From positions 108,716 to 172,715 of the forward strand of contig JBMNEZ010000001.1 of the NCBI GenBank assembly GCA_050949045.1: 64,000 bases of DNA, in the 5' to 3' direction. Shown here in pieces: positions 1 to 64,000 of the stretch. The position numbers were made by a program, and so were the translations under genes. The notes under the pieces were generated by a model. It searched no databases and was not told the DNA's origin. It saw only the letters and a list, made by a program, of their open reading frames with translations. The stretch is from Candidatus Izemoplasmatales bacterium (GTDB lineage Bacteria > Bacillota_I > Bacilli_A > Izemoplasmatales > Hujiaoplasmataceae). Position 1 is the stretch's first letter. The number at the start of each line of letters is the position of its first letter.

Positions 1-3000
1 CTGTGTTTTTCTCTTTTGCTTCTAGGAGCGGGGAGCGTATATGCGACAGTATACAATCACCATTTCTATGGCGAAGACTGGACATGGAGTCCTTCTGCTA
101 AAAGTGCTGAAGAAGCCAAGGCCAATGCAATTAAGGTTGCAGAGCAAATCGCTGCTGAAGGCCAGGTACTTTTAAAGAATGAGAATAGTACCTTGCCTCT
201 TAGTGGAGATGAATGGCTGACTGTTTTTTCTACTACCAGCACAAAAGATTTAGCTTCTTACATTTCCGGTATAGAGGCTGGAGGCTTTAAGGTACACAGT
301 ACGACCTCAACCGATGTAAGCAAGTACACTCCAAGCGATATGCGCGCACATAGTTCCAGCGATGTAGCTGTAATTATTATGAGTGGAGAAGCTGAATCAA
401 AAGGCGATTTCTTTAGTCCTGGTCCTTTTGGTGGCGGTGGTGGAGAAGGCGGATCTACAGCTAGCCTTGTCGAACCGGAAGACAATAAGGATGCTTATGG
501 CAATACTTACAAGCTTCCTAGCGGAAAAGATTTCGTACACAGGTTTTCTCCGATGAAAAAGGTAGGAGAAGAGACAGTAGCATACAAACACAGTTTACAA
601 CTTCAAAACAAAGATGAAGAAATTATTAAGTATGCTAAAGACAATTTTAAAACAGTCATTGTTTTGCTTCAAAACGATATACCTACCGAAATCGGCTCGC
701 TTAAAATTGATCCTGGCATTGATGCCATTCTACTCGCGGGGCGTTTAGGAAATTACGGACATGAGCAAATAGGCTATGTTTTAAACGGCTCAGTTAACCC
801 CTCTGGGAGAACGGTAGACCTTTGGGCATGGGATCATTCAGGGCGTCCTTCTTGGTTCAACGACGGGAATACTAACAATATTTTCAGAAATGCAACTCAA
901 GAAAGCGAATCAGATGTTTCGAATATGGGAATCACATCAGCGTTCCGTGTTGGTGAAGGATCTATATATTATGAGAGATCAGAGGCGTATTCTAAAGCCG
1001 ATGATGAAACATATCCATATTATAAGAGAAGACCGCACGCTACAGGTGAAATTACTCCTCACGTATTTACTGTGCAGTATGAAGAGGATATTTACACTGG
1101 ATACCGTTACTATGAAACCGCCGCAACAGAGGTAGCTTTGGGCAATTATGCCGCAGCTGGTTACGGCATCGACGGCGAAGCTTTTTATTACGATTCGGTT
1201 ATCTATCCTTTCGGTTACGGGCTCAGTTATACCTCATTTGAATGGGAAGTAGTGAGTTCAGACCTTAGCGAATGGGCCAGAGTTTTGGCTTCTGAAAGCT
1301 CAAGCATCAATTTCCAAACCGGCGAAATAACCGTTAAGGTAAAAGTTACCAACGTTGGTTTGGTACCGGGCAAGGACGTAGTGGAAATTTACGGACACGC
1401 ACCATATTACAAGAATGGTGTTTCTAAAGCGGAACACGTACTTGTAGGCTTTGAAAAAACTGGAATAATCCAGCCTGGTAAATCGCAGGTAGTTACTGTT
1501 TCTGTAAACGTTCAAGATCTTGCTTCGTATGATTACCTTGATGCTAACGGAAACGGCAACACAGGCTATGAGCTTGATAAAGTCGCAGATGCCGACTCAA
1601 AAGGCAACCCCTTACATGATAGCACTGGTAAATACCAGCTCCGTCTCATGAAAAACAGCCATGAATATGGCAATGACGATGCGGCTGAAATGACGATTGA
1701 TCTTGCTAGCCCTTCGAGAGATTATTTCCTTAAACTCGATGACTTCACAGGAAACAGCGTCGACAATTTGTTCTCCGGAAAAGACATAAACAACACACTC
1801 GGATATGATCCAGGGACAGGTAAAACGCTGGTTGAAGAAGGCAAAATGACGATCCTAACCCGTGCAGATTTTGCAGGAACTTGGCCTCAGGCTGCGGGAA
1901 CCACCACAGGTCCTAGCGGCGAAGAAAAAGGCTGGGATCTCGTAAGAAGCGACGAATATTACACTATGATTTCTGAGTTCGCTGATTACAACGGAGAAAA
2001 TTGGCAAGAGTTTTATAAGATAGTAAATAACGTAGAAACAATTCCTGCTGAAATAACAAATGAAGATAAAGCCGGTTTTGCTTGGTCTATTGACGCAGCA
2101 GAATTTGCAACGCTTACAACGGCTAAATACACACCTGAAGGCGGCACAGAACAAACAATTAATTGGGTACAAAGAGACCCAGCTGCCAATCTTTCTGAAC
2201 TTCAAGAAAGCGATGATTGGCTGTGGTTTGCTGACATGATCAAGTATGAGTACAATGACGGTGGTATTGGCACATACATGTGGACCAAGTTTATGAACCA
2301 GCTGACCTACAACGAGATGGTAGAATGGGTTACTAACGGTGGCAGAAGGACATCGGCCATTGATTCAGTAGGTAAGAGAGCGGCGGAATATGTGGACTCC
2401 AGTATAAGAATGGGAGGCACAAACCAAATTAGTTATGGTTATAATTCTGTTTCTAGCCGCACTTGGAATAAGGAACTTGCAAAGAAGAGAGGCATATGCA
2501 TCGGCGAAACTGCTCTCTTTGATGGAAAAGAGGCATGGTATGCACCGGCATGCGACTTACACCGTAGCCCGTTTGCAGGTCGTAACGACGAGTATTGGTC
2601 AGAAGACGGTTTCTTCTCAGGCTGGATGGCAGGCAGCGTGCTTGCGGGCACTCAGTCCACAGGAGTAATTTGTACCATCAAGCACTTTGCTCTCAATGAA
2701 AGCGAGAACATGAGACAAAGCTTACATACATACCTTTCTGAACAAACTTTCCGTGAGCTGTATCTACCCGCATTCAAAATTTGTATGCAAGAATGCGGTG
2801 CACAAGGTGTAATGACTGCATATAACTGTATTGGTGATATGCACGCATCTTCAGCTTACAATTTCCTTGTTGGTATGACCGAAAAAGAATGGGGCTTCGA
2901 CGGCTTCAATATTTGTGACGCTGCCGATCCTTGGAAAGACTTCTACACTCATGACATGAGTCTCCGCTCAGGCGGGACGATGTTCCTATGCGATTGGAGA

Positions 3001-4152
3001 GCATCCAAAGAATATACTCCCGGTGATAAAGGGAACCTTGTTCAACTTTATCCTACTGGTGTATATAACGTAACTGATAACAAAGTCTATGTTAGAGAAA
3101 ACGGTCAAGTAAAAGATTCTCCTGTAACGGTAGAATCATACACCAGCTGGTATTGGCTGCGATATCAAGTAATGCGTTCACTGTTTGTGGAAGCAAACAG
3201 CAATATCGCCAATAACGGCCTTAAACTTGACAACTTCAAGGATGCTACCTTGGCTGATGGAGCACAAGCGGTGGCCTATACAGCTAATATTGGGCTTGAA
3301 GGCGCAGATGCTTCTATTAGTACTTACACAGTAACTAGCGGCGCATTACCCAAAGGCTTATCAATTTCTAACGCCGGTGCGGTTACAGGCACTCCCACCG
3401 AAGCAGGCGAGTTCACATTTAAGGTTAAATTCGTAAACGGATACTGGATTACAAAAGAAGCTACTTTCAATTTAACTGTGACCCCTTGCTTTACGATTGG
3501 TAGCGAAACTGAATTGAACGCTTTAGAAGTTGGCGCTGCTTTTGAAGGCTATATTGAATCAGAAGTAATTAAGATTGATGATACCTATACTTCCATAACA
3601 TATGAACTTGCTCAAGGAAGCGCACTGCCCGAAGGGCTTACACTTTCAAAAACCGACGGCTTGATTTCGGGTACGCCTACGGTTCCGGGAACTTATAGTG
3701 TTACGTTTAATATAACACCTAAAAAAGCATCATCCGGCGGTGGTGGCGGCGGCTTCCCATGGGGTCCACGTCCAGGCAGCAGTTCAACTGTTTACAATTA
3801 CACGGTCACTTTCGTTGTAACCGGAGATCCAATTGTTGAACCTAGCGGTCCCTTCTTCAGAATTGTTGATGGATTTGTTGAATATTCTGAAGATAACGAA
3901 ACTTGGGTACAAGTAATTGAGGTATCCGAACTGCAAGGCGACAAGGGCGACAAGGGCGACAAGGGCGATAAAGGTGACAAGGGCGACAAGGGCGATGCTG
4001 GCGCAGCTGGTCCTGCCGGTCCTGCCGGTCCTGCTGGAAAAGATGCAGAACCGGTAAGCGGATGCGGAAGCTCGCTAACCGGAACCGGAATCCTCGTTAC
4101 CGGATTGCTGTCTCTCGGAGTACTATTCTTAAAACGCAGGAAGTCTGATTAA
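1..4152 (+). CDS. Giant secreted GH3-family glycosidase A (5'-partial): permuted GH3 core, 2 He_PIG-type Ig domains, collagen-like stalk, Cys-containing C-terminal sorting signal
   Basis: Frame 1 is open from nt 1 (LCFSLLLLGAGSVYA/T looks like the end of a signal peptide), so the real start lies upstream and the track's TTG at 16 is internal. GH3 motifs occur in reversed order. First LLKNENSTLPL and NPSGRT (alpha/beta-sandwich domain). Then [12 protein letters not shown] and GKDVVEIY (Fn3-like). Then HRSPFAGRNDEYWSEDG, KHFALNESE and WGFDGFNICDA (barrel domain). Two LP.GL...G.(V/I)(T/S)GTPT units, (G-X-Y)12, and the terminus PVSGCGSS + TM + KRRKSD. Confidence 0.85.
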   Translation: MCFSLLLLGAGSVYATVYNHHFYGEDWTWSPSAKSAEEAKANAIKVAEQIAAEGQVLLKNENSTLPLSGDEWLTVFSTTSTKDLASYISGIEAGGFKVHSTTSTDVSKYTPSDMRAHSSSDVAVIIMSGEAESKGDFFSPGPFGGGGGEGGSTASLVEPEDNKDAYGNTYKLPSGKDFVHRFSPMKKVGEETVAYKHSLQLQNKDEEIIKYAKDNFKTVIVLLQNDIPTEIGSLKIDPGIDAILLAGRLGNYGHEQIGYVLNGSVNPSGRTVDLWAWDHSGRPSWFNDGNTNNIFRNATQESESDVSNMGITSAFRVGEGSIYYERSEAYSKADDETYPYYKRRPHATGEITPHVFTVQYEEDIYTGYRYYETAATEVALGNYAAAGYGIDGEAFYYDSVIYPFGYGLSYTSFEWEVVSSDLSEWARVLASESSSINFQTGEITVKVKVTNVGLVPGKDVVEIYGHAPYYKNGVSKAEHVLVGFEKTGIIQPGKSQVVTVSVNVQDLASYDYLDANGNGNTGYELDKVADADSKGNPLHDSTGKYQLRLMKNSHEYGNDDAAEMTIDLASPSRDYFLKLDDFTGNSVDNLFSGKDINNTLGYDPGTGKTLVEEGKMTILTRADFAGTWPQAAGTTTGPSGEEKGWDLVRSDEYYTMISEFADYNGENWQEFYKIVNNVETIPAEITNEDKAGFAWSIDAAEFATLTTAKYTPEGGTEQTINWVQRDPAANLSELQESDDWLWFADMIKYEYNDGGIGTYMWTKFMNQLTYNEMVEWVTNGGRRTSAIDSVGKRAAEYVDSSIRMGGTNQISYGYNSVSSRTWNKELAKKRGICIGETALFDGKEAWYAPACDLHRSPFAGRNDEYWSEDGFFSGWMAGSVLAGTQSTGVICTIKHFALNESENMRQSLHTYLSEQTFRELYLPAFKICMQECGAQGVMTAYNCIGDMHASSAYNFLVGMTEKEWGFDGFNICDAADPWKDFYTHDMSLRSGGTMFLCDWRASKEYTPGDKGNLVQLYPTGVYNVTDNKVYVRENGQVKDSPVTVESYTSWYWLRYQVMRSLFVEANSNIANNGLKLDNFKDATLADGAQAVAYTANIGLEGADASISTYTVTSGALPKGLSISNAGAVTGTPTEAGEFTFKVKFVNGYWITKEATFNLTVTPCFTIGSETELNALEVGAAFEGYIESEVIKIDDTYTSITYELAQGSALPEGLTLSKTDGLISGTPTVPGTYSVTFNITPKKASSGGGGGGFPWGPRPGSSSTVYNYTVTFVVTGDPIVEPSGPFFRIVDGFVEYSEDNETWVQVIEVSELQGDKGDKGDKGDKGDKGDKGDAGAAGPAGPAGPAGKDAEPVSGCGSSLTGTGILVTGLLSLGVLFLKRRKSD
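3937..4044 (+). repeat. Collagen-like (G-X-Y)12 tract; first six triplets are a 9-bp GGCGACAAG-type tandem repeat
   Basis: In-frame [36 protein letters not shown] read directly from the sequence. Confidence 0.9.
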
Positions 4153-4283
4153 CAAAAGAAACAAGCAATAAAGATTTTAAGACAATAGAAAGAATCAATT
4201 AAGCAGGCGGATATGTTGGGATTATTCTTTAATGCGCGGTAAAATATCGTTGTGATAAAGAATATCCCAACATTATCCGTTAT
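3967..4283. repeat. Arm A of a 317-bp near-identical inverted repeat (partner 21825-22141)
   Basis: The reverse complement of 21825-22141 aligns base for base (x+y=26108). I found 2 substitutions by eye. The repeat covers the last collagen triplets, the sorting signal, the stop codon and 131 bp of intergenic DNA including a hairpin. Confidence 0.9.
4213..4273 (+). promoter_or_regulatory. Intercistronic stem-loop (18-19 bp stem, 24-nt loop) between giant GH3 A and its lipoprotein gene; possible partial terminator or RNA-stability element
   Basis: ATGTTGGGATTATTCTTTA (4213-4231) pairs with TAAAGAATATCCCAACAT (4256-4273) with one bulged T. There is no clean T-tract after it. Confidence 0.45.
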
Positions 4284-4311
4284 TGTCAAATATTTGGAGT
4301 AAGTGTAAATA
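4283..4311 (+). promoter_or_regulatory. Candidate sigma-A promoter for lipoprotein A / GH3 A'
   Basis: TTGTCA, 17-nt spacer, TAAATA, located ~70 nt upstream of the ATG at 4380. Confidence 0.3.
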
Positions 4312-4379
4312 TTGTTTGAAAAAGCATTATTATGTTTGTATGCGACTATGTAAACGACAAAATAAATGTGAGGAAATCT

Positions 4380-5810
4380 ATGAAACAAAAAAAGATGGCA
4401 ACAACGCTCTTATCGTTTTTTCTGCTTTTTGTATTAGCATTGACCGTAGCTTGCACGAATTCTACGACGACGCAGCTTAGCATTACCTTTGATTTGAACT
4501 ATGAAAATGCTACTAGTCTGACGCAAAAAGTTTCTTACGGCGAATATCCCACAAAACCTGCTGATCCTCAAAGAGCAAAGTACGCCTTTTTAGGCTGGTA
4601 CAGTGATAAAGATTTCCAACAGGAAGCAGATTTTGGCCAAGCCATTTCTACCAATGTAACATTTTATGCAAAATGGGAACTAAGACAAGTAACAGTTATT
4701 TTTGATTATAACTATCCCGGCTCGGCTTCATCTAACCTTGATATAGACATTGGCGGTAATGCATCACGTCCGAAATCGCCCACGAGAGAAAACTACTTGT
4801 TTATCGGCTGGTTTACCGATGCCGAAGGAAATGATGAATTCGATTTTGATATTACCCTAATGGAAGACATTACTGTTTATGCAAAGTGGGAAGAGGTAAA
4901 TAATTCTGTTCACGAGCATGTCGATGCGGATAATGACAATATATGCGATGAATGCGGGGAACCGATTTCTGCTCATGAGCATATTGATGCGAATAATGAC
5001 AATATATGTGATGAATGCGGTAAAAAAATTGACGATAACATTATAACGTTAACATATTTTTGGAATTATGAAGGTGCTCCTGATAATGGAGTGTATGACA
5101 CAATTTATATGACCAAGAATAGAAAACCAAGCAAAATTAAAGCCAATCGGGATGGTTATTTTTTCTACGATTGGTTTACCGACCAAGAACTTACAAACAG
5201 GTTTGACATAAATGAAAGAGTAAATGAGGATATGACTTTGTATGCGTGCTGGTATTCAATTTACACCTTTGAAGCAGAGTATACATATCTTGAAGAAATG
5301 GAAGGTCTAGGATATTCGGGTGATGCGTCTGGACTTAATGTGATAGAGCCTGATCATTACTCAATGAATGCCAGCAACGGCTATTATGTTGGCTGGCTGT
5401 TTAATCCCGGACTTACAATAGAGTTCAACTTGACTTGCTCCGAGAGTACGGATACTGCTCATCTGGCGCTGAGGCTCAGCGCAGAGTTTCAGGATCTGAT
5501 ACTTAATTGGAAAGAGTTTACCGTTCAGGTGAATGGCACTAATTTGGTGTATGACGATATTTATTTTCTCAATGTTCCTGATGGTTCGGCAGATACAAAA
5601 CGTCCATTTACTACGCACATCGTATCTAATAGAGTAACCCTTAACGAAGGTGAAAATGTTATTAAACTGATAGTAAGCAACGAAAACAAGGGCGAGGGCG
5701 GCACAATGAGGGCTTCTGCGCCTATGGTAGACTGCATAATAATTTATTCTGACGCTCTAGTTGAATGGGGCGAAGGTTATCCCTTGACCGATAATCTCGA
5801 TGGCAGATAA
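4380..5810 (+). CDS. Surface lipoprotein A: Listeria-Bacteroides (InlB B-type) repeats plus C-terminal CBM6/35-like beta-sandwich
   Basis: I prefer the start at the second in-frame Met (GAGGAA, 5 nt, ATG). Signal peptide MKQKKMATTLLSFFLLFVLALTVAC with a lipobox Cys. Three F.GW(Y/F).D...F......(V/I)T.YA.W repeats. C-terminal YTFEAEY...VQVNG...LNEGENVIKL...VDCIIIY. Confidence 0.8.
   Translation: MKQKKMATTLLSFFLLFVLALTVACTNSTTTQLSITFDLNYENATSLTQKVSYGEYPTKPADPQRAKYAFLGWYSDKDFQQEADFGQAISTNVTFYAKWELRQVTVIFDYNYPGSASSNLDIDIGGNASRPKSPTRENYLFIGWFTDAEGNDEFDFDITLMEDITVYAKWEEVNNSVHEHVDADNDNICDECGEPISAHEHIDANNDNICDECGKKIDDNIITLTYFWNYEGAPDNGVYDTIYMTKNRKPSKIKANRDGYFFYDWFTDQELTNRFDINERVNEDMTLYACWYSIYTFEAEYTYLEEMEGLGYSGDASGLNVIEPDHYSMNASNGYYVGWLFNPGLTIEFNLTCSESTDTAHLALRLSAEFQDLILNWKEFTVQVNGTNLVYDDIYFLNVPDGSADTKRPFTTHIVSNRVTLNEGENVIKLIVSNENKGEGGTMRASAPMVDCIIIYSDALVEWGEGYPLTDNLDGR
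4911..5036 (+). repeat. 2 x 63-bp tandem repeat encoding HEH(V/I)DA.NDNICDECG
   Basis: HEHVDADNDNICDECGEPISA followed by HEHIDANNDNICDECGKKIDD, read in frame. Confidence 0.85.
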
Positions 5811-5826
5811 TTGAGGAGAAGTGCTA

Positions 5827-8769
5827 ATGATTTTTAAACGCTTATTAGAAAAAAAACCATCGCGTTTTTGGTTTATATTCACGGTTATTATCAGCGTATT
5901 AATGATTGCAATCAATGCTGTCGCCATTTATTGGAGCGGTATAATCAGCATTGCATTACGCGGTGATATAGCGCACAAGGCGGAAAATGCCGAGGATGCA
6001 GTGGTGTATTACGAAAAAAGCACCTCAAGCAAGGATGAAGCTAATGCCCAAGCGCAAAGCATTACGCAAAGGATTGCCGAAGAGGGCTTTATTTTGTTGA
6101 AAAACGACAACGCCTTGCCTTTGAAAAAATCTGCGCAAGTGTCCGTCTTTGGCAAAAACTCTGTTAATCTCGTTTATGGCGGCTCGGGCTCGGGTGGTGG
6201 CGACGCTACGCTTCCAAAAAAGACGCTTTATGAAAGTCTTACATCACAGGGGATTGTTTTTAATCCAGTACTGAAAGCGTTTTACGAGGATAACACTCTA
6301 TCGGGACCCGGTAGAGAAAGTAATTCCGGCGACTTAGACAGTGGCGATACAGTCACTATTGGAACTGGAGAAACGCCACAAAGCAGTTATACCAACACTG
6401 TCAAGAACAGTTATGCAGATTATGCGGACGCGGCCATTGTCGTTTTTTCAAGAGTTGGCGGCGAAGGCTTTGATTTGCCTATGGTAGGCGCCAACGGCGC
6501 AAGGCATTATCTTGATTTAGATACAAATGAAAGAGACTTGCTTGAAAGTGTTTGTGCATCTGACTTTGAACATGTAATTGTTGTTCTCAACACTTTAAAC
6601 ATAATGGAAACAGGCTTTTTAAATGAATATGACGGAAAAATAGATGCCTGTATTTGGATTGGAGGACCAGGTTCAACAGGGATTATGGCCTTGGGGAGAA
6701 TACTTGACGGTACTGTTACTCCTTCAGGCCATACAACCAACACATGGCCCTATGATTTTAAAAAAGATCCTACTTGGAATAATTTTTCTGAAAGAGGAAT
6801 ATCAAAAGGTGACATCTATTTTAACACCGAAACGAACAAAAACACAGCGTATAACTACGTAAATTATGAAGAAGGAATTTATGTCGGTTATCGTTATTAT
6901 GAGACGCGCGCTGCACAGGAACGTGAAAAAAACGGAAACGATAATTGGTATATAGAAAACGTTGCATTTCCATTCGGTTATGGGTTAAGTTACACCACTT
7001 TTAAATGGGAATTGACAAATAGTCAAAGCATAGATGGTGTTAAAATAAATAAGAATGGAAATTACTCAGTAACAGTCAATGTAATTAATACAGGTTCTTA
7101 TAAGGGCAAGGAAGTAGTTCAAATGTATGCAAAACTTCCTTATACAGCAAATGGTGTAGAGAAACCTTATGTGGTTTTGTGCGGTTATGCAAAAACAGAT
7201 ATGCTGTACCCTACCGCTGAAAAAGCAATTAATGCAGAAGAGGCAGCGGGAAATAAAAAGCCAAATTCCCAAAAAATCACGATCACGTTTTCGCCTTATG
7301 ATATCGCTTCTTACGATTACAGCAAAAAAAGCGGTCACGAAGGATACATAATTGAAAGTGGTGCTTATGAGCTCTTGTTGTGCAGCGATGCACACACAAG
7401 CAAGTTTTCTGTGCCGTTTAGTGTCGAAGATGACATTGTTTACGAAAACGATCCCATAACAAATACAAGAGTAGTCAACAGATACACCAATTGCGCAGAC
7501 AGTGCTTTCAATTCGGATACGATGATTGCGGACTTCCAAATGAGCAGAAATGACTTATCTATCCTACCGGATGCGTATCAGGACGCCGACAGACAAGTTA
7601 CAACTGAGTTTATCAACTTAATTGCAGACTTAACGCATAATAATCCAAACGCCGCCGGTATTACTGAAATGCCTAAACAAGGTAAGGTTGCAACAATGGA
7701 TTTGGCGGGAGTGTTACAATATGACGCGGCAACCCAGACTTACTACGCAAACTACGATGACAATGCGAGTTGGGATGTTATTCTAGATGCTGTTTCTATC
7801 AACTCCATGCTAAATATGTATAACACCGCTGCATTTAAAACTAACAAGATCGATAACATTAACAAGCCTCAGACACTCGAATCCGACGGACCTGTGGGAT
7901 GGTGTAATTTCATTTCGCTTACTGATCCAACTTGGAAAGGAAACAATGTTTATACCTCACAGGTTGTTATGTCCGCAACATGGAATGTCGATTTAATCGA
8001 GGAAATGGGCAAATGCGTAGGGGAAGAAGGCTTATGGGGCGCAGTTAACTCCGATGGTCGCCCTTACAGCGGCTGGTATGCGCCTGGAGTGAATATCCAT
8101 CGCTCGCAATTTGGCGGTAGAAACTTTGAGTATTTTTCTGAAGATAGCTATTTGACAGGCACAATGGGCGCAGCGGAAATAAAAGGCTGCCAGTCAAAGG
8201 GCGTTTATTGCTATGTGAAGCATTTTGCGGTAAACGAACAGGAAACTCATCGAATGGGGGCCTGCAACTGGCTTACCGAGCAGGCTTTGCGTGAACTGTA
8301 TCTAAAACCGTTTGAGATAGTGGTCAAGCAGGGAAAAACAAGAGCCATGATGTCCAGCTTTACACGTATAGGAACAAGATGGACAGGCGGAGATTATAGG
8401 CTTTTGACAGAGATATTACGTGACGAATGGGGATTTAGAGGCACAGTTATTTGCGATTACAATGCGACAAGCAATTTTATGAATTGTAGACAAATGGTAT
8501 ATGCAGGCGGAGATTTAAATCTTTGTTCCTCCATTAGTAAGCAATGGAATGACTTTGACAGTACATCTGCCGTAGATGTAACAATGTTGAGAAACGCAAC
8601 AAAAAATGTGCTCTATACTGTGGCCAACTCAAACGCTATGAATAGTCTAAGCTATTATTACACGCTCGCTACATGGAAGATTTGCCTTATTGTGGCAGAT
8701 GTTTTGACTGTGTTGGGTCTTGCAGTATGGGGAATTCTAGCCATTCGCAAATCACGTAAAATGCTTTAA
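5827..8769 (+). CDS. Doubly membrane-anchored (N- and C-terminal TM) permuted GH3 glycosidase A'
   Basis: I prefer the ATG at 5827 (GAGGAG 8 nt upstream) over the track's GTG at 5821. N-terminal TM FWFIFTVIISVLMIAINAVAIYW. Motif order: LLKNDNALPL, VGGEGFDL, TPSGHT, then [12 protein letters not shown] and GKEVVQMY, then SDGPVGW, HRSQFGGRNFEYFSEDS, KHFAVNEQETHR, WGFRGTVICDYN. C-terminal TWKICLIVADVLTVLGLAVWGILAIRKSRKML. Confidence 0.85.
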   Translation: MIFKRLLEKKPSRFWFIFTVIISVLMIAINAVAIYWSGIISIALRGDIAHKAENAEDAVVYYEKSTSSKDEANAQAQSITQRIAEEGFILLKNDNALPLKKSAQVSVFGKNSVNLVYGGSGSGGGDATLPKKTLYESLTSQGIVFNPVLKAFYEDNTLSGPGRESNSGDLDSGDTVTIGTGETPQSSYTNTVKNSYADYADAAIVVFSRVGGEGFDLPMVGANGARHYLDLDTNERDLLESVCASDFEHVIVVLNTLNIMETGFLNEYDGKIDACIWIGGPGSTGIMALGRILDGTVTPSGHTTNTWPYDFKKDPTWNNFSERGISKGDIYFNTETNKNTAYNYVNYEEGIYVGYRYYETRAAQEREKNGNDNWYIENVAFPFGYGLSYTTFKWELTNSQSIDGVKINKNGNYSVTVNVINTGSYKGKEVVQMYAKLPYTANGVEKPYVVLCGYAKTDMLYPTAEKAINAEEAAGNKKPNSQKITITFSPYDIASYDYSKKSGHEGYIIESGAYELLLCSDAHTSKFSVPFSVEDDIVYENDPITNTRVVNRYTNCADSAFNSDTMIADFQMSRNDLSILPDAYQDADRQVTTEFINLIADLTHNNPNAAGITEMPKQGKVATMDLAGVLQYDAATQTYYANYDDNASWDVILDAVSINSMLNMYNTAAFKTNKIDNINKPQTLESDGPVGWCNFISLTDPTWKGNNVYTSQVVMSATWNVDLIEEMGKCVGEEGLWGAVNSDGRPYSGWYAPGVNIHRSQFGGRNFEYFSEDSYLTGTMGAAEIKGCQSKGVYCYVKHFAVNEQETHRMGACNWLTEQALRELYLKPFEIVVKQGKTRAMMSSFTRIGTRWTGGDYRLLTEILRDEWGFRGTVICDYNATSNFMNCRQMVYAGGDLNLCSSISKQWNDFDSTSAVDVTMLRNATKNVLYTVANSNAMNSLSYYYTLATWKICLIVADVLTVLGLAVWGILAIRKSRKML

Positions 8770-8950
8770 TGATGACTAGTCAATAGGATAGCGACAAATC
8801 ACTTGCGAAAGCATAGGGAATACAACTGTGTCATCAATAACCCAAGATTATGAAACATTATGCAATTAGAATATATGAACTGACAATATTAAATAATTTT
8901 AATAATAGGTTATTTTCGTATTTCCATGCTTTTGATGAACTTACATGATG

Positions 8951-8981
8951 ATAAAGCCCTCCCGATTAAGGAGGGCTTTAT
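8951..8981 (+). terminator. Stem-loop downstream of GH3 A'
   Basis: ATAAAGCCCTCC, loop cgattaa, GGAGGGCTTTAT (12-bp GC-rich stem). The downstream T-tract is weak. Confidence 0.5.
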
Positions 8982-9268
8982 GATACAAAATTTACATTTT
9001 CATTGAATACTTTCGACACTACACATTATTGGATAATATACAAACAATACTACATAATCAATTCGAATACGTAAATATTAACCCTATGTTGGAATAAGTT
9101 TTACTGGATTTGTATTGATAAATTTCTTTCAAAACGTCCGCAACACATATTATTCACTCAATAATATATTTAATCATGAACAATGTTTTTTATCTTGATT
9201 TGTATATCTGTTTGCTAAATTGAGCTATTTTTTAGATGGCAATACTTGTATACTGTTTTTTAATTACG

Positions 9269-9277
9269 TGCTATAAT
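9269..9277 (+). promoter_or_regulatory. Extended -10 element (TGcTATAAT) upstream of the symporter gene
   Basis: TGCTATAAT lies 35 nt upstream of the ATG at 9312. No good -35 at 17-nt spacing. Confidence 0.35.
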
Positions 9278-9311
9278 ACAGTAAACTTTTGAAACACTAC
9301 TGGAGGTATTT

Positions 9312-10730
9312 ATGTTTCTTTCAACTTTTCAAAACAGCAACTATTTTTACTGGCAATTGGTTATCCAATTTGGGATTGTATCGTTAATGTTACTGATTGC
9401 CAATATTATCCGACGAAAAGTTAAAGTATTCAGGAATTTGTTGTTTCCTACCGCTATCATAGCGGGGTTTATCGGATTAGGCGTCAAGTATCTGATTTTT
9501 GGATTAGATGTTCAAATTGACGGACAATTGATATTGACCAATGATTTTTTAGAAGCGGTTACCTATCATACCATTGCGCTCGGATTTATTTCTATGGGAT
9601 TAAAAAGTTTCAAAGATGAAAGCACCAAAAAATATAATGGCAAACCTTTTAAAACGGGTTTGGTTATCGTAAACACATATTTACTACAAGGTATTGTTGG
9701 TGTAGCCATAACGATAATCCTGTCCTATATATTTGTCGAAATAGCTCCTTTTGCCGGATTGCTTTTACCAATGGGCTATGGACAAGGGCCGGGACAGGCA
9801 GCCAATATCGGCGGTTTATTTGAAGAAAACGGTTTTGTCGGTGGGAAGTCATTTGGATTGTCTATTGCGGCCTTCGGCATTCTTTGGGCTTGCACAGCCG
9901 GGATCTATTATATCAATAAAAGATCTAAGGAAGGGAAAATCCAACGAGCTGACGAAGAAATCGCCCAAGTAGTCTCGGCTGAAGAAATCGAATCAATAGA
10001 TGAAATTCCTGTTAGTGAAGCGATTGACAAAATGAGTATTCAAATCATTTTGATCAGTGTCACATATGCTTTGAGTTTTCTATTTATGAAAACAGTAACG
10101 ACATTAATCAACATTAAGGAAGTTACCGGATTAATTTGGGGCTTTAACTTTATTTTTGGAATGCTCTTCGCTATGTTTGTCAAGATGATTTTGAAGGGCC
10201 TAAGAAAAAGCAAACTGATGAAGCGTAAATATACAAACGAATATATGTTAAACCGGATTACCGGTGTGGTATTTGACTATATGATAGTTGCCGGTATTAT
10301 GTCAATCAATATCGAAGTGCTCGCAAATACTGGTTTATGGGTTGGATTGCTGGTAATCACGACCGTTGGGGGCATTTTAACTTACCGTTACTTGCGTTAT
10401 ACGGTCAAGAGAATATACCCGGATTACGAACATCAAGCATTTGCGGTTCTGTTTGGAAATTTAGCCGGGACCGCTTCGAATGGCATCGCTTTATTGCGAG
10501 AAATCGATCCTGATTTTAAAACGCCGGCAGCGGATGACTTAGTCACCGGTTCTTCAACAGCCGTTTTGTTTGGTGCGCCGCTATTGGCGATCACAGCATT
10601 GATATATCAGCCTAAATGGTATTACCTGTGGGGCTCTTGGGTCGTAATGATCATCTTTTTTGTACTTTTTTCTTTCTTACTGTTCAAGAAGCCCGCTAAA
10701 ACGAAAAAGGCAAAAAAACAAACTGATTAA
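9312..10730 (+). CDS. GltS/ESS-family sodium:glutamate-type symporter (putative)
   Basis: Polytopic membrane protein. The layout and local motifs resemble E. coli GltS as I recall it: an N-terminal helix then a basic loop (IIRRKVKVFRNLLFPTAIIAGFIGLG), a central GQGPGQAANIGGLFEE region and a C-terminal GNLAGTASNGIALL. GGAGG ribosome-binding site. Confidence 0.55.
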   Translation: MFLSTFQNSNYFYWQLVIQFGIVSLMLLIANIIRRKVKVFRNLLFPTAIIAGFIGLGVKYLIFGLDVQIDGQLILTNDFLEAVTYHTIALGFISMGLKSFKDESTKKYNGKPFKTGLVIVNTYLLQGIVGVAITIILSYIFVEIAPFAGLLLPMGYGQGPGQAANIGGLFEENGFVGGKSFGLSIAAFGILWACTAGIYYINKRSKEGKIQRADEEIAQVVSAEEIESIDEIPVSEAIDKMSIQIILISVTYALSFLFMKTVTTLINIKEVTGLIWGFNFIFGMLFAMFVKMILKGLRKSKLMKRKYTNEYMLNRITGVVFDYMIVAGIMSINIEVLANTGLWVGLLVITTVGGILTYRYLRYTVKRIYPDYEHQAFAVLFGNLAGTASNGIALLREIDPDFKTPAADDLVTGSSTAVLFGAPLLAITALIYQPKWYYLWGSWVVMIIFFVLFSFLLFKKPAKTKKAKKQTD

Positions 10731-10750
10731 TATACTGCAATTGATTAACA

Positions 10751-10787
10751 AAATCCGAGTGAAGTGTTTTCATTCGGATTTTTTTGA
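10751..10787 (+). terminator. Rho-independent terminator of the symporter gene
   Basis: AAATCCGAGTG, loop, CATTCGGATTT, followed by TTTTTGATTT. Confidence 0.7.
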
Positions 10788-10853
10788 TTTCAAGTGGTCG
10801 GAGTTGACGACCATTGCGAAAAGCGTGGATCACAAAGAATGGAGTCCGAAACT

Positions 10854-10889
10854 AAAAAAAGTCTGTGGAATGAACATCAACGGCCACAG
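10854..10889 (-). terminator. Terminator of the oxidoreductase gene
   Basis: On the minus strand: CTGTGG, 16-nt loop, CCACAG, then ACTTTTTTT. It begins 10 nt after the stop codon. The stem is short. Confidence 0.45.
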
Positions 10890-10898
10890 GCATTTTAT

Positions 10899-11864
10899 TT
10901 ATTCAAAAGGGTATTTAAGTTTGATCAACTTACGTATCTGGTCGAGATAAGACATTGATTCTCTCGATGCTTCATGAGTCATGATTGGATCTTCCAACAA
11001 GCCGTTTTCGATATCATCCGCAAACGCGATAATTTCATGGACAAAACCGTCGCCTTTATAAGGGATTGTGATTTTTTTGCCATCGATGGATACTACTTGA
11101 CAGCCGAAAAATCTTTTAAGTTCGATGCAGGAGTTGCTGTACTCCAGTCTGGCTTTGTTTGAGAGGAACCTTTTCATACTGGAGCGAAGTCTGATTTTTG
11201 CATCGTTTTCATCGGTAATGAGGACGTCGCATTCGGAGTCTACTCCGGTTTTGGTGAATGCGGCGCTTGCGACAATGGTTTTCACCGGCACTTTCTTCAC
11301 ATAGTTATACAGGCTGAGATTATATACTCCCAAATCGAGCAGGCTTCCTCCTGCCAGATCAGGGTTCATCAGCCTTTTTTTAGGAGAACTGAACAGGGCC
11401 AAGGGATGACCAAACTCAATGGTTGCCTTTTTGAGATCGCCAAGTTTTCCGGAATCAACCAGACTTTTCACATATTTTACAGCAGGGAGAAACCTTGTCC
11501 ACAGCGCTTCCATTATTAAGACATTGTTCGTTTTGGCTGCTTTGATTAGTTCTTCATATTGATGTAGATTGACGGTGATCGGTTTCTCGACGAGGACATG
11601 CTTTTTGTTCTTGATGAACAACAAAGCCAGCTCATAGTGGAAGGTATGAGGCGTTGCGATGTATGCCGCATCGATGACATCGCTTTTTGCCATATCCGAG
11701 TAACTGGAGAATGCATGTTCGAGACCAAGCGCTTTTTTGTATGCTTCAGCCTTATCGATTGTCCGCGAAGCAACAGCGGTTATCACGGCGTTATCGACCA
11801 ACTTGATATCTTTGCAGAATCTCTTGGCGATTCCGCCGGCACCGACGATACCGAATCTTACCAT
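10899..11864 (-). CDS. Gfo/Idh/MocA-family NAD(P)-dependent oxidoreductase
   Basis: I moved the start to MVRFGIVGAGGIAKRF (GGAGGA 6 nt upstream). Rossmann GxGxxA motif, and EKP motif (VLVEKPITV). Confidence 0.8.
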   Translation of the reverse strand: MVRFGIVGAGGIAKRFCKDIKLVDNAVITAVASRTIDKAEAYKKALGLEHAFSSYSDMAKSDVIDAAYIATPHTFHYELALLFIKNKKHVLVEKPITVNLHQYEELIKAAKTNNVLIMEALWTRFLPAVKYVKSLVDSGKLGDLKKATIEFGHPLALFSSPKKRLMNPDLAGGSLLDLGVYNLSLYNYVKKVPVKTIVASAAFTKTGVDSECDVLITDENDAKIRLRSSMKRFLSNKARLEYSNSCIELKRFFGCQVVSIDGKKITIPYKGDGFVHEIIAFADDIENGLLEDPIMTHEASRESMSYLDQIRKLIKLKYPFE

Positions 11865-12076
11865 TAGACGTCCTCCGTTTAGAATTGACTTTTTTACAGA
11901 AAAGCCAATATGCATAATCAAACGATGATTTTTTGTTTCTGTGATAGAGCATACCAAAGATGGTTTGACAGATATTATTTTATGCGAATTCATCGAAATG
12001 CACAATATCAATGAAAGGATTTCCGTAAACCGTTGACGGTAGTTTATCTGATCTTATGCCAAAGTCAATAAATGAA

Positions 12077-12085
12077 TGGTATAAT
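12077..12085 (+). promoter_or_regulatory. Extended -10 element (TGgTATAAT) upstream of the CPBP gene
   Basis: TGGTATAAT lies ~155 nt upstream of the ATG at 12243, in the divergent intergenic region. Confidence 0.35.
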
Positions 12086-12242
12086 TTACATATATGTGAA
12101 AGATTACGACTCTCTGTTATAGTGCATATTGACTAATAAAAGTTATTGGCACTGACTGATTTCTCCGTATCAGTTTCTATATACTGTAATCTCTCGTTTT
12201 TCAACTGTATATGGTTTCATCGCGTGTTTTGGAGGAAGACAG

Positions 12243-13046
12243 ATGGCAAACTTGATTAAACACAAGAAAATCTTGATAATTCTCACATCATTATTCATTT
12301 TGGTGATCCTGGCGAGCCAATTTTTGCGATTGACGTTCTTTACCGATGATCTGACAAAGAAAATGGCCAATGATATTTCTATTAGGCTGGGCATGGGATT
12401 GATATTCTTGTTTATGATGTATTACATGGGGTATTGTCTTTTCAAAAAACCCGGGAAATCGTGGATACAATTACTTTTTGTTTTGATTCCGGGTTTATTA
12501 ATATCCATAAACAACTTTCCGATAAGCGCTTATTTGTCATCGCGAACCACTTTAACCGAGCCAATCCATACTGTCTTTTTTTATGCGGTTGAGTGTTTGG
12601 CAATCGGCTTTTTTGAAGAAACGGTTTTTCGAGGAGTTATTCTGTTGGTTTTGTTACAGAGGTTGCCGCAAACCAAGCGCGGAAGTTTCATGGCGATCAT
12701 TGTTTCCTCGGCTCTTTTCGGCTTGACTCATCTTTTCAATTTGTTTGTTGGGGCGGCAGTTCCAGACACGTTGATTCAAGTGGGATATTCTTTTTTGATG
12801 GGGGCTATGTGGAGTGTGATATATATTGCGACAGAAAACTTGCTGTTCCCCATCCTGCTTCATGCATCCTACAACTTTTTCGGAGAGGTGTTGTTTCGCC
12901 TGGGAACCGTATCAAACCGGTTTGATTTTCCGACCATACTGGTCACTTCCATTTTGGCAGTTTTGGCAATCATGGCATATTCGCTTGTTTTCTGTAAAAT
13001 CAAACAAGAGGATCTTGCCAATATCGGCGCAAGCGATTCCCGGTAA
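12243..13046 (+). CDS. CPBP-family (CAAX/Rce1-like, Abi) glutamic intramembrane endopeptidase
   Basis: All three signature motifs occur in order inside TM helices: FEETVFRG (EExxxR), FGLTHL (FxxxH) and HASYNF (HxxxN). About 7-8 predicted TM segments. GGAGGAAG ribosome-binding site. Confidence 0.85.
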   Translation: MANLIKHKKILIILTSLFILVILASQFLRLTFFTDDLTKKMANDISIRLGMGLIFLFMMYYMGYCLFKKPGKSWIQLLFVLIPGLLISINNFPISAYLSSRTTLTEPIHTVFFYAVECLAIGFFEETVFRGVILLVLLQRLPQTKRGSFMAIIVSSALFGLTHLFNLFVGAAVPDTLIQVGYSFLMGAMWSVIYIATENLLFPILLHASYNFFGEVLFRLGTVSNRFDFPTILVTSILAVLAIMAYSLVFCKIKQEDLANIGASDSR

Positions 13047-13297
13047 TCGATTGTATCGCTACTGCAAATTGACTAATTTGTCTTTTGGTATGGGCAATTA
13101 TTTGTGAAACAAAATACCGCCATATGTATGAATATTCCCTTTGGGGTCGCCTAAAAATGTTATAATATTGTTAGAGAATTATTTGTAATGGCGATCATGG
13201 GAAATGAAAATAATCCGCTAACGATTCAAAAGAAGAATCATAATATTCTTTATTCTTATATGTGAACATATAGGACAGGACAAAGGAGCCGCAACAA

Positions 13298-14611
13298 ATG
13301 AATTTGACAAATAATTACAAACACTTGGCAATTGACATTGGAGCGAGCGGGGGAACTGCAGTTGTCGGATCTAGCGGTTCTGATCGGCAAAAACTGCTTG
13401 AGGTATACCGCTTTAACAACCAAATGGAAAATTCGGATGCTGGACTGGTATGGAATATCAACCATCTTTTCAAAGAAATCCTGACAAGCATCAAGATCGC
13501 TTCTGAAAAATATCCCGATCTCAAATCCGTAGGAATTGACACGTGGGGAGTCGACTACGTTTTAATGAACGGCGATGAACCGTTACTTCCGGTCTATGCT
13601 TATCGAAATGACAGGACAAAGAGCGTGATCGATGAAGTACATGGCATTATCCCCTTTGAAAAATTGTATGGCATGACGGGCTGCCAGTTCCAAAGGTTCA
13701 ATACCCTGTATCAGCTATATGCGGACAAACAGGCAAATCGCCTTGAAAAAGCAAGCGACTTTCTGATGTTGCCTGACTATTTCTATTACAGACTGACAGG
13801 TATAAAAACACATGAGTATACCAATGCAACGACGACCGGAATGGTTAACCCCTTAACCGGAGAATTTGATCAAGATCTTGTTCGGACATTGGGAATGCCG
13901 AAGCGCTTGTTTCCGAAAATCACGCAACCAGGATTATGTCAACCGGTCAGGAAAGAATATTCAAAAACAGGCTTAATTTCGGTTCTAGTCGCAACTCATG
14001 ACACCGCAAGCGCCGTTGAATCCCTTGATATTTCCGGCAACACGATTTATATTTCAAGCGGAACTTGGTCTTTGATTGGTGTCAAGAGAGACAAGCCGAT
14101 CCGCTCCGAACAAGCCATGAAAAGCAACTTCACAAATGAAGGCGGGCTTGGCTACACCCGTTTTCAAAAAAATATCATGGGGCTTTGGATAGTGCAGGAG
14201 TTGAAGAGAGAATTCAATATTGAAACCTATGAAGAGATGGTCCGACTGGCTAAGATGAGCTGTTATCAGAAGACCTTTGATGTGAATGACTCTCGTTATC
14301 TATCTCCGAAATCAATGTATCGAGAAATTGAGATGGAGTTAAGAAAGCGCTATGACAAATCACCGGAAAACAAAGGAGATATCATCAATTCCGTCTTCCA
14401 CAGCTTGGCAAAATGCTATTCGGTGGCTGTCGAGGAAATTGAAACCATCACCGGGAAGAAATACGATTCCATCATCATTTTTGGCGGAGGAGCCAAAAAC
14501 AATTATCTCAATTCCTTGGTTGAAAACTACACTAAAAAAACAGTCAATGCGTATCCGATAGAAGCGTCAGCTCTCGGCAACATAAAAATACAAAGTGAAG
14601 TGATAAAATGA
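13298..14611 (+). CDS. rhaB: Rhamnulokinase (FGGY family)
   Basis: N-terminal LAIDIGASGG and DTWGVDYV FGGY motifs. AAAGGAG ribosome-binding site. 4-nt ATGA overlap with rhaA downstream. Confidence 0.8.
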   Translation: MNLTNNYKHLAIDIGASGGTAVVGSSGSDRQKLLEVYRFNNQMENSDAGLVWNINHLFKEILTSIKIASEKYPDLKSVGIDTWGVDYVLMNGDEPLLPVYAYRNDRTKSVIDEVHGIIPFEKLYGMTGCQFQRFNTLYQLYADKQANRLEKASDFLMLPDYFYYRLTGIKTHEYTNATTTGMVNPLTGEFDQDLVRTLGMPKRLFPKITQPGLCQPVRKEYSKTGLISVLVATHDTASAVESLDISGNTIYISSGTWSLIGVKRDKPIRSEQAMKSNFTNEGGLGYTRFQKNIMGLWIVQELKREFNIETYEEMVRLAKMSCYQKTFDVNDSRYLSPKSMYREIEMELRKRYDKSPENKGDIINSVFHSLAKCYSVAVEEIETITGKKYDSIIIFGGGAKNNYLNSLVENYTKKTVNAYPIEASALGNIKIQSEVIK

Positions 14612-15852
14612 AACGATTTGAAGAAGCGAAAATCATCTACTCCCAATACGGAATCGATGTCGGCAAGGCAATCGAGACGGTCAGGAACATTCCCATTTCC
14701 ATCCATTGCTGGCAAGGCGATGATGTCTCAGGCTTCGAGCACGGCTCGGTTTTGAGCGGTGGAATCCAAACAACTGGAAATTATCCCGGGAAGGCAAGAG
14801 ATTTCGAAGAGTTGAAAATGGATTTCTTGGAAGCGATCAAGCATATTCCAGGAACCAAAAGAATCAATCTTCATGCCATGTACGCCGTTGCCGGCGGAAT
14901 GGCAGACAGAAGCAAGTTGAAACCCAAGCATTTCGAGCCGTGGCTTGATTATGCCTTGAAAAACAACTTAAAGATCGATTTCAATCCGACTTTCTTTGCC
15001 CATCCGATGGTAAAAGACAATCTGACTTTGTCGTCTCCAGACGACTCCGTCCGTTCTTATTGGATTGAACACGGCAAGGCTTGTCGGGAAATCGCGGCAT
15101 ACATCGGCGAAAAGCAAGGCTCGCCATGCCTGTGCAACATCTGGATTCCGGATGGCATGAAAGACATTCCGGCAGATCGCATCGGTCCAAGGCAGAGGCT
15201 CAAGAACTCGCTCGATCAGATTCTTGATCAAACCTATCCGGAAGAATATATCATTGATGCAATCGAAAGCAAGGTGTTCGGCATCGGGCTTGAAAGCTAT
15301 ACGGTCGGTTCGTCCGAGTTCTATATGAACTACGCAAAAGAAAAAGGAATTTGTTGTTTGCTTGACAATGGCCATTACCACCCAACTGAAAATGTCGCGG
15401 ACAAAATATCCTCGATGCTTCTATTTAACAAGCATGTGGCTTTTCACATCACCCGACCGGTACGATGGGACAGCGATCACGTCGTGCGTCTTGATGATGT
15501 CATAAAAGAAATCGCGCAAGAGATCATCGCTTCGGGAGAAACAGAGCGTTTTTTGATCGGGCTTGACTTCTTTGACGCGTCGATCAACCGCATCGTCGCT
15601 TGGGTAATTGGCTCAAGGAACTTTCAAAAAGCCTTGTTGGAAGCAGCCTTGACGCCTCATAGGGAACTAAAACAACTACAAGACAGCGGTGATTTCACCA
15701 AACTTTTGGCATTGCAGGAGGAACTGAAGACTTTGCCTTTCTACGATATCTGGAATAAATACTGCATAGAAGAACAAGTAGCTCCGGATATGAAATGGTA
15801 CGAAGAAGTGAAAGCATACGAAAAGAAAGTTCTGCTTCCGAGAGGTTCGTAA
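14608..15852 (+). CDS. rhaA: L-rhamnose isomerase
   Basis: The hallmark N-terminal block PISIHCWQGDDVSGFE matches E. coli RhaA (PVSMHCWQGDDVSGFE, from memory). Length is 414 aa. Confidence 0.9.
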   Translation: MKRFEEAKIIYSQYGIDVGKAIETVRNIPISIHCWQGDDVSGFEHGSVLSGGIQTTGNYPGKARDFEELKMDFLEAIKHIPGTKRINLHAMYAVAGGMADRSKLKPKHFEPWLDYALKNNLKIDFNPTFFAHPMVKDNLTLSSPDDSVRSYWIEHGKACREIAAYIGEKQGSPCLCNIWIPDGMKDIPADRIGPRQRLKNSLDQILDQTYPEEYIIDAIESKVFGIGLESYTVGSSEFYMNYAKEKGICCLLDNGHYHPTENVADKISSMLLFNKHVAFHITRPVRWDSDHVVRLDDVIKEIAQEIIASGETERFLIGLDFFDASINRIVAWVIGSRNFQKALLEAALTPHRELKQLQDSGDFTKLLALQEELKTLPFYDIWNKYCIEEQVAPDMKWYEEVKAYEKKVLLPRGS

Positions 15853-15875
15853 GCAACCATCCATAGTACTATATT

Positions 15876-15916
15876 GCCCCGCAGAAGGTCTCAAGAATTT
15901 TTGCAGGGCTTTTTTA
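15876..15916 (+). terminator. rhaBA terminator
   Basis: GCCCCGCA, loop, TGCAGGGC (one mismatch), followed by TTTTTTATTT. Confidence 0.6.
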
Positions 15917-15954
15917 TTTAAAAAAGCAATTACCATGTAATTTATTACCAATTG

Positions 15955-15990
15955 AACAAAAAAGGAGAGTCAACCATGTAACTCTCCCTT
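15955..15990 (-). terminator. Terminator of module B (downstream of GH3 B')
   Basis: On the minus strand: AAGGGAGAGT, loop tacatggttg, ACTCTCCTT, then TTTTGTT. Confidence 0.7.
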
Positions 15991-16015
15991 AAAAATTCGA
16001 TTGAAGCCGATGTGA

Positions 16016-19000
16016 TTATGATTTAACCTTGAAAATGTTTTTTCTCTTATCGAGATCGCTCAATACGTACATGGCGGCGCTAATTACAGTAAGAACAATG
16101 AATACAACTGTCAGCGCAGTTATTATGACTTTCCACCACACGGCAACAGGCTGTAGGCGTGTAAGGTTTGAATAACCATCCATGGAGGCACTGTAATTTG
16201 CCACAACGAAGAGCAACCGGTGCATGGATTCTCTGAGATTGATATTGAATGAGGGGCTGTTTCTCAAGTCGCTGGTGAAGCCGCTCAAAGTGCCTTTATC
16301 TAAGAAACAATCCGTTCCGTTCATGAAGCCGTCGTCATACACCATGAACAGCTTCCCGTTGGAACCGGCCATATCGGTAAGGGTGTACCCGTCGAAAGCC
16401 CACTCATCTCGAAGAATGTTCATCATAAGATTGTCGTTTGCACTTGTCCATAAACAGCCGGCACGATTAAATGATGTCATAATCGCATGAGAATTACCCA
16501 TATCTGGACGAAGCGCATATTCCCAGGGCAACAGATATATTTCCCTTGCGGCCTGCTCATTCATCCAAATGCAGATGCCATTGCGATTTGTCTCCTCGTC
16601 ATTAAAGATGAAATGCTTTGGATGGGCGACAACGCCTTGTCGCTGCATTGCCAGAATTTCGTATACGGCGGCGATGCCGCTCAAGAATGGATCTTCGGAA
16701 TAATATTCTGAAGCTCTCCCTCCGAATGCAACCCGATGCATATTCAATCCGGGAGCGTAAAGTCCGTGAAGATGTTTTTGCGATGGGTCGTGACCGCTTC
16801 GGCCATCTGCCGCAATCGCTTCGCCGACCTTATCGTAAATCTCCAAACTGAATGTTGATGCGATAATTCCTTCACAACTCATTGAAGAATATCCTTCAGC
16901 TGTGTTGCTGATGCCGTAAGGGCCGTCATCTTCATCGGTCATCGGTTTTGCCACGCTTGCAAGAGCAGGTGTAAAACCGTAACAGTTCGTCAGAGTAATA
17001 AACATGTCTTCCTGTGATATCTTATTTAAGAGCAGATCCCATTTAGGATCCGTATACGGCAATCCCGCCATCATCGCAAGGGTCAAGTTGGAACTCAAGT
17101 CATTGAAAGTAGGCATGACAGCGTTATTGTATTCAACGATGGTCTTGTGGCTTGTGATATCGTATTTTTCTTCCACCATGTTGGTCAAAGAAAGGGTCGT
17201 CACCCCCGAGGGCAGCGTGCCCAACCAATTATTGCGTGATACATAGACAACGTCACCGTTTTCGGCGGCCTCATTAGTAACACCGGAGAAGCGGTTGGGA
17301 TCCATATAATCAAGTTGATTGGTAATCTTTGTTTCAACCGCAGTATCGCTGAGCGTATTGGGGGTTGATGCCGATTTTGCCGTGGACTTGGAAAACACCT
17401 CGGAGTCAACGTTTGCTTGAGAAAGCACCAGTTTTACCAAATTGTCATCTCCGTCGGCGTCCATATTGCTGTTTGCTTTAGTATAACCTTTTGCGGCCAA
17501 AATATTATTGACGGCATCGTGCGAGTCCTTCGCTACGGTGAGATAATAATCTCCTTCATTAAGAATGTATGTTTGTGCATTCTGTGAATCATACATTCTG
17601 AACTGCTCGAAGGCTACCCTCATCCGCTCCATATTCATTTTATCGGTTACTGTTGCGCTAAGAGTCTCACTCGCTCCGGGTTGAAGCAGGCTTGTTTTTC
17701 CAAAACCGACAAGTTCAACAGAAGGGACCTCAATCCCAAACATGCGTGCATAATCGGAATATGGTTTTTGCAGGTATATTTGCACCACTTCTTTGCCGGC
17801 TTTGGCGCCGGTGTTTGTCACGGTGACGCTCACATTGAAGGCAGTGGTTTTATTGTTTTCATCCTTCTCCTCTGTGACAGTCAAGTCGCTGAATGCAAAA
17901 TCGGTATACGACAAGCCATACCCAAAGGGATAAGCAACATCTTGATAATAATCGTATTCGCCCACGCCGGCAGTCACCATGACATAGTCTTCATAGCGAG
18001 TCTCATAGTAACGGTAGCCTACATAGACGCCTTCTACATAAACGCCGTAGTACATTTGCGAACTATTTAGCTGTAACGCCTCTGAATTTGCGTATTCTGA
18101 GGAAAAACCGTCGTTTTCTCGCCAATACATCGCTGCGGGAGAAGAAAAAGTATCCATTAAATAAGTGTCCGAAAGTTTGCCAGAAGGATTTATTTCTCCA
18201 ATCAGCGCTTTTGCGACAGCATTCATACCGGTTGCTCCGGGAAGGCCTATCCATATCGCTGCGTCAATGTCATAGTTGTCGTCAAATAGAAAATCACATT
18301 GAACGGTAACCGCTGAATTAATCAAAACGATGATTTTGTCGATCTCGCCTTTACTCTTTTTTTCAGCCAGTTGCTCTAAAATGCCAAGTTCGTTAGAAGT
18401 AAGCGTTAAATAACTACCGTCAATGCCGTCACTATCTTTCCAGGAAATGTCAACACCTTCCCCGCTTTCACGGGTGATAACGGCTATGACCGTTCCGCCA
18501 TGACTGGTATATTCATCGCTTATTCCTGCCAACTTGTATGTATTCCAAGAAGGTTCATCGGTTTTGAAAACGCCACCTTTGATACCGCGTTTGGTCTGAC
18601 CTTCACCGGTTGCCAAAAAGTTAAATATTTTGTCATTTACATTAAGATTGGTTTCTTCTTTAAGAGCTGTGTAAAGGTCAATAAGTTCACCTTGACGGCG
18701 AACCCCCGGGCCGTGTGTGGCATAGAAAATCTTACCGGCGCCGCTGATGGCAAAGGAAACATTTGAAGTTGGGTCGAGAGGCAGAGCGTTATTGTCGTTC
18801 TTTAATAGGACCAATCCCTCTGCTTGCACCTCTTCGTTAACGGCACGATAATACTCTTCGATATCCTCGGCGGTTTTAAAGAGCGGCCAACTGATGAATT
18901 TTTCAACTTCTCCCGCCTTAGGCTTTTCTTTGACTTCGATATAGTCTACCGTTCCCAAAAAAGAACTTATTTCGTTGTTAAACGGGACGATTGCGGCATT

Positions 19001-19090
19001 GACAACAAGCATCACCATCACAAGTGAGGCAAATGTGACAAATAATGTTTCCCATAGTTTCTTAATCAACAATTTTTTAAATGTTTTCAT
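16016..19090 (-). CDS. Doubly membrane-anchored permuted GH3 glycosidase B'
   Basis: I moved the start to MKTFKKLLIKKLWETLFVTFASLVMVMLVV. That ATG is 1 nt after the stop of the upstream 178-aa ORF. Motif order: LLKNDNNALPL, NPSGKLS, then [12 protein letters not shown] and GKEVVQIY, then HRVAFGGRASEYYSEDP, KHFIFNDEETNRN, WAFDGYTLTDMAG. C-terminal VWWKVIITALTVVFIVLTVISAAMYVL + DKRK. Confidence 0.85.
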   Translation of the reverse strand: MKTFKKLLIKKLWETLFVTFASLVMVMLVVNAAIVPFNNEISSFLGTVDYIEVKEKPKAGEVEKFISWPLFKTAEDIEEYYRAVNEEVQAEGLVLLKNDNNALPLDPTSNVSFAISGAGKIFYATHGPGVRRQGELIDLYTALKEETNLNVNDKIFNFLATGEGQTKRGIKGGVFKTDEPSWNTYKLAGISDEYTSHGGTVIAVITRESGEGVDISWKDSDGIDGSYLTLTSNELGILEQLAEKKSKGEIDKIIVLINSAVTVQCDFLFDDNYDIDAAIWIGLPGATGMNAVAKALIGEINPSGKLSDTYLMDTFSSPAAMYWRENDGFSSEYANSEALQLNSSQMYYGVYVEGVYVGYRYYETRYEDYVMVTAGVGEYDYYQDVAYPFGYGLSYTDFAFSDLTVTEEKDENNKTTAFNVSVTVTNTGAKAGKEVVQIYLQKPYSDYARMFGIEVPSVELVGFGKTSLLQPGASETLSATVTDKMNMERMRVAFEQFRMYDSQNAQTYILNEGDYYLTVAKDSHDAVNNILAAKGYTKANSNMDADGDDNLVKLVLSQANVDSEVFSKSTAKSASTPNTLSDTAVETKITNQLDYMDPNRFSGVTNEAAENGDVVYVSRNNWLGTLPSGVTTLSLTNMVEEKYDITSHKTIVEYNNAVMPTFNDLSSNLTLAMMAGLPYTDPKWDLLLNKISQEDMFITLTNCYGFTPALASVAKPMTDEDDGPYGISNTAEGYSSMSCEGIIASTFSLEIYDKVGEAIAADGRSGHDPSQKHLHGLYAPGLNMHRVAFGGRASEYYSEDPFLSGIAAVYEILAMQRQGVVAHPKHFIFNDEETNRNGICIWMNEQAAREIYLLPWEYALRPDMGNSHAIMTSFNRAGCLWTSANDNLMMNILRDEWAFDGYTLTDMAGSNGKLFMVYDDGFMNGTDCFLDKGTLSGFTSDLRNSPSFNINLRESMHRLLFVVANYSASMDGYSNLTRLQPVAVWWKVIITALTVVFIVLTVISAAMYVLSDLDKRKNIFKVKS

Positions 19091-19091
19091 A

Positions 19092-19628
19092 TTAATCTCC
19101 CATTGCCCCGGCATCTGTTTGCTGATGGTTTTTCGCTTTATCAGTTTTGTAATAGCTGGATTTCTGAATCAAAGCAACAATCAATGTGACTATTATCGCC
19201 ACAAAGGTGCCTATCAGTTTGAAAAAATAACTGCTTGAAAGAACAGGATCCACAGGATCGCCCACAGTGCCCGATACGATTGGATAAAGAATTGTGCCTA
19301 TAAGCGAATATTCGGCGAGTATGCTCATAAAGAAACTGTATATCAGCGCGACAAAGGCGAAATACATGAGAAAACGTTTATAACTCAAGATATCTAAAAT
19401 CATGGGGTTATTAACAAGAAAACTCTCGCCAACGCTTGCGCCGATGGCAATCATAATAAATATGACTGCCAAGATGTCCGCCGCCACGACCTCGCGAGAA
19501 ACGTTTCCGCCGTTAAATTCCGAAGCGCAGTTCAGTGCATACAAGAATAGTGCAACAACCGCAAGCACCAGCGCCAGAACGGATAGATAAAAACTCGTTT
19601 GTTTATAGAACATTTTGATTTTATTCAT
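19092..19628 (-). CDS. Small 4-TM membrane protein of unknown function (module B only)
   Basis: AGGGAGAG ribosome-binding site. Four hydrophobic helices. Stop and start are almost contiguous with GH3 B'. I recognise no family. Confidence 0.55.
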   Translation of the reverse strand: MNKIKMFYKQTSFYLSVLALVLAVVALFLYALNCASEFNGGNVSREVVAADILAVIFIMIAIGASVGESFLVNNPMILDILSYKRFLMYFAFVALIYSFFMSILAEYSLIGTILYPIVSGTVGDPVDPVLSSSYFFKLIGTFVAIIVTLIVALIQKSSYYKTDKAKNHQQTDAGAMGD

Positions 19629-19684
19629 AGTTCTCTCCCTTACATAAGCTTTTTACATTAAGAGACTGTAAAGCAAATAACGGT

Positions 19685-21802
19685 TTATCCTCTCTTTACT
19701 CCGTCTTTTAGATAATATTCATAATCAAACATCGTCAACTCGACTGACGAGTAAAGATATATGCAGTCTATGATCGGCGCTTCAGAATGGAAGGTTCCGC
19801 CGTGATTTTTGTTATTGCTGACGAGTAACGTAATTAAGTTGGTGCCTTTCTTGAGCGTCAAGCCTTCAATAATAAAGATGTCTTCAAAGGGCGTTTTGTC
19901 CGTTGACAAGTCGCCAGACTCTACCAAGTTCGCCATCGGCAAGTACATTCCGCCGTATGCCAACCACGTTTTCGGCTCCGCGCCTTCCCACTCGCCGTTA
20001 ACGACTATTTTGAAATCGGTATCTGAAATAAAGTTGTAAAGAGGTCCGCCTTCTTCTTTGGACTTGGCCCCAAAGAACTGGTACGATTCGCTGGAAGCGC
20101 GGATATAAAGCACGGCATCGGTCTCTTCTTCTTCAGCTTCGATCACAAAATCAAGAGAGGCGCCGTAATAATAAAGTTCTCTGACAAAATACCCGTTGCT
20201 GACATTGCCGCCACGGACAAAGGTATGATCCATTATCAATCCCTCTTCGAAGGAGTTGGTCGATGTTCCTTGACCTAGCTTGTCATGAAAATTCACTGCT
20301 TCCGCTTCAAAAGTATACTTTTTGAGCATTTTGCCATATACATTCGTATCTGCGATTAGATTCATGCTCGTACTGAACTTCGTTGTGAAGGCTTTGTCCC
20401 TGTACCAACCTGCAAAGACATAATTAGCTATGACTGGATCTTGAGGGGAGTTGTTCCCTACTGTTCCGTTATATTCCACTTCGACTAAGGCGTGTGAGAC
20501 GTCGCCGGCGCCGATATCATAGTAGTAATTCACTTTGATATCTTCATATTGCACCGCATCTTCAATCCATTTTGCGTAGAGCGTCAGATCACTGACTACG
20601 GGTGTATCCGCTAGAGTAAACTGATTGAGGCATCCGGGCTCGGTAAACCAACCGCCGAATGAATAGCCATCCCGTGCCAGCACTGAGAAATTTTGAATAT
20701 ACTTTTTATACTTGATAGTTTGTTTCGCGGGCTGTTCGGGCGGATTTTCAAAGTTGTAATCAAATTTGATCTCATATTCGCTTAATGTCCAACCGGCATA
20801 AACAGTCAGATCATCGTTGATGCTCGAAAGGTCAGCGAGATGCTCTTGAGGAAGAGGGTCTTCCGAATTGGGATTGGTTTTGATCATGTACCAACCGGCA
20901 AAATCGTGCCCCACGTAGGTCAAGGCGTCTTCTATTGTCTCTGCCTCTGTTTCAATCGAGGTGTTTTTGGCGACCAAATAGCTCAAGTTCAAGCTATCGT
21001 CAAGAACGCCGCCGTTTAGATTGAATGACACATTGTAGGCATTGCGGCTCCAACGCGCATAAATGGTAACATTTGAATCGAGCGGCGTTTCAAAATCAAA
21101 AGGTTCACCGCCGGTCGGCTTGGTATACCAACCGACAAATTCATATTGATCCCTTGTAGGTGCATCTACACTGATTGCTTCGCCCAGTTTTACCGCTTTG
21201 ACGACGGGTGCGGGCGAACCGATATAGTTATAATCTATTGTCAAATATGCTTTTTGTTTTGACCATCCAGCATAAAGAGTAATGTCACTGGATACTGCCG
21301 AATCAAAATCATAGACCTGTGTACATTCTTTGTCTGTATACCAGTTAACAAAAGCATAAGTCTCATCTTCATCGTAAATGGGATTCTCGGGTAAGGCAAA
21401 CACTGAATCTTTTTCGATTGCATATATTTCATCCATCGTCCGGTAATTAAGGAATTTCAAAGTGACGAGGCTTACCGCGTCATTTCTTTGCCATTTCGCA
21501 TAAACGGTAATATTGTCATTCAATGGCTGCAAATGATCATATGCCACCGTTGCATCTTCTTTTTCGCTTAACATCCATCCTACAAAGTCAAAACCTGTAC
21601 GTGAAGGATTGGCGGGAAGAGTGATAGACTGTCCTGCTTCAACGGTGATTTTTGCATAAATTCCCTGATAATTGTCATGAAAAAAGACAGTATGCACTTT
21701 AAGTCTTTCATCTTCGACGGGACGACCACATGCACCGAGGGCACTTATACATAATATCAAGAGAGATATAAACGGGATAAAGAAATATAGTTTCTTATTC
21801 AT
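19685..21802 (-). CDS. Surface lipoprotein B: six Listeria-Bacteroides (InlB B-type) repeats plus C-terminal CBM6/35-like domain
   Basis: I moved the start to MNKKLYFFIPFISLLILCISALGAC (AAGGAG 7 nt upstream). Six (F/Y).F.GW(Y/F)......(V/I/L)T(V/I/L)YA.W repeats. C-terminal YTFEAEAVNF...VVNGE...LKKGTNLITL...IDCIYLY. Confidence 0.8.
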   Translation of the reverse strand: MNKKLYFFIPFISLLILCISALGACGRPVEDERLKVHTVFFHDNYQGIYAKITVEAGQSITLPANPSRTGFDFVGWMLSEKEDATVAYDHLQPLNDNITVYAKWQRNDAVSLVTLKFLNYRTMDEIYAIEKDSVFALPENPIYDEDETYAFVNWYTDKECTQVYDFDSAVSSDITLYAGWSKQKAYLTIDYNYIGSPAPVVKAVKLGEAISVDAPTRDQYEFVGWYTKPTGGEPFDFETPLDSNVTIYARWSRNAYNVSFNLNGGVLDDSLNLSYLVAKNTSIETEAETIEDALTYVGHDFAGWYMIKTNPNSEDPLPQEHLADLSSINDDLTVYAGWTLSEYEIKFDYNFENPPEQPAKQTIKYKKYIQNFSVLARDGYSFGGWFTEPGCLNQFTLADTPVVSDLTLYAKWIEDAVQYEDIKVNYYYDIGAGDVSHALVEVEYNGTVGNNSPQDPVIANYVFAGWYRDKAFTTKFSTSMNLIADTNVYGKMLKKYTFEAEAVNFHDKLGQGTSTNSFEEGLIMDHTFVRGGNVSNGYFVRELYYYGASLDFVIEAEEEETDAVLYIRASSESYQFFGAKSKEEGGPLYNFISDTDFKIVVNGEWEGAEPKTWLAYGGMYLPMANLVESGDLSTDKTPFEDIFIIEGLTLKKGTNLITLLVSNNKNHGGTFHSEAPIIDCIYLYSSVELTMFDYEYYLKDGVKRG

Positions 21803-21824
21803 TGCATACTCCTTTATTTGACAA

Positions 21825-22141
21825 TTAACGGATAATGTTGGGATATTCTTTATCACAACGATATTTTACCGCGCATTAAAGAATAATCCCAACATATCCG
21901 CCTGCTTAATTGATTCTTTCTATTGTCTTAAAATCTTTATTGCTTGTTTCTTTTGTTAATCAGACTTCCTGCGTTTTAAGAATAGTACTCCGAGAGACAG
22001 CAATCCGGTAACGAGGATTCCGGTTCCGGTTAGCGAGCTTCCGCATCCGCTTATCGGTTCTGCATCTTTTCCAGCAGGACCGGCAGGACCGGCAGGACCA
22101 GCTGCACCAGCATCGCCCTTGTCGCCCTTGTCACCTTTATC
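21825..22141. repeat. Arm B of the 317-bp inverted repeat (partner 3967-4283)
   Basis: See arm A. Confidence 0.9.
21835..21895 (-). promoter_or_regulatory. Intercistronic stem-loop, identical copy of 4213-4273
   Basis: Same sequence as the module A hairpin, lying inside the inverted repeat. Confidence 0.45.
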
Positions 22142-25100
22142 ACCTTTAGCACCAGGATCACCCTTAGCACCAGGATCTCCCTTAGCACCAGGATCACCCT
22201 TAGCACCAGGATCGCCCTTGGCACCAGGATCGCCCTTAGCACCAGGATCGCCCTTTTCGCCGGCAGGGCCAGCTGGGCCTTCAATGACACCAAGATTAAC
22301 AACAGTGCCGTCTGAGAAGGTTACGAGCAATTCGCCTTCGTCGTTAATTTCCGTGGAAGCGATGCTGCCGTGTCCTACGACGATGGTGTATTCAGCGGAG
22401 CCTTTAATCCATCTATCAAATATTCCTTGTACGGTCACGGTGAAGGTTCCGATTTCGTCTGTGCTTCCAGTGATGATGCCTGTTTTTCTGTTCAATGCCA
22501 AACCTTCAGGCAGCATTCCGGAGGTAATTTGATAATCAAATATCGTTGCTTTATCTTTGGCGCCCGCAAAGCCAACATCAAGACTGACTGTTTCTTTCGC
22601 ATCGACGATGAATTTGCCGGGAGTCCATTGAGATACGATGATACCGTTTTGAGAATGACCTGCATTTGCATATTCGCTATACATGATCATGGCGCTGTAG
22701 CGAACAATGTACCATTGGTTATTGGAATAGTAAATGTCCTGCGTAGTATCCTGAGTTAGCGCTTCAGCTTCTGCAGGAACGAATTCACCGGCTGCGTGAG
22801 CCGCAATAAACCTATAATAACTTACACTGGTTTCTCCTGTAATCTTAACAAGATCGTTGATATTATAGGCTTTGGTAACGTCGAATTCTTCAAATCTGGA
22901 TGCATCCTCACCACCAAGTGTTTTTCTTCCAATATAGACGCCGCCAAGCGAGCCGGTAAGCTCATTGACATATTCCGGATCCCAACGGCCTGAATAGGTG
23001 TTGTTTGCCGGGGTGCCCAGGTTGGTCGTGTTGTTTCCGCCAGGAGCGTGGTTGTGGCCAGTGCGAAGCATCAGGTCTTCAGAAGCGACATTGGCTTGTG
23101 GCGAGTACATATCGGGATGGAAGAAGAAGTTTGGACGGCCCCATTCCTCGCGTACAAGGATGTTGCACATATTGAAGCTCACCGGGGTAGGAACTGAACC
23201 GATACGGCCAAACGCCGACATCGCACCTTCGCTATTGCCTTCTTGAATCGCAATTTGCCATGGCTTCAAGTAGATTTCTCGCAGTGCCTGTTCTGAAACC
23301 CAAGCAAAGAGGTCACCCGAGTTACGATTGGTTTCTTGGTCGTTCAAGAGCATGTGTTTCAAGTGGCTTGTTACGCCGCGATCTTGAATGCCCTTGACAA
23401 CTGCCTGAGCCATCCAGCCGGCATGGAAACCATCTTGTGAATAGTACTCGTTGTTACGACCTGAGAAAGGAGTCCGATGGAAGTTGATAGCCGGATTGAG
23501 CCATTGTGTTCTCTTGGTGTTCGTATTCAAGTTCTTTAGCAGGCCCATGTTGGCAGTGACTGCCCCTTGTTTGTAGCCAAGCTCAAGATTCCAGGTTGCT
23601 CCGATTGTCGCATTGCAGCACCAGGTGTATGTACCGTTAAAGTTAGTCGGGGAGTCAGCAATACCGCCAGTGGGAATTCCGAGGTTGGGAACAGGGTTAC
23701 CATTGTTACCGCCACTCCAGCAAGCTGTATAGAAGTCGTTCCATGTCCACTGGTTCATGAACTTAAGCCAGACTTGTCTGCCCGTCATGCCGGCAAACTT
23801 GCCTTTGGCGATCATGCTGTCGTCATTGAAAACAATGCCGTTTAACTCACCAAACAGGATCCAATCATCGCCCGCAGCTTCTTTTGCCAAAGCTTGATAA
23901 TCGGTATTTCCTACTTTGTTGGGAATTTGACTCCATCCCTCCATCATGGCGGCAGTAACGTCATAAAGTCCCGCTTGATTGCCAAGATAGCCGTTTAGAC
24001 CTGCATCGCCTATAAATAATTTATCAGAGTATACATAATCACCGGTGTTGGTCTTCGTCTGTAACTCCGCTTCCATCACATCAGCGATATAAGAGGCATG
24101 AGTTACTTCTTCAACGTTGGCATCTTCGCCTGTTTTGATAAGTCTCATCGAAGCTGAGAAGTTTTGGCAATTTGTTCTGGTGTTGAAGGAAGCGCCCACT
24201 GCAATCGCCGCTGTGACTCTGACATTGTTGGTTGTTTCGCCGCCCCAACGAGTCGATTTGTATGTTACAAAGTCGCCTACTTCATAAGCTTGAGTGGCAA
24301 TTCCGTTTGCGATCGGGCCGTTGTCTTTAAAGACAATCGTAGCGATAGTTTTGATGACTTTGTAAATTCTATTACTGTCTACCAGATAAGAATTTAGTGG
24401 AAAATCGCCGTCCACTGAAATTGGTGGAATAGCCTCGGTGTCCTTTGTGGCTTTATAAACCGCTTTACTATCTTCCACTCCAAACTCATCATTAGTTTTA
24501 TAAGCAGTTGATGTGGAGAAGTAAGCATACTCAGGCTTCCATTGATTCAGATCATAATTGTGATAATAATCCATCAAATCCGCAAATGCCTTCGTGACGA
24601 TCAAGCCACCGTCAAAGACGCCGGACAGTGTATCGACTTCCGCTTCATTAAATGGTCCCGCAGCATGATTTGCTTTAAACTTGTAATAACTTACATTAGA
24701 TGTTCCTGTCACTCCAGGTGTTACTGTGGTTATTTTGACAACATCGCCGATCACATAGGCTTTTGTAATGTCGAATTCCGAAAAGCTGGAAACAGGAACG
24801 CCGTCAACCGTGGTGACGGGAGCTTTTGGGAATGTCTGGACCATGTCAGATCTGGAAAGCAACTCTTGTTCTTTACTGAACAACTTGTCGTCATCATCAA
24901 TTACGCCGTCGCCGTTCCAATCCACATCATTATTGCGGAGAGAATTGCTTCTGCCGTTTTCTTTCGAGAAAAGGTTCACAATTTCATTGTCGGAAAAGTC
25001 GTCAAGTGCAAGTTTCGCATCGCCGTTGATTGTCAAAGTAATTTTTGCCGTAGCATTTGTGCAATGCGAGGTGTTGGAGGCAAACAGATTGTATACTCCG

Positions 25101-26566
25101 CCTTCCAACTCAAAGCCCTTGAATCCGTTGCTATTCGCATCGGCATAATCATAAGAAGCCATATCTTGCAAATTAACATCGAGTTTCATAATCTGAAATT
25201 CGCCAGGATTGAGAAGATTTGTCTTTGCATAGGCAACCAGATTTACGGAAGCTTTTTCGATTTCTCCTCTTGTATAAGGAGCCTGTGAATAGATTTCCAC
25301 TACTTCTTTGCCTGCCTCATCACCAGTATTCGTCACTTTGACGATCAGAGAAACCGTCTTAATCTTGGCAGGCGAGAATAATGAAGAACTGATATCCGCT
25401 TCATCAAGTTCACTGTGTGTGATCGACAAGATTTCCGTATTAAAGCTGGCATAAGACAAACCATAGCCGAATGGATAGACGACATTGTCGGCATACCATG
25501 CGTCTGCCTGGGCTAAGCCGCCCGGCGAGCCGGCTTTACTCAATACGCCGTCGACATAATTCAGGTTTCCAGCCAGAATTTCCGCGTAAACGGTCTCATA
25601 ATACTTGTATCCGATATAGATATCTTCGGAATAATCCACACCATGCAGAGAAATCGGGACCGGTTGGCTGCCGTCTTCTCTTAAATATTTGTTGCTGCCA
25701 GCATCATTTTGAACGTTCGCAATGGAGTTGTACCAAGTTGGATCGAGCGAAAAGTCTTTTGGCCACACGTCAACGAGTTTGCCAGAGGGGTTCCACTCGC
25801 CGCTTAACAATTTTGGAATCGCCTTGATCCCATTTGCGCCGGGACGTCCGATATACATAATCGCATCCACTTTATTGTCATTATGAAGATTGTACATCTC
25901 CATTGGAGTGGATGTATTAAGAAGAACGACGACTTTGTCGCAGAGAGCCGCGGCCTTATCGATCATAGCAATTTCCTTTGCTGTAAGCATCAGGAAGTGT
26001 TTGAGATCGTTACCGTCTGAGTTTCTAGCCAAGCGTTTATGTTGCCAACCGCCGATGTTTTCTACTGCATCATTGGCAAGTTCGCTTGTTGCTACAGCAA
26101 GGTCTGATCCTTCACCGCCACCGCGTTTGAGAACCACAACTGCCACATCAGCGAATCCTTCAACATCTTTTGAGGCTGCCCCTGCAGCAGCATCCTCATT
26201 GATCAGAGTTGGATTCACCTCAAACCCATCGGCATCAAGCACGTCGATTACTTTATGGCTACCGCCCTGTAAAGAAGCTGCCGCAGCACCGAATACCGTT
26301 ACGCCTTTGGCTTTGCTAAAAGGCAAGGCGTTATCTTTGTTCTTGAGCAGAACAGAGCCTTCTCCGGTAAGTTGAATATTCAATTCTGCAGCTGCGGCAG
26401 TAGCTTCGTCCTGCGTCTCATAGGTGGGAATCGCAATCCCGCCGTTGGCAGCGTAGGCACGAGAGCCGCTAAACAGGTATGCTGATACCGCAGTCGCAAG
26501 CGCCAAAGTCAAAACCAGCATACATTTTCCAAGTATAAACCCGTTGTTTTTGCTTCTTCCTTTCAT
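21956..26566 (-). CDS. Giant secreted GH3-family glycosidase B (1536 aa): permuted GH3 core with large inserts, He_PIG domain, collagen-like stalk, Cys-containing C-terminal sorting signal
   Basis: AGGAGG ribosome-binding site. Signal peptide ...[11 protein letters not shown]. Motif order: [26 protein letters not shown], then [12 protein letters not shown] and GKEVVEIY, then [18 protein letters not shown] and [31 protein letters not shown], (G-X-Y)24, and the terminus PISGCGSS + TM + KRRKSD. Confidence 0.85.
22064..22279 (-). repeat. Collagen-like (G-X-Y)24 tract including 6 x 18-bp GDPGAK repeats
   Basis: GPAGPAGEK(GDPGAK)x6 [27 protein letters not shown] read in frame on the minus strand. 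Confidence 0.9.
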
Positions 26567-27086
26567 AAATCTTTCCTCCTAAAATATATTTTATATTAAT
26601 AGTAACTACGACAGTTATCTATGATTTTAATTGCTATCGGTAGTTACATCTGATTTTAAGGTTAGTCCTTGGATAGATTTCCATATATGAATACAAGATG
26701 CAAGACATATTGCAATCAGCCTTACAAGAAAGAAAAGATAATGAATGAATATAGAGCGGGCATAAAAATAGGATTGGTTTATGCATACAAACAAAAAAAG
26801 TACACAAATCCGTTATATTCTGATCAGTAACTGATAATAAGCAGTCAAAAAATCAACAGTTTACAGAATGGTATACTTGCTTGATTGAAAGATTGCTATC
26901 CACAAAAGCGCCAAAAATGAGTCAAAGCATGCAGGCACTAAAGATAAATGATATAAGAAAACGCTTTCAATCAACTTTACCACAACATAAAGAAATTTTC
27001 AATGTTATTCAAAGCAGAATGCCTATTATTGCGGTTTTGATGCGTAACCTTAGAAAATATGTGCAGTGTTAATAAGCTATACATAA

Positions 27087-29441
27087 TTAAGAAACACTGA
27101 TTTCTTGGCTGTTCGCTCCGTATTTGCTTGTTGCCATAACGATGATTTTTTTACTGTTGTTGTCGGGTCTGATAATAGCCTGTGCTTGGCCGTAATACGT
27201 GTCGGTAATATCGGTTGTATAGCCTCTAGCGTTATATGGGCAACCGTTGCCCAACCCTAGAAGTTTGCCGCCTTTGACGGATACTTTTATCTCCGCTTTT
27301 TCAAAAGGTTTCACAACTCCGTTTTTATCAGTCAAACTGATGTTCACGTAACACAGGGAGTTTCTCTTTACAGAGTTTTTTTCGGGTTTCAATGTGAGTA
27401 TTGTTTCTGGTTGTGCCGTTTTCAATGAAGTTCTGGCAATCTCATTATTATCTTTATCCAAAGCGACCGCGATGACTTCGCCGTCATAATATCTAGCAGA
27501 ATAGATGACTTTGCAGTCCTTGCGTGTCCTTTTAACGCCGATCAAGCGATTATTGATGTATAGTGCCGCCTTGTAAGCGCGAGTGTATACCTCAATTTTT
27601 GTTTTTTTACCGTTGTAGCCGTTCCATGCCCAGCTTTGCAGGGCATTGGTCATTTTCCAGGCCGAGGGAGAATGCCGCTTACTTGTAATGCTGACTGGTC
27701 TGACGGCAATATTGATCTTGTCTAACTCGAAAGCCACGCGCGTGTAGGCGAGTTCCGCGGTTTTGTTGCCGGTGATATCTATTCTTCCCGATCCTGCTGT
27801 CAGCCATCCGACGCCTTGATTAAACTCGGGGGCATATTCTTTGTATTCCCATGCGCCTACGCCCACTTCGCCGAGATAGTCAATGCCTGCCCAGACGAAA
27901 TCGCCAATCAATGAAGGATGTTTTTTGGCTAATTCATAAAATTTGTAGGCGTCTTTACAAAAGGTTTCTGTTCCCAGAATAACGCGATTCGGATATTTTT
28001 TGATATCTTTTTTGTAACGCAGAATGCCATAATTGTATCCTGCGACATCCAACTTCGCGAAGGCAGCTCTTGTCTTGAGGTCGCAGCCGCGCAGAGTGGC
28101 ACCCAGTTTCATGAATTTATCACCGAACAACCCGGCGAAGTAATTGAAGAAAGCACTGCCCACAGGTTTGTTTTTTTGCGCTTTTTTGTCACTGTATACG
28201 CCAAAGCCGAGAGAATACAAATAATTGAAGAAGATGTTAATGCCGCATGTTACCGGTCTTGTGCTATCGAGTTCATGGCAATAATCGGTCATTTTTCCGC
28301 AAAGCTCGATGCCTCTTTTTTCCGATGTTTCCGCCACTTCATTGCCGATTGAATACATGATCACGCTGGGATGATTGTAATCCTTATCTATCATTGCTTT
28401 TAAGTCTTGTTCGTAATTGCTTTCCACATTCGTGGCATAATCATATTTAGTTTTATGAATATACCACATGTCGACATATTCATCTACCACCAGCATGCCG
28501 AGGCGATCACAGGCAGTGAGCAAGGCTTTGGAACAGGGGTTATGCGCCGAGCGGATAGCATTATACCCGCTTTCCTTAAGAATCCTTATCTTTCTTTCTT
28601 CAGCGAAATCATAGGCGCACGCTCCAAGCAAGCCGTTATCATGGTGGATGCAAGCTCCGCGAAGGATAATTCTCTCGCCATTGATACAAAAACCCTTACT
28701 GCTATTGCATTCGATCTCTCTGATGCCAAAGGTTTCTTCGAGGGAATCGTTCTTGAAATCGACGCGACAGCGATAAAGATTGGGCGCATTAGGACTCCAT
28801 AATAGGGCGTTTTTAATTTCGGCTTTGACTTTTAAAGCGCCTTCACTATAACCAGAAAACGAATAAACTGATCGGCCTTTATCATCGTACAAAGACAAAG
28901 AAACATCGCCCTTAGCAGTGGTATTAATCGAGATTTCTACTGTTGCCGGAAAATATGAAAGTGTTTTGATCTTAACGCCATTTATTTCAATATGTTCTTT
29001 TTCCGCCAAGTACATGAATACCGGGCGATAGATGCCGGCACCCGAATACCAACGGCTGTTCGGCTGGTCAGAATTTTTAACCAACACCTTGATATTGTTT
29101 TCTCTATCAAAATGAACGTAAGCGCTTATTTCAAAGTGAAAACCGGTATATCCATAATCGTGAGAAAACACTTTTTTGTCGTTTATCAATATTTCAGCAT
29201 TCCGGTATATTCCTTCGAATTCAAGAAAAATTTTCTTATTTGAATATTCTTGGGGGACAAAAAAATCTTTTTCATAAACATAATCATAGGCTTCAAACCA
29301 ACTTATGTTGACCCCGCCGGCGCTGTCACGGCTCCTATTTTCATGAATCATCGCATCATGAGGAAGGGTAATATCAATTTTATTACCCTCCTTATTCGCC
29401 CTGTGGTATTTCCAATTGTCGTTGAACGGTATTTTATTCAT
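27087..29441 (-). CDS. GH2-family glycosidase (beta-galactosidase/beta-glucuronidase-like)
   Basis: FNDNWKY start, NAIRSAHNP...LGMLVVDE, and NHPSVIMYSIGNE (acid/base Glu motif). No signal peptide. Confidence 0.8.
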   Translation of the reverse strand: MNKIPFNDNWKYHRANKEGNKIDITLPHDAMIHENRSRDSAGGVNISWFEAYDYVYEKDFFVPQEYSNKKIFLEFEGIYRNAEILINDKKVFSHDYGYTGFHFEISAYVHFDRENNIKVLVKNSDQPNSRWYSGAGIYRPVFMYLAEKEHIEINGVKIKTLSYFPATVEISINTTAKGDVSLSLYDDKGRSVYSFSGYSEGALKVKAEIKNALLWSPNAPNLYRCRVDFKNDSLEETFGIREIECNSSKGFCINGERIILRGACIHHDNGLLGACAYDFAEERKIRILKESGYNAIRSAHNPCSKALLTACDRLGMLVVDEYVDMWYIHKTKYDYATNVESNYEQDLKAMIDKDYNHPSVIMYSIGNEVAETSEKRGIELCGKMTDYCHELDSTRPVTCGINIFFNYLYSLGFGVYSDKKAQKNKPVGSAFFNYFAGLFGDKFMKLGATLRGCDLKTRAAFAKLDVAGYNYGILRYKKDIKKYPNRVILGTETFCKDAYKFYELAKKHPSLIGDFVWAGIDYLGEVGVGAWEYKEYAPEFNQGVGWLTAGSGRIDITGNKTAELAYTRVAFELDKINIAVRPVSITSKRHSPSAWKMTNALQSWAWNGYNGKKTKIEVYTRAYKAALYINNRLIGVKRTRKDCKVIYSARYYDGEVIAVALDKDNNEIARTSLKTAQPETILTLKPEKNSVKRNSLCYVNISLTDKNGVVKPFEKAEIKVSVKGGKLLGLGNGCPYNARGYTTDITDTYYGQAQAIIRPDNNSKKIIVMATSKYGANSQEISVS

Positions 29442-29457
29442 CTTAATATTTCAGTTC

Positions 29458-31074
29458 TTATTTGTCTTTAGAAGCTTGAGCTCTTTTCTCTTTTTTCTCT
29501 TGCTCTTCTCTTTCCGCTTCTTCTTGTTCTAAGCGCAAGCGCTCTGCCGGATCCAACCAGACGCCGCCTGCGGCAAGGACTTCGGCTTTTTGATAGGCAA
29601 GGATCTTCTCCTGGTCTTCTTTCAAGTTCTTTTCAACATTAAGGAAAATCATCAATACGGCAATGATTGCATAACAAATAAGTTCCACAAGCAGAAACGA
29701 GATTACAAAAATATTTTCAACATCCGGGCCAACACCGACAGAAGGATCATAATCACTGTTTAACAACATGAAATTGATAAAGGCCATGGATACTCCTAGC
29801 AAGCCAACCATGATCGATCCATAAACCGCCATTGTAAAACCGTCGCTTCGGAAATGGTTTTTCGCTTCAAGATGGTCAAGCACGTCAGAAAGCAAAGCCA
29901 AAGACACGTACATTGCCGGGATTGAACCGATTCCTTTCAAAACGATACCGGCGCATACCCAATAGAAGTTGTTAACATCAATGAAACTCAATGCCCCGCC
30001 CAATACCGAGATGATCATTCCGATCAAAATCGATTTCTGCTTGGTCAGTTTGTTTGCGATAGGCCACGCAACGACCATTCCGATTGCGGTCGGTATTCCG
30101 CCAACTATGCCAAGCAAGCCCATTGCCTGGCCGCCCGTTATCGTTCCTTTCAGAACGTAATCGCAAAAATAGGTCATCGAACCGTTTTTTACAAGGCCGC
30201 CCAGTTGAAACAATAGAAAATAGACAATAATCAACCACCAGTATTTGTTGGAAACAACAGCCTTTATCTGTTGAAGCATGGGGATTGTTTTTTTCTCAAT
30301 GTCTAATTTCACGCCTTCTTCGGTAATTCTTTCGCGAGTATTGTAGTATTCGATCAGTACGCCGACAAAAGTAATCACCGAGAGCACGATGACAAATATC
30401 TTCCAATTATTCAAGCTGGCGGCGGCGTTTATTACCTCTACACCGCCGGGTCCCTCTTCCAACACAAACAACAAATGCTGGAAAAAGATCGGTACGACCG
30501 CACTCGCCACAATCCCGACAGCCGCAACCGCCGAAGCATTGGAAAAAGTTGACAACAGCCCCCGTTTCTTGGGGTTTCTTGTTGAAAGAGCGACCATCGA
30601 ACTGTGGCTGGCGTAAAATATCGGATAGAAAAACGCATAGTAGAGATTATAGGAAATGCAAATCCAAATCATTTGCACTGTTACGTTTGTACTCGGAACC
30701 ATAATGACAGCCAACAAACCAACAGGCAACAACAAGGAAGAAAGCAACATATAAGGCCTAGCCTTGCCTTGTGAAGTTCTGGTTTTATCTATCAATCTGC
30801 CGCTCAGTAAATTTCCAATAATAACTAGTATTACGGAAAGCAAGGGCAACAAAACTGAGATGTACCCGAAAGTGGCTTTGTTTGTCCAGCCAATGACATC
30901 CGAATAATAGCGGTTTAAGTAAGAACCGAATACCGCATTAGAAATCAAAGCAAGAAAAGGACCGATAAAATACCCCAAGATCATTTCCTTGGGTTTTACT
31001 TCTGCGGACTTAATGGTTGTCCTCAGGAGCGGGTTATCCATAAACCCCTTTTTGACTGTTTGTTCTGTTGCCAT
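29458..31074 (-). CDS. GPH-family (glycoside-pentoside-hexuronide):cation symporter, MFS superfamily
   Basis: 12-TM layout. GRLIDKTRTSQGKARPY loop typical of GPH carriers. GGAGG ribosome-binding site. Unusually long charged C-terminal tail (EQEEAEREEQEKKEKR). Confidence 0.75.
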   Translation of the reverse strand: MATEQTVKKGFMDNPLLRTTIKSAEVKPKEMILGYFIGPFLALISNAVFGSYLNRYYSDVIGWTNKATFGYISVLLPLLSVILVIIGNLLSGRLIDKTRTSQGKARPYMLLSSLLLPVGLLAVIMVPSTNVTVQMIWICISYNLYYAFFYPIFYASHSSMVALSTRNPKKRGLLSTFSNASAVAAVGIVASAVVPIFFQHLLFVLEEGPGGVEVINAAASLNNWKIFVIVLSVITFVGVLIEYYNTRERITEEGVKLDIEKKTIPMLQQIKAVVSNKYWWLIIVYFLLFQLGGLVKNGSMTYFCDYVLKGTITGGQAMGLLGIVGGIPTAIGMVVAWPIANKLTKQKSILIGMIISVLGGALSFIDVNNFYWVCAGIVLKGIGSIPAMYVSLALLSDVLDHLEAKNHFRSDGFTMAVYGSIMVGLLGVSMAFINFMLLNSDYDPSVGVGPDVENIFVISFLLVELICYAIIAVLMIFLNVEKNLKEDQEKILAYQKAEVLAAGGVWLDPAERLRLEQEEAEREEQEKKEKRAQASKDK

Positions 31075-31086
31075 GTTAACCTCCGT

Positions 31087-33642
31087 TTATTTTATTTTTT
31101 GATCAAAAGAAAACTCACCGCTATGCAAAAGTTTTTCCTCACCGTTAGGCATGATTAAATGGCACTTAGTCCCAACGGGAATTTCCACATCAATATTGAA
31201 TCTGTCATCTTCTATCCGCCAACTGCTCTTTATCATTCCATAGGGGGCTTCAAAAGATGCCGAGGCGAATGTTAGTCCGCCGCCTAAAACGGGTTTTATT
31301 CTGAATTCGGCATAGCCTCCCTTGATGGGTTCGATACCCGCGATTCTCTTGTAAAAGAAGTTGCCTACAGCACCATTGGCATAATGGTTGAAAGAAACCA
31401 TTCCCTTGGTGCCGTCATCGGCTCCGGTATTAGATCCACCGTCAGGTTTTAGAGCATCCCAACGCTCCCAAAGCGTGGTTGCCCCGGCTTTAACTTGATA
31501 AAGCCATGAAGGGCAGCTTTCCGTAAGCAGCATCTTATAAGCGTCTTCCACATGGCCATTATCACAAAGGGCAAAAAGAATATACGGCGTTCCGGGGAAA
31601 CCGGTAGCTATGTTGTAATTGTTTTCTCTGACGAGCCTCGCCAGGTTCGCCGCTGCTTTTGCTTTGGTTTCCCCCTTGAAGACTTCGTAGACGATAGGCA
31701 ACACGTAAGCGGTTTGGAACTCGTTTTTCAACTTGCCGTTGCCGTCGGTAAACACTTTTATGTATGCATCGGAAATTTCTTGATATAAATTATTGTAATA
31801 TTGTGCATCCTCGCCGTATCCCAATTCATTGGCGATCTTGACCATCAGCCTACAAGAGTTGGCGAAGCATGCCGTAGCTGTCCATTTCCCCCTTCTCATC
31901 CAGGCCCATAGGCCGAGATTGGGCGCACACCAGTCTCCGTAATGATGGCCCAAACTCCAGATGCGTCTCCTTGTGCCGAAAGAGAAGAGCTGCGCCCAAA
32001 ACTTGCACGCCTTGAGATACCTTTTCATTGAATTGTAATTTGATTTCAAAACTTTGATATTGCCCCTTGCTTGGTATTCCGCCCAAGGGACCAGTATGCA
32101 ACTATCTCCCCAATGGTCGATAGCCATTACGAAAATGGATTCATAGTTTGTAGGAAAGACCACATGGGGTATGGTAACCGGGATCCCACCAGTCCTTTTT
32201 TGATCGGTACGCAGATCCCTTAGCCATTTGTTATAAAAACGCGAGGTGTCGAAATTGAAAGATGCAGTGGCGGAGAACAGCGCAATGTCTCCCGTCCAAC
32301 CCATTCTTTCATCACGCTGGGGGCAGTCCATCGGAATATCGACAAAGTTGGATTTGGTGCTCCATACAATATTGCTTTGCAGTTGATTGAGCAATTCGTT
32401 AGAGCAGTTGAATGTCCCCGTTCTTTTGATATCTGAATATAATGCCAGGGCGGATAATTTCAAATCTTTTTGCTTTATTCCTTCGACGCTTACATAACGA
32501 AAACCCATAAATGTAAATGAGGGGGAATATTCCTGCTTTTTATTGCCATTGCAGATATAGGTAAGTTCTGCTTTGGCACTTCTTAAAGGCTTTGTAAAGA
32601 GTTTGCCATCCATTAGAATTTCGGCATGCCTGAATATGATTTTCTGGTCTTTTTTGCAATTAGAAAAGCTCGCTTTGATTACTCCTGCGAAATTCTGTCC
32701 GAAATCATATATTAAAGTGCCATCATCCAAAGTAGTTATTTCGATTGGTTTAAACTCTTCATGGGCACGGACGAGATCGCCGTATGTTACGCGTAAAACG
32801 GGATTGAATTTGACCTTTTCAATACCAGCGTCAATCCAAGAAGATTCGTTTAAGTCAACTCTGGCATCATAAACTTCGCCGTCATAAAAATCGGCTTCCC
32901 TTACAGATCCCTCTCTTGTGACAAGCCAGGTGTTGTCTGTGCCGATAACAGCGGTTGTGCCATCTGTATACTCAACTCTTATTTCGCAAAGGAATGCCTG
33001 CTTTTTCGCAAAGATCCTATTTCTGAGGCTGTGGGTGAATTTTCCTACCGCCCAACCACCGCAGACCGTTGCGGTGAGGATGTCTTTTCCGCTTAGATTA
33101 TCGGTGATGTCGTAAATCTGATACTGCATTTGGTTATGATACGATGTAAAGCCGGGGGTAAAATAGTCTTTGCCAATCTTCTTTCCATTGATGTTGATCT
33201 CGTATATCCCCAAGGCCGTGCTACAAACCCGCACTCGCTTAATTGGCTTTTCAAAGACTAGTTCTTTTTTGAATACCATCGGCTCGGGAGACACTTTTTT
33301 CCGTGTGAATTTATATGTGGGATCGCTTATCCACGCACCCTGCCACGGAAGGCCCATCCTTCCTGTTTCAAAGGTGGTTTGTGCCTCCGCTTTTTGGGAA
33401 TGGTTATCCTCGGCCACCACATTGACGAGATAGGTGGTAAATGGTTTGAGTTTTTCGCCGCCATAGGAAATACCGATCTGGCTATCCGTTGTTGTATTCC
33501 AGCCGTTGACGCTGATTTTTGCTTTGTTTAACCTAGTATCGGGAATATCGCTTTCAAGCGCAAAAGAAAACTGCGGTCGCTCCTTATCGGTGATACAGTT
33601 TTCTTTTAGATTCTCGGTCTTGATGTATGATATTTTCAACAT
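31087..33642 (-). CDS. GH78 alpha-L-rhamnosidase
   Basis: Hallmark MDCPQRDERMGWTGD block. N-terminal rhamnosidase-type beta-sandwich start (LKISYIKTENL...). 851 aa. GGGAGG ribosome-binding site. No signal peptide. Confidence 0.9.
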   Translation of the reverse strand: MLKISYIKTENLKENCITDKERPQFSFALESDIPDTRLNKAKISVNGWNTTTDSQIGISYGGEKLKPFTTYLVNVVAEDNHSQKAEAQTTFETGRMGLPWQGAWISDPTYKFTRKKVSPEPMVFKKELVFEKPIKRVRVCSTALGIYEININGKKIGKDYFTPGFTSYHNQMQYQIYDITDNLSGKDILTATVCGGWAVGKFTHSLRNRIFAKKQAFLCEIRVEYTDGTTAVIGTDNTWLVTREGSVREADFYDGEVYDARVDLNESSWIDAGIEKVKFNPVLRVTYGDLVRAHEEFKPIEITTLDDGTLIYDFGQNFAGVIKASFSNCKKDQKIIFRHAEILMDGKLFTKPLRSAKAELTYICNGNKKQEYSPSFTFMGFRYVSVEGIKQKDLKLSALALYSDIKRTGTFNCSNELLNQLQSNIVWSTKSNFVDIPMDCPQRDERMGWTGDIALFSATASFNFDTSRFYNKWLRDLRTDQKRTGGIPVTIPHVVFPTNYESIFVMAIDHWGDSCILVPWAEYQARGNIKVLKSNYNSMKRYLKACKFWAQLFSFGTRRRIWSLGHHYGDWCAPNLGLWAWMRRGKWTATACFANSCRLMVKIANELGYGEDAQYYNNLYQEISDAYIKVFTDGNGKLKNEFQTAYVLPIVYEVFKGETKAKAAANLARLVRENNYNIATGFPGTPYILFALCDNGHVEDAYKMLLTESCPSWLYQVKAGATTLWERWDALKPDGGSNTGADDGTKGMVSFNHYANGAVGNFFYKRIAGIEPIKGGYAEFRIKPVLGGGLTFASASFEAPYGMIKSSWRIEDDRFNIDVEIPVGTKCHLIMPNGEEKLLHSGEFSFDQKIK

Positions 33643-33797
33643 AACAGAATACCTCCCATTTACAAATCAAAAGGTGTTATTGCGGAATGCCTGCCATAAC
33701 ATCATTATTAATTGCCGTTTGCGATAACTGTTATCATCAAATCACCTATCACAAATAACCGTAATATGTAATTTTCATTTATTGATTTTATATCATC

Positions 33798-33826
33798 ATT
33801 ATCTAAAATCATTACATTTTTTTCAA
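33798..33826 (-). promoter_or_regulatory. Candidate sigma-A promoter of the GH78-GPH-GH2 operon
   Basis: Minus strand: TTGAAA, 17-nt spacer, GATAAT. This leaves a ~150-nt leader. Confidence 0.45.
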
Positions 33827-33873
33827 TGCCTATTTCCTAAATTATTGGTTTTTAAACGTAATCTTAGCGTAAC

Positions 33874-33905
33874 GAAAAAAGGATAGTAAATTATCCTTTT
33901 GTTTT
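33874..33905 (-). terminator. Terminator after LytTR TCS 1 (AU-rich, potentially bidirectional)
   Basis: AAAAGGATA, loop, TATCCTTTT, flanked by A and T tracts on both sides. Confidence 0.5.
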
Positions 33906-33963
33906 TGCTTTCATTATTCTTATGTAGCATGATTATTTGACTACATAACGGCAGATAGAAAGC

Positions 33964-35241
33964 TTAATCGGTTGTCGGTATCAGGATATTCAACTGAAAC
34001 AGATTGTTTTTTGTATCAATGGAGAGGATCCCTCCATATTTTTCTACGATCATCTTGATGCTTTTCATCCCAAATCCGTGATAATTTTTATCGGCTTTTG
34101 TTGTTTGAGGCAAATCATCAAACATGTTGATATTGCCTTGATACTGGTTTTCTAGGTGTATCGATACCATGTTCATATTTTTTTTGATATGAATGCTGAT
34201 AGTCTTGTTGTCGCTGTCGATGTTTTGCACCGCTTCGATCGAATTATCAAGCGCGTTGCCAAAAAGAGAGTAGATATCAGACGAGCGCATGAAGGAAAGA
34301 ATATTGCCGTCAGCTATGCAATTGATTTTTATATTGTATTTTGCGCACGCATATGCCTTTTCAAATAGGATGATATCCAAGGCTTCGTTACCGGTTCTTA
34401 AGTTTATGTCGAACATTGATATTATTTCGTTTAACTCTCCGATTTCTTCAGAGCTGATTCGGCCTTCAAGTTGAGACAATTGATGTTTCATATCATGGAA
34501 TTTGACATTGAATAGTTCAAAAGTGTGCTTGGAGGATCGCAACTGTTTTTTTTGTAGAACAAGCATCTGCTCCAAGGTTGCCAATTCTTTACCTTTGAAA
34601 GTGATTTCTAGCAAGCTGTATTGATAGCTTAGAGTTAATAAACAACATAAAATATCATAAATGGCAAGCATAGAATATACTGAATAGTCTTCCCTGTAAC
34701 TGTATTGACCCAACACAATGGACACTAATGTCAGGGAAATGGTCAGCAGTATGATTTGATTGTTTTTGAACGCCGTAATATCGTATCTTTCCAAACGTTT
34801 AGCAAACAGAAAATAGAAAAGCACGTATACAATCGGCAAAGCCGCAAAATAAAAGATCGAAGTGTCAGCCAGCCCGAATTTAATTTCACCGATGCTTTGA
34901 AATATTTCTCCGAGTTTATAGGCGCTGTGCTGAGTGGCGAAGGCGCTGATTTCACAAAAAATAGCGGTTCTTAAAGGTATTTTGAAACAAAACATCAATA
35001 GCATGGTTGTGATAATCACAATTGATGTGAATTTCAATATATCCCAAGGAGTATAACGCGTTTCAAAAAAATTCCAAATAAATAGTATTAAGATCAGTAT
35101 CGAAAAGCACAAAAGCACGCGAAGAAGAAAATGGTTCCGTCTTTTTAGAGTATAGACAAACATGATGTTTGTAATCAGCATTTCGAGGCCAAAGCCATAT
35201 TTCTCAAACAATTCTTTTATAAACTCAAAAAATGGGCTCAT
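33964..35241 (-). CDS. Sensor histidine kinase, AgrC/HPK10-like (polytopic sensor plus GHKL ATPase), TCS 1
   Basis: About 6 N-terminal TM helices. H-box FHDMKHQL, N-box FGNALDNSIEA, G-box YHGFGMKSI. ATGA overlap with the upstream response-regulator gene. Confidence 0.8.
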   Translation of the reverse strand: MSPFFEFIKELFEKYGFGLEMLITNIMFVYTLKRRNHFLLRVLLCFSILILILFIWNFFETRYTPWDILKFTSIVIITTMLLMFCFKIPLRTAIFCEISAFATQHSAYKLGEIFQSIGEIKFGLADTSIFYFAALPIVYVLFYFLFAKRLERYDITAFKNNQIILLTISLTLVSIVLGQYSYREDYSVYSMLAIYDILCCLLTLSYQYSLLEITFKGKELATLEQMLVLQKKQLRSSKHTFELFNVKFHDMKHQLSQLEGRISSEEIGELNEIISMFDINLRTGNEALDIILFEKAYACAKYNIKINCIADGNILSFMRSSDIYSLFGNALDNSIEAVQNIDSDNKTISIHIKKNMNMVSIHLENQYQGNINMFDDLPQTTKADKNYHGFGMKSIKMIVEKYGGILSIDTKNNLFQLNILIPTTD

Positions 35242-35954
35242 ACAAAATTACCTTGCCCCAACCAGTCCGCAAGTTCCATCAGAAATTTCTTCTTTTTTGG
35301 ATGACTGATTAGAAGCGTATCATCATTTTTCATCAATATCGTCATTCCGCTTATCGACTTGATATATCTTGGGTTGACCAAATAACAGTTGTTGCAGCGC
35401 ATAAAATTGTTGGGTTTCAAACGCTTTTCATATTCGGTTAACGATCCGGTAGCCACTACTGTCTCTTCATTGGTGTGAAAATGAATTTTATGCCCGGTCA
35501 CTTCTAAATACAACAATTCGCTGATTGGCAATCTAATAAAACCACGGGCTTTTGAGATCACAATCTCAGCATCTTGATTGGCTCTCACGATTTTCAGCGC
35601 TTTATCCATTTTTTGAGCTATGGTAGCGTAATTTACAGGCTTTACAACAAAATCTAAGGCATCGACCTCGTACCCCTTAACGGCATATTGAGCCATGTTA
35701 GTAACAAAAATTATAATTACCTGTTTATCGGCCCGCCTTATTTTTCTAGCGGCTTCAAGTCCGTTGATATCAGGTATTTCGATATCCATGAAGATAATAT
35801 TGTAAATCTTTTTGTATTCCGATAAAAAACTGACCGCTTCATCAAATTTTTTAATATTCAATTTTACATTGTTTAATTCAGAGTATTTTTTTAGATAATT
35901 TTCTATTAAGTTCGAATCAGATGCGTTGTCTTCTACAACGGCTACATTTATCAT
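35238..35954 (-). CDS. LytTR-family response regulator, TCS 1
   Basis: Receiver domain (VAVVEDN...IIFMDIEIPDINGLE). C-terminal LytTR-type block (...FMRCNNCYLVNPRYI). Confidence 0.85.
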   Translation of the reverse strand: MINVAVVEDNASDSNLIENYLKKYSELNNVKLNIKKFDEAVSFLSEYKKIYNIIFMDIEIPDINGLEAARKIRRADKQVIIIFVTNMAQYAVKGYEVDALDFVVKPVNYATIAQKMDKALKIVRANQDAEIVISKARGFIRLPISELLYLEVTGHKIHFHTNEETVVATGSLTEYEKRLKPNNFMRCNNCYLVNPRYIKSISGMTILMKNDDTLLISHPKKKKFLMELADWLGQGNFV

Positions 35955-36041
35955 TTTCTAGACCCCCTTACTGCTTACTGAGATGATGGGCATGATGAGG
36001 CAATGAATTAATAGAACGTTTTCATCGCATCGGTGTTGTCT

Positions 36042-37331
36042 CTATTTTAGATTAAAGGCAATATCGATCTCATCGATCCGATCTTGGGTGATGGGATTGA
36101 TCGATCCGATTTTTGTCGCATCGATGATAGTCTTCGCAGTGAATTCAGCGACTTCCAATCTGTCGAACGCATTGATGATGGTGGAGCCAACGGTTAATAC
36201 AAAATCATTTTCCGCCAGAATGACGGGGGTGGATCGGTTGATTTTGTCGACCAAAGCTTGTGGATTCAAGATAGACAATCCATAGGGAATGCGAACCAAA
36301 TCACGGATCATAATGTAAGACTCCGGAATCGTGCGGGGGTCAATCGGTGCTTTTGTAATGCCAAAAGCCATCATATGCGTTGGTTGGGCGATGACGATTG
36401 CATTGACTTCGGGATGACGATCATAAATCAATTTATGCAAATCAACTGAACGTGAAGGCTGTTTTCCGTATTCACGTAAACCATTTTGAATGAGAACAAT
36501 CTCTTCGGGCTCTAAGTATTTTCGGTCAATCCCATAAGGAGTGATCAGGAAGTTATTTTCATCCAGTCGCTGTGAGAAGGTTCCCATCGTGCTGGTGAAC
36601 AAGTCTTGGTCATATGCCCGATGGATGAGAGCACACATCTCCTTGCGTGCTTTCTTTTCTTGTGAGGTAATTTCAACGGGCTGGAACTCGTCAGGGAGTT
36701 TTTGGCCTTTTTTCAGATTGAGTTTGATTTCCTCGTCGGTTAAGGCGGTGGCTTCACCCAACTGTTTTGCGATAATGTTCAATTTGGCGCAGTGTTCCAA
36801 GGTTTCAAAAATCTTGAATGCGTTAAACATATTATCGGCACAAGCTACAACGCCATGATTTTCCATGATGACGACGTTATGCCCCTTAGCGAACTGGGCG
36901 GATATTTTTCGTCCCAGTTTTTCACTCCCGGGCAAATCATAATCCGCAAAACCGATTTCACCGCAAACCAAATGAGGCAAAGGGATGATTTTTGTATTCG
37001 GGACTTTGCCGACCAAACTGAAACTAACCAATGAATGTGGATGGGCGTGAAGGACAGCTTTCACATCGGGCCTAACTTTATAGACGTGTTTATGAAAGGG
37101 GGTTTCCACAGAAGGACGGTGCTTTCCGATTACCCTTCCATCCGGCTTTATTTGGCAAATGTCCGCGGTGGTCAAGGCGCCTTTGTCAATTCCAGAAGGC
37201 GTGATCCAAATATCGCCTTTATCGTCAAGGATGGACAGATTTCCTCCCGATGTGGTTGTCATTTGTTTCTTATAAATCCGATTGATCAACAAGACAATTT
37301 GTTCTGCAGGATGCATATGCACAAAATTCAT
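36042..37331 (-). CDS. Tandem (two-domain) class II aldolase/adducin-family protein; candidate rhamnulose-1-phosphate aldolase
   Basis: First half: TSGGNLS...ITPSG...ETPFHKHVY...AVLHAHPH. Second half repeats the fold (MGTFSQRL...ITPYG...SVDLHKLIY...AIVIAQPTH) but lacks the HxH pair. AAGGAAGG ribosome-binding site. Confidence 0.7.
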   Translation of the reverse strand: MNFVHMHPAEQIVLLINRIYKKQMTTTSGGNLSILDDKGDIWITPSGIDKGALTTADICQIKPDGRVIGKHRPSVETPFHKHVYKVRPDVKAVLHAHPHSLVSFSLVGKVPNTKIIPLPHLVCGEIGFADYDLPGSEKLGRKISAQFAKGHNVVIMENHGVVACADNMFNAFKIFETLEHCAKLNIIAKQLGEATALTDEEIKLNLKKGQKLPDEFQPVEITSQEKKARKEMCALIHRAYDQDLFTSTMGTFSQRLDENNFLITPYGIDRKYLEPEEIVLIQNGLREYGKQPSRSVDLHKLIYDRHPEVNAIVIAQPTHMMAFGITKAPIDPRTIPESYIMIRDLVRIPYGLSILNPQALVDKINRSTPVILAENDFVLTVGSTIINAFDRLEVAEFTAKTIIDATKIGSINPITQDRIDEIDIAFNLK

Positions 37332-37406
37332 TTGTACCTTCCTTTCCCTTGAAAATGCTAGAAACCTTGATATTCTCCCTTGACTTTGATTGAGTAGAGG
37401 ATGTTC

Positions 37407-37589
37407 TCAAATTCCCTTGCTTAATGAAGCCATGTCATGAAACCTCCTCAAGAAATTGGCTTTACTGAAATTTTTGAGTTTACACGCCACTGATTTATCA
37501 TAAATGTTGCCGGGGATATCCTTGAACGTTATTTTTCTTTTTCCTAAAATTTTTTTGGAGTGATAAACTGTGATTTTGGCATTTGACAC
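37407..37589 (-). CDS. Small basic hypothetical protein (60 aa); uncertain gene
   Basis: AAGGGTG lies 4 nt before the ATG, 5 nt after the lpd stop. I recognise no family. Confidence 0.3.
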   Translation of the reverse strand: MSNAKITVYHSKKILGKRKITFKDIPGNIYDKSVACKLKNFSKANFLRRFHDMASLSKGI

Positions 37590-37594
37590 CCTTT

Positions 37595-38968
37595 TTAGAT
37601 GCGAAAAAGCGCATCTTTGACAAGCTCGCCTACGGTAGGATGCGGATAGATGAGGCGCTTGATTTCTTTGATATCGATTTCCAGATTCAGCATCGCGCCC
37701 AAGAATACGGCGATCTCGCTAGCGTATAATGATAACATATGCGCACCGATCAACGTATTTTTCTTTTGGTCGATGATCAGTTTGAGAAAGCCTCCGCGGT
37801 CATTGCTTTCAGCCATGTGGCGCCCTGAATAGGCGATCGGCAAGGTTACGGTTTTGAAGTCGTATCCCGCTTTGTTGGCATCAGCCTCCGTATAACCAAC
37901 CGAGCACGCTTCTAATGAAGTGTAGATGACCGAGGGGATGACATTATAATTGATTTGATCTTTTTTGCCGGTCAGATTGTTGAAACAGACTTCGGCTTCC
38001 CGGTATGCCGTATGGGCAAGCATGACTTTGCCGTTGACATCGCCGATGGCGTAGACATTGGCGACATTGGTATTCATCTGTTCATCTGTAACGATGGAAC
38101 CGTCTTTTCTTAATTCAACATTTATTGATTCCAAACCGAGGCCTGCCGTGTTGGCTTTTCTGCCGGCGGACAATAAGGCACAGTCATGAGTAATAGTGTG
38201 GTATTGTTGGTTGTTGTCTAGATATGTGATTTTCTGTGGTTCGATTTTCGTAACTTTAGCATTTAAGATTAAGGCAACGCCTTTTGCTTTGAGAAGTCTT
38301 TTCAATCCCTTGGAAAGGTCGGCGTCGATTCCGCCGCCGATATCAGGCAACATCTCGATGATGGTTACTTCGCTTCCCACTTGAGAGAAATACATCGCCA
38401 TTTCAAGTCCGATCACGCCGCCGCCGATTATACTGAGTTTCTGGGGTATTTCTTGAAGATCGAGAATCTCTCTGCTTGTCAACATTGTACCATTTTTGAT
38501 TGCATCGGTCAAACCTTCGATAGGCGGAATAAATGGTATAGAACCGGTGGCGGAGATCAACTTTCTGCCGGTATATTCGACATCACCAACAATAATGGTG
38601 AAACCGGAAGCGGTCTTTCCTGTGATTTTTGCAGACCCACTGACTACATCGACATTTGCTGACTTCAACATGTAGTCTACTCCAGCGACCAAAGTTTTGA
38701 CAACTTGATTTTTGCGTTTGACAACTGCACGCTGGTCATATGAAACATCTTTGACATGGATGCCGTAATCGGCTCCATGTTTTGCATGACTGTAAAGCTT
38801 GGCGCTGTGCAGAAACGCTTTGCTGGGGATGCAACCCTCATTCAGACAGACTCCACCCAGTTTGTTTTTTTCCACTATCAAAGTGCTCAGACCGGCTTTT
38901 CCAGCTAGAAAAGCCGCATGATAGCCTCCCGGCCCGCCGCCAATGACGATTAAATCATAAACATTCAT
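37595..38968 (-). CDS. lpd: Dihydrolipoyl dehydrogenase
   Basis: I moved the start to MNVYDLIVIGGGPGGY (GAGGAGG ribosome-binding site). Redox disulfide GGVCLNEGCIPSK. Second dinucleotide fold IIGGGVIGLE. Confidence 0.85.
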   Translation of the reverse strand: MNVYDLIVIGGGPGGYHAAFLAGKAGLSTLIVEKNKLGGVCLNEGCIPSKAFLHSAKLYSHAKHGADYGIHVKDVSYDQRAVVKRKNQVVKTLVAGVDYMLKSANVDVVSGSAKITGKTASGFTIIVGDVEYTGRKLISATGSIPFIPPIEGLTDAIKNGTMLTSREILDLQEIPQKLSIIGGGVIGLEMAMYFSQVGSEVTIIEMLPDIGGGIDADLSKGLKRLLKAKGVALILNAKVTKIEPQKITYLDNNQQYHTITHDCALLSAGRKANTAGLGLESINVELRKDGSIVTDEQMNTNVANVYAIGDVNGKVMLAHTAYREAEVCFNNLTGKKDQINYNVIPSVIYTSLEACSVGYTEADANKAGYDFKTVTLPIAYSGRHMAESNDRGGFLKLIIDQKKNTLIGAHMLSLYASEIAVFLGAMLNLEIDIKEIKRLIYPHPTVGELVKDALFRI

Positions 38969-39331
38969 CTTCTGCCTCCTCTTTTGGGCCTTTTCAATAA
39001 AACGGATATCTACAAAAAGCATATCACAGTATCAAACTTTTACATAGTCGATTTTGTGAAATATGGAGTGTCGTTGCCTTGGTTCGAGTATTTTTTCATC
39101 ACTTTTAACCTGTTAATTTAACTAATTCATGTAATCAATCAATGCTTGTCATATCAATTATAACAGAAAACTACAAACTATTCTCAAAACTCATTTATGA
39201 GTTTGCTGGACTTATTTATGGTCGTGTTATCCAAATTATTTTGTATTTTGTATCGCCATATTGGTTGTTAATACAAATCATGTATGAATATTGACAGATT
39301 ATGCCCTGTTAATTTTATTGCGGAATCATTG

Positions 39332-39340
39332 TGATATAAT
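39332..39340 (+). promoter_or_regulatory. Extended -10 element (TGaTATAAT) upstream of giant GH3 C
   Basis: TGATATAAT lies ~235 nt upstream of the ATG at 39577. Confidence 0.35.
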
Positions 39341-39576
39341 GAATTTAACGAAATAAAGAAAGCGTTTTACTAACACAAAGCTATCATTTTTATAAATTTT
39401 TTCTCTTTTCAATAACTTTAGAATAACGTTTGGAGAAGCGCGTTGTTGTTGACGGCTTTCTTCATATGAACTTAATATCTCTAACGGTTTTATGAAACAA
39501 AATGGATCAAGGCAGATTTTCCATGCGTATATTAGGATGAAAATCCATAATATAAAAAATATATAAGGAGGAAAAC

Positions 39577-42500
39577 ATGAAAAGATCGACGTTTTCAAAA
39601 ATCGAAATGAGTACAAGACGGATTGCTCTTGTCGCAGTTATGCTTTTCACTGCGCTTTGTTTTGTATTCGTTTTGATGTCATCATCTGCAGCGCAAGCCG
39701 AAGGCTTGGGTGGTACAGGCTATACAACAGCTTATTCCAGCCAAGAAGAAGTGTATGACGCTGCCAATCTGTTCAATGAACGGATGGTTGAGGAAGGAAT
39801 TGTTCTTCTAAAGAATGTTGACAATGCCCTTCCACTTGCTAAGGGCTCGATGATCAACGTGCTTGGCAAAAACTCTGCCAACATTGCGATCGGAGGAACC
39901 GGTTCAAGTACCGGATCAGGATCCGTAGAAGCCAGAAAGGCAATCAGCTTGTACCAAAGTTTGGCAAATGCGGAATTTGTACTCAACCCTGCACTCGTAG
40001 CATTCTACGAGAACAACACATTATCCGGAACCGGAAGACGAGCTCCGAATATGGGTGCAAATCTTACGGGCTTGAGCACCGGAGAAACTCCTCCGGAAAT
40101 GTATTCTGCGGAATTAAAAGCTACCTATGCTGATTATGATGATGCATCAATCGTCGTAATTACTCGTATTGGTGGTGAAGGTTATGATCTCCCAACAACG
40201 ATGCTAGCTAGTGGGCTACCAATGGCTGGATCTTTAGAAGGGGATCATTACTTAGAGCTTGACTTATATGAAAAAGCGATATTTGCTTCTTTGGAAGAGG
40301 ATCCAAGCGTTAGCAAAGTTATCGTAATCGTCAATGCCAGCCAGCAAATGGAACTTGGTTTCTTGAATGATTCCGTTAATTACTCCAAAGTCAAAGCAGC
40401 GATTTGGGTCGGTGGACCTGGACAATCAGGCGTTGCCTCTATCGGAAGAATATTGAATGGCGACGTTAATCCGTCCGGACGTCTCGTTGATACTTTTGCC
40501 GCAGACTTCTCCAAAGACCCTGTGTGGTACAACTTTGGCAATTCTGGTGGCAGGCATACGAATGGCACTCTCGACGAAGAAGGCAATTTCACCACTCCTA
40601 ATGGATATCCCCGTTTCGTAAACTATGAAGAGGGAATCTACCTAGGCTATCGTTATTGGGAAACTGCCGGCTACGATAAAAACGATAACTGGGCTTGGTA
40701 TGACCAAAATGTTGTATTCCCGCTTGGCTATGGTTTGAGCTATACCTCGTTTAGTTGGGAACTCGTTGGCGAGCCAACCATTCCTACCACTTTCACTGCG
40801 ACCGCTGAAGTTGAAGTAACCGTAAAAGTTACCAATACAGGCTCTGTTGCAGGAAAAGATGTTGTTCAACTGTATTACACAGCTCCTTACTACAATGGTG
40901 GCATTGAAAAATCGTATGTTAGATTGGCCGACTTTGCCAAAACGCCACTGCTTGAACCAGACGCCTCTGCTAATGTTACAATGAAAGTTTCACTTAAGGA
41001 CCTTGCATCATATGACTATAACGATGCCAACGGCAACGACTATAAGGGCTATGAACTTGAAGCTGGGAATTACGTTTTTAGAGTATTGAAAAACGCCAAT
41101 GCCCGTTCGGTTAACGGCGTTGCCGACTTCACGATGACTGTTCCTGAAGATAATGAAAAACCGGCAACTGCAGGCAAAACCGGAGTAATGTTTACACACG
41201 ATGAAAAGACCGGCGCCTTAATCAAAAACCTGTTCGATGATGTATCGCAAAAAGCCATTAACGGTACACTTGAAGACAAAGCGACCGAGGCTGTTAGAGA
41301 CAGTGGCGGCTTCATGAATGTCATGACACGCGCCACAGAGAGTGGCGGTCTTGCCGGTACTATCCCAACAGACTATCCGAGCAACGAAAAACGAACTGTT
41401 TCGGCGGCGTTCAGAAATTCTTATGCGACACCGTCCAATACAGCAACTCGTGACGCTGCCGACTTGGTCAGTCCATGGTACAAGGAAGAGTTTCCAACAC
41501 AAGCCGCCAACGATCAGGGCGAAGTGACAGTCTTCTTAAAAGATTTGATTGGAAAAGATTTCGATGATCCTCTTTGGGACGCTTTCCTCAATCAGATGAC
41601 ATATTACGAAATGGCATATCTTATCGGTCACGGAGCTTTCCATACATACCCAATCGAAAGATTAGGAAAACCATGGTCTGTCGAAATTGACGGACCGGTT
41701 GGATTGGTTCCAAGACAGGTAAACGGACCATTGATGGATATCAATAATCATGTATCATGCGTATATGCGACACAACCCGTAGTCGCAGCAACCTGGAACA
41801 AGGAATTGGTCAAAGAATATGGCCAAATGACTGGAGAAGAATCAATTTGGGGAAATACCAACTATGCATATTCAGGTATTTATGGCCCCGGATTGAACAT
41901 TCACCGTTCACCGTTCTCAGGACGTAACTTCGAGTATTACAGTGAAGATGGTGTTTTATCAGGAAAAATGGCCGGAGCTTACTGCTTAGGAGCGTACGAG
42001 AAAGGCTTGTACACAATGATGAAACACTATGTGCTCAATGACCAAGAAACGAACCGAAACGGTATCCAAACTTGGGCAGATGAGCAGACAATGCGTGAAA
42101 TCTACTTCTTGCCTTTTGAAAAAGCTATTAAAGATGGAAATTCAAGAGGAGCGATGGCTGCTTATAATAGTATTGGCAAGACCTGGACCGGTGCAAGCTA
42201 TGCCTTGATGACCGACTTGACTCGTAATGAGTGGGGATTCGAGGGAATGATTATCACTGACTGGGGTTCATATTCAGCTACGACAAACAACTGGATGATT
42301 CGTGCCGGAACCGATTTGTTGCTTGGCGGAAGTAGGGAAGGCACTCTGATTTTTGAAGGAGCCGATCTCACGCCCACACATGCTTGGGCGCTCAGAAGAG
42401 CAACCAAAGCCATAATGTTCACCGTTGCCAACAGCAACGCAATGATACCGAGACTACAGTATGCTGCCGGAGCAGCTCCCAGTCCTTTCCGAACCGGGAT

Positions 42501-44775
42501 TGAGTATTCGATGGATGCTTCCGGAGTCTCCGGAAACTATGATTTCGGCGAATTTGAAGTAACGTATTCAGCAGATGAGCGTTTGCCTGAAGGATTGGAA
42601 ATCGATCCTGAGACTGGCCTCATAACTGGTATCATTGCGGCAAGCGGAGCCTCACAGTCCTACACGTTTACTGTCACCGGCAGTGTTCCTGCGGGTACAG
42701 CGCTTACCGATGCCGTTTCTCGAGAATTCACCATTAATCAGGCAAGCATCACAGAAATCCCCGCCTTGGCTAATGGCAGGGTCGGGGTACCATATTTCTC
42801 CGATGCAATTCAAATATCATTAAACTTGGAGATTGACCCAAGTGAAATCACATATCAGTTGGATCCGGGTCTAAGGCAAGGTTGGACATGGATAAGACGT
42901 GGTTCAGCAGCGCTTCCTCAAGGACTAGTGATCAATAATGACGGAACGATTACCGGTACACCGACTCAGGCAATTACTAGAACGGTTACTTTCCTAGTTT
43001 CTGCGCCCGGTTTCGTAGACACATTGATTACTCGCACTATAACTATCTTGCCAGCAATTCCGGTGATCACATTTGGCGATGCAATATTACCGGCGGGAGA
43101 AGTGGGCTCTCAATACGAAGCACAACTCGTTGCCAGTGGCGCGGAGGGCATCACCTTTGCTTCAGAAAATCTCCCTGCAGGATTAACGCTTGCCGCTAAC
43201 GGCTTGATCTCTGGAACTCCAACAGTCGTAGGAACTTATCTCTTTGAAGTAACCGCTTCAGCGGAAGGCGCAACATCAACTGTTGCTTCAATCGCTCTTA
43301 ACGTAGCCGAGGAAGCTGAAATAATCCTTCCTGCCATCGTATTCAACGACAGGAAGCTTGATGCTGGAAAAGTCGGTGTTGCATACAGCGCGACTCTTAC
43401 TGCTAGCGGAGCCGATGGCATCACCTTTGCTTCAGAAAATCTCCCTGCAGGGTTAACGCTTGCCGCTAACGGCTCGATCTCTGGCACTCCAACTGAAGCC
43501 GGAACTTATCTCTTTAAAGTAATTGCTTCAGCGGAAGGAGCAACATCAACTGTTGCTTCAATCGTTCTTAGCGTAGCCGAGGAAGATGAAGTAATCCTTC
43601 CTGTCATCGTATTCAGCGACAGGAAGCTCGACTCTGGAAAAGTCGGTGTTGCATACAGCGCGACTCTCACTGCTAGCGGAGCCACAGGCATCACCTTTGC
43701 TTCAGAAAATCTCCCTGCAGGGTTAACGCTCGCCGCTAACGGAAAACTTTCTGGTACTCCGACTCAAGCTGGAACATACCTTATTACAGTGACTGCTTCT
43801 GCAACTGGTGCGCAATCGGCAACTGCTTCAATCGTTCTTAGCGTAGCCGAGGAAGATGAAGTAATCCTTCCTATCATCGTATTCAGCGACAGGAAGCTCG
43901 ACGCTGGAAAAGTCGGTGTTGCATACAGCGCGACTCTCACTGCTAGCGGAGCCACAGGCATCACCTTTGCTTCAGAAAATCTACCTGCAGGATTAACGCT
44001 CGCCGCTAACGGAAAACTTTCTGGTACTCCGACTCAAGCTGGAATATACCTTATTACAGTGACTGCTTCTGCAACGGGCGCGCAATCGACAACTGCTTCA
44101 ATCGTTCTTAGCGTAGCCGAGGAAGATGAAGTAATCCTTCCTGTCATCGTATTCAACGACAGGAAGCTCGATGCTGGAAAAGTCGGTGTTGCATACAACG
44201 CGACTCTCACTGCTAGTGGAGCCACAGGCATCACCTTTGCTTCAGAAAATCTCCCTGCAGGATTAACGCTCGCCGCTAACGGAAAACTTTCTGGTACTCC
44301 GACTCAAGCTGGAACATACCTTATTACAGTGACTGCTTCTGCAACGGGCGCGCAATCGACAACTGCTTCAATCGTGCTTAGTGTTTCCCCCGCTGCTGCA
44401 ACCGAGGCACCGGCAATTTCATTCAATAGTGCATTGTTGGCTTCTGGAACTGTAGGAACAGCATACAGCGCGACTCTCACTGCTAGCGGAGCCGAAGGCA
44501 TCACCTTTGCCTCAAGCGACCTACCTGCCGGCTTGACTCTCAACGAAGACGGATCTATCTCTGGCACTCCGACTCAAGCTGGAACATACTTGTTCACAGT
44601 TACGGCCTCTGCTACTGGAGCACAATCGGCTACAGCATCAATTGCGATTCACATTGCATCAGTAGCCGCTCCGATAACTGGTTGCGCATCAGCTTTGACC
44701 GTCTCGACGATCATCATGACATTGTTGACGTCAATGGTAGCTGGAGTCTTCATCTTTATCAGGAAACGTCAATAA
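39577..44775 (+). CDS. Giant secreted GH3-family glycosidase C (1732 aa): permuted GH3 core, ~8 He_PIG-type Ig domains, Cys-containing C-terminal sorting signal
   Basis: AAGGAGG ribosome-binding site. Signal peptide ...SSSAAQA/EG. Motif order: LLKNVDNALPL, IGGEGYDLP, NPSGRLV, then FPLGYGLSYTSF and GKDVVQLY, then [48 protein letters not shown]. Ig array, then the terminus PITGCASA + TM + RKRQ. Confidence 0.9.
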   Translation: MKRSTFSKIEMSTRRIALVAVMLFTALCFVFVLMSSSAAQAEGLGGTGYTTAYSSQEEVYDAANLFNERMVEEGIVLLKNVDNALPLAKGSMINVLGKNSANIAIGGTGSSTGSGSVEARKAISLYQSLANAEFVLNPALVAFYENNTLSGTGRRAPNMGANLTGLSTGETPPEMYSAELKATYADYDDASIVVITRIGGEGYDLPTTMLASGLPMAGSLEGDHYLELDLYEKAIFASLEEDPSVSKVIVIVNASQQMELGFLNDSVNYSKVKAAIWVGGPGQSGVASIGRILNGDVNPSGRLVDTFAADFSKDPVWYNFGNSGGRHTNGTLDEEGNFTTPNGYPRFVNYEEGIYLGYRYWETAGYDKNDNWAWYDQNVVFPLGYGLSYTSFSWELVGEPTIPTTFTATAEVEVTVKVTNTGSVAGKDVVQLYYTAPYYNGGIEKSYVRLADFAKTPLLEPDASANVTMKVSLKDLASYDYNDANGNDYKGYELEAGNYVFRVLKNANARSVNGVADFTMTVPEDNEKPATAGKTGVMFTHDEKTGALIKNLFDDVSQKAINGTLEDKATEAVRDSGGFMNVMTRATESGGLAGTIPTDYPSNEKRTVSAAFRNSYATPSNTATRDAADLVSPWYKEEFPTQAANDQGEVTVFLKDLIGKDFDDPLWDAFLNQMTYYEMAYLIGHGAFHTYPIERLGKPWSVEIDGPVGLVPRQVNGPLMDINNHVSCVYATQPVVAATWNKELVKEYGQMTGEESIWGNTNYAYSGIYGPGLNIHRSPFSGRNFEYYSEDGVLSGKMAGAYCLGAYEKGLYTMMKHYVLNDQETNRNGIQTWADEQTMREIYFLPFEKAIKDGNSRGAMAAYNSIGKTWTGASYALMTDLTRNEWGFEGMIITDWGSYSATTNNWMIRAGTDLLLGGSREGTLIFEGADLTPTHAWALRRATKAIMFTVANSNAMIPRLQYAAGAAPSPFRTGIEYSMDASGVSGNYDFGEFEVTYSADERLPEGLEIDPETGLITGIIAASGASQSYTFTVTGSVPAGTALTDAVSREFTINQASITEIPALANGRVGVPYFSDAIQISLNLEIDPSEITYQLDPGLRQGWTWIRRGSAALPQGLVINNDGTITGTPTQAITRTVTFLVSAPGFVDTLITRTITILPAIPVITFGDAILPAGEVGSQYEAQLVASGAEGITFASENLPAGLTLAANGLISGTPTVVGTYLFEVTASAEGATSTVASIALNVAEEAEIILPAIVFNDRKLDAGKVGVAYSATLTASGADGITFASENLPAGLTLAANGSISGTPTEAGTYLFKVIASAEGATSTVASIVLSVAEEDEVILPVIVFSDRKLDSGKVGVAYSATLTASGATGITFASENLPAGLTLAANGKLSGTPTQAGTYLITVTASATGAQSATASIVLSVAEEDEVILPIIVFSDRKLDAGKVGVAYSATLTASGATGITFASENLPAGLTLAANGKLSGTPTQAGIYLITVTASATGAQSTTASIVLSVAEEDEVILPVIVFNDRKLDAGKVGVAYNATLTASGATGITFASENLPAGLTLAANGKLSGTPTQAGTYLITVTASATGAQSTTASIVLSVSPAAATEAPAISFNSALLASGTVGTAYSATLTASGAEGITFASSDLPAGLTLNEDGSISGTPTQAGTYLFTVTASATGAQSATASIAIHIASVAAPITGCASALTVSTIIMTLLTSMVAGVFIFIRKRQ
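43051..44670 (+). repeat. 6 x 270-bp in-frame tandem repeat (90-aa He_PIG/putative-Ig units)
   Basis: CATCACCTTTGCTTCAGAAAATCTCCCTGCAGG recurs at 43149, 43419, 43689, 43959 and 44229, with a diverged copy at 44499. Units 3-5 are almost identical at the DNA level. Confidence 0.9.
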
Positions 44776-44824
44776 TTGCATCAAACTCATTTACACAGAT
44801 AGATTAACTTGATATAATTCGTTT

Positions 44825-44861
44825 GGAACGCTATAGGCAGATTACTGTCTATAGCGTTTCC
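44825..44861 (+). terminator. Intercistronic stem-loop between giant GH3 C and lipoprotein C (possible partial terminator)
   Basis: GGAACGCTATAG, 12-nt loop, CTATAGCGTTTCC. Followed by GACGATTATTTTT. Confidence 0.55.
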
Positions 44862-44915
44862 GACGATTATTTTTACTATCTATCTTAGCTGTAATCACAA
44901 TTTTGGAGGAAATCC

Positions 44916-46082
44916 ATGTTAAAAAAACTACTTATTCTACTGACTATCTTCGTATCAACAACAATACTAATAGCGTGTGTTGATACAACGACAACTGTGG
45001 GTATGGTTAAAACAACAACGACTGTTTCTGGTTCCACAAGTACTTCTGTTACCAATACTCCCAAAACAACTACTTCCGCGATCTCCCCTTCCACAACAAC
45101 CACTTCCATCAGCACCGCCCCTCCCGGGACAACCACTTCCATCAGCACCGCCCCTCCCGGGACAACCATTCCCATTAGTACCACTCTTCCCGTAACAACC
45201 ACTGACGGCACGACTTCGATCAATACCGGACCGGCGACATTGAATTATCAAGGCGCCGCATTGGCCAATGGTACAGTTGGGATACAATACTCTGCTAACA
45301 TCAATACCGCAACCGGCGCTAGTGGAATCACATACTCTTTGAAGTCGGGAAGTTTGCTTCCAGACGGATTGTCGCTTGCAGGAGGTATTATCACAGGGAT
45401 TCCGACTGTCGCAGGGACAAAGCAATTTGTAATTGTTGCCGACGCGAGCAACGCGGTTGCCCCAGTAGAAGCGACTTTCACGATTGTAATCGAAGAAGAA
45501 GAGCCTACTGGTCCAAAAACATACATTTTTGAAGCCGAATATGTTGATTTCACCGATGTTTGGGGTTCAGGGTGGTCAAATACCCAAACCGAATGGGGGA
45601 TGGTTGCCGGCGATGGGGTCACAACACCGGTAAGCAATGGGATGTATGTCGCCTACTTTGTTCCCCCGGCGGGATCTTTAAAATTCCCCTTCACTTCTGA
45701 TGCAGCGGGGACAGGTAAACTAACCTTCTCTATGGTCTCGGAGTATGTTAAAAACTGGTTTGGCGAATTTGATGCGATTCATCTGAATCCCGAGATCATG
45801 AAACTCAAGATTAATGGCACCGAGATAAGCTACGAGGTATTTGTATTGGGTGTTAACGGACCTACAGAAGCCTTCAAAGAATACGTCTTTTTGGAAGAAT
45901 TTGCCATTCGTCAAGGTGAAAACATGATTGAGATTATCATGGAATCATCCAACGATTATTTCCCCGGAAGAGTTGGGGGAGGCCCAAACGTTGACTACAT
46001 GAAGATCGAATCTGAATTGAACTTGGTTATGAAAAAAACTTGTTCGACAGTCGATGAAGTCATCTTACGACGAGGTTATTAA
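44916..46082 (+). CDS. Surface lipoprotein C: Thr-rich linker, He_PIG-type Ig domain, C-terminal CBM6/35-like domain
   Basis: GGAGGA ribosome-binding site. MLKKLLILLTIFVSTTILIAC lipobox. T/S/P-rich linker. LPDGLSLAGGIITGIPT. C-terminal YIFEAEYVDF...KINGTE...IRQGENMIEI...VDYMKI. Confidence 0.8.
   Translation: MLKKLLILLTIFVSTTILIACVDTTTTVGMVKTTTTVSGSTSTSVTNTPKTTTSAISPSTTTTSISTAPPGTTTSISTAPPGTTIPISTTLPVTTTDGTTSINTGPATLNYQGAALANGTVGIQYSANINTATGASGITYSLKSGSLLPDGLSLAGGIITGIPTVAGTKQFVIVADASNAVAPVEATFTIVIEEEEPTGPKTYIFEAEYVDFTDVWGSGWSNTQTEWGMVAGDGVTTPVSNGMYVAYFVPPAGSLKFPFTSDAAGTGKLTFSMVSEYVKNWFGEFDAIHLNPEIMKLKINGTEISYEVFVLGVNGPTEAFKEYVFLEEFAIRQGENMIEIIMESSNDYFPGRVGGGPNVDYMKIESELNLVMKKTCSTVDEVILRRGY
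45096..45161 (+). repeat. 2 x 33-bp perfect direct repeat in the Thr-rich linker
   Basis: ACAACCACTTCCATCAGCACCGCCCCTCCCGGG occurs twice in tandem (TTTSISTAPPG x2). Confidence 0.9.
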
Positions 46083-46094
46083 TAATTATCCAAA

Positions 46095-46129
46095 ATACTA
46101 CACAACGCATTTTTTGTTGTGTAGTATTG
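46095..46129 (+). terminator. Rho-independent terminator after lipoprotein C
   Basis: AATACTACACAAC, loop gcatttttt, GTTGTGTAGTATT, then GATTTTGG. Confidence 0.7.
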
Positions 46130-46388
46130 ATTTTGGCATTGAAAAGGGCAAAAAATAGCATTTGTTTTGTAATGTCTTTACATAATTAATAACTTGATTG
46201 AAAGTACTTGTTTTCTAATAGTCTATCTTTCAAACCAATCAGCATTTTGCCTGATAGGTTTCAACACATCATATAAACTAGCAATCGATAATTAATTAAA
46301 TAATTATCTTGTTGCCGTTATTTTGTGAGGATTTCTAAGCGTATCCAATTCATATGCTTGGGTGAGATGGCAAATATTGTACTGTAAT

Positions 46389-46417
46389 TTGACAAGAGCC
46401 TTTGATTGCACGAATAT
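46389..46417 (+). promoter_or_regulatory. Candidate sigma-A promoter for GH3 C'
   Basis: TTGACA, 17-nt spacer, GAATAT. It would give a ~340-nt leader. Confidence 0.35.
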
Positions 46418-46640
46418 TTTTCTATTCAGAATTGCTTTGCGACTTAAAAATACTTGGAATCAATGGTTTTCTTTATGCAATTTAGTTGTTTTTGATCCGA
46501 ACTTGTTTTTAAGGCTGAGCATCATAGTATAAATCTGTCAGCCATTCAGCGGCTATGTCTTGTGCTCGGCCTGGATAACCGTAATTGAAGTTTCATATTC
46601 AAAATCATGTAGGTATTAATCAGCATAATAACTTTTATGA

Positions 46641-46658
46641 TTTGAATTATAATTCAAA
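46641..46658. promoter_or_regulatory. 18-bp perfect palindrome TTTGAATTATAATTCAAA (candidate operator)
   Basis: The sequence is self-complementary, verified base by base. It lies 100 nt upstream of the GH3 C' start codon. Confidence 0.35.
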
Positions 46659-46758
46659 CTAGGACAGTCGATTTTTCTTTATTCAGTATTAAATTTAGGT
46701 TAAATATATAATATAAATTTGACAATATTTTCCAATGATTTACAGAGGGGGAAAAAAG

Positions 46759-49716
46759 ATGAAGATAATATGGAAAAACTTAAGCACAAGAATATGGCTA
46801 ATCATATCAGCAATACTTTCTTTCTTAATGCTCATAACCATAATAGCTGTGCAAATACCGTTTTTGAGTCAAACGATGAATACATTGTTTGGCGGAGAAA
46901 GAAGAATCATTACCAGCCCTTCCGGCGAGAGTTATATGTATTATGAATCTGATTACTTTTCGAAAGCGTTGACCTTGCAAGAGGCCAATAAACTTAACGA
47001 ACAAATCGTCGGAGAAGGCGTAGTGCTTCTAAAAAATGATAATAACGCGCTTCCAATTACCGGCTCTAAAGATATTAGTGTTTTTGGCAAGAATTCAGTC
47101 AATCTAGTTTATGGCGGATCGGGATCCGGTGAAAAAAGCGATATGCTCGATACGGATTTATATAGCAGTTTAGAAGACGCGGGATTTACGACAAATCCTA
47201 TTTTAAAAGCGTTTTATAAAGATAACTCCAAGTCTGGTAACGGGCGACCAGCCAATCCTTCAATCGGCGCTCAGTTAACCGGATTTCCAACTGGAGAAAC
47301 ACCAATTTCAAGTTATACACAGGATGTCAGGAACAGTTATAACCAATATGATGACGCCGCGATTGTCGTTTTTTCGAGAATCGGCGGTGAGGGCTATGAT
47401 CTTCCGAGAACGATGCAAGTAAGCTTTACTGATCCTTCTGCAGTAGAAGGGGCTTCCAGCGCCCAGGATCACTATCTTCAGCTAGACGCCAATGAAAAGG
47501 CGCTTCTTGAAGAAGTAAAAGCAAACTTCAGCAAAGTAATCGTTTTGATCAACAGCGCTACGACGATGGAACTGGGCGATCTTCAAGACGATGATGAAAT
47601 CGACAGTATTCTTTGGATTGCCACAACCGGAGGAACGGGAATCAATGCAGTAGGTGATGTGTTGAGCGGCAAGATCAACCCTTCCGGTCGTACTGTCGCG
47701 ACATATGCAAGAAACTTTAGAAACGATCCGACTTGGCATAACTTCGCATATAACGGTGTTAAAAACGGCAACCGTTACGTGGTTGGCGAAATTAATAGAC
47801 CGTTCTATTTCGTTGATTATGAGGAAGGCATCTATGTCGGGTACCGTTATTATGAAACCAGAGGATTTGAAGAGATAAAGGCCAATCCAGCTAGCACGTG
47901 GTACGAAGACAATGTCGTTTATCCTTTTGGTTTCGGATTGAGTTATACATCGTTTAAATGGGAAATAAGCTCCACATCATACCCTGATGAGTCCGTCTTG
48001 ACTAAAAACGGAGTTATTGAAGTGACAGTGAAAGTTAAAAACACAGGCACTGTAAAAGGCAAAGAAGTTGTCCAATTATATTACACGGCGCCATATACGA
48101 ATGGCGGCATCGAAAAAGCCCATGTCGTGTTGGGGGCATTTGCCAAGACCAATGTGCTAAATCCTAACCAAAGCCAAGAACTAAAATTGAGCCTAAAAGT
48201 CATGGATATGGCATCTTATGATTATAATGATGCCAATAACAACGGATTTAAAGGTTATGAACTTGAAGGCGGGAACTATGAGATCAAAATTATGAAAAAC
48301 GCTCATGAACTGGTTGATTCTCTGACATACTCGGTTCCTGCAGGTGGGTTCAAAGTCGACTCTGATACCGAGTATGGAGTTCAGCCTGAAAATCGTTTTG
48401 ATGATGTCAGTTCCAAGATTAATAGTGTTAATGTCGAGCAAACCGGCGGAACGATGACACTTATGTCAAGGGCGAATTTCGCTGGCACGATGCCTTCGAC
48501 ACCGACTCTCGCCGATCGTACAGTTAGTTCCGGATTCATTGACAGTCTAGCCTATCCCCAACAACCATGGACTGTGGATCAGGGCAAGCCGTATTACACA
48601 GCTAATGCTCCGATTCAGGCAAGTTCGGAACTATCGGAAAACGAAGTCAATTTAATGCTTTACGACATGATCGGCGTCGCTTACGATGATCCTTCATGGG
48701 ACACTTTCCTCAACCAATTGACGGTCGGGCAGATGGCTACTCTGATTGGCAGCGGCAACTTCCACACCGAGCCGCTTGTCAACCTCGGAAAACCGCGGAC
48801 AACGGATCCCGACGGACCTGTCGGGTTCACCAATTTCATGGAAATCGGCGAAGCCACCGTCTATGACACCTGTTTTTATGCCAGTCCCTCGATTGTCGCG
48901 GCCACTTGGAACGTCGAACTCGCTTTTGAACAAGGCAAGATGGTCGGCAACGAAGGCATTTGGGGGAATGACCGGGGCGATCAGGCTCCTTATTCGGGCT
49001 GGTACGCTCCCGCTGTCAATATCCACCGGACTCCCTTCTCGGGTAGGAACTGGGAATATTACAGTGAAGATGGATTCTTGTCGGGTAAAATGGCAGCCAA
49101 TGTGATTTTGGGAGCGAAGGAAAAAGGGGTCTACACCTTTATCAAACACTTTGCCGTCAACGATCAGGAGACGAACCGCGATTCGAACGGCTTGTTGACA
49201 TGGCTTGACGAGCAGACGATGCGCGAGATCTATTTGAAACCGTTCGAGATGGCTGTCAAGGAAGGCAAGACGACCGCGATTATGTCATCATTTAACAGAC
49301 TCGGCAAGGTTTGGGCAGGCGGAAGCTACGAATTGCTGACGGAAGTGTTGCGGAACGAATGGGGATTTAAAGGCACGGTTATCACCGACTACAACGTTTA
49401 TGCCCATATGCCCGCAGACCAGATGATTCGTGCCGGTGGCGATTTGAACCTGATCCAAGACAAGCGTCCGACGACATCAAACGAAGCTTTGACCAGCACT
49501 CAGATATCATTGATGCGCCAAGCTTCAAAGAACATCCTGTTCACCGTAGTCAACAGCAACGCGATGAACGGCTTGGGGGCCAACGCCACCATCAGATACA
49601 TTTTGCCGCGTTGGAAAGTTGCGATGATCATCATCGAAAGTTCAATTGCCGGGTTGATTATAATCTCCGGGGCCATCTTGATTACTAGTGTTTACAAAAA
49701 GAAACCGATTGTTTAA
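46759..49716 (+). CDS. Doubly membrane-anchored permuted GH3 glycosidase C'
   Basis: I moved the start to MKIIWKNLSTRIWLIISAILSFLMLITIIAV (GAGGGGG ribosome-binding site). Motif order: LLKNDNNALPI, IGGEGYDLP, NPSGRTV, then YPFGFGLSYTSF and GKEVVQLY, then [49 protein letters not shown]-terminal PRWKVAMIIIESSIAGLIIISGAILITSVYKKK. Confidence 0.85.
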   Translation: MKIIWKNLSTRIWLIISAILSFLMLITIIAVQIPFLSQTMNTLFGGERRIITSPSGESYMYYESDYFSKALTLQEANKLNEQIVGEGVVLLKNDNNALPITGSKDISVFGKNSVNLVYGGSGSGEKSDMLDTDLYSSLEDAGFTTNPILKAFYKDNSKSGNGRPANPSIGAQLTGFPTGETPISSYTQDVRNSYNQYDDAAIVVFSRIGGEGYDLPRTMQVSFTDPSAVEGASSAQDHYLQLDANEKALLEEVKANFSKVIVLINSATTMELGDLQDDDEIDSILWIATTGGTGINAVGDVLSGKINPSGRTVATYARNFRNDPTWHNFAYNGVKNGNRYVVGEINRPFYFVDYEEGIYVGYRYYETRGFEEIKANPASTWYEDNVVYPFGFGLSYTSFKWEISSTSYPDESVLTKNGVIEVTVKVKNTGTVKGKEVVQLYYTAPYTNGGIEKAHVVLGAFAKTNVLNPNQSQELKLSLKVMDMASYDYNDANNNGFKGYELEGGNYEIKIMKNAHELVDSLTYSVPAGGFKVDSDTEYGVQPENRFDDVSSKINSVNVEQTGGTMTLMSRANFAGTMPSTPTLADRTVSSGFIDSLAYPQQPWTVDQGKPYYTANAPIQASSELSENEVNLMLYDMIGVAYDDPSWDTFLNQLTVGQMATLIGSGNFHTEPLVNLGKPRTTDPDGPVGFTNFMEIGEATVYDTCFYASPSIVAATWNVELAFEQGKMVGNEGIWGNDRGDQAPYSGWYAPAVNIHRTPFSGRNWEYYSEDGFLSGKMAANVILGAKEKGVYTFIKHFAVNDQETNRDSNGLLTWLDEQTMREIYLKPFEMAVKEGKTTAIMSSFNRLGKVWAGGSYELLTEVLRNEWGFKGTVITDYNVYAHMPADQMIRAGGDLNLIQDKRPTTSNEALTSTQISLMRQASKNILFTVVNSNAMNGLGANATIRYILPRWKVAMIIIESSIAGLIIISGAILITSVYKKKPIV

Positions 49717-49773
49717 TACTGATTTTTCAGCATCAAATCTGAAATAACGTCAAAACCTGTTAATCTTTACTAA

Positions 49774-49812
49774 AAATAGGTATCGTTTCCAACAAATGAT
49801 ACCTATTTTCTT
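49774..49812 (+). terminator. Terminator of module C
   Basis: AAATAGGTATC, 13-nt loop, GATACCTATTT, then TCTTT. Confidence 0.7.
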
Positions 49813-50023
49813 TAAGGTGAGGAGAAGAGAGTCTTTTTTCATTGTAACATCGCCATAATTCTTTGGTTTATCAGGGCCTACTTTCAAGGACTTGCTTTAC
49901 TAATGATATTCTTTTTCTCCTATACTAACATAAGGGTTGACCGCCTCCGCCTAGACGAAGTGTTTTTTCTCTAATTATTGAAGTTGAACTCAATTGTATC
50001 AATATGCAATAAGCTCAAATACA

Positions 50024-50056
50024 TAGAACAGCCGGCTTGACAAGCCGGCTGTTCTA
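50024..50056. terminator. Perfect 16+16-bp palindrome; bidirectional terminator between convergent operons
   Basis: TAGAACAGCCGGCTTG, a, CAAGCCGGCTGTTCTA. A decayed copy lies at ~55803-55833, at the same distance from the GT2 stop codon. Confidence 0.6.
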
Positions 50057-50113
50057 CATGTTATTAGAAGATGTTATGAAAGAAACTTATAGGCATCAAA
50101 TTTGATTAACGGA

Positions 50114-50156
50114 TTAGCTCAGTTTCATGCGAAATGTCAGAAATTTGTAGATGGGA
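50114..50156 (-). pseudogene. Possible vestige of the 3' end of a GT2 gene (homologous to 55885-55927)
   Basis: About two-thirds of the positions match by eye, including the stop codon (GGATTAGCTCAGTTTCAT vs GGATTAACCCAGTTTGAT). The spacing to the downstream palindrome is the same (~55-58 nt). Confidence 0.35.
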
Positions 50157-50882
50157 TTAACTTTCCTTTTTTTCCAGTTCTTCTTTTTTCTCTTTACTTT
50201 GTGGGAATATGACTTTGAAGATTGGGAAGAATACCCAGAAGGAGATCGCGGAGTAGATGATCATGGTAATGAAGTCGGCGATCGTTTCACCGGTTGCGCC
50301 CCAACCCCAAATATTCATAAGCAAATTGTAGATCGGTACCGTGTACAACCCTCTGGCGGCCGAGGCAAAGATGGTTATCGCCACATAGGCGACAGCGTAC
50401 CAAAAAGCGGCCTTCCAGGGATTGCCATCGGATTTGAATGTGATGTTTCTTTGGGCAAAGAAGTTGATGACCTGGGCAATTAACAAAGTGATTTGAACAG
50501 CGAGGAAAAAGGCGAGACCGCCACCACCGCCGCTTGCCAGAGTCCCGGCTTTAAAATCAAAGATAAAGTAGTCCGACCCATCAATGTTCTTCCCTAGTTG
50601 CCAGATTTGGAAATTAATGTTGATAAGATTGGTCTTCGCAAAAATGGCTTTCAGGATCGGCATCAAGATCATCTGTAAAACGGTAACGCCGTTACTTAAC
50701 ATGAAAAACACAAGAAATTGAGCTACGTTCGGGAATCTCTTTTTGAACTTTTTCCAGAGATTGACCCACCATTGGACAAAACGGGATTGACCTAACTTTC
50801 TAAAAAATTCTTTGACTTTACTTGGTTTTTCTTCTTGTGTGACCGGAGCTTCAACTTCGGCCATTTCTTTTTCTTCACTCAT
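50157..50882 (-). CDS. GtrA-like polytopic membrane protein with an acidic N-terminal extension
   Basis: 4-5 TM helices. GtrA-type block LLIAQVINFFAQRNITFKS. The start overlaps the GH3 stop (ATGA). Confidence 0.55.
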   Translation of the reverse strand: MSEEKEMAEVEAPVTQEEKPSKVKEFFRKLGQSRFVQWWVNLWKKFKKRFPNVAQFLVFFMLSNGVTVLQMILMPILKAIFAKTNLININFQIWQLGKNIDGSDYFIFDFKAGTLASGGGGGLAFFLAVQITLLIAQVINFFAQRNITFKSDGNPWKAAFWYAVAYVAITIFASAARGLYTVPIYNLLMNIWGWGATGETIADFITMIIYSAISFWVFFPIFKVIFPQSKEKKEELEKKES

Positions 50883-53329
50883 GCCTCTTTCACCTTTCTA
50901 TTTTTTGTTTTATTTTTCTTTGAACGTTTTTTTCCTTCCGCAAAGAATTTGCCCAAGCCTTTGAAGAAGCGGCCGTTGAACATCATGATCAGGCCATCAA
51001 GCTGTCCCATGGTGATCATCCCGCCGGACATATGGGCGAGCCCTCGCATTGGCAAATGGAGAACTCCCATTGCCAGAGTATTGGACAATGATCTCATTCC
51101 AAAGAAACGAAGGAACTTGATCGCAAAGCGGACGCCACCGGAAAAAGCTCTTCCGACCCACCGCTTGGAGTACCTCAACTGTTCAACGGTCGTGTTGTAT
51201 CCAACAACGAGGCGGTTCTTTTTATAAAAATCATATGTTGCCTTCGGCACGGGACGGCCGAGGATGTTTTCGAATTCTTCGCTTGAGACGTCTTGGATCT
51301 TACCTGTCGTATAAAGAGGAATCTTCGATAATGATACCGGCGACTTCAGTTCCGTTCCTGTGACAGAGACCACTTTGCTCAATTTGATATCTTGGGAGGA
51401 GGAGCCTACCATAATATCATAATCCGCAGTCTCGACTTCCCATTGATTGGTGAGCGGATTATAGGTTTCAAAGGCTTCCTTGTCGAGCTTGATCTTGACT
51501 GTCTTGCTTTCTCCTGGGCGGAGTTCGACTTTTGAGAATCCTTTTAGTTCTTTTTGTGGGCGGTAAACTTTTGAGTTCTTCGCGCGAATATAAACTTGGA
51601 CAACCTCTTTGCCGGGCATTTTTCCGGTGTTCTTGAGTTTGAAACTCACTTCTTCAAAAGAGGCCGAGAGATCGGAATAAGCAAAAGAGGTATAGGACAG
51701 ACCATAGCCGAATGGATATCTGGGTTTGACGCCGGCAGTATCGAAGTAGCGGTAACCGACATATAGGCCTTCGCGGTATTCGGCAGTCATCTGTTTGCCG
51801 GGATAATTTTGGGAAGTGGGCGTATCCTCATATTTGAAGGGAATCGTTTCGGAGAGTTTCCCCGAGGGATTCACCTTTCCGACAAGGATATTCAGTGCAG
51901 CTCTTGCGCCGGCTTGCCCTGCAAGCGAAGTATGGAGGATAGCGTCTGAACGATCCGCAAAATCCATTTCAACGGCACTGCCGCAAGCTAGGACAACGAC
52001 AAGTTTCTTGCCGAGGCTGGCGAGTTTGTCGAACAACTCCATCTGATTAAGCGGCAGTTTGAGATTGCTGCGGTCGATTCCTTCGACTTCGCTAAATTCG
52101 TCAAGACCGATATACAACAAGATTGTGTCTGCTTTCTTGGCAAGTTTGACTGCTTTTCTGATTCGACAGCTGCTTTTTCTGCCATAGCGACTATAACCCT
52201 GCTCGTAACCAACGTATTGAAGATCATACTCACCAATGGCGTCAACGGCATTGTCCAGCTTTGTCGGATTTACTATCGAAGAGCCGGCTCCCTGATAACG
52301 AGGTTTCTTGGCGAAGTCACCGATGATGGCGACTTTCTCCTGTGACTTAAGCGGGAGAGCGCCCTTGTCATTTTTTAAAAGGACGATTGACTCTTCCGCG
52401 ATCTTCTGCGCTAACAGGTGATTGGCTTCGTTATCAATAACGACCTTGCTTTCCTTGACAGCTTTGCTTGTGTCAAAGATCAAAGTCAATAGTCTATCAA
52501 GGTTCTCGTCAAGCAGCGATTCGGGGATGGTTCCGTTTTTGACAGCCGCGACGATTTCGTCATTTGTCTCTCCGCCTGTGGTTGGCATTTCCAATTCATT
52601 TCCGGCTATCAATCCCTTAACCCGGTCGTTCGATCCGCCCCAGTCGCTGACGACAACTCCCGGGTACTTCCATTCTCCACGAAGGATGTCTCGCATAAGG
52701 GGGATATTCTCATTGGTATATTCGCCGTTGACTTTGTTGTAAGAGGACATGATGACTTTCGGCTTTCCTTCTTTGATGCCGATTTCAAACGGTCTGAGGT
52801 AGATTTCTCTCAAGGTGCGTTCATCGATGATTGAATCAACGGCCATCCTTCGGAATTCCTGATTGTTGGCGGCGAAGTGTTTCAAACAGCCGGAAACACC
52901 GGCTGACTGGATTCCTCTGATGTAAGCGGCGGCCATCTTTCCGGCAAGCAGGGGATCTTCGCTGAAATACTCGAAGTTACGTCCGCAGAGCGGGTTTCTT
53001 TTGATGTTGATTCCCGGGCCAAGGACAACGTTGACTTTCTGGCTGACTGCCTCTTTGCCGAGAGAAGTACCCAGCTCCTCACCGAGTTTTTCATCCCAGC
53101 TGTTGGCGACAGTGGCGGAAGTTGGATAGCACGTTGCCGGAATACTGGCATTTAGCCCTAACTGGTCGGCAGCGGCCGCTTGTTTCCTTAGACCGTGGGG
53201 CCCATCCGAAAGAAAAATACTGGGAATTCCGAGTTTCTCCAGATTCATTGTGGTCCAGAAGTCTTTACCCGACATAAAAGAGGCTTTTTCTTCCAAAGTC
53301 ATTTTCTGGATGATTGCTTGATTTTTCAT
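50879..53329 (-). CDS. Cytoplasmic GH3 beta-glucosidase-like enzyme, canonical domain order, copy 1 (816 aa)
   Basis: I moved the start to MKNQAIIQKMTLEEKA, as in copy 2. SDGPHGLRK, KHFAANNQEFRR, VVVSDWGG (nucleophile motif), then [30 protein letters not shown] and GKEVVQVY. No signal peptide. Confidence 0.9.
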   Translation of the reverse strand: MKNQAIIQKMTLEEKASFMSGKDFWTTMNLEKLGIPSIFLSDGPHGLRKQAAAADQLGLNASIPATCYPTSATVANSWDEKLGEELGTSLGKEAVSQKVNVVLGPGINIKRNPLCGRNFEYFSEDPLLAGKMAAAYIRGIQSAGVSGCLKHFAANNQEFRRMAVDSIIDERTLREIYLRPFEIGIKEGKPKVIMSSYNKVNGEYTNENIPLMRDILRGEWKYPGVVVSDWGGSNDRVKGLIAGNELEMPTTGGETNDEIVAAVKNGTIPESLLDENLDRLLTLIFDTSKAVKESKVVIDNEANHLLAQKIAEESIVLLKNDKGALPLKSQEKVAIIGDFAKKPRYQGAGSSIVNPTKLDNAVDAIGEYDLQYVGYEQGYSRYGRKSSCRIRKAVKLAKKADTILLYIGLDEFSEVEGIDRSNLKLPLNQMELFDKLASLGKKLVVVLACGSAVEMDFADRSDAILHTSLAGQAGARAALNILVGKVNPSGKLSETIPFKYEDTPTSQNYPGKQMTAEYREGLYVGYRYFDTAGVKPRYPFGYGLSYTSFAYSDLSASFEEVSFKLKNTGKMPGKEVVQVYIRAKNSKVYRPQKELKGFSKVELRPGESKTVKIKLDKEAFETYNPLTNQWEVETADYDIMVGSSSQDIKLSKVVSVTGTELKSPVSLSKIPLYTTGKIQDVSSEEFENILGRPVPKATYDFYKKNRLVVGYNTTVEQLRYSKRWVGRAFSGGVRFAIKFLRFFGMRSLSNTLAMGVLHLPMRGLAHMSGGMITMGQLDGLIMMFNGRFFKGLGKFFAEGKKRSKKNKTKNRKVKEA

Positions 53330-53345
53330 AATTAAGGATCGTCCA
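50905..53345. repeat. Segmental duplication copy 1 (partner 56984-59424, offset 6079 bp, direct)
   Basis: Collinear near-identity over ~2.44 kb, with roughly a dozen substitutions spotted by eye. The flanks are homologous but much more diverged. Confidence 0.9.
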
Positions 53346-53414
53346 ATCTGTATGAAATTTTGAAAAACTAGCGACAATGTCTTTATTGACTTAAGCGCTA
53401 ACAACTATATTAAC

Positions 53415-53423
53415 ATTCTATCA
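53415..53423 (-). promoter_or_regulatory. Extended -10 (TGaTAGAAT) upstream of GH3 copy 1; conserved at 59498-59506
   Basis: ATGATAGAAT is conserved upstream of both copies despite flank divergence. Confidence 0.4.
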
Positions 53424-53482
53424 TATAAATAAGATAGCGCCACGACATTGAGCATATTTTGTTGATATCTAGGCATACATTG

Positions 53483-54838
53483 TCAAGTTTCCGCACGAGG
53501 AATGGGAATCAAAATGATCAAGCGAAACCAGTTGTTGCTAGTTGTGATTGAGACGTTTCCTCCGTACTTTTCGACGGTGCTTTTGATACTTTTGAGCCTG
53601 TATCCATGGAAGCGAGTGTCTTTCTTGGTAGTAACGAAATTTCCATGAGAGATTTGAAGCGGATTCAAGTAAAAGTTCTCGAACCGAATCAACAACAATT
53701 CATTTTCTGCATAGGTTGCAATTTTGATCAATCGCTTCTCTTTGTCATCGATTTTGAGGACGCTTTCGATCGCATTGTCAATCGCATTTCCGAAGATCGA
53801 ACAAAGATCCATCGCCGAAATGAAATTTAACAGTTTTCCATCTGCGATACAAGTAACGATGATATTATTATCGAGACAAGTGATCAGTTTTGATGTCAAG
53901 ATCGTGTCAAGAACCTCATTCCCAGTCTTATACTGGGCCTCGTAATACTTGATGCTGTTCTCCAAATCTTCTAGATATTTTTTACGGATGTCAGCGTCTT
54001 TTTCAGTACGGATGGCGATGATTTGGTTCTTCAAATCATGATATTTCTGATTGATGATATTGATACTGTCTTGTGATATGCGATATTGCTCGTATTGTTT
54101 ATACAAGAGGGTTTCCATTGCATTAAGATCCATTTTTGACTTAACATTTAATTTGTGCTCTCTTTGGGAGTAAAGAATCAAGATTCCGGCGAAATCGACA
54201 AGCATGCGGATAATTAAAATTTCAGTAGGGTATCTGCCGGAAAGAGGTGTATTGGAACTAATAAAACTGATATTGCTGATGAGAAAGATCATGATGCCGA
54301 TGCTGGCAAAAGATAAAAAATCGTTTCGATTAACCTCAATGGTTATTCCTTTTTTCAAATAGCGAGATTCGATCATCAAGAAAACCAGAAAGACAAGTCC
54401 ATAAATCAAGACTAAAAACAACTCATCAAAAAAAACAAAAGAAATATTGAAAGTCCGAATAGTATAACGATACATATGCCAGTAAAGAGAGGTAGCGAAC
54501 TCAGAAATCACGAAAGCAAGAACCGTGATGTATCCCGCGTTGTTAATACTTTGCTTAGTTGTAGTATAGATGAAAAGAAACATTAACAGAAAAGCAAAGA
54601 TCGTTCTCAGAATCCATAGTTTCAGTGGGAAAGTACTTGTCAGCAATTGAAAACCGATCATTGTGATAGCAAAACCGACAATTGTTAAATACAAAATGAC
54701 TTTCTTAAGGCGTTTTTTGGCAAGTATGATAAAAATTAAACAAAACAGCCATTCTGCAATTCCGGCATATAATCTGATTCTGGTATATAATTCGATTCTG
54801 GCAAATAATCCGGGAATAATAAGTAACAATTCGGTCAT
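53483..54838 (-). CDS. Sensor histidine kinase, AgrC/HPK10-like, TCS 2
   Basis: Polytopic N-terminus. H-box YHDLKNQI, N-box FGNAIDNAIES, G-box region FHGYRLKSI (second Gly replaced). ATGA overlap with the response-regulator gene. Confidence 0.8.
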   Translation of the reverse strand: MTELLLIIPGLFARIELYTRIRLYAGIAEWLFCLIFIILAKKRLKKVILYLTIVGFAITMIGFQLLTSTFPLKLWILRTIFAFLLMFLFIYTTTKQSINNAGYITVLAFVISEFATSLYWHMYRYTIRTFNISFVFFDELFLVLIYGLVFLVFLMIESRYLKKGITIEVNRNDFLSFASIGIMIFLISNISFISSNTPLSGRYPTEILIIRMLVDFAGILILYSQREHKLNVKSKMDLNAMETLLYKQYEQYRISQDSINIINQKYHDLKNQIIAIRTEKDADIRKKYLEDLENSIKYYEAQYKTGNEVLDTILTSKLITCLDNNIIVTCIADGKLLNFISAMDLCSIFGNAIDNAIESVLKIDDKEKRLIKIATYAENELLLIRFENFYLNPLQISHGNFVTTKKDTRFHGYRLKSIKSTVEKYGGNVSITTSNNWFRLIILIPIPRAET

Positions 54839-55545
54839 GCTTTGCCTCCAAAATGATTAGCTAAGGCTTCGAGAAATTCCTTTTTTCTAGGTCTGCTAAT
54901 CTTGAGTTCGGCATTGTTGACGATCACGAAATCACCTTTGACACCCTTGACTTTATCAAGGTTGACAAGGAAACAGTTGTTACACCTGAAAAACTGGCCT
55001 TCATTCAACTCCCCTTCAATCTTCTTCAAGGGCATTCTTAATGTGTGATCTCCGTTTTTTTCGTGAACGATTAGATAATGTTTCATCGTTTCAACATAAA
55101 ATATTTCGTTGATGTTGACACGCACAACGCCGTCTTTGGTTGTTAGGAGAAGTGATTTGTCTTTTCGCGATTTAATTTTGGTGATTGAGTAACTGATCTC
55201 TTGTGAAAAAGCGAAGTAGGGGACCGGTTTCAGCAAGAAACTGTGTGCCTTGACTTCATATCCTTTTATTGCATACTGAGGCATATTGGTGATGAAGATG
55301 ATGATGACTTCTTTGTCAAACTCACGGATTTTCTTAGCGGCCGACATTCCATCAAGGCGTTTCATCTCAATGTCTAAAAGGATGATATCGTAATTCGGCT
55401 TATAGTAAGTTGCGATCTCATCACCATCTTGAAACTTTGTGATGTCTATGATGACATCATTTTCTTTTTCATACCTTTTGAGCAATTTTTCAAGGACATC
55501 CATGCATTCGGGATTGTCTTCGACGATTGCGACCTTGATTCTCAT
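54835..55545 (-). CDS. LytTR-family response regulator, TCS 2
   Basis: Receiver domain (KVAIVEDN...IILLDIEMKRLDGMS). C-terminal LytTR block (FFRCNNCFLVNLDKV). Paralogue of 35238-35954. Confidence 0.85.
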   Translation of the reverse strand: MRIKVAIVEDNPECMDVLEKLLKRYEKENDVIIDITKFQDGDEIATYYKPNYDIILLDIEMKRLDGMSAAKKIREFDKEVIIIFITNMPQYAIKGYEVKAHSFLLKPVPYFAFSQEISYSITKIKSRKDKSLLLTTKDGVVRVNINEIFYVETMKHYLIVHEKNGDHTLRMPLKKIEGELNEGQFFRCNNCFLVNLDKVKGVKGDFVIVNNAELKISRPRKKEFLEALANHFGGKA

Positions 55546-55780
55546 TGTTCACCTCTAGACATAAGGAGATCAGTTACTTTTTTCAATCGTTATAACAAAA
55601 TGATGCTAACTATTGAAAAACAAACTCAGATACTGTAAAGGCATTGGTAAGACGCTGTACTCGGTGGGGAAAGACCATGCCGGTAATAGAGAGCCCCATT
55701 TAGCAGACTTTAATAAAAAAGGGGTAATAAGCAACACCAATAGTTTATTGAATTGCTTTCTAATCAGGTAGACCCTATTT
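55542..55780 (-). pseudogene. lgt: Decayed remnant of lgt (patchwork of ~235 nt of an ~820-nt gene)
   Basis: Four collinear patches match the intact lgt: 55542-55570 to 59640-59668 (including the stop), 55622-55660 to 59731-59770, 55664-55685 to 59988-60010, and 55726-55775 to 60291-60340. Deletions of ~215 and ~240 nt separate them. Confidence 0.65.
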
Positions 55781-55884
55781 TTTGACCCTTATGGCTATAC
55801 ATAACAACCGGCTTGTCAAACCGACTATTTTAATATCATATAAATGTAACGAAGCAACTATAGATAACGAATTCGAATAATGGA

Positions 55885-56922
55885 TTAACCCAGTTTGATA
55901 CGGCGAGTCAATATTTTATATCCGGCGGTCATTATGATGCCCCTGAGACGCCAGGGCAGCCAATTGACTATCACAGGCATTCCCCTCCATCTAAGGAAAC
56001 GGTAGAGATCACGGTCACGATCCTTGACATATTTCCATAATTTAGACAAGGCTTGGCGCCGTTCTTTTCCGTCTTTTGCGACCGTGAAGAAGATCGTGAT
56101 CATCATGATGGCCGACAGACAGTGAAGCATATATCTTCTAAGACCTTTCTCCATCTTCATGATTTGGGCATAACTATGTGCGTTGATCATTTCCTTCATC
56201 ACTCTGATTTGCTGGTCATATCGGTTGGTGAAAACACGGATATTGACGGATTGATCCACACGTCCGATGAAGTAGTGATAAAGGTTGATGTCAAGATAGT
56301 AGAGATTCTGCATTTCTGGAAGCGGGGCATAGGAATAGATATTGTCGACATAAAACGTATGGTGAGGCAACTTAAGCCCGCTTTTGCGCAATTTTTCTGT
56401 TTTGTAGGTCAGCGAATGCATCATGATGACCTGGGCGGCATAAAATTTTCCAACTTGTGACCATCTTAAAAAGCAGTTGCTTTTGAAATGGCGTGAGAAG
56501 CGCCTGACAAAAAATTTGCCCTCATTAACTTTGTCATAGACAAAGTTCGTAATGTAGAGGTCTGGCAGTTTCTTTTCCAAAAGGTGCTCTTTGATTGTCG
56601 ATAGCAATGTATGAAGTGACGACGTGTCAAGCCAGTCGTCGGAATCGACAACTTTGAAATAGAGTCCGGTCGCATTTTCCAAGCCGGCATTTACACCAGA
56701 TCCGTGGCCACCATTGGCTTGGGAGATCACCTTGACGATATTTGGGTATTTTTTTTCATATTGACGGGCAATCTTTTCAGTGCCATCGGTCGACCCATCA
56801 TTAATGATGATGATCTCGACCTCGTCGCCGCCGGGGATCAACGAATCCAAGCAATGTGACAAATAAGCTTCGGAATTATACGCGGGCACAGCGAATGTAA
56901 GAAACTTTTCTTTAGGCGCCAT
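55885..56922 (-). CDS. Family 2 glycosyltransferase
   Basis: FAVPAYNSEAYL...IIINDGSTDGT...VVDSDDWLD (GT-A fold, DxD). AAGGAAG ribosome-binding site. Confidence 0.85.
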   Translation of the reverse strand: MAPKEKFLTFAVPAYNSEAYLSHCLDSLIPGGDEVEIIIINDGSTDGTEKIARQYEKKYPNIVKVISQANGGHGSGVNAGLENATGLYFKVVDSDDWLDTSSLHTLLSTIKEHLLEKKLPDLYITNFVYDKVNEGKFFVRRFSRHFKSNCFLRWSQVGKFYAAQVIMMHSLTYKTEKLRKSGLKLPHHTFYVDNIYSYAPLPEMQNLYYLDINLYHYFIGRVDQSVNIRVFTNRYDQQIRVMKEMINAHSYAQIMKMEKGLRRYMLHCLSAIMMITIFFTVAKDGKERRQALSKLWKYVKDRDRDLYRFLRWRGMPVIVNWLPWRLRGIIMTAGYKILTRRIKLG

Positions 56923-56925
56923 TGA

Positions 56926-56961
56926 CTAATCTTCCTTTTCGGTCATTTTTTCTTTACTCAT
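56926..56961 (-). pseudogene. 11-codon vestige of gtrA 5' end between GH3 copy 2 and GT2
   Basis: ATGAGTAAAGAAAAAATGACCGAAAAGGAAGATTAG (MSKEKMTEKED*) aligns with the gtrA start ATGAGTGAAGAAAAAGAAATGGCCGAAGTTGAA (MSEEKEMAEVE). It has the same ATGA overlap with the GH3 stop. Confidence 0.7.
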
Positions 56962-59408
56962 ACACTTGTCGCTTGAGTTTTCTTTGCTTTATTTTTCTTT
57001 GAACGTTTTCTTCCTTCCGCAAAGAATTTGCCCAAGCCTTTGAAGAAGCGGCCGTTGAACATCATGATCAGGCCATCAAGCTGTCCCATGGTGATCATCC
57101 CGCCGGACATATGGGCAAGCCCTCGCATTGGCAGATGGAGAACTCCCATTGCCAGAGTGTTGGATAATGATCTCATTCCAAAGAAACGAAGGAACTTGAT
57201 CGCGAAGCGGACGCCACCGGAAAAAGCTCTTCCGACCCACCGCTTGGAGTACCTCAACTGTTCAACGGTCGTGTTGTATCCAACAACGAGGCGGTTCTTT
57301 TTATAAAAATCATATGTTGCCTTCGGCACGGGACGGCCGAGGATGTTTTCGAATTCTTCGCTTGAGACGTCTTGGATCTTACCTGTCGTATAAAGAGGAA
57401 TCTTCGATAATGATACCGGCGACTTCAGTTCCGTTCCTGTGACAGAGACCACTTTGCTCAATTTGATATCTTGGGAGGAGGAGCCTACCATAATATCATA
57501 ATCCGCAGTCTCGACTTCCCATTGATTGGTGAGCGGATTATAGGTTTCAAAGGCTTCCTTGTCGAGCTTGATCTTGACTGTCTTGCTTTCTCCTGGGCGG
57601 AGTTCGACTTTTGAGAATCCTTTTAGTTCTTTTTGTGGGCGGTAAACTTTTGAGTTCTTCGCGCGAATATAAACTTGGACAACCTCTTTGCCGGGCATTT
57701 TTCCGGTGTTCTTGAGTTTGAAACTCACTTCTTCAAAAGAGGCCGAGAGATCGGAATAAGCAAAAGAGGTATAGGACAGACCATAGCCGAATGGATATCT
57801 GGGTTTGACGCCGGCAGTATCGAAGTAGCGGTAACCGACATATAGGCCTTCGCGGTATTCGGCAGTCATCTGTTTGCCGGGATAATTTTGGGAAGTGGGC
57901 GTATCCTCATATTTGAAGGGAATCGTTTCGGAGAGTTTCCCCGAGGGATTCACCTTTCCGACAAGGATATTCAGTGCAGCTCTTGCGCCGGCTTGCCCTG
58001 CAAGCGAAGTATGGAGGATAGCGTCTGAACGATCCGCAAAATCCATTTCAACGGCACTGCCGCAAGCTAGGACAACGACAAGTTTCTTGCCGAGGCTGGC
58101 GAGTTTGTCGAACAACTCCATCTGATTAAGCGGCAGTTTGAGATTGCTGCGGTCGATTCCTTCGACTTCGTTAAATTCGTCAAGACCGATATACAACAAG
58201 ATTGTGTCTGCTTTCTTGGCAAGTTTGACTGCTTTTCTGATTCGACAGCTGCTTTTTCTGCCATAGCGACTATAACCCTGCTCGTAACCAACGTATTGAA
58301 GATCATACTCACCAATGGCGTCAACGGCATTGTCCAGCTTTGTCGGATTTACTATTGAAGATCCGGCTCCCTGATAACGAGGTTTCTTGGCGAAGTCACC
58401 GATGATGGCGACTTTCTCCTGTGACTTAAGCGGGAGAGCGCCCTTGTCATTTTTTAAAAGGACGATTGACTCTTCCGCGATCTTCTGCGCTAACAGGTGA
58501 TTGGCTTCGTTATCAATAACGACCTTGCTTTCCTTGACAGCTTTGCTTGTGTCAAAGATCAAAGTCAATAGTCTATCAAGGTTCTCGTCAAGCAGCGATT
58601 CGGGGATGGTTCCGTTTTTGACAGCCGCGACGATTTCGTCATTTGTCTCTCCGCCTGTGGTTGGCATTTCCAATTCATTTCCGGCTATCAATCCCTTAAC
58701 CCGGTCGTTCGATCCGCCCCAGTCGCTGACGACAACTCCCGGGTACTTCCATTCTCCACGAAGGATGTCTCGCATAAGGGGGATATTCTCATTGGTATAT
58801 TCGCCGTTGACTTTGTTGTAAGAGGACATGATGACTTTCGGCTTTCCTTCTTTGATGCCGATTTCAAACGGTCTGAGGTAGATTTCTCTCAAGGTGCGTT
58901 CATCGATGATTGAATCAACGGCCATCCTTCGGAATTCCTGATTGTTGGCGGCGAAGTGTTTCAAACAGCCGGAAACACCGGCTGACTGGATTCCTCTGAT
59001 GTAAGCGGCGGCCATCTTTCCGGCAAGCAGGGGATCTTCGCTGAAATACTCGAAGTTACGTCCGCAGAGCGGGTTTCTTTTGATGTTGATTCCCGGGCCA
59101 AGGACAACGTTGACTTTCTGGCTGACTGCCTCTTTGCCGAGAGAAGTACCCAGCTCCTCACCGAGTTTTTCATCCCAGCTATTGGCGACAGTGGCGGAAG
59201 TTGGATAGCACGTTGCCGGAATACTGGCATTTAGCCCTAACTGGTCGGCAGCGGCCGCTTGTTTCCTTAGACCGTGGGGCCCATCCGAAAGAAAAATACT
59301 GGGAATTCCGAGTTTCTCCAGATTCATTGTGGTCCAGAAGTCTTTACCTGACATAAAAGAGGCTTTTTCTTCCAAAGTCATTTTCTGGATGATTGCTTGA
59401 TTTTTCAT
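56958..59408 (-). CDS. Cytoplasmic GH3 beta-glucosidase-like enzyme, canonical domain order, copy 2 (816 aa)
   Basis: Same motifs as copy 1. GGAGGA ribosome-binding site. It differs from copy 1 by S->N in GLDEF(S/N)EVEG and in the last ~20 residues. Confidence 0.9.
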   Translation of the reverse strand: MKNQAIIQKMTLEEKASFMSGKDFWTTMNLEKLGIPSIFLSDGPHGLRKQAAAADQLGLNASIPATCYPTSATVANSWDEKLGEELGTSLGKEAVSQKVNVVLGPGINIKRNPLCGRNFEYFSEDPLLAGKMAAAYIRGIQSAGVSGCLKHFAANNQEFRRMAVDSIIDERTLREIYLRPFEIGIKEGKPKVIMSSYNKVNGEYTNENIPLMRDILRGEWKYPGVVVSDWGGSNDRVKGLIAGNELEMPTTGGETNDEIVAAVKNGTIPESLLDENLDRLLTLIFDTSKAVKESKVVIDNEANHLLAQKIAEESIVLLKNDKGALPLKSQEKVAIIGDFAKKPRYQGAGSSIVNPTKLDNAVDAIGEYDLQYVGYEQGYSRYGRKSSCRIRKAVKLAKKADTILLYIGLDEFNEVEGIDRSNLKLPLNQMELFDKLASLGKKLVVVLACGSAVEMDFADRSDAILHTSLAGQAGARAALNILVGKVNPSGKLSETIPFKYEDTPTSQNYPGKQMTAEYREGLYVGYRYFDTAGVKPRYPFGYGLSYTSFAYSDLSASFEEVSFKLKNTGKMPGKEVVQVYIRAKNSKVYRPQKELKGFSKVELRPGESKTVKIKLDKEAFETYNPLTNQWEVETADYDIMVGSSSQDIKLSKVVSVTGTELKSPVSLSKIPLYTTGKIQDVSSEEFENILGRPVPKATYDFYKKNRLVVGYNTTVEQLRYSKRWVGRAFSGGVRFAIKFLRFFGMRSLSNTLAMGVLHLPMRGLAHMSGGMITMGQLDGLIMMFNGRFFKGLGKFFAEGRKRSKKNKAKKTQATSV

Positions 59409-59424
59409 AATTAAGGATCCTCCA
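56984..59424. repeat. Segmental duplication copy 2 (partner 50905-53345)
   Basis: See copy 1. Confidence 0.9.
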
Positions 59425-59497
59425 ATTTGTATTAAATTTTAAATAATACCAGCAACTATGTCTTTTAAAGGATTTAGCGCTGACATCTATTACTGAT

Positions 59498-59506
59498 ATT
59501 CTATCA
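59498..59506 (-). promoter_or_regulatory. Extended -10 (TGaTAGAAT) upstream of GH3 copy 2
   Basis: Conserved with 53415-53423. Confidence 0.4.
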
Positions 59507-59598
59507 TAAATACAAGAATGCATGCCATAATAATAATGAAATTTACTATTGTTAAAATTTTAGCGTATTGATAATAAAGATTAAAAATGACTTTCTTG

Positions 59599-59643
59599 TC
59601 AATTTCGTGGAATTTCTTCGATGAACACGAAAATGATTCTCAT
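59599..59643 (-). pseudogene. 14-codon vestige of a LytTR response-regulator 5' end immediately after lgt
   Basis: ATGAGAATCATTTTCGTGTTCATCGAAGAAATTCC... (MRIIFVFIEEIPRN*) aligns with the RR2 start ATGAGAATCAAGGTCGCAATCGTCGAAGACAATCC (MRIKVAIVEDNP). It has the same ATGA overlap with the lgt stop as seen at 55542-55545. Confidence 0.6.
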
Positions 59644-60455
59644 TGTTCACTTTTAGAAATAGGCAAGTCAGTTGCCTTCTTGTTTGTTTTTGCTTTGCAT
59701 AGCAAAATGATGCCAGTTATCATGAGTAAGAAACTCAAATACTGTGAAGGGGTTGGAAAAACATTGTGTTCAGTGGTGATGAAGCCAAAGATACTGCCGC
59801 GGTCGTCTCCGCGGATCAGTTCCAACAATATCCTCCAGCCGCCGTAGGCGATAAGATATGTTTCCAGTTGATAACCCCTCAAGCATTTGAGATTGGCAAG
59901 CACGAAAAACAAAACGAACAGAAATAACGCTTCGAACAACTGAACCGGAAAGAGAGGAATTCCAGGAAAGGCATCATGAGCATGGCCGTGGGGAAAGACC
60001 ACACCGAGAAAGGAATCAGTCGGAATTCCGTAACAACAGCCGGCTAGGAAACAACCGATCCGACCAAAGGCATGCGCAAGGACAACACCGATGATCACAG
60101 TGTCCATAATGCTTTTTATGCCTCTGTTATCAGCTTTATAGACGAACTTCAAGAGAACAAGCAAACAGGCGACGCCGCCGATAAGGCCACCGAGGAAAGA
60201 GATCGTTCCGAAAGACCACTTGCCCTCTTTGATGGAATGGAATATCCCATCGAACAAGAATGAGGAGAACAAAGCGAATAACAAAGAGACAATAAGCAAC
60301 ACCAATAGTTTATTGGATTGCTTTCTATTCAGCCCGTCATGATTCTCGAGTCTTCTGGCAACGAAAACGAGCATTAACAATACTCCCACACAAATCATCA
60401 AGTCATATAGAGGAATAGTATAGCCGAACACTTCCGGCAACAAGAATGGATACAT
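59640..60455 (-). CDS. lgt: Prolipoprotein diacylglyceryl transferase
   Basis: I moved the start to MYPFLLPEVFGY (AAGGAGGGG 4 nt upstream). Lgt-type blocks GRIGCFLAGCCYG, FPVQLFEA and YGGWRILLELIRGD. Confidence 0.8.
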   Translation of the reverse strand: MYPFLLPEVFGYTIPLYDLMICVGVLLMLVFVARRLENHDGLNRKQSNKLLVLLIVSLLFALFSSFLFDGIFHSIKEGKWSFGTISFLGGLIGGVACLLVLLKFVYKADNRGIKSIMDTVIIGVVLAHAFGRIGCFLAGCCYGIPTDSFLGVVFPHGHAHDAFPGIPLFPVQLFEALFLFVLFFVLANLKCLRGYQLETYLIAYGGWRILLELIRGDDRGSIFGFITTEHNVFPTPSQYLSFLLMITGIILLCKAKTNKKATDLPISKSEQ

Positions 60456-60597
60456 GGGACCCCTCCTTATCAAATATTGTATCATTTGTTGGCATATTCA
60501 CGCACTCTCTTTAATGAATTAGGTATGAAAATATTGTTTGAGAAGGATTTTCATCATCTCATCGACAGAATCAATATAGATGTATGATAAAATATAA

Positions 60598-61752
60598 TTG
60601 AATGATACGATAGAAAACAAAAATAAAAAAGGCAGGTGCATCATTATAAAAAAATATGATTATTTGATTGTTGGTTGTGGTTTGTTCGGAGCAACTTTCG
60701 CCGAAAAGATGCATAGTTTTGGAAAACGTTGTCTCATTATCGACAAGAGAGACCACATAGCGGGAAACGCCTATACAGAAAGAAAAAACGGCATTTTGGT
60801 TCATGTTTACGGAGCCCACATCTTTCATACCAATGACGAGGAAGTTTGGAACTATGTTAACCGTTTTTCCCGTTTTTCCCGTTTTATCAACTCGCCACTT
60901 GCGTATTACAAAGGCGAAATCTACAATCTTCCCTTCAACATGAACACCTTTTCAAAAATGTGGAAAATCACCACTCCCAAAGAAGCAAAAGAAATCATCG
61001 AAAAACAAAGAAAAGAGTACGGAGTTCCAAATCCGGTCAATCTGGAAGAACAAGCGATCAATTTGGTTGGGAAAGACATCTACGAGAAACTCATTAGAGG
61101 TTATACAATGAAACAATGGGGTGTCGATCCCAAAAAATTACCTCCTTCCATCATCAAACGGCTGCCGGTCAGATATACGTACGACAATAATTATTTTAAC
61201 GACTATTACCAAGGTATTCCCGAAAAAGGTTATACTGCTCTGGTCGAGAACATGATAAAGGGAATTGACCTGACCTTGAACGCCGATTACTTTGACAACA
61301 AATCCGTGTATGATGAATTAGCAGAAAAAATCGTTTATACGGGACCGATAGACCGTTTCTTTGACTATCGGTTTGGCCGACTTGGGTATCGTTCGCTTCG
61401 TTTCGAACACGAGCTGTTACCAATTGCTAATTTCCAAGGTAATGCCGTGGTTAACTACACGGATTTTGCGATACCCTATACAAGAATCATCGAACATAAA
61501 TTCTTTGAGAAAAATGATCAAGAAGAAACCATCGTCACCAGAGAGTATCCAGCCGATTTTACAAAGACAAAAGAACCCTATTATCCGATCAACGATGAGC
61601 ACAACACAAGAATTTATGAACAATATCGCGACCAAAGTAAAGATTATCCAAACATCATTTTTGGCGGCAGGTTGGCCGAGTATCGCTACTATGATATGCA
61701 TCATGTTATCAAGAGTGCACTCAATATGGCAAATATGCTTATGCATAAGTAA
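60598..61752 (+). CDS. glf: UDP-galactopyranose mutase
   Basis: YDYLIVGCGLFGATFA FAD fold, GAHIFHTND, and C-terminal FGGRLAEYRYYDMH. The start codon is uncertain: there is no good ribosome-binding site at 60598, so the true start may be a non-ATG codon a few codons before YDYLIVG. Confidence 0.85.
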   Translation: MNDTIENKNKKGRCIIIKKYDYLIVGCGLFGATFAEKMHSFGKRCLIIDKRDHIAGNAYTERKNGILVHVYGAHIFHTNDEEVWNYVNRFSRFSRFINSPLAYYKGEIYNLPFNMNTFSKMWKITTPKEAKEIIEKQRKEYGVPNPVNLEEQAINLVGKDIYEKLIRGYTMKQWGVDPKKLPPSIIKRLPVRYTYDNNYFNDYYQGIPEKGYTALVENMIKGIDLTLNADYFDNKSVYDELAEKIVYTGPIDRFFDYRFGRLGYRSLRFEHELLPIANFQGNAVVNYTDFAIPYTRIIEHKFFEKNDQEETIVTREYPADFTKTKEPYYPINDEHNTRIYEQYRDQSKDYPNIIFGGRLAEYRYYDMHHVIKSALNMANMLMHK

Positions 61753-61794
61753 GTAGATCTCTCAATTTTAAATACTTGGTCAAAAACAACAAAA

Positions 61795-61830
61795 AACTGT
61801 CAATTAAGTCCGATTGACAGTTTTATTTCT
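61795..61830 (+). terminator. glf terminator
   Basis: AACTGTCAAT, loop taagtccg, ATTGACAGTT, then TTATTTCTT. Confidence 0.75.
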
Positions 61831-62045
61831 TAGACGAATATTATGCTTACTTGCAAATGGCATTAGACGCTCATCCCACTCGCTGGGAGCGTTGCCTTTG
61901 CGGTTAATAATGAGCACATCACCGCCAAAACCAACAGTATTGATTAAAAAGGTAAAAATATCGGAAAGGTGGATTGAATTATTGTATAATCGGTTATATA
62001 ATTTATAATATAAAAACTTAATGATATTTTTAGAGGAGATTCATA

Positions 62046-64000
62046 ATGAAAAAACTAATTATGTTAGGTTTCGCATCTCTTTTTTTTATTGCTCTCGTAG
62101 CTTGTGACGAACTTACTAGCATATCGGGCTTGCCGACTAATCCCTTTACGACAATAAGCGATGTCGTGACAACCACTACCACTGACACCGAGACCACTTC
62201 AGTTGGTCAAAAAACAACAACCATTACTACCGTACCGGTTACGACCACTGCACCAACAACCAAAGTTACTACTGCACCGGTTACGACAGCGGTACCAACA
62301 ACTACTGTTACTACTGTACCGGTTACTACAACGATGCCAACAACCACTGTTACTACTGCACCGGTGACAACAACAGAGGAACCAATCGAAGAAGATCCTT
62401 TTGTTCCGGGAGCTGGAGGTGTTCTTGCCGAAAGGGCACCGTCAGAAAACGCAGAAGGAAAATTCGGAGGTCTCATGCTCGCCAAGGTCAATTGCTGGCG
62501 AAGCATTGTAGGTACCGATTACTTTGTCGAGATAGATTTCCCCTCTCCTAGCCAGTTTGATGGAACATCATATACCTTACAGTATTATGACACAGTCAGT
62601 TCGACATGGAAAGACTATGTATATTATGATAGGACTGTGACATTTACAGATGAAAATAACGGTTATTACGGTTTAACTGTGTCTGAGTCTCGAACTTTGA
62701 GGTTACTTTTGAATGGCGGTCCCATGGCGGGATACACATCCAATGAAGAAAGTTATACTTTGCCAACAATCAAATGCCGTTTCGACAGCTACACTGTCGA
62801 TATGAGTATCAATGAGGAAGGCATCATGTACCCTTACGTCGGTTTCACAACAAGAGCTTCCTTTGAAGCCACCAACTTCGAGGGTGAAACCGATATCGAT
62901 GTGACAAATACGCTGATTTACAAGTGGTATCGTGTTGATCCGGTTACTTATAAGCAAACCTTGATCGCTTCTGCGACCGGGCAGACCGAATACGATGCGA
63001 CAATGGATGATGCCGGCTACTATATCATGGTGAGGGCAGAAGGAGACCAAAACAGCTCCTCGGGTTTTTGGCAGGTATTGGTCGGGCCTGTCGTTGTCGC
63101 TAACCCTTGCTTTGTCAGAAACGAGAGCGCTACCGGATTCACTGTCAATCTTTACTATGAAGTTTCAGGGCTCGATCCGGCTTTGTTTGAGATTTTCGAT
63201 CAGGACTGGAATGAAGTTGATATTCTTTCCATTGTCAAGGGAGAAAATGATGCAACCTATATCATCACTATCGATGATGCGACCATCACCAACTTTTACT
63301 CGATCGCCTATAATAGCGGGTTTTGGACAATGCAGTTCAATATGTCCATGGGCGGTGGAGAATTCCATCATTTCACCGAGATATTGTTTGTCGAAGTTAT
63401 ACCGACAGAAGGAGAAGGAGAGCAAGAAGATCCCTTTATTCCGGGAGTTGGGGGTGTTCTTGCTGAAAGAACGCCGTCAGAAAACGCAGAAGGGAAATTT
63501 GGAGGTCTTATAATCACCGAGGCCGATTGCTGGCCAGGTTTTTCGGAGTCTCCTGAATACCGGGTTATCATTAATTACCTTTCCCCTGGCCTATTTGGTG
63601 GAACATCGTATACCTTACAGTATTATGATACAGCCAGTTCGACATGGAAAAACTATATGCATAATGATGAGGTTTTGACATTAACGACAGAAGTTGATGA
63701 TTATTACGGTCTTGCCACTTTAACTGTATCCGAGGCTCGTACTTTGAGGTTGCTTTTAAATGGCGGTCCCATGGCGGGATACACATCCAATGAAGATAGT
63801 TATATTCTGCCAACGATTAAATGCCGTTTCGACGGCTATGCTATCGATATGACCATCAACGAGGAAGGCATTATATACCCTTACGCCGGTTTCACATTGA
63901 GAGCTTCCTTTTCCGCCATCAATTTTGCGGGGGAAACCGATGTCGATGTGTCAGATACGCTGATTTACAAGTGGTATCGCGTTGATCCGGTCACCTATGA
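62046..64000 (+). CDS. Large surface lipoprotein with T/P/V-rich linker and ~345-aa tandem repeats of unknown fold (3'-partial; NOT in the supplied ORF track)
   Basis: GAGGAG sits 6 nt before the ATG. MKKLIMLGFASLFFIALVAC is a perfect lipobox. I translated the frame by hand to nt 64000 and found no stop. The track omits it, presumably because no stop lies inside the window. Confidence 0.8.
   Translation, partial: MKKLIMLGFASLFFIALVACDELTSISGLPTNPFTTISDVVTTTTTDTETTSVGQKTTTITTVPVTTTAPTTKVTTAPVTTAVPTTTVTTVPVTTTMPTTTVTTAPVTTTEEPIEEDPFVPGAGGVLAERAPSENAEGKFGGLMLAKVNCWRSIVGTDYFVEIDFPSPSQFDGTSYTLQYYDTVSSTWKDYVYYDRTVTFTDENNGYYGLTVSESRTLRLLLNGGPMAGYTSNEESYTLPTIKCRFDSYTVDMSINEEGIMYPYVGFTTRASFEATNFEGETDIDVTNTLIYKWYRVDPVTYKQTLIASATGQTEYDATMDDAGYYIMVRAEGDQNSSSGFWQVLVGPVVVANPCFVRNESATGFTVNLYYEVSGLDPALFEIFDQDWNEVDILSIVKGENDATYIITIDDATITNFYSIAYNSGFWTMQFNMSMGGGEFHHFTEILFVEVIPTEGEGEQEDPFIPGVGGVLAERTPSENAEGKFGGLIITEADCWPGFSESPEYRVIINYLSPGLFGGTSYTLQYYDTASSTWKNYMHNDEVLTLTTEVDDYYGLATLTVSEARTLRLLLNGGPMAGYTSNEDSYILPTIKCRFDGYAIDMTINEEGIIYPYAGFTLRASFSAINFAGETDVDVSDTLIYKWYRVDPVTY
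62394..64000 (+). repeat. At least 1.5 copies of a ~1.04-kb in-frame tandem repeat
   Basis: DPF(V/I)PG.GGVLAER.PSENAEGKFGG occurs at 62394 and 63429. LIYKWYRVDPVTY occurs at 62913 and 63960. Confidence 0.85.

Follow-up and report, generated by a model that had tools for sequence, protein, structure and literature searches.

We found that the window, which is the whole 64,000-nucleotide stretch of Izemoplasmatales DNA analysed here, carries three copies of a gene module encoding two surface glycosidases and a putative glycan-binding lipoprotein. We consider it fairly probable that this module is a conserved, co-inherited surface unit, which harvests sugars from extracellular glycans or glycosides in a wall-less bacterium, and we read it as a variant of the Gram-positive polysaccharide utilisation locus. 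The same gene order was detected in about 20 distinct loci of other organisms, and this recurrence indicates that the arrangement is more than a product of chance.

Organization of the three modules and architecture of their proteins

The modules are located at positions 1-8769 (+), 26566-16016 (-) and 39577-49716 (+), and their open reading frames and domains agree with what a preliminary description of this DNA had claimed. In the following list, A denotes the stalked secreted GH3 enzyme, B the CBM35-like lipoprotein, C the doubly transmembrane (TM)-anchored GH3 enzyme and X a protein with four TM helices. A, B and C had been recognized before, but gene X of module 2 and the gap between B3 and C3 had been overlooked.

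Module 1, forward strand, in the order A1, B1, C1
A1: 1..4152 (+), secreted permuted GH3 with two He_PIG Ig-like domains, 12 collagen GXY triplets and a Cys-containing C-terminal signal
B1: 4380..5810 (+), lipoprotein with lipobox TVAC and three Flg_new repeats, ending in a CBM35-like beta-sandwich (about 5238-5807)
C1: 5821..8769 (+), permuted GH3 anchored by a signal-anchor TM helix at the N-terminus and by a TM helix plus basic tail at the C-terminus
Module 2, reverse strand, in the order A2, B2, X2, C2
A2: 21956..26566 (-), secreted permuted GH3 with an insertion of about 430 aa, a He_PIG domain, 24 collagen triplets and a Cys-containing C-terminal signal
B2: 19685..21802 (-), lipoprotein with lipobox LGAC, six Flg_new repeats and a C-terminal CBM35-like domain
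X2: 19092..19628 (-), protein of 178 aa with four TM helices and no family match
C2: 16016..19090 (-), doubly TM-anchored permuted GH3
Module 3, forward strand, in the order A3, B3, C3
A3: 39577..44775 (+), secreted permuted GH3 with eight He_PIG repeats (270-nt tandem units) and a Cys-containing C-terminal signal
B3: 44916..46082 (+), lipoprotein with lipobox LIAC, in which a Thr-rich linker and one Ig-like segment precede the C-terminal CBM35-like domain
C3: 46759..49716 (+), doubly TM-anchored permuted GH3 with a non-coding gap upstream

The 5'-end of A1 is clipped by the window edge and only the end of its signal peptide is visible. The start of C2 was set at MKTFKKLL, following its orthologues (the ORF tool gives 19114). 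B, X and C are spaced by 1-56 nt; C1 begins 10 nt past the B1 stop and C2 1 nt past the X2 stop. The B3-C3 gap measures 650 nt and holds no ORF of 57 aa or more, and because of this distance module 3 probably consists of two transcription units. Since the gap could not be aligned with the equivalent gap in two related contigs (L006, L007), in which it is not conserved, no conserved RNA or regulatory element is evident in it. An Rfam scan of the whole window gave no match. Promoter and terminator scans yielded counts near chance and no operon boundaries except a hairpin after the gene of a 472-aa membrane protein, for which neither a Pfam match above cut-off nor an NCBIfam match was obtained.

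The paralogues of different modules have diverged to 25-47% identity. A1 and A2 share an inverted repeat of 340 nt that is 96% identical (arm 1, 3943..4282; arm 2, 21826..22165, at the 3'-end of A2). It spans the last 210 nt or so of both genes (collagen end and Cys signal) plus about 130 nt downstream and is consistent with gene conversion between the two genes, which elsewhere are about 30% identical. In the assembled sequence, a GH3 duplicate with 99.6% identity is also present (50868-53404 and 56947-59408).

Domain scans confirmed that the A proteins are signal-peptide GH3 enzymes of 1.4-1.7k aa with Ig-like domains (two, one and eight He_PIG stretches in A1, A2 and A3), a stalk, which includes collagen GXY repeats in A1 and A2, and a Cys-containing C-terminal signal. 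The C proteins are, as had also been stated, GH3 enzymes of about 1000 aa with one TM helix at each end. The earlier assignment to GH3 held, but it missed that all six enzymes of the window are circularly permuted in the manner of GlyA1, since the Pfam coordinates run GH3_C, Fn3-like, GH3_N. A blast-based permutation test flagged all listed locus homologues except L004_C and the L008 fragment, and 5k6l and 5wug ranked high among the sequence matches in the PDB, where the barrel aligned at chain positions of about 550-800. Scores on NCBIfam equivalog models were all far under cut-off for these GH3s (e.g. 245 bits vs 1300), and the A2 insertion gave no Pfam match above cut-off. In an alignment of 37 A and C proteins, the columns of the nucleophile Asp ([TC]D[YWM] / HPDMY) and of the GEG Glu, which we take to be the GH3 acid/base, are kept with a few GEG variants, and the sugar-binding R/K-H motifs are present in all A and C proteins.

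The C-terminal domain common to B1-B3 extends over about 190 aa, begins with Y.FEAE and shows 26-36% identity with 30 invariant columns, and thus the shared beta-sandwich proposed before was recovered. Its structural model (pLDDT 94.4) was compared with the PDB by Foldseek. Here, the best match was the CBM35 module 2wz8 (E 9e-7, target TM 0.69), followed by further CBM35 structures (2w1w, 2w47, 2w3j, 2w46, 2vzp, 4qb2) and then by CBM6 and CBM36; most of the top 20 matches were CBM35 modules or CBM35-containing enzymes. The former guess of a CBM6/35-like domain was therefore borne out at the fold level. At the sequence level, the domain gave no Pfam or NCBIfam match and a profile search of PDB sequences remained empty. 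Because there is no detectable similarity to the sequence of any solved CBM, it is the fold from which we infer ligand binding by B. Of the three B proteins, B1 and B2 carry Flg_new repeats and B3 does not; the N-terminal half of B3 gave no Pfam match above cut-off. The same holds for X2, which had no NCBIfam match either.

Taken together, the domain order defines the layout at the cell surface much as it had been envisaged. A carries a cleavable signal peptide and is held at its C-terminus via an Ig-like and collagen-like stalk, which places the GH3 head distally. In C, one TM helix at either terminus keeps the protein close to the membrane, and according to the positive-inside rule the enzyme faces outwards. 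B is exported and attached to the membrane by a lipid on its N-terminal Cys, and its CBM35-like beta-sandwich sits at the far end of a Flg_new or Thr-rich spacer.

Recurrence of the module in other genomes

Lack of synteny in other genomes had been named beforehand as an outcome that would refute the module. The module withstood this test, as the order A-B-(X)-C was found in the above-mentioned loci outside the window, which belong to Mollicutes, Bacilli and Clostridia MAGs (L002, L004, L007/L029, L010-L013, L015-L020, L106-L108). One of them (L002) has the order B-C-A, and B-(X)-C was seen at the contig ends of L001, L005, L006 and L009. The sources of the loci were Izemoplasmatales, Acholeplasmataceae, 'Bacilli', Ca. 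Coproplasma and Clostridia MAGs. Orthologues of the type-2 module occur in Acholeplasmataceae MAGs (60-79% identity) and those of the type-3 module in metagenome contigs (65-82% identity). Each module of the window has its own orthologues elsewhere, and the arrangement is thus conserved rather than recently copied, as had been suggested. Each B sub-type is accompanied by A and C sub-types of its own, and X is kept between B and C in all type-2 modules.

The genome scan for the B domain was carried out with an alignment of three B sequences. In every neighbourhood read, among them three from an exhaustive HMM search of which one contains the weakest B-domain match, a permuted GH3 adjoins the B-domain protein, and these B domains are 27-74% identical to those of the window. 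In the exhaustive search, the B domain was present in 60 of the 150 best representatives, always at the C-terminus, and a lipobox of the form [LVI][ASTVI][GAS]C was found in at least 53 of these 60. A word-indexed search with 41 matches had suggested that the B family is very rare; this view was abandoned, as the best 150 of the exhaustive search alone comprised no fewer than 60 clusters at the 50% identity level. The proposal of three gene families stood as far as their recurring order is concerned, but A and C do not form two clean orthologous families, since A3-type sequences group with C1/C3-type enzymes in a neighbour-joining tree (weak bootstrap support).

The Cys-containing tail of A and the lgt-CPBP pair

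The tails of the A proteins consist of G-C-[GAS]-[SG], a TM helix and a K/R cluster, as in A1 (..EPVSGCGSS, TM helix, KRRKSD) and A3 (..APITGCASA, TM helix, RKRQ). In 21 distinct tails, G-C is invariant and 23-35 residues follow the Cys. Two A proteins (L013, L106) lack the Cys tail and a third (L108) has a plain TM tail without Cys. Two further genes of the window bear on the processing of this tail:

CPBP/Rce1-like intramembrane glutamic protease: 12243..13046 (+), EExxxR, FxxxH and H motifs intact; candidate enzyme for A-tail processing
Lgt (prolipoprotein diacylglyceryl transferase): 59640..60485 (-), in related genomes, the lgt orthologue is usually the gene immediately before that of the CPBP orthologue

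A link of CPBP and Lgt to the Cys tail had been overlooked in the preliminary description, as had the wall-less nature of the host. CPBP homologues directly follow lgt in 38 of 57 loci, and their catalytic E-E-R, F-H and H residues are invariant in 44 homologues. The CPBP gene adjoins modules in L006, L007/L008/L029 and L017, and in the window it lies 3.5 kb from C1. In a separate lineage (L054, L059-L061), a Cys-tail protein, LGT and CPBP (Rce1-like) are encoded in this order by overlapping genes. These arrangements suggest a myxosortase-like C-terminal lipid anchor with Lgt as lipidating enzyme. The idea that substrate, Lgt and CPBP form a cassette throughout the Clostridia family was rejected, as a divergent Cys-tail protein (L110) has neither Lgt nor CPBP nearby.

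Since Foldseek yielded no significant match in the PDB for the CPBP model (pLDDT 94.9), not even to Rce1, membership in the CPBP family is assigned from the Pfam score and the motifs. None of the curated Cys-CTERM models (MYXO-, JDVT-, Synerg-, CGP-CTERM) and Mrt models reached its cut-off; below threshold, CPBP scored 28 bits on MrtJ (cut-off 75) and TIGR03382 gave E = 1 on one tail. On the LPXTG_anchor model TIGR01167 (cut-off 15.9), the window tails scored 15.6 bits, L004_A (25.1 bits), L107 (19.9 bits) and L002 (18.9 bits) passed and the other tails gave no match. Sortase Pfam families were absent from the precomputed annotations of the loci read.

The tails resemble myxosortase-type signals in their tripartite build, in which an invariant Cys flanked as in G-C-G/S is followed by a TM helix and then by a basic cluster. 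Some loci also encode, next to substrates, a CPBP protease whose catalytic motifs are intact, as is the case for JDVT-CTERM/MrtJ. In contrast to myxosortase-type signals, the tails occur in Mollicutes and Bacillota without a type II secretion step, and the protease is co-operonic with lgt, a link at which earlier papers only hint as a hypothesis. The terms Firmicutes and Clostridi- are absent from the text of the preprint on myxosortase-type signals, and Guo, Haft & Wall (2025) left the lipidating enzyme open and named Lgt only as leading candidate. It is quite possible, and we put this forward tentatively, that the G-C tails, i.e. the A tails together with those of a 215-cluster family of Clostridia surface proteins, represent a fifth class of Cys-containing C-terminal sorting signals, widespread in Mollicutes and Bacillota, in which Lgt transfers diacylglycerol to the Cys and CPBP cuts off the TM helix.

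Another explanation, which deserves serious consideration although we stop short of calling it probable, is that the tail is a degenerate LPXTG-type sortase signal or a permanent TM anchor and that the Lgt-CPBP pair serves ordinary maturation of N-terminal lipoproteins. Some tails read APETG-C and are those that pass TIGR01167, but the window tails stay under its cut-off, and it is G-C that is invariant in the 21 tails, not the L, P and T of LPXTG; moreover, the host order is without peptidoglycan for sortase attachment (PMC8397711). A permanent TM anchor would fit the Cys-free tail of L108_A. As to the enzymes, the CPBP-like LnsB of S. aureus is needed for lipoprotein N-acylation (PMC7387801), but the CPBP described here keeps its catalytic residues, unlike LnsB. 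In Izimaplasma HR1, CPBP lies next to lgt, pgsA and recA as a housekeeping gene, and its position beside the modules could therefore be incidental. The solitary Cys-tail protein of L110 points in the same direction, whereas the overlapping genes for Cys-tail protein, LGT and Rce1-like protease in the separate lineage argue for a C-terminal lipid anchor.

Proposed function and comparison with known systems

Upstream of module 2, a group of genes with the same direction was found:

Genes upstream of module 2: 27087..35954 (-), LytTR response regulator, GHKL histidine kinase, GH78 alpha-L-rhamnosidase, MFS_2 glycoside transporter and GH2

None of the three enzymes nor the regulator of this group has a TM helix or signal peptide, and topology prediction gave no export signals for GH78, GH2 and the canonical GH3s. 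Together with A2, B2, X2 and C2, these genes form a co-directional string from 35954 to 16016. GH78, MFS_2 and rhamnose genes adjoin type-2 modules in the window, L005 and L016-L019, and LytTR two-component systems adjoin modules in L002, L004, L006, L007, L010-L012, L019 and L108. The CPBP gene of the window is 100% identical to one from a Candidatus Izemoplasmatales MAG (1.36-Mb contig). This order is described as lacking a cell wall, and rhamnose supports the growth of a cultured member (PMC8397711).

On the favoured reading as a harvesting unit, B would capture the glycan, and A and C, as exo-glycosidases of different GH3 sub-clades, would differ in the terminal residues that they take off, which are probably glucose, xylose or arabinose in beta-linkage. 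The MFS_2 carrier adjoining module 2 would import the products, whose breakdown would be completed in the cytoplasm by GH78, GH2, the canonical GH3 and the rhamnose pathway, and the adjoining LytTR two-component system may control expression. The tail of A would probably be converted to a C-terminal lipid anchor, with Lgt lipidating the invariant Cys before CPBP protease removes the TM helix. The surface enzymes predicted here are exo-type GH3s only, with no endo-acting enzyme among them; for this reason, small glycosides or side chains might be the substrate instead of polysaccharide, and B need not have a capture role.

It is unlikely, though hardly negligible, that A and C are two independent surface beta-glycosidases and B a general adhesin or lectin sharing their operon, without cooperation or complex formation. 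The variable gene order (B-C-A in L002), the split of module 3 by its 650-nt gap and the unmatched spacer lengths of A and B would fit such independence. The B domain, however, was found only in the module context, in every neighbourhood read and over the whole range of 27-74% identity, the B sub-types are coupled to their own A and C sub-types, and only 1-56 nt separate B, X and C. As for the spacers, matched stalk heights of A and B were rejected as an idea, since the residue counts are anti-correlated across loci (Spearman -0.77); this correlation is driven by module type, and because the points cluster by type the comparison is uninformative either way. That the wall-less cell uses the module to remodel glycoconjugates of its own surface (lipoglycan or glycolipid) instead of harvesting nutrients appears very improbable: type-3 modules do adjoin GT2, a GtrA-like flippase-type protein, UDP-galactopyranose mutase and Lgt (window, L004, L006, L029), but catabolic genes (GH78, GH2, MFS_2, rhamnose isomerase, kinase, aldolase) flank type-2 modules and three diverged copies in one genome fit substrate diversification.

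A Gram-positive polysaccharide utilisation locus (gpPUL), a concept reportedly due to Sheridan et al. in 2016, is defined by a degradative enzyme, a transporter and a regulator that are co-located. All three gene classes are co-located at module 2 (35954 to 16016), where glycoside hydrolases, the MFS_2 transporter and the LytTR regulator stand together in a monoderm and surface enzymes would feed cytoplasmic ones. We therefore read the system as a variant of this kind, which is set apart by its fixed membrane-anchored core: A-B-(X)-C is met as a unit in different classes, its parts are all anchored in the membrane and not in a wall, and the binding protein is not a solute-binding protein of a transporter.

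The Sus-like and cellulosome-like characters proposed in the preliminary description turned out to be loose analogies, as the core has neither a dedicated glycan transporter nor an endo-acting enzyme. With Sus (SusC/D/E/F/G), the modules may be likened in layout only, in that a surface lipoprotein with a putatively glycan-binding beta-sandwich stands beside tethered glycosidases; here, there is no outer membrane, TonB-dependent SusC or SusD fold, the enzymes are exo-type GH3s instead of endo-acting ones, and SusC-like and SusD-like Pfam families were absent from the scanned window ORFs of 150 aa or more. A cellulosome or amylosome likewise is a multi-enzyme surface apparatus of monoderms with a carbohydrate-binding module, but any assembly here would be through the membrane, and no Pfam scan of the modules gave a match to cohesin, dockerin or scaffoldin. 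A and C share the order of (alpha/beta)6 sandwich, FnIII and (beta/alpha)8 barrel with the permuted GH3s GlyA1 (PDB 5K6L, PMC5104943) and BrGH3A (PMC11233000), but they are exported proteins tethered to the membrane, and A has Ig and collagen stalks in addition; the terms 'signal peptide' and 'transmembrane' are absent from the text of the GlyA1 paper (PMC5104943). The B domain shares the beta-sandwich of CBM35, CBM6 and CBM36, and its top Foldseek matches are CBM35 modules binding uronic acids, galactan or mannan, but it is longer than CBM35 (about 190 vs 130 aa) and has no family match at the sequence level. As in the preliminary description, no described system matching the A-B-(X)-C module was found in the literature.

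If the tails of A are indeed lipidated, the C-terminal lipid anchor would be a sortase substitute that needs no cell wall, and the lgt-CPBP pair with its substrate cassettes would constitute the first genomic evidence on the enzyme lipidating myxosortase-type signals. The lgt-CPBP operon with its Cys-tail neighbours makes lipidation of MYXO-CTERM-type signals directly testable in simple hosts. The B proteins form a large CBM35-like lipoprotein family that is not curated in Pfam or NCBIfam and provide a new marker for CAZy-type annotation. For wall-less free-living relatives of Mollicutes and for some Clostridia, the module describes a possible route to extracellular glycan processing with membrane anchors alone, namely a lipid at the N-terminus, TM helices at both ends and, probably, a lipid at the C-terminus.

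Composition of the three modules

The ORF list and Pfam scans placed three modules in the window, at 1-8769 (+), 26566-16016 (-) and 39577-49716 (+), each encoding a stalked secreted GH3 (A), a lipoprotein (B) and a GH3 of about 1000 amino acids (C). The preliminary description had given the same parts and positions; it had omitted that the GH3s are permuted, that module 2 contains a fourth gene, that B3 lacks Flg_new repeats and that about 650 nt without an ORF separate B3 from C3. All six GH3s show the domain order GH3_C, Fn3-like, GH3_N and are thus circularly permuted. The fourth gene (X2) encodes a protein of 178 aa with four TM helices, for which Pfam and NCBIfam gave no family match. 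The paralogues are 25-47% identical, in keeping with the strong divergence reported before.

Stalked GH3 proteins of the three modules
A1: 1-4152, plus strand, permuted GH3, He_PIG, collagen GXY, Cys tail
A2: 26566-21956, minus strand, permuted GH3, He_PIG, collagen GXY, Cys tail
A3: 39577-44775, plus strand, permuted GH3, He_PIG, Cys tail

Every A protein carries a signal peptide, of which just the final residues are visible in A1 because this gene extends past the window start. The GH3 catalytic region and the He_PIG Ig-like domains are common to all three, and the collagen GXY repeats of A1 and A2 suggest that these proteins may trimerise. Each of the three ends in a Cys motif followed by a TM helix and a basic cluster (Cys tail). 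At their 3' ends, A1 and A2 share an inverted repeat (3943-4282 / 21826-22165; 340 nt, 96% identical), which spans the collagen end, the Cys signal and about 130 nt downstream. Since A1 and A2 are only about 30% identical outside this repeat, its sequence indicates recent gene conversion, and it could mediate inversion of the intervening 17.5 kb. In A2, an insertion of about 430 aa (residues ~520-950) separates the barrel from the Fn3-like domain; it had no match in the Pfam scan. Three short 'AY.[IV]GD.V...Y' segments in it are, we presume, reminiscent of CBM5/12 motifs.

All B proteins of the window have a lipobox and share, as described earlier, a C-terminal domain (about 190 aa, starting with Y(T/I)FEAE; 26-36% identity, 30 invariant columns). 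Its sequence matched no family (Pfam, NCBIfam) and no solved structure (PDB profile search). When its structural model (pLDDT 94.4) was compared with the PDB by Foldseek, CBM35 modules ranked on top, followed by CBM6 and CBM36, which agrees with the initial CBM6/35-like guess. The modelled domain is CBM35-like in fold, a likeness that falls short of demonstrated membership in CBM35. The Flg_new repeats of B1 (4380-5810, +) are interrupted at residues ~185-225 by two 'D(A)NDNICDECG' motifs of the Cys-x2-Cys type; this region weakly matched DUF4428 and double-zinc-ribbon models and may form a metal-binding knuckle of an extracellular lipoprotein.

In each C protein, one TM helix at either end provides the double anchoring noted previously, and judging from the charge distribution the enzyme faces the exterior. 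In 37 of 37 aligned A and C proteins the nucleophile Asp and the GEG Glu (few variants) are kept, as are the R/K-H motifs for sugar binding, which argues that both GH3s of every module are probably active exo-glycosidases. Among solved structures, those closest to C1 and A2 are Thermotoga Bgl3B (2x40) and two permuted enzymes, 5wug and 5k6l; the NCBIfam equivalog models all scored far under their cut-offs. The GlyA1 paper that defined the permuted topology contains neither the term 'signal peptide' nor 'transmembrane' (PMC5104943).

Conservation of the gene order

A word-indexed search with a B-domain profile yielded 41 proteins, and GTDB species genomes yielded 12 loci; their neighbourhoods were classified from contig look-up and our own ORF calling and blastp. 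Here, we found the order A-B-(X)-C, X being the 4-TM gene, wherever the flank suffices (L004, L007, L010-L013, L015-L020), except for one locus with B-C-A (L002), so that the synteny expected in other genomes is indeed present. Loci at contig ends (L001, L005, L006, L009) show B-(X)-C. The sources include Acholeplasmataceae, with one complete chromosome of 1.63 Mb, MAGs labelled 'Bacilli' or 'Bacillales', Candidatus Coproplasma and uncultured Clostridia. The small family size suggested by the word-indexed search did not hold: an exhaustive HMM search revealed a much larger family, with the B domain in 60 of the top 150 representatives (50% identity), C-terminal in all 60 and accompanied by a lipobox in at least 53. 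Three carriers were picked, the one with the weakest B-domain match among them, and all three showed A-B-(X)-C.

All three window modules have orthologues of their own elsewhere, consistent with the earlier view that the arrangement is conserved rather than recently copied. For the X-containing type 2, Acholeplasmataceae MAGs carry A (63-66%), B (71-74%), X (60-65%) and C (78-79%); type 3 orthologues on metagenome contigs are 65-82% identical. A neighbour-joining tree separated an A clade (80% bootstrap), a C2 clade (100%) and a weakly supported third group, in which A3-type proteins are placed with C1/C3-type enzymes (A3 and C3 are 47% identical). By its sequence relationships, the A architecture would therefore have arisen more than once or moved by domain shuffling.

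Proposed working of the module, and its surroundings

According to the NCBI taxonomy, Izemoplasmatales belong to the Mollicutes; they are described as free-living and wall-less, and rhamnose supports growth of a cultured relative (PMC8397711). Lack of a cell wall in the host order accounts for the membrane anchoring of all surface parts. Module 2 ends a 20-kb co-directional minus-strand string of LytTR response regulator, GHKL kinase, GH78 rhamnosidase, MFS_2 carrier, GH2, A2, B2, X2 and C2, near which a rhamnose isomerase, a kinase and an aldolase are encoded. GH78, MFS_2 and rhamnose genes also adjoin type-2 modules in L005 and L016-L019, and LytTR two-component systems flank the modules in many loci. 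GH78, GH2 and both canonical GH3s of the window lack an export signal.

We interpret each module as a unit whose parts work together at the cell surface. The sequences show its domains, topology signals and catalytic motifs as well as the conserved synteny, whereas binding, cooperation, substrate and regulation are inferred. B would hold out its predicted glycan-binding beta-sandwich on a spacer, A would carry its GH3 head on the Ig and collagen stalk, C would act beside the membrane, and the trimmed sugars would be taken up and finished in the cytoplasm. Candidate substrates are rhamnose-containing glycans or glycosides from plants or algae that carry beta-glucosyl, xylosyl or arabinosyl caps, and also beta-glucans such as laminarin. 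Since the predicted extracellular enzymes are all exo-type, we give small glycosides or side chains the same likelihood as polymers.

The cluster fits the loose definition of a Gram-positive PUL and resembles the Sus system in layout alone. The Sus- and cellulosome-like analogies drawn before are loose ones; the window Pfam scans detected no SusC/D, cohesin or dockerin. The parts are of known kinds (permuted GH3, CBM35-like fold, lipoprotein, CPBP protease). In the literature we found neither a fixed A-B-(X)-C unit nor the B family described, and no account of permuted GH3s that are exported; the preliminary description had likewise matched the unit to no described system.

The two canonical GH3 genes (50868-53404 and 56947-59408, -), apparently cytoplasmic, share 99.6% identity over 809 aa at a distance of 6079 nt, and between them are encoded a LytTR two-component system and a GT2. 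In related contigs (L004, L006, L029) this gene is single-copy, in the order GH3, GtrA-like, GT2; either the gene was recently duplicated and rearranged, or the pair is an assembly artefact. Genes for a GtrA-like protein with 4 TM helices, a GT2 ending in a TM helix, Lgt and UDP-galactopyranose mutase are clustered in the window (50157-50882, 55885-56922, 59640-61752) as well as in L004, L006, L021, L023 and L029 and look like a surface glycoconjugate synthesis set, perhaps Galf-containing, beside type-3 modules. A 472-aa protein with at least eight TM helices (9312-10730, +) had neither a Pfam match above cut-off nor any in NCBIfam; just 3' of its gene lies a terminator-like hairpin (10750-10782), the one strong example in the region. 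L101-L103, whose CPBP is identical to that of the window, carry this gene or a fragment with GFO oxidoreductase, CPBP, RhaB and RhaA, as in the window. At 62046-64000 (+), the window end cuts a lipoprotein gene (lipobox LVAC; internal direct repeats of about 1040 nt) without a Pfam match. An Rfam scan of the whole window gave no hit, and promoter and terminator scans, the B3-C3 intergenic alignment and the A/B stalk-length comparison yielded nothing usable.

Cys tails, the CPBP protease and Lgt

Among 21 distinct tails, G-C is invariant and is followed by [GAS][SG][SAT][LIV], then by a TM helix and a K/R cluster; 23-35 residues come after the Cys. None matched the curated Cys-CTERM models. A rival reading is that the tails may be LPXTG-type signals: some (APETG-C) look LPXTG-like and pass the LPXTG_anchor model, but the window tails score just under its cut-off.

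An Rce1-like intramembrane protease (CPBP; 12243-13046, +) is encoded 3.5 kb past C1, and 44 homologues all share its catalytic E-E-R, F-H and H residues; Foldseek with its model returned nothing usable. Homologues immediately follow C in L006 and L007/L008/L029 and lie beside C in L017. A metagenome search with the window CPBP retrieved 80 loci, 57 with enough upstream sequence, and in 38 of these lgt (prolipoprotein diacylglyceryl transferase) lies immediately upstream on the same strand (gaps of -47 to 113 nt). The complete Izimaplasma HR1 genome has the lgt-CPBP pair next to pgsA and recA, and CPBP may adjoin the modules merely because these were inserted near such a housekeeping locus. 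In a GC-rich Clostridia-type lineage (metagenome JAEIGA01; L054, L059-L061), the genes follow one another, with overlaps, in the conserved order FtsK, a secreted Cys-tail protein of about 490 aa (487 aa), LGT and an Rce1-like protease. This 487-aa family, without a Pfam domain, comprises 215 clusters (Clostridia MAGs), and 120 of 120 listed members end in G-C-G/A-S/A, a TM helix and basic residues; one divergent member has no neighbouring Lgt or CPBP.

The protease might instead serve N-terminal lipoprotein acylation, as does the CPBP-fold protein LnsB in S. aureus; however, LnsB lacks the catalytic motifs (PMC7387801). The Haft preprint, in which the words Firmicutes and Clostridi- are absent, pairs four Cys-containing signals with CPBP proteases. 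Cleavage by MrtX has been demonstrated; the lipidation step is unknown and Lgt is just the 'leading candidate' (Guo, Haft and Wall, 2025). The gene neighbourhoods fit a model in which Lgt would lipidate the Cys of the tail and CPBP would then strip its TM helix, leaving a lipid anchor, and we put this forward tentatively, at somewhat short of an even chance. If true, it would extend the Lgt/CPBP tail-anchoring model to monoderms. The link between lgt, CPBP and the Cys tail makes an open mechanistic question testable, and we consider it of more interest than the module itself.

What the first reader, a model, noticed from the sequence alone, without database searches (positions are those of the whole stretch)
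3967..4283. 317-bp near-identical inverted repeat joins the 3' ends of two otherwise diverged giant GH3 genes across 17.5 kb
3967-4283 is the reverse complement of 21825-22141, with only 2 substitutions that I can find. One of them is the V/I difference in the sorting signal. The repeat spans the last collagen triplets, the entire C-terminal signal, the stop codon and 131 bp of intergenic DNA including a hairpin. The remaining ~4 kb of the two genes is far more diverged. Either gene conversion keeps the anchor module identical, or the arms mediate inversion of 4284-21824. Inversion would leave both giant ORFs intact but swap their downstream lipoprotein and anchored-GH3 partners.
Basis: seen in the sequence. 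Interest (0 to 1): 0.62.

Follow-up and report, generated by a model that had tools for sequence, protein, structure and literature searches.

The report
Gene-conversion tract forming a 316-bp inverted repeat
About 330 bp, covering a membrane-anchor tail plus a regulatory hairpin, was copied from one surface-glycosidase operon onto a distant paralogue facing it, and this left the longest inverted repeat found in this small wall-less bacterium's genome, which may occasionally flip the 17.5 kb between the copies but shows no sign of being a dedicated switch.

Summary
Window 3967-4282 is the reverse complement of 21826-22141: 316 nt with 2 substitutions. After a 1-nt indel, 11 more bases match. 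Identity collapses on both sides.

The two giant GH3 proteins are only about 30% identical elsewhere and are not each other's closest paralogues. The repeat is therefore a recent ectopic gene-conversion tract, not retained ancestry.

The donor can be named. The hairpin and the ribosome-binding-site context inside the repeat are conserved at the orthologous site of operon B (P0002 to lipoprotein 2) in two other Acholeplasmataceae species. Operon B was therefore copied onto operon A.

The window's orientation is ancestral. Evidence for this is paralogue co-phylogeny, two orthologous operons in other species, and three error-prone, probably long-read contigs.

The predicted flipped junction (P0002 to lipoprotein 1) does occur in one JGI contig of the same strain. 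That contig has short-read-type (k=127) breakpoints, so it may be a wrong path through the repeat. Logan k=31 contigs cannot phase the repeat.

No invertase lies nearby and the genome has no serine recombinase. RecA is present.

Verdict: an ordinary conversion tract that passively creates an inversion substrate. Polymorphic inversion is possible (about 45%). A programmed switch is unlikely.

The parts
3967..4294 (+). Left arm (copy in operon A). The core is 3967-4282. A 1-nt indel at 4283 is followed by 11 more matching bases.
21814..22141 (-). Right arm (copy in operon B, the inferred donor). The core is 21826-22141. It ends immediately before the AAGGAG ribosome-binding site of the lipoprotein 2 gene.
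1..4152 (+). Giant permuted GH3 'P0001' (operon A). Its 5' end lies 60 nt upstream of the window, and the full protein is 1403 aa. The last 61 codons lie in the arm.
21956..26566 (-). Giant permuted GH3 'P0002' (operon B, 1536 aa). The last 61 codons lie in the arm.
3967..4152 (+). Coding part of the arm. It holds the end of the collagen-like Gly-X-Y stalk and a Cys-containing C-terminal signal, (V/I)SGCGSS, followed by a TM helix and KRRKSD, then the stop codon. The differences are at 4002 (synonymous) and 4054 (Val/Ile).
4207..4280 (+). Intercistronic hairpin inside the arm, mirrored at 21828-21901 on the minus strand. There is no T-tract and no Rfam match. It is conserved, with compensatory changes, at the orthologous operon-B site in two other species.
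4380..5810 (+). Lipoprotein 1 (476 aa, List_Bact repeats), the downstream partner in operon A.
5821..8769 (+). Doubly membrane-anchored GH3 of operon A (980-982 aa).
19685..21802 (-). Lipoprotein 2 (705 aa), the downstream partner in operon B.
16016..19628 (-). The 178-aa membrane protein (19092-19628) and the doubly anchored GH3 of operon B (16016-19114, 1032 aa).
4295..21813 (.). The 17.5-kb interval that would invert. It contains the downstream genes of both operons plus a transporter (9312-10730), a Gfo/Idh oxidoreductase (10899-12011, minus strand), a CPBP protease (12243-13046), rhamnulokinase (13298-14611) and rhamnose isomerase (14608-15852).

Best explanation
The repeat is an ectopic, non-reciprocal gene-conversion tract of about 330 bp.

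What was copied (shown). The 3' end of operon B's first gene was copied onto the equivalent position of operon A. The copied piece holds the last 61 codons, that is the end of the collagen-like stalk and the Cys-containing C-terminal membrane-anchor signal. It also holds the stop codon and the native intercistronic hairpin, running up to the ribosome-binding site of the next gene. Operon A is a distantly related paralogue that lies convergently, 17.5 kb away.

How the boundaries formed (inferred). The left boundary lies in triplet-repeat (GDK/GPA) DNA, where short homology is available. The right boundary lies at the end of operon B's intergenic spacer.

Consequence (partly shown, partly inferred). 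The copy is the longest inverted repeat found in a streamlined 1.36-Mb genome that encodes RecA. It is therefore a passive substrate for homologous recombination. Further conversion patches and occasional crossovers are both expected. A crossover would invert the 17.5-kb interval. Both giant genes would stay intact, but their downstream lipoprotein and anchored-GH3 cistrons would be exchanged.

Orientation (shown). The window's orientation is ancestral and predominant. A flipped form may exist as a minority or sample-specific variant. No dedicated invertase is involved.
For: Tract and boundaries: 316 nt with 2 mismatches and abrupt edges.

The gene bodies are unrelated at the DNA level:
- The giant proteins A and B are about 30% identical.
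- Their lipoproteins are about 28% identical.
- Their TM-GH3 partners are about 30% identical.

A and B are not sister paralogues. Giant B and TM-GH3 B are each closest to module E. TM-GH3 A groups with modules C and D.

Donor is operon B:
- The hairpin, the AAATAAAGGAG ribosome-binding site and the start codon of the lipoprotein gene are conserved at the orthologous site in L049 (Acholeplasmataceae, OY775910.1) and L050. Three base pairs show compensatory changes.
- The tail GCGS(S/A)(L/I)(T/N)GT resembles the tail of the L050 orthologue.
- In operon A the tract is followed by an extra 85 nt of unrelated leader.

The duplication is specific to this species. The relatives have the tail once per genome and no inverted repeat at the locus.

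The window's orientation is ancestral:
- Orthologous operons read giant, then a 713/710-aa lipoprotein, then a 175/178-aa protein, then a 1034/1025-aa GH3.
- Error-prone, probably long-read contigs show the same orientation. These are JGI 3300053716 and the two ENA ERZ2647912 contigs, one across each junction.

A flipped junction, P0002-arm-lipoprotein 1, occurs in JGI 3300064082 contig Ga0591956_0003554. It is 100% identical to the window on both sides. It carries the P0002-type SNPs near the gene and the lipoprotein-1-type indel state at the far end.

Recombination machinery: RecA is present. There is no serine recombinase in the genome. The only tyrosine recombinases are two Xer-sized genes far away. 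No recombinase lies in the window.

Hints of repeated exchange:
- Paralogue E shares a 93-nt, 89%-identical patch at the same stalk/anchor junction.
- The B-arm carries Ile (A at 4054) in the window strain, but G (Val) in a noisy contig of a diverged strain (L077).
- The A-arm is C at 4002 in the window but T in L048, L081 and L076.
Against: - The flipped orientation rests on a single contig. Its ends, and those of its neighbours, fall where a k=127 de Bruijn graph would branch (4175/4181 = 4054+127; arm coordinate 4163, near 4283-127). It could therefore be a wrong path through the 228-nt identical core.
- All evidence that is probably long-read shows only the window's orientation.
- Logan contigs (k=31, SNP bubbles popped) cannot phase the arms. 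They therefore cannot prove either ongoing conversion or inversion.
- Divergence between the arms (0.6%) is similar to divergence between strains (0.5-1%). A single old event followed by purifying selection is therefore not excluded.
- The mechanism that made the first copy between sequences with little flanking homology is inferred, not shown.
Confidence: 0.62

Rival explanations
1. A one-off historical conversion only. The arms have no ongoing role, the interval never inverts at a detectable rate, and the flipped JGI contig is an assembler error at an inverted repeat.
For: Four junction traversals on error-prone, probably long-read contigs, plus the complete genome, all show the window's orientation. 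The flipped contig has short-read k=127-type breakpoints. The sister sample 3300060804 is simply unresolved at the arm. Arm divergence (0.6%) is about equal to strain divergence.
Against: Assemblers that use read pairs normally stop rather than guess at a fork. A traversal from P0002 to lipoprotein 1 therefore suggests that some read pairs support it (inference from general knowledge of metaSPAdes). Alleles at 4002 and 4054 differ between strains in a way that fits extra conversion patches. RecA and 316 nt of homology make zero recombination implausible.
Confidence: 0.3
2. A selected, phase-variation-like invertible segment. Frequent flipping reassigns the downstream lipoprotein and anchored-GH3 cistrons between two operons that are each preceded by their own LytTR two-component system. 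Identity of the arms is maintained because the switch is useful.
For: Both orientations keep all ORFs intact. Each giant gene is preceded by its own HATPase_c_5/LytTR pair. One contig shows the flipped state in a strain with zero SNPs relative to the window. The arm ends exactly at the ribosome-binding site of lipoprotein 2.
Against: There is no invertase in the window or near it, and the genome has no serine recombinase. The arms are 316 nt, not the short sites typical of invertons. The relatives lack the repeat altogether. All probably long-read evidence shows a single orientation.
Confidence: 0.06
3. The identity is retained from the original duplication by strong purifying selection on the anchor module, with no conversion.
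For: The anchor signal and the hairpin are functional elements, conserved in kind across nine orthologues.
Against: Synonymous sites and 130 nt of non-coding spacer are also identical. The rest of both operons is at about 30% amino-acid identity. Orthologous tails in other species are only 42-46% identical. A and B are not sister paralogues.
Confidence: 0.01
4. The repeat is an assembly artefact, that is a collapsed or duplicated sequence in the window's genome.
For: None found.
Against: The arm is seen with four distinct flanks in several independent runs, at about twice the flank depth in X1 and X2. It is also seen in independent JGI, ENA and NCBI contigs.
Confidence: 0.01

Closest known systems
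tufA/tufB of Salmonella and E. coli: inverted paralogues homogenised by RecA-dependent gene conversion, which also generates chromosomal inversions. Sources are Hughes 2000 (J Mol Biol 297:355) and Abdulkarim & Hughes 1996, both cited in PMC6735719, and the conversion-kinetics study PMC5485169.
   Same: Both involve two copies in inverted orientation on one chromosome. In both, near-identity includes synonymous sites. The same homologous recombination can give a non-reciprocal patch or an inversion of the interval. No dedicated recombinase is involved.
   Different: Here only about 330 bp at the 3' end plus intergenic DNA is homogenised, between genes that are otherwise about 30% identical. 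The interval is 17.5 kb rather than hundreds of kb. Inversion would re-pair the cistrons of two operons. Ongoing conversion and RecA dependence are not demonstrated.
Site-specific invertible segments that swap gene 3' parts or downstream cistrons: the phage Mu G segment (Gin), the R64 shufflon (Rci), and Mycoplasma pulmonis vsa/hsd inversions (from my own knowledge).
   Same: Inversion between repeats placed in or next to the 3' end of a constant gene exchanges what follows it. All reading frames stay intact in both states.
   Different: Those systems use short (about 20-35 bp) recombinase sites and an adjacent invertase gene. Here the arms are 316 nt, there is no invertase, and the coding sequence is unchanged apart from Val/Ile.
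Flip-flop isomers at long inverted repeats, as in chloroplast IRs, and the 69.9-kb inverted repeat of Lactobacillus crispatus (PMC12199158, abstract only).
   Same: Homologous recombination between inverted repeats gives orientation isomers of the intervening unique region. Short-read assemblies cannot phase these isomers.
   Different: The arms here are two orders of magnitude shorter, so the expected flip rates are far lower. Isomer coexistence is not shown.

Membership tests
Ectopic gene-conversion tract between paralogues | A near-identical segment with abrupt boundaries inside otherwise diverged paralogues | tested here: met
   316 nt at 99.4% identity, against about 30% amino-acid identity elsewhere
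Ectopic gene-conversion tract between paralogues | Identity extends to synonymous and non-coding positions | tested here: met
   130-142 nt of intergenic DNA is identical, and only 1 synonymous difference occurs in 61 codons
Ectopic gene-conversion tract between paralogues | Donor and recipient can be told apart from orthologues or other paralogues | tested here: met
   The hairpin and ribosome-binding-site context are orthologous to operon B of L049 and L050. Operon A has an extra, unrelated leader.
Ectopic gene-conversion tract between paralogues | Homologous-recombination machinery is present | tested here: met
   RecA at 460.8 bits
Ectopic gene-conversion tract between paralogues | Concerted evolution: strain-specific changes shared by both copies | tested here: inconclusive
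   The state of the B-arm at 4054 and of the A-arm at 4002 differs between strains. However, Logan contigs pop SNP bubbles, and the one phased B-arm comes from a noisy contig.
Site-specific invertible element (inverton, shufflon, Mu G segment) | An invertase (serine or tyrosine recombinase) is encoded adjacent to the element | tested here: not met
   No recombinase domain was found in the window ORFs scanned. No PF00239 match exists in the genome. The nearest PF00589 gene lies 18 kb outside the window.
Site-specific invertible element (inverton, shufflon, Mu G segment) | Short inverted recombination sites (tens of bp) | tested here: not met
   The arms are 316-328 nt of gene and spacer sequence
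Site-specific invertible element (inverton, shufflon, Mu G segment) | Both orientations coexist in a population | tested here: inconclusive
   One flipped contig stands against the window's orientation in all probably long-read data. No raw reads were available.
Inversion polymorphism driven by homologous recombination between inverted repeats (rrn/IS/tuf type) | Inverted repeats well above the minimal RecA processing length, on one replicon | tested here: met
   A 228-nt perfectly identical core lies within the 316-nt arms, which are 17.5 kb apart
Inversion polymorphism driven by homologous recombination between inverted repeats (rrn/IS/tuf type) | A recombinant junction with the flanking markers exchanged inside the repeat | tested here: inconclusive
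   The L044 junction has P0002-type alleles at 4002 and 4054 and the lipoprotein-1-type indel state at 4283. A k-mer path error would give the same pattern.

The most novel reading that the evidence does not exclude
In natural digester populations of this Acholeplasmataceae species, the 17.5-kb interval flips by RecA-mediated recombination at the 316-bp arms. The flipping is frequent enough that clonal (zero-SNP) populations differ in orientation between samples. Each flip re-pairs the downstream lipoprotein and anchored-GH3 cistrons with the other giant GH3 and its own LytTR two-component regulator. This would be operon partner-swapping without an invertase, made possible by a gene-conversion event that copied an anchor-plus-hairpin module between distant paralogues.
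Probability: 0.25. Interest if true: 0.55.

Novelty: new member of a known kind. Interest (0 to 1): 0.35.

Why it matters
This is a clean natural example of partial gene conversion moving a functional module between paralogues that share almost no DNA homology. The module comprises a stalk end, a C-terminal anchor signal and an intercistronic RNA hairpin. The donor and recipient can be identified from orthologues.

The locus also shows how such a patch creates the longest inverted repeat found in a streamlined genome, and with it a potential structural polymorphism that short-read assemblies cannot phase. For anyone using this genome or related MAGs, the practical message is that the orientation of 4295-21813 is assembly-dependent in short-read data.

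If the flipped form is real, it would re-wire which downstream surface enzymes follow which regulated promoter. The finding does not open a long-standing question.

Tried and rejected
1. Reads for the inversion. Three run searches returned only Logan contigs, with no Nanopore, PacBio or raw-read runs. Laying 10 runs showed that all contigs break at the arm edges and none has a strand-changing joint. This is uninformative, because k=31 contigs cannot cross a 228-nt identical core.

2. The Logan contig L042, which spans the right arm. I first read it as support for the window's orientation. I rejected that reading because a k-mer path has no phase.

3. Shared strain-specific SNPs in both arms (4093 in X5, 4203 in X11) as proof of concerted evolution. 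I rejected this for two reasons. Logan contigs pop SNP bubbles. In the noisy contigs of ERZ2647912, 4093T is on the B-arm only.

4. Arms in related species. There was no DNA match in 60 relatives beyond collagen-repeat noise. P0001 has no close orthologue (best 37-38% identity). A cross-species comparison of the arm pair is therefore impossible.

5. The metagenome-contig scan with an arm 39-mer gave only one contig, in the window's orientation and from a short-read-era assembly.

6. Rfam and terminator scans of the arm gave no family and no intrinsic terminator.

7. A mobile-element origin is rejected. There are no further copies in the genome and no transposase.

8. A recent inverted duplication of a whole operon is rejected by co-phylogeny. 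A groups with C and D, and B groups with E.
Full report
**Observation.** The repeat is real and sharply bounded.
- The repeat finder reports arms 3943-4282 / 21826-22165.
- A base-by-base comparison gives a core of 316 nt, 3967-4282 against the reverse complement of 21826-22141, with two mismatches. Position 4002 is C/T and is a synonymous Gly change. Position 4054 is G/A and changes Val to Ile.
- The right arm then carries one extra A, and 11 further bases match, to 4294/21814.
- Just upstream of the core, 32 of the 67 positions 3900-3966 mismatch. Downstream of 4294, similarity is lost.
- The tract contains 61 codons plus the stop codon of each giant gene and 130-142 nt of spacer. The spacer includes a hairpin of -40.8 kcal/mol (z = -6.15).

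**Not an artefact.**
- In four independent studies, short-read contigs break exactly at the arm edges. The arm contig has about twice the flank depth in the two identical-strain runs X1 and X2; it is about 1.3x in X3 and 1.2x in X5.
- Independent JGI, ENA and NCBI contigs contain the arms.
- A self-BLAST of the 1,356,138-bp single-contig genome (44.3% GC) shows this is its longest inverted repeat. The only other inverted repeat of 150 nt or more is 192 nt. All larger repeats are direct.

**Context.**
- The genome comes from anaerobic-digester and bioreactor metagenomes. Its nearest named relatives at this locus are Acholeplasmataceae MAGs.
- It carries five paralogous three-gene modules. Each reads: giant, circularly permuted GH3; then a List_Bact-repeat lipoprotein; then a GH3 anchored by TM helices at both ends.
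- Modules A (P0001, + strand) and B (P0002, - strand) converge on a central block. That block holds a transporter, a Gfo/Idh oxidoreductase, a CPBP protease, rhamnulokinase and rhamnose isomerase.
- Each module is preceded by its own HATPase_c_5/LytTR pair.

**Why it is a conversion tract.**
- The bodies of the paired genes are about 30% (giants), 28% (lipoproteins) and 30% (TM-GH3) identical.
- A and B are not sister modules. Giant B and TM-GH3 B are each closest to module E (738 and 724 bits). TM-GH3 A groups with C and D.
- A 99.4%-identical stretch that includes synonymous sites and spacer cannot be retained ancestry or the result of selection.
- Relatives have no such repeat. There were no DNA hits in 60 relatives, no inverted repeat in four orthologous loci, and one tail per genome.

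**Direction of the copy.**
- In L049 (OY775910.1) and L050, the orthologue of P0002 is followed by a spacer with the same hairpin: GGATATGTTnGGnnTATTCTTT, a loop, then AGAATATyCCrACAT. The same AAATAAAGGAGT ribosome-binding site and the ATG of the lipoprotein 2 orthologue follow it.
- Three base pairs in that hairpin change on both sides and stay paired.
- In the window, the right arm ends exactly at that ribosome-binding site. The left arm is followed by 85 nt of unrelated leader before lipoprotein 1.
- The tail in L050 (ATGCGSAINGT...) also resembles the arm's tail ([11 protein letters not shown]...).
- The tract is therefore native to operon B and was copied onto operon A.
- The left edge lies in GDK/GPA triplet repeats. 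Out-of-register matches abound there. In P0001, three extra GGCGACAAG units sit just outside the core.
- Paralogue E shares a 93-nt, 89%-identical patch at the same stalk/anchor junction and then diverges completely. This suggests an older exchange at the same spot.

**Which orientation is ancestral.**
- Orthologous operons in L049 and L050 read: giant, then a 713/710-aa lipoprotein, then a 175/178-aa membrane protein, then a 1034/1025-aa GH3. This is the window's arrangement.
- The co-phylogeny above also pairs P0002 with the 1032-aa GH3.

**Is the interval ever inverted?** I looked up contigs encoding the exact proteins.

| Data set | Contig | What it shows |
|---|---|---|
| JGI 3300053716 | Ga0534105_02241 (64.9 kb) | 0 mismatches and 7-8 indels against the window, which fits a polished long-read assembly. 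Shows P0002 followed by lipoprotein 2. |
| ENA ERZ2647912 | NODE_1028 | Coverage about 1 and 97% identity with many indels, so probably close to a single molecule. Collinear with window 1-14581. Comes from a diverged strain. |
| ENA ERZ2647912 | NODE_1650 | Same quality as NODE_1028. Collinear with window 30663 down to 18340. |
| JGI 3300064082 | Ga0591956_0003554 (41.5 kb) | Rha78-MFS-GH2-P0002, then the arm, then lipoprotein 1, the 980-aa GH3 and so on to lipoprotein 2. This is the flipped interval. |

The two ENA contigs each span one junction in the window's orientation.

The flipped JGI contig is 100% identical to the window on both sides. Its arm carries the P0002-type bases at 4002 and 4054 and the lipoprotein-1-type indel state.

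That assembly is of short-read type, which I infer from the contig breakpoints:
- The P0001 contigs end at 4175 and 4181 (4181 = 4054+127).
- The 41.5-kb contig starts at arm coordinate 4163, near 4283-127.
- MEGAHIT 'k127' contigs from another study start at 4156.

The identical core between the distinguishing sites is 228 nt. A correct join would therefore need read-pair support that I cannot inspect. In the sister sample 3300060804, the contigs simply stop at the arm.

Logan contigs (k=31) break at the arms in the runs with good coverage and cannot phase them. This includes the one contig that happens to run through an arm. No long-read or raw-read runs could be listed.

I rate the flipped form as real at about 45%.

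**Mechanism.**
- The ORFs scanned in the 64-kb window show no recombinase domain.
- The genome has no serine recombinase.
- It has only two Xer-sized tyrosine recombinases plus a fragment, none of them near the repeat.
- RecA is present.
- Arms of 316 nt are typical of homologous recombination, not of site-specific recombination.
- The closest described behaviour is that of the inverted tufA/tufB pair. There the same RecA-dependent exchange yields conversion patches and, with a crossover, an inversion (Hughes 2000, as cited in PMC6735719; PMC5485169).

**Ongoing conversion?**
- Across strains that are 0.5-1% diverged in the flanks, the arm shows 0-1 differences.
- The A-arm is C at 4002 in the window but T in L048, L081 and L076.
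- The B-arm is A (Ile) at 4054 in the window but G (Val) in the phased but noisy L077. The collapsed arm contigs of the diverged strains also read G there.
- These patterns fit additional conversion patches. They could also be single mutations.
- The apparent 'SNP shared by both arms' at 4093 turned out to be specific to the B-arm in the ERZ2647912 contigs.
- I therefore leave ongoing homogenisation open.

**Verdict.** The inversion reading is mechanistically sound and matches one public contig, but it is unverified and is not a programmed switch. This is a new example of a known kind of event and is of modest interest.

Noticed in passing
window 4045-4149 and 21959-22063; 44671-44772; genome 1346900-1347027; loci L049-L057: All giant GH3 orthologues in nine species, and four of the five paralogues here, end in a small-residue-Gly-Cys-(G/A/S)-(G/S)-(S/I) motif, then a TM helix and a basic tail. 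This resembles a lipobox placed at the C-terminus. There is no NCBIfam hit above cut-off (LPXTG_anchor scores 15.4 against a cut-off of 15.9, on the TM helix and tail only). Paralogue D (genome 509189) instead has an N-terminal lipobox followed directly by collagen-like repeats, which is the mirror arrangement.
   Followed up: partly
window 12243-13046: A CPBP/Rce1-like intramembrane protease lies inside the invertible interval, between the two operons. Its best NCBIfam hits are myxosortase-type models (MrtJ, MrtS, MrtZ, Mrt_core), but all fall far below cut-off (E about 1e-5 to 1e-6). Lgt is also in the window (59640-60485).
   Followed up: partly
window 4207-4280 / 21828-21901; L049 14414-14490; L050 10152-10232; L051-L057 downstream of the giant gene: A strong intercistronic hairpin without a T-tract sits between the giant GH3 gene and the lipoprotein gene in every orthologue examined. 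The sequence turns over between clades (TTCTCCGG...CCGGAGAA in the 'Christensenella'-labelled and Bacilli MAGs), but the position and the stem strength are kept. There is no Rfam family.
   Followed up: partly
genome 1346836-1346928 (module E) against window 22038-22130: A 93-nt patch, 89% identical, links paralogues E and B at the stalk/anchor junction ([25 protein letters not shown]). Total divergence follows it. This is likely an older conversion at the same hotspot.
   Followed up: partly
window 22121-22700: The collagen-like region of P0002 is hypervariable between strains. X5 and X9 show 31-33 differences and indels in about 460-580 nt, against 0.5-1% elsewhere. X11 and X6 carry insertions of 9 nt and 27 nt of GDK units.
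   Followed up: no
window 50901-53425 and 56979-59508: A 2.5-kb direct repeat at 98.7% identity covers the two cytoplasmic (canonical-order) GH3 genes, 6 kb apart. This is a second, much larger homogenised or recently duplicated pair in the same window.
   Followed up: no
window 1-49716; genome 509189-518029 and 1342450-1351901: The genome has five, not three, paralogous modules of giant GH3, lipoprotein and doubly anchored GH3. In all of the membrane and surface copies the GH3 domains are circularly permuted (GH3_C and Fn3-like before the GH3 N-terminal barrel).
   Followed up: partly
window 4261-4289 (minus strand) and 21818-21847 (plus strand): A promoter-like site scoring 10 of 12 (TTGACA, 17-18 nt spacer, TG-GATATT) sits at the far end of each arm and points back into the giant gene's 3' end (antisense). 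This is a consensus match only.
   Followed up: no

Follow-up and report, generated by a model that had tools for sequence, protein, structure and literature searches.

The window, the whole stretch of 64,000 nucleotides that was analysed, encodes three giant GH3 enzymes (giants A, B, and C), each ending in a short Cys-containing segment referred to here as the GC-tail, together with a candidate lipid transferase and a candidate processing protease (Table 1). Translation of the window reproduced the endings and the coordinates that a preceding sequence-only reading had given for the three giants, with the tail of giant B equal to that of giant A except for one V to I exchange and the C-terminal sequence of giant C reading APITGCASALTVSTIIMTLLTSMVAGVFIFIRKRQ (44668-44772). 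Since giants B and C carry N-terminal Sec signal peptides, they are predicted to adopt a type I topology in which the basic tail is cytoplasmic; the N-terminus of giant A is cut off by the edge of the window.

Table 1. Positions of the giant enzymes, their tails, and the candidate enzymes in the window
Feature	Position	Strand	Description
Giant A	16..4152	+	Permuted GH3 (C-domain, Fn3-like, N-domain), He_PIG Ig domains, collagen-like stalk, GC-tail
Collagen-like GXY stalk (GDK/GPA repeats)	3931..4050	+	PF01391; directly N-terminal of tail A
GC-tail, giant A	4045..4149	+	AEPVSGC(4063-4065)GSS, helix, basic tail KRRKSD; 29.5 bits with tail HMM made without window sequences
Candidate processing protease, CPBP/Rce1-like glutamic endopeptidase	12243..13046	+	EExxFR, FxxxH, HxxxN intact
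Giant B	21956..26566	-	Sec signal peptide, permuted GH3, He_PIG, collagen-like stalk (22061-22282), GC-tail
GC-tail, giant B	21959..22063	-	Cys codon 22043-22045; DNA 99% identical to tail A; gene-conversion copy
Giant C	39577..44775	+	Sec signal peptide, permuted GH3, eight He_PIG repeats, GC-tail
GC-tail, giant C	44668..44772	+	Divergent; APITGC(44683-44685)ASAL, helix, RKRQ; 15.6 bits
Candidate lipid transferase, divergent Lgt-family	59640..60485	-	Signature GRIGCFLAGCCYG where E. coli Lgt has GRLGNFINGELWG

A tail HMM derived from 135 tails of other organisms, from which the window tails were excluded, matched exactly three C-termini when all window ORFs with 100 aa or more were considered, namely those of giants A and B (29.5 bits, E 2e-9) and, more weakly, that of giant C (15.6 bits, E 5e-5), and gave no match to the plain C-terminal TM-anchored GH3 enzymes of the window at 5821..8769, 16016..19114, and 46735..49716. 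Giants A and B share only 31-33% protein identity over their catalytic domains, whereas their DNA is 99.2% identical over the last 120 nt and 95.5% over the last 200 nt, and the shared tail therefore reflects recent gene conversion and not independent conservation, so that the window holds two independent instances of the tail, not three.

Across relatives, the tail takes the form [GSK]-G-C-[GSN]-[GS]-[SATV]-[IVL], followed by a helix of about 20 residues and a K/R cluster, with the conserved stretch lying downstream of the Cys. Among 148 distinct tails, only the Gly at position -1 and the Cys itself are invariant; position -2 is occupied by G, S, or K (G in 64/148), position -3 by K, E, G, S, or A, and a Pro at -4 occurs in a minority, while G is found at +2 in 81 of the 148. 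In 67 of 120 homologues of the GH3 giants the invariant G-C is present with its Cys 28-38 residues from the C-terminus. The signature P-[VI]-[ST]-G-C-[GA]-S, originally deduced from the three window tails, is thus lineage-restricted, as G-C alone is invariant in the 148 tails. The accompanying description of the motif as a textbook lipobox, [LVI][ASTVI][GAS]C, fits the residues of the three window tails but does not extend to the family, in which positions -3 and -2 are unconserved; as the residues at these positions are lineage-specific, the lipobox is not a family feature.

Confinement of the motif to the three paralogues, which the sequence-only reading had named as the outcome that would speak against a sorting signal, is contradicted by its distribution. 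A profile of 62 tails retrieved 361 representative clusters at E<=1e-3 from 1.84e9 proteins, nearly all with the match at the extreme C-terminus and many of them unrelated proteins. In 143 of the 146 newly retrieved top matches the GC motif lies inside the last 48 residues, and almost all of these alignments run to the C-terminus or stop a few residues short of it. The carriers include mutually unrelated proteins with CE2/GDSL esterase, CBM_X2, Flg_new, Big_3, glucodextranase-B/cadherin-like, and He_PIG domains, most full-length carriers have signal peptides, and several unrelated carriers may share one locus (two in L006, three in L167). The non-GH3 carriers are encoded in sugar-utilisation loci, in which no LGT or CPBP was found. 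Other tail-only retrievals contributed little: word-indexed searches gave zero candidates with the alignment of the three window tails (A2) and just 4 short proteins with that of 137 tails (A4), and none of the 36 pattern matches from a tail-only genome scan was confirmed by tblastn. The hosts are uncultured gut and rumen Bacillota, comprising Acholeplasmatales-like Bacilli, Christensenellales-like Clostridia, and Erysipelotrichaceae; the nearest named relatives are Acholeplasmataceae-like, and the Acholeplasmataceae are wall-less. Homologous GH3 giants of other lineages end in a plain TM helix with a basic tail or have no anchor, but never an LPXTG signal, and the plain anchors at this site are consistent with a membrane-anchoring role of the GC-tail.

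The tails had been set apart from LPXTG, PEP-CTERM, GlyGly-CTERM, and PGF-CTERM and, by their tripartite layout, placed with the invariant-Cys signals (MYXO-, JDVT-, Synerg-, and CGP-CTERM), and both assignments stand. Two features that define this class are found: a short Cys motif, a hydrophobic TM segment, and a basic cluster that together form the very C-terminal end of secreted proteins, and the presence of this arrangement on many unrelated proteins, several to a genome, in restricted lineages. In the scan with existing sorting-domain models that had been proposed along with the earlier reading, the tail was covered by no NCBIfam r20 or Pfam model. Membership in the MYXO-, Synerg-, JDVT-, CGP-, Firmicu-, PEP-, or Loki-CTERM families was rejected, as only sporadic sub-threshold matches were obtained, apart from an occasional pass with MYXO-CTERM.

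A close likeness is to MYXO-CTERM, the substrate signal of the myxosortase MrtX in Myxococcota (TIGR03901, NF040914), which shares with the GC-tail an invariant, Gly-preceded Cys in a Gly/Ser-rich motif, the helix, and the basic cluster, as well as a proposed mechanism of Cys lipidation followed by CPBP cleavage. Some tails, a minority, can be aligned with TIGR03901.2 over its whole length; 7 of 62 match it weakly and one of ten chosen tails passes, where the cut-off is 20 bits and the best score 26.9. The tails of the window give no match to this model, and reach 13.1 bits with GC_trans_RRR (TIGR03382), the cut-off of which is 15.85. MYXO-CTERM differs in its GCGC double Cys, which GC-tails lack, and in an Arg-rich basic cluster, that of GC-tails being Lys-rich (KKRKED). 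It also differs in its hosts, which are Myxococcota and Bradymonadales, as opposed to monoderm or wall-less Bacillota having no type II secretion step; neither the restriction to Myxococcota/Bradymonadales nor a myxosortase matching NF040914 is found for the window.

Synerg-CTERM/MrtS, JDVT-CTERM/MrtJ, and CGP-CTERM/MrtA are likewise Cys-containing tripartite signals that comparative genomics has tied to CPBP enzymes, in other phyla. Synerg-CTERM (TIGR04564) has an invariant Pro in a Leu-rich helix and no spacer after the Cys, whereas the window helices contain no Pro, and its model matched 2 of 62 tails (E 0.48). JDVT-CTERM (NF033191) has a near-invariant DP before a Leu-rich helix and a single substrate beside MrtJ; the window tails lack the DP, and the model matched 4 of 62 tails at E>=0.2. 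In CGP-CTERM of the Thermococcales an invariant Gly-Pro directly follows the Cys, where the window has C-G-S and C-A-S and the family has G or S at +2.

Of the other comparable systems, the N-terminal lipoprotein pathway (lipobox, Lgt, Lsp) shares a Gly/Ala/Ser-Cys at the outer end of a helix and an Lgt-family candidate transferase, but the topology of the GC-tail is mirrored, with the Cys placed before a C-terminal helix, and the candidate protease is a CPBP enzyme instead of Lsp. CAAX processing by a prenyl transferase and Rce1 in eukaryotes and archaea also combines lipidation of a near-C-terminal Cys with CPBP-family cleavage just after it; it removes three residues, whereas some 30, including the TM helix, would be removed from the GC-tail, on the extracytoplasmic side and with a lipid that is probably diacylglycerol and not prenyl. 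LPXTG/sortase A substrates share the tripartite layout and carry similar cargo, namely large surface enzymes as well as collagen-like stalks such as those of Scl proteins, but GC-tails have an invariant Cys and no LPXTG, and anchoring would probably be to lipid and not to peptidoglycan. A literature search for a Cys-type signal in Bacillota or for an Lgt-CPBP link returned only the myxosortase papers and LnsAB. The GC-tail is, in sum, a real, widespread, and undescribed variant among the Cys-containing tripartite signals.

In the model that we propose, the N-terminal signal peptide would direct Sec export, and the C-terminal helix and basic tail would act as a stop-transfer anchor that places the Cys at the outer membrane face, two steps that are read from the protein sequence. 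An Lgt-family transferase, for which the GCC-type Lgt-like protein of the window is the candidate, would then lipidate the thiol of the invariant Cys, following which a CPBP intramembrane glutamic protease, possibly the CPBP protein of the window, would cleave just past the modified residue and free the helix and tail, so that the mature enzyme would be held at the surface via its C-terminal lipidated Cys. This mirror-image lipoprotein mechanism, which the sequence-only reading had put forward as its own hypothesis, is not new, being the published working model for MYXO-CTERM, in which Lgt-like lipidation of the Cys precedes CPBP cleavage (PMC11980579; Haft preprint). Cleavage of MYXO-CTERM by MrtX is Cys-dependent, also in E. 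coli, and the authors of that work list the transferase of the class as unidentified, with Lgt as their leading candidate (PMC11980579). The present scheme would transpose the two-step myxosortase proposal to monoderm or wall-less bacteria that have neither an outer membrane nor type II secretion. That the three window tails are instances of an undescribed, widespread, and modular C-terminal sorting signal of uncultured Bacillota which is lipidated at its Cys and then cleaved is a proposition that we regard as evenly poised. If it is true, Cys-type signals processed by CPBP enzymes, so far known from diderm bacteria and a single archaeal order, would occur in monoderm and wall-less Bacillota as well. 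These Bacillota are dominant in gut and rumen communities that are poorly cultured, and the tail is carried here by their largest polysaccharide-degrading surface enzymes. A 35-residue tag for C-terminal lipid anchoring of enzymes could serve in surface display.

The Lgt-like protein of the window scores 115 bits with PF01790 (cut-off 24.9), which places it in the fold family, and stays below the NCBIfam Lgt equivalog cut-offs (118 vs 334 bits, and 71 vs 118.9). Relative to the E. coli Lgt signature G142-RLGNFINGELW-G154 it carries N146->C, N149->A, and E151->C, and outside it H103->L, while Y26, R143, G154, R239, and E243 are retained. The CPBP protein is assigned to its family by 66.4 bits with PF02517 (cut-off 22.4) and by its catalytic motifs, and reaches 23 bits against the 100-bit cut-off of Mrt_core and 28 against 75 for MrtJ. 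For the CPBPs adjacent to Lgt-like genes elsewhere, MrtS and MrtJ are among the best NCBIfam matches, but these are weak and far under every Mrt-family cut-off.

The two genes lie 46 kb apart in the window, and the argument for pairing them comes from related loci. In an Erysipelotrichaceae MAG (L040), an Lgt-like gene (8144-8920) overlaps a CPBP gene (8907-9659) by 14 nt, and 227 nt downstream of the latter, on the same strand, follows a GC-tail GH3 gene (9887-13300; ...GGGCFGSIATAS...KKKKED). At the contig end of L080 an Lgt-like gene adjoins two GC-tail GH3 genes, and in L095 an unrelated protein of 641 aa, with an end of DTGCAAL, helix, and KRKY whose TGCAAL resembles the tail of giant C, is encoded 99 nt upstream of an Lgt-like gene. 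Neighbouring Lgt-like and CPBP genes further occur in L085, L094, and L106, with different surroundings each time. The L085 pair is 57% (Lgt-like) and 50% (CPBP) identical to the window proteins, and from this similarity the window CPBP is likely the orthologue of the one that directly follows the Lgt-like gene there. Across pairs, the divergences of the two proteins are correlated (r=0.88), and the catalytic motifs are retained in all the CPBPs examined by alignment. Through its gene neighbourhoods, the pair offers circumstantial genetic support for the mechanism, and the overlapping genes, which in one case immediately precede a substrate gene, provide a testable lead on Cys lipidation ahead of myxosortase-type cleavage. 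It is somewhat unlikely that monoderm and wall-less Bacillota have a "C-terminal lipoprotein" pathway to which a GCC-type Lgt-family transferase and a CPBP protease are dedicated, and which would turn GC-tail proteins into diacylglyceryl-Cys-anchored surface enzymes and would name the transferase for the myxosortase-type class.

It is possible, if short of probable, that a real signal is unconnected with the Lgt-like/CPBP pair, which would instead serve ordinary N-terminal lipoprotein maturation or the processing of peptide pheromones or bacteriocins, with the sorting enzyme encoded elsewhere. The association with GC-tail loci is statistically weak: an Lgt-like gene occurs in 3 of ~34 GC-tail regions and in 0 of ~45 control regions (Fisher p about 0.08), a CPBP adjoins just 3 of ~50 Lgt-like metagenome loci with enough flank, and most GC-tail genes have neither gene within 10 kb. 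The syntenic locus L005, from a 1.63 Mb genome, has no CPBP within 10 kb, and conserved synteny between CPBP and GC-tail genes was rejected as only one other CPBP was present in 76 GH3 loci. With at least 565 matches in one metagenome scan, the GCC-type Lgt family is very abundant and may represent the housekeeping Lgt for ordinary N-terminal lipoproteins. Such lipoproteins are also encoded in the window. In S. aureus, LnsB, a relative of the CPBP enzymes, takes part in the N-acylation of N-terminal lipoproteins (PMC7387801), a precedent by which an Lgt/CPBP pair could belong to the ordinary lipoprotein pathway, and the window CPBP is weakly MroQ-like, with two agr-like LytTR systems present in the window. 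Against this, the CPBPs here have all catalytic motifs, unlike LnsB, the pair directly precedes a GC-tail gene in L040, and the Lgt-like protein is altered at two positions essential in E. coli (H103 and E151).

An unlikely alternative to lipidation and cleavage is a permanent, uncleaved type I anchor, in which the juxtamembrane motif G-C-G-G-S-I has another use: for example, it might be S-acylated but left uncut, bond to a partner through a disulfide or thioether, or assist in packing the helix. It would account for the plain TM and basic tails at the same site in homologues of other lineages, for the plain TM helices on the neighbouring GH3 enzymes of the window, and for the fact that no processing enzyme accompanies GC-tail genes with any consistency. 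Hundreds of unrelated proteins, however, bear the invariant Gly-Cys at a constant spacing and always at the very C-terminus, which is the hallmark of enzyme-recognised signals, all four known Cys-type tripartite signals are tied to cleaving CPBP enzymes, and the Lgt-like/CPBP/substrate cluster of L040 also argues for processing. Quite improbable is a rhomboid-type cleavage akin to that of GlyGly-CTERM by rhombosortase, a lipid head group then being attached to the new C-terminus and the Cys acting only as a small-residue recognition element; the motif is rich in small residues, often with Gly-Gly beside the Cys, and rhombosortase substrates share the tripartite layout, but a need for small residues leaves the absolute invariance of the Cys unexplained, GlyGly-CTERM is absent from the 25 most frequently matched of 44 NCBIfam families with 62 tails, and none of the window proteins that were inspected in passing stood out as rhomboid-like. 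That the tails are wall-linked sortase substrates with a degenerate LPXTG (APITG in giant C, one position off the consensus, and EP[VI]SG in A and B) is very improbable, since the Pro and Thr are unconserved in the family and the Cys after the Gly is invariant, a pattern scan of 1.5 Mb of related loci found zero LPXTG tails, and the nearest named relatives, being Acholeplasmataceae-like, point to a host that may be wall-less. Many tails do reach 15.3-18.5 bits with the LPXTG_anchor model TIGR01167 (cut-off 15.9), but the alignments mostly run over profile positions 9-34, where the helix and basic part lie, and leave the motif uncovered. With many tails at or just over this very low cut-off, the proteins risk being mislabelled as cell-wall-anchored, even where the nearest named relatives are wall-less, which a dedicated HMM would fix.

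That the C-terminal GC-tail of the three giant GH3 surface enzymes encoded in the window (giants A, B and C) is a real, modular, widespread and undescribed signal appears to us highly probable. Translation of the three large ORFs reproduced their tail sequences and coordinates as the sequence-only reading had given them (see the table). All three giants are circularly permuted GH3 proteins, with a C-domain, an Fn3-like domain, an N-domain and He_PIG Ig domains, and in giants A and B a collagen-like GXY stalk precedes the tail. Since giants B and C open with N-terminal Sec signal peptides, the tails are predicted to span the membrane with their basic end inside. Giants A and B share about 31-33% protein identity, and at the DNA level 99.2% over the last 120 nt and 95.5% over the last 200 nt; the likeness of their stalk-and-tail modules (3950-4152 and 21956-22160, 95-99% DNA identity) speaks for gene conversion between the two paralogues, which lie 18 kb from each other in inverted orientation. 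With this module recently copied between the two, the independent tails in the window number two, not three.

Giant GH3 enzymes of the window and candidate processing enzymes
Feature	Coordinates	Strand	Remarks
Giant A	16..4152	+	cut by window start; C-terminal tail at 4045-4149
Giant B	21956..26566	-	tail as in giant A except V->I
Giant C	39577..44775	+	C-terminal end APITGCASALTVSTIIMTLLTSMVAGVFIFIRKRQ
Candidate CPBP/Rce1-like protease	12243..13046		EExxFR, FxxxH and HxxxN motifs intact
Candidate Lgt-family protein	59640..60485	-	scores under both NCBIfam Lgt cut-offs

A search with giant B as the query returned 120 homologues, the closest named one (66% identity) from an Acholeplasmataceae MAG and others from MAGs of Bacilli, Clostridia and Candidatus Coproplasma. 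Cys-containing tails end 67 of these, plain TM+basic tails 25, and 28 have no tail; an LPXTG tail was found in none of the 120. The Cys lies 28-38 residues before the C-terminal end and is followed by [GSN], [GS], [SATV] and [IVL], while positions -2 (G/S/K), -3 (K/E/G/S/A) and -4 (E/A/D/P) vary. The Pro and the lipobox-like [VI][ST] proposed as part of the signature are thus not general but local to the lineage of the window, G(-1) and C(0) being the sole invariant positions across the tails. Sub-variants of the tail include G-C-F-G-[SD] in loci with a nearby gene for an Lgt-like protein (L040, 9887-13300; L080, 5474-12669) and GGGCETK (L046, 9947-14056), which suggests that signal and enzyme are co-evolving by lineage.

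When a profile of 62 tails was run against 1.84 billion representative proteins, 361 matches were obtained at E<=1e-3 (best 2e-8), on carriers ranging from fragments up to 1,674 residues and including CE2/GDSL esterases, CBM_X2, Flg_new, Big_3, glucodextranase-B/cadherin-like and He_PIG proteins, so that the motif is not restricted to the three paralogues, a restriction that would have refuted the sequence-only reading. Among the 146 newly retrieved top matches, 143 carry the GC motif inside the last 48 residues, and in nearly all of these the profile match stops at most a few residues from the C-terminus, a position that the profile does not impose. A tail HMM built without the window tails matched, among the window ORFs, exactly giants A, B and C. 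A genome scan with a GH3 alignment gave 76 loci in named assemblies, all from uncultured gut or rumen Bacillota except for one cultured Pseudoflavonifractor; together with two further loci (L006 and L007), GC-tail ORFs are present in 30 of 78, and no LPXTG tail was found in 1.5 Mb of scanned GH3 loci. Use of the tail appears consistent within lineages, being found, for example, on both RGIG4442 contigs and on none of six Lachnospiraceae RGIG5021 contigs, and unrelated GC-tail genes can share a locus (two in L006, three in L167).

NCBIfam release 20 contains no model for the GC-tail and gives the window tails only sub-threshold LPXTG_anchor matches, confined to the helix and basic part. Against the 62 tails, its commonest matches are weak ones to Rumino_NPXTG and LPXTG_anchor; MYXO-CTERM is matched by seven, and its cut-off is passed by one of ten consensus-like tails. 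Many GC tails score 15.3-18.5 bits with TIGR01167 LPXTG_anchor (cut-off 15.9), only their helix and basic part contributing, and several of the ten barely exceed this cut-off yet have no LPXTG motif, so GC-tail proteins risk being mis-annotated as anchored to the cell wall through LPXTG. Pfam gave no match on the tails, Haft's paper on Cys-containing signals makes no mention of Firmicutes, Bacillota or Mollicutes, and literature searches returned no account of the signal. The GC-tail adds a new variant to the Cys-containing tripartite sorting signals, a class already known; it lacks the marks of MYXO-CTERM (GCGC, Arg-rich), Synerg-CTERM (helix Pro), JDVT-CTERM (DP) and CGP-CTERM (GP), and to judge from the libraries searched it is the first such signal in Bacillota.

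The mirror-image lipoprotein signal initially envisaged coincides with what has been published as a working model for MYXO-CTERM: an Lgt-like enzyme lipidates the Cys and a CPBP myxosortase then cuts distal to it (PMC11980579; Haft preprint). Cleavage by the myxosortase MrtX is experimentally demonstrated and Cys-dependent, and Lgt is the leading candidate for the Cys transferase (PMC11980579). By this analogy and from gene linkage, processing of the GC-tail via Cys lipidation and helix removal is about evenly balanced in our estimation; that the Lgt-like/CPBP pair is the machinery is a tentative assignment, which we consider somewhat improbable. Genes of both kinds are present in the window (see the table). 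In the Erysipelotrichaceae MAG (L040), Lgt-like and CPBP genes overlap by 14 nt, with a GH3 ending GGGCFGSIATAS...KKKKED 227 nt downstream, and in L095 an unrelated protein ending DTGCAAL+helix+KRKY precedes the Lgt-like gene by 99 nt. The two genes directly adjoin in L085 (57% and 50% identity to the window Lgt-like and CPBP proteins), L094 and L106, where the other neighbours differ in each, and their pairwise protein divergences are correlated (r=0.88). CPBP is absent from most Lgt-like loci, both genes are absent from most GC-tail loci, and Lgt-like enrichment in GC-tail regions is not statistically significant (3/~34 vs 0/~45 control regions; Fisher p about 0.08).

The GCC-type Lgt may instead be a housekeeping enzyme: such proteins abound in metagenomes, a single scan giving at least 565 matches. 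A metagenome scan with the Lgt-like alignment gave 80 loci; each of them shows the GCC-type signature, for which the scan pattern itself selected. That signature, GRIGCFL[AG]GCC[YFHW]G (GRIGCFLAGCCYG in the window), differs from canonical GRxGNFxNxExxG (GRLGNFINGELWG in E. coli Lgt). In E. coli numbering, H103 is Leu and E151 is Cys in the window protein, which retains Y26, R143, G154, R239 and E243; both residues are likewise missing in L084-L163. Substitutions at H103 and at E151 inactivate E. coli Lgt, whose E151 contacts the phosphatidylglycerol head group, and the GCC-type may differ from canonical Lgt in donor or acceptor specificity. A CPBP relative, LnsB, can act in N-terminal lipoprotein tailoring, but it lacks the catalytic motifs kept in the CPBPs found here (PMC7387801). 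As for Cys lipidation of the GC-tail, the finding offers a testable lead on the missing Cys transferase.

The window contains three copies of a gene triad (16-8769, 16016-26566 and 39577-49716), consisting of a giant GH3 with GC-tail, an N-terminal lipoprotein that combines Flg_new repeats with a CBM-like C-terminal part, and a GH3 of ~1000 aa anchored by plain TM helices at its N- and C-terminus. This order is conserved in L005, L040 and L080; in L040 the lipoprotein and TM-anchored GH3 follow the GC-tail GH3, and in L080 two GH3 genes with a GC-tail are present along with the triad, after which an Lgt-like gene lies at the end of the contig. One triad includes the gene of a conserved multi-pass membrane protein of ~178 aa (19092-19628, minus strand) with no Pfam match, set between its lipoprotein and its TM-anchored GH3 and syntenic in the 1.63 Mb relative (L005, 16737-17264). 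Two agr-like pairs of a LytTR response regulator and a HATPase_c_5 sensor (33964-35954 and 53483-55545) are located amid glycoside hydrolase genes, and a third is at the syntenic place in L005. A direct duplication of 2.5 kb (50900-53425 and 56978-59507, 98.7% identity) comprises a GH3 gene with no obvious N-terminal signal peptide and a basic and hydrophobic C-terminal region, and a LytTR two-component system and a GT2 gene lie between its copies. The GT2 glycosyltransferase gene (55885-56922) and one that we take to encode UDP-galactopyranose mutase (60598-61752) adjoin the Lgt-like gene; these, together with the standard genetic code, in which the window reads, are compatible with an Acholeplasma-like organism making galactofuranose glycoconjugates.
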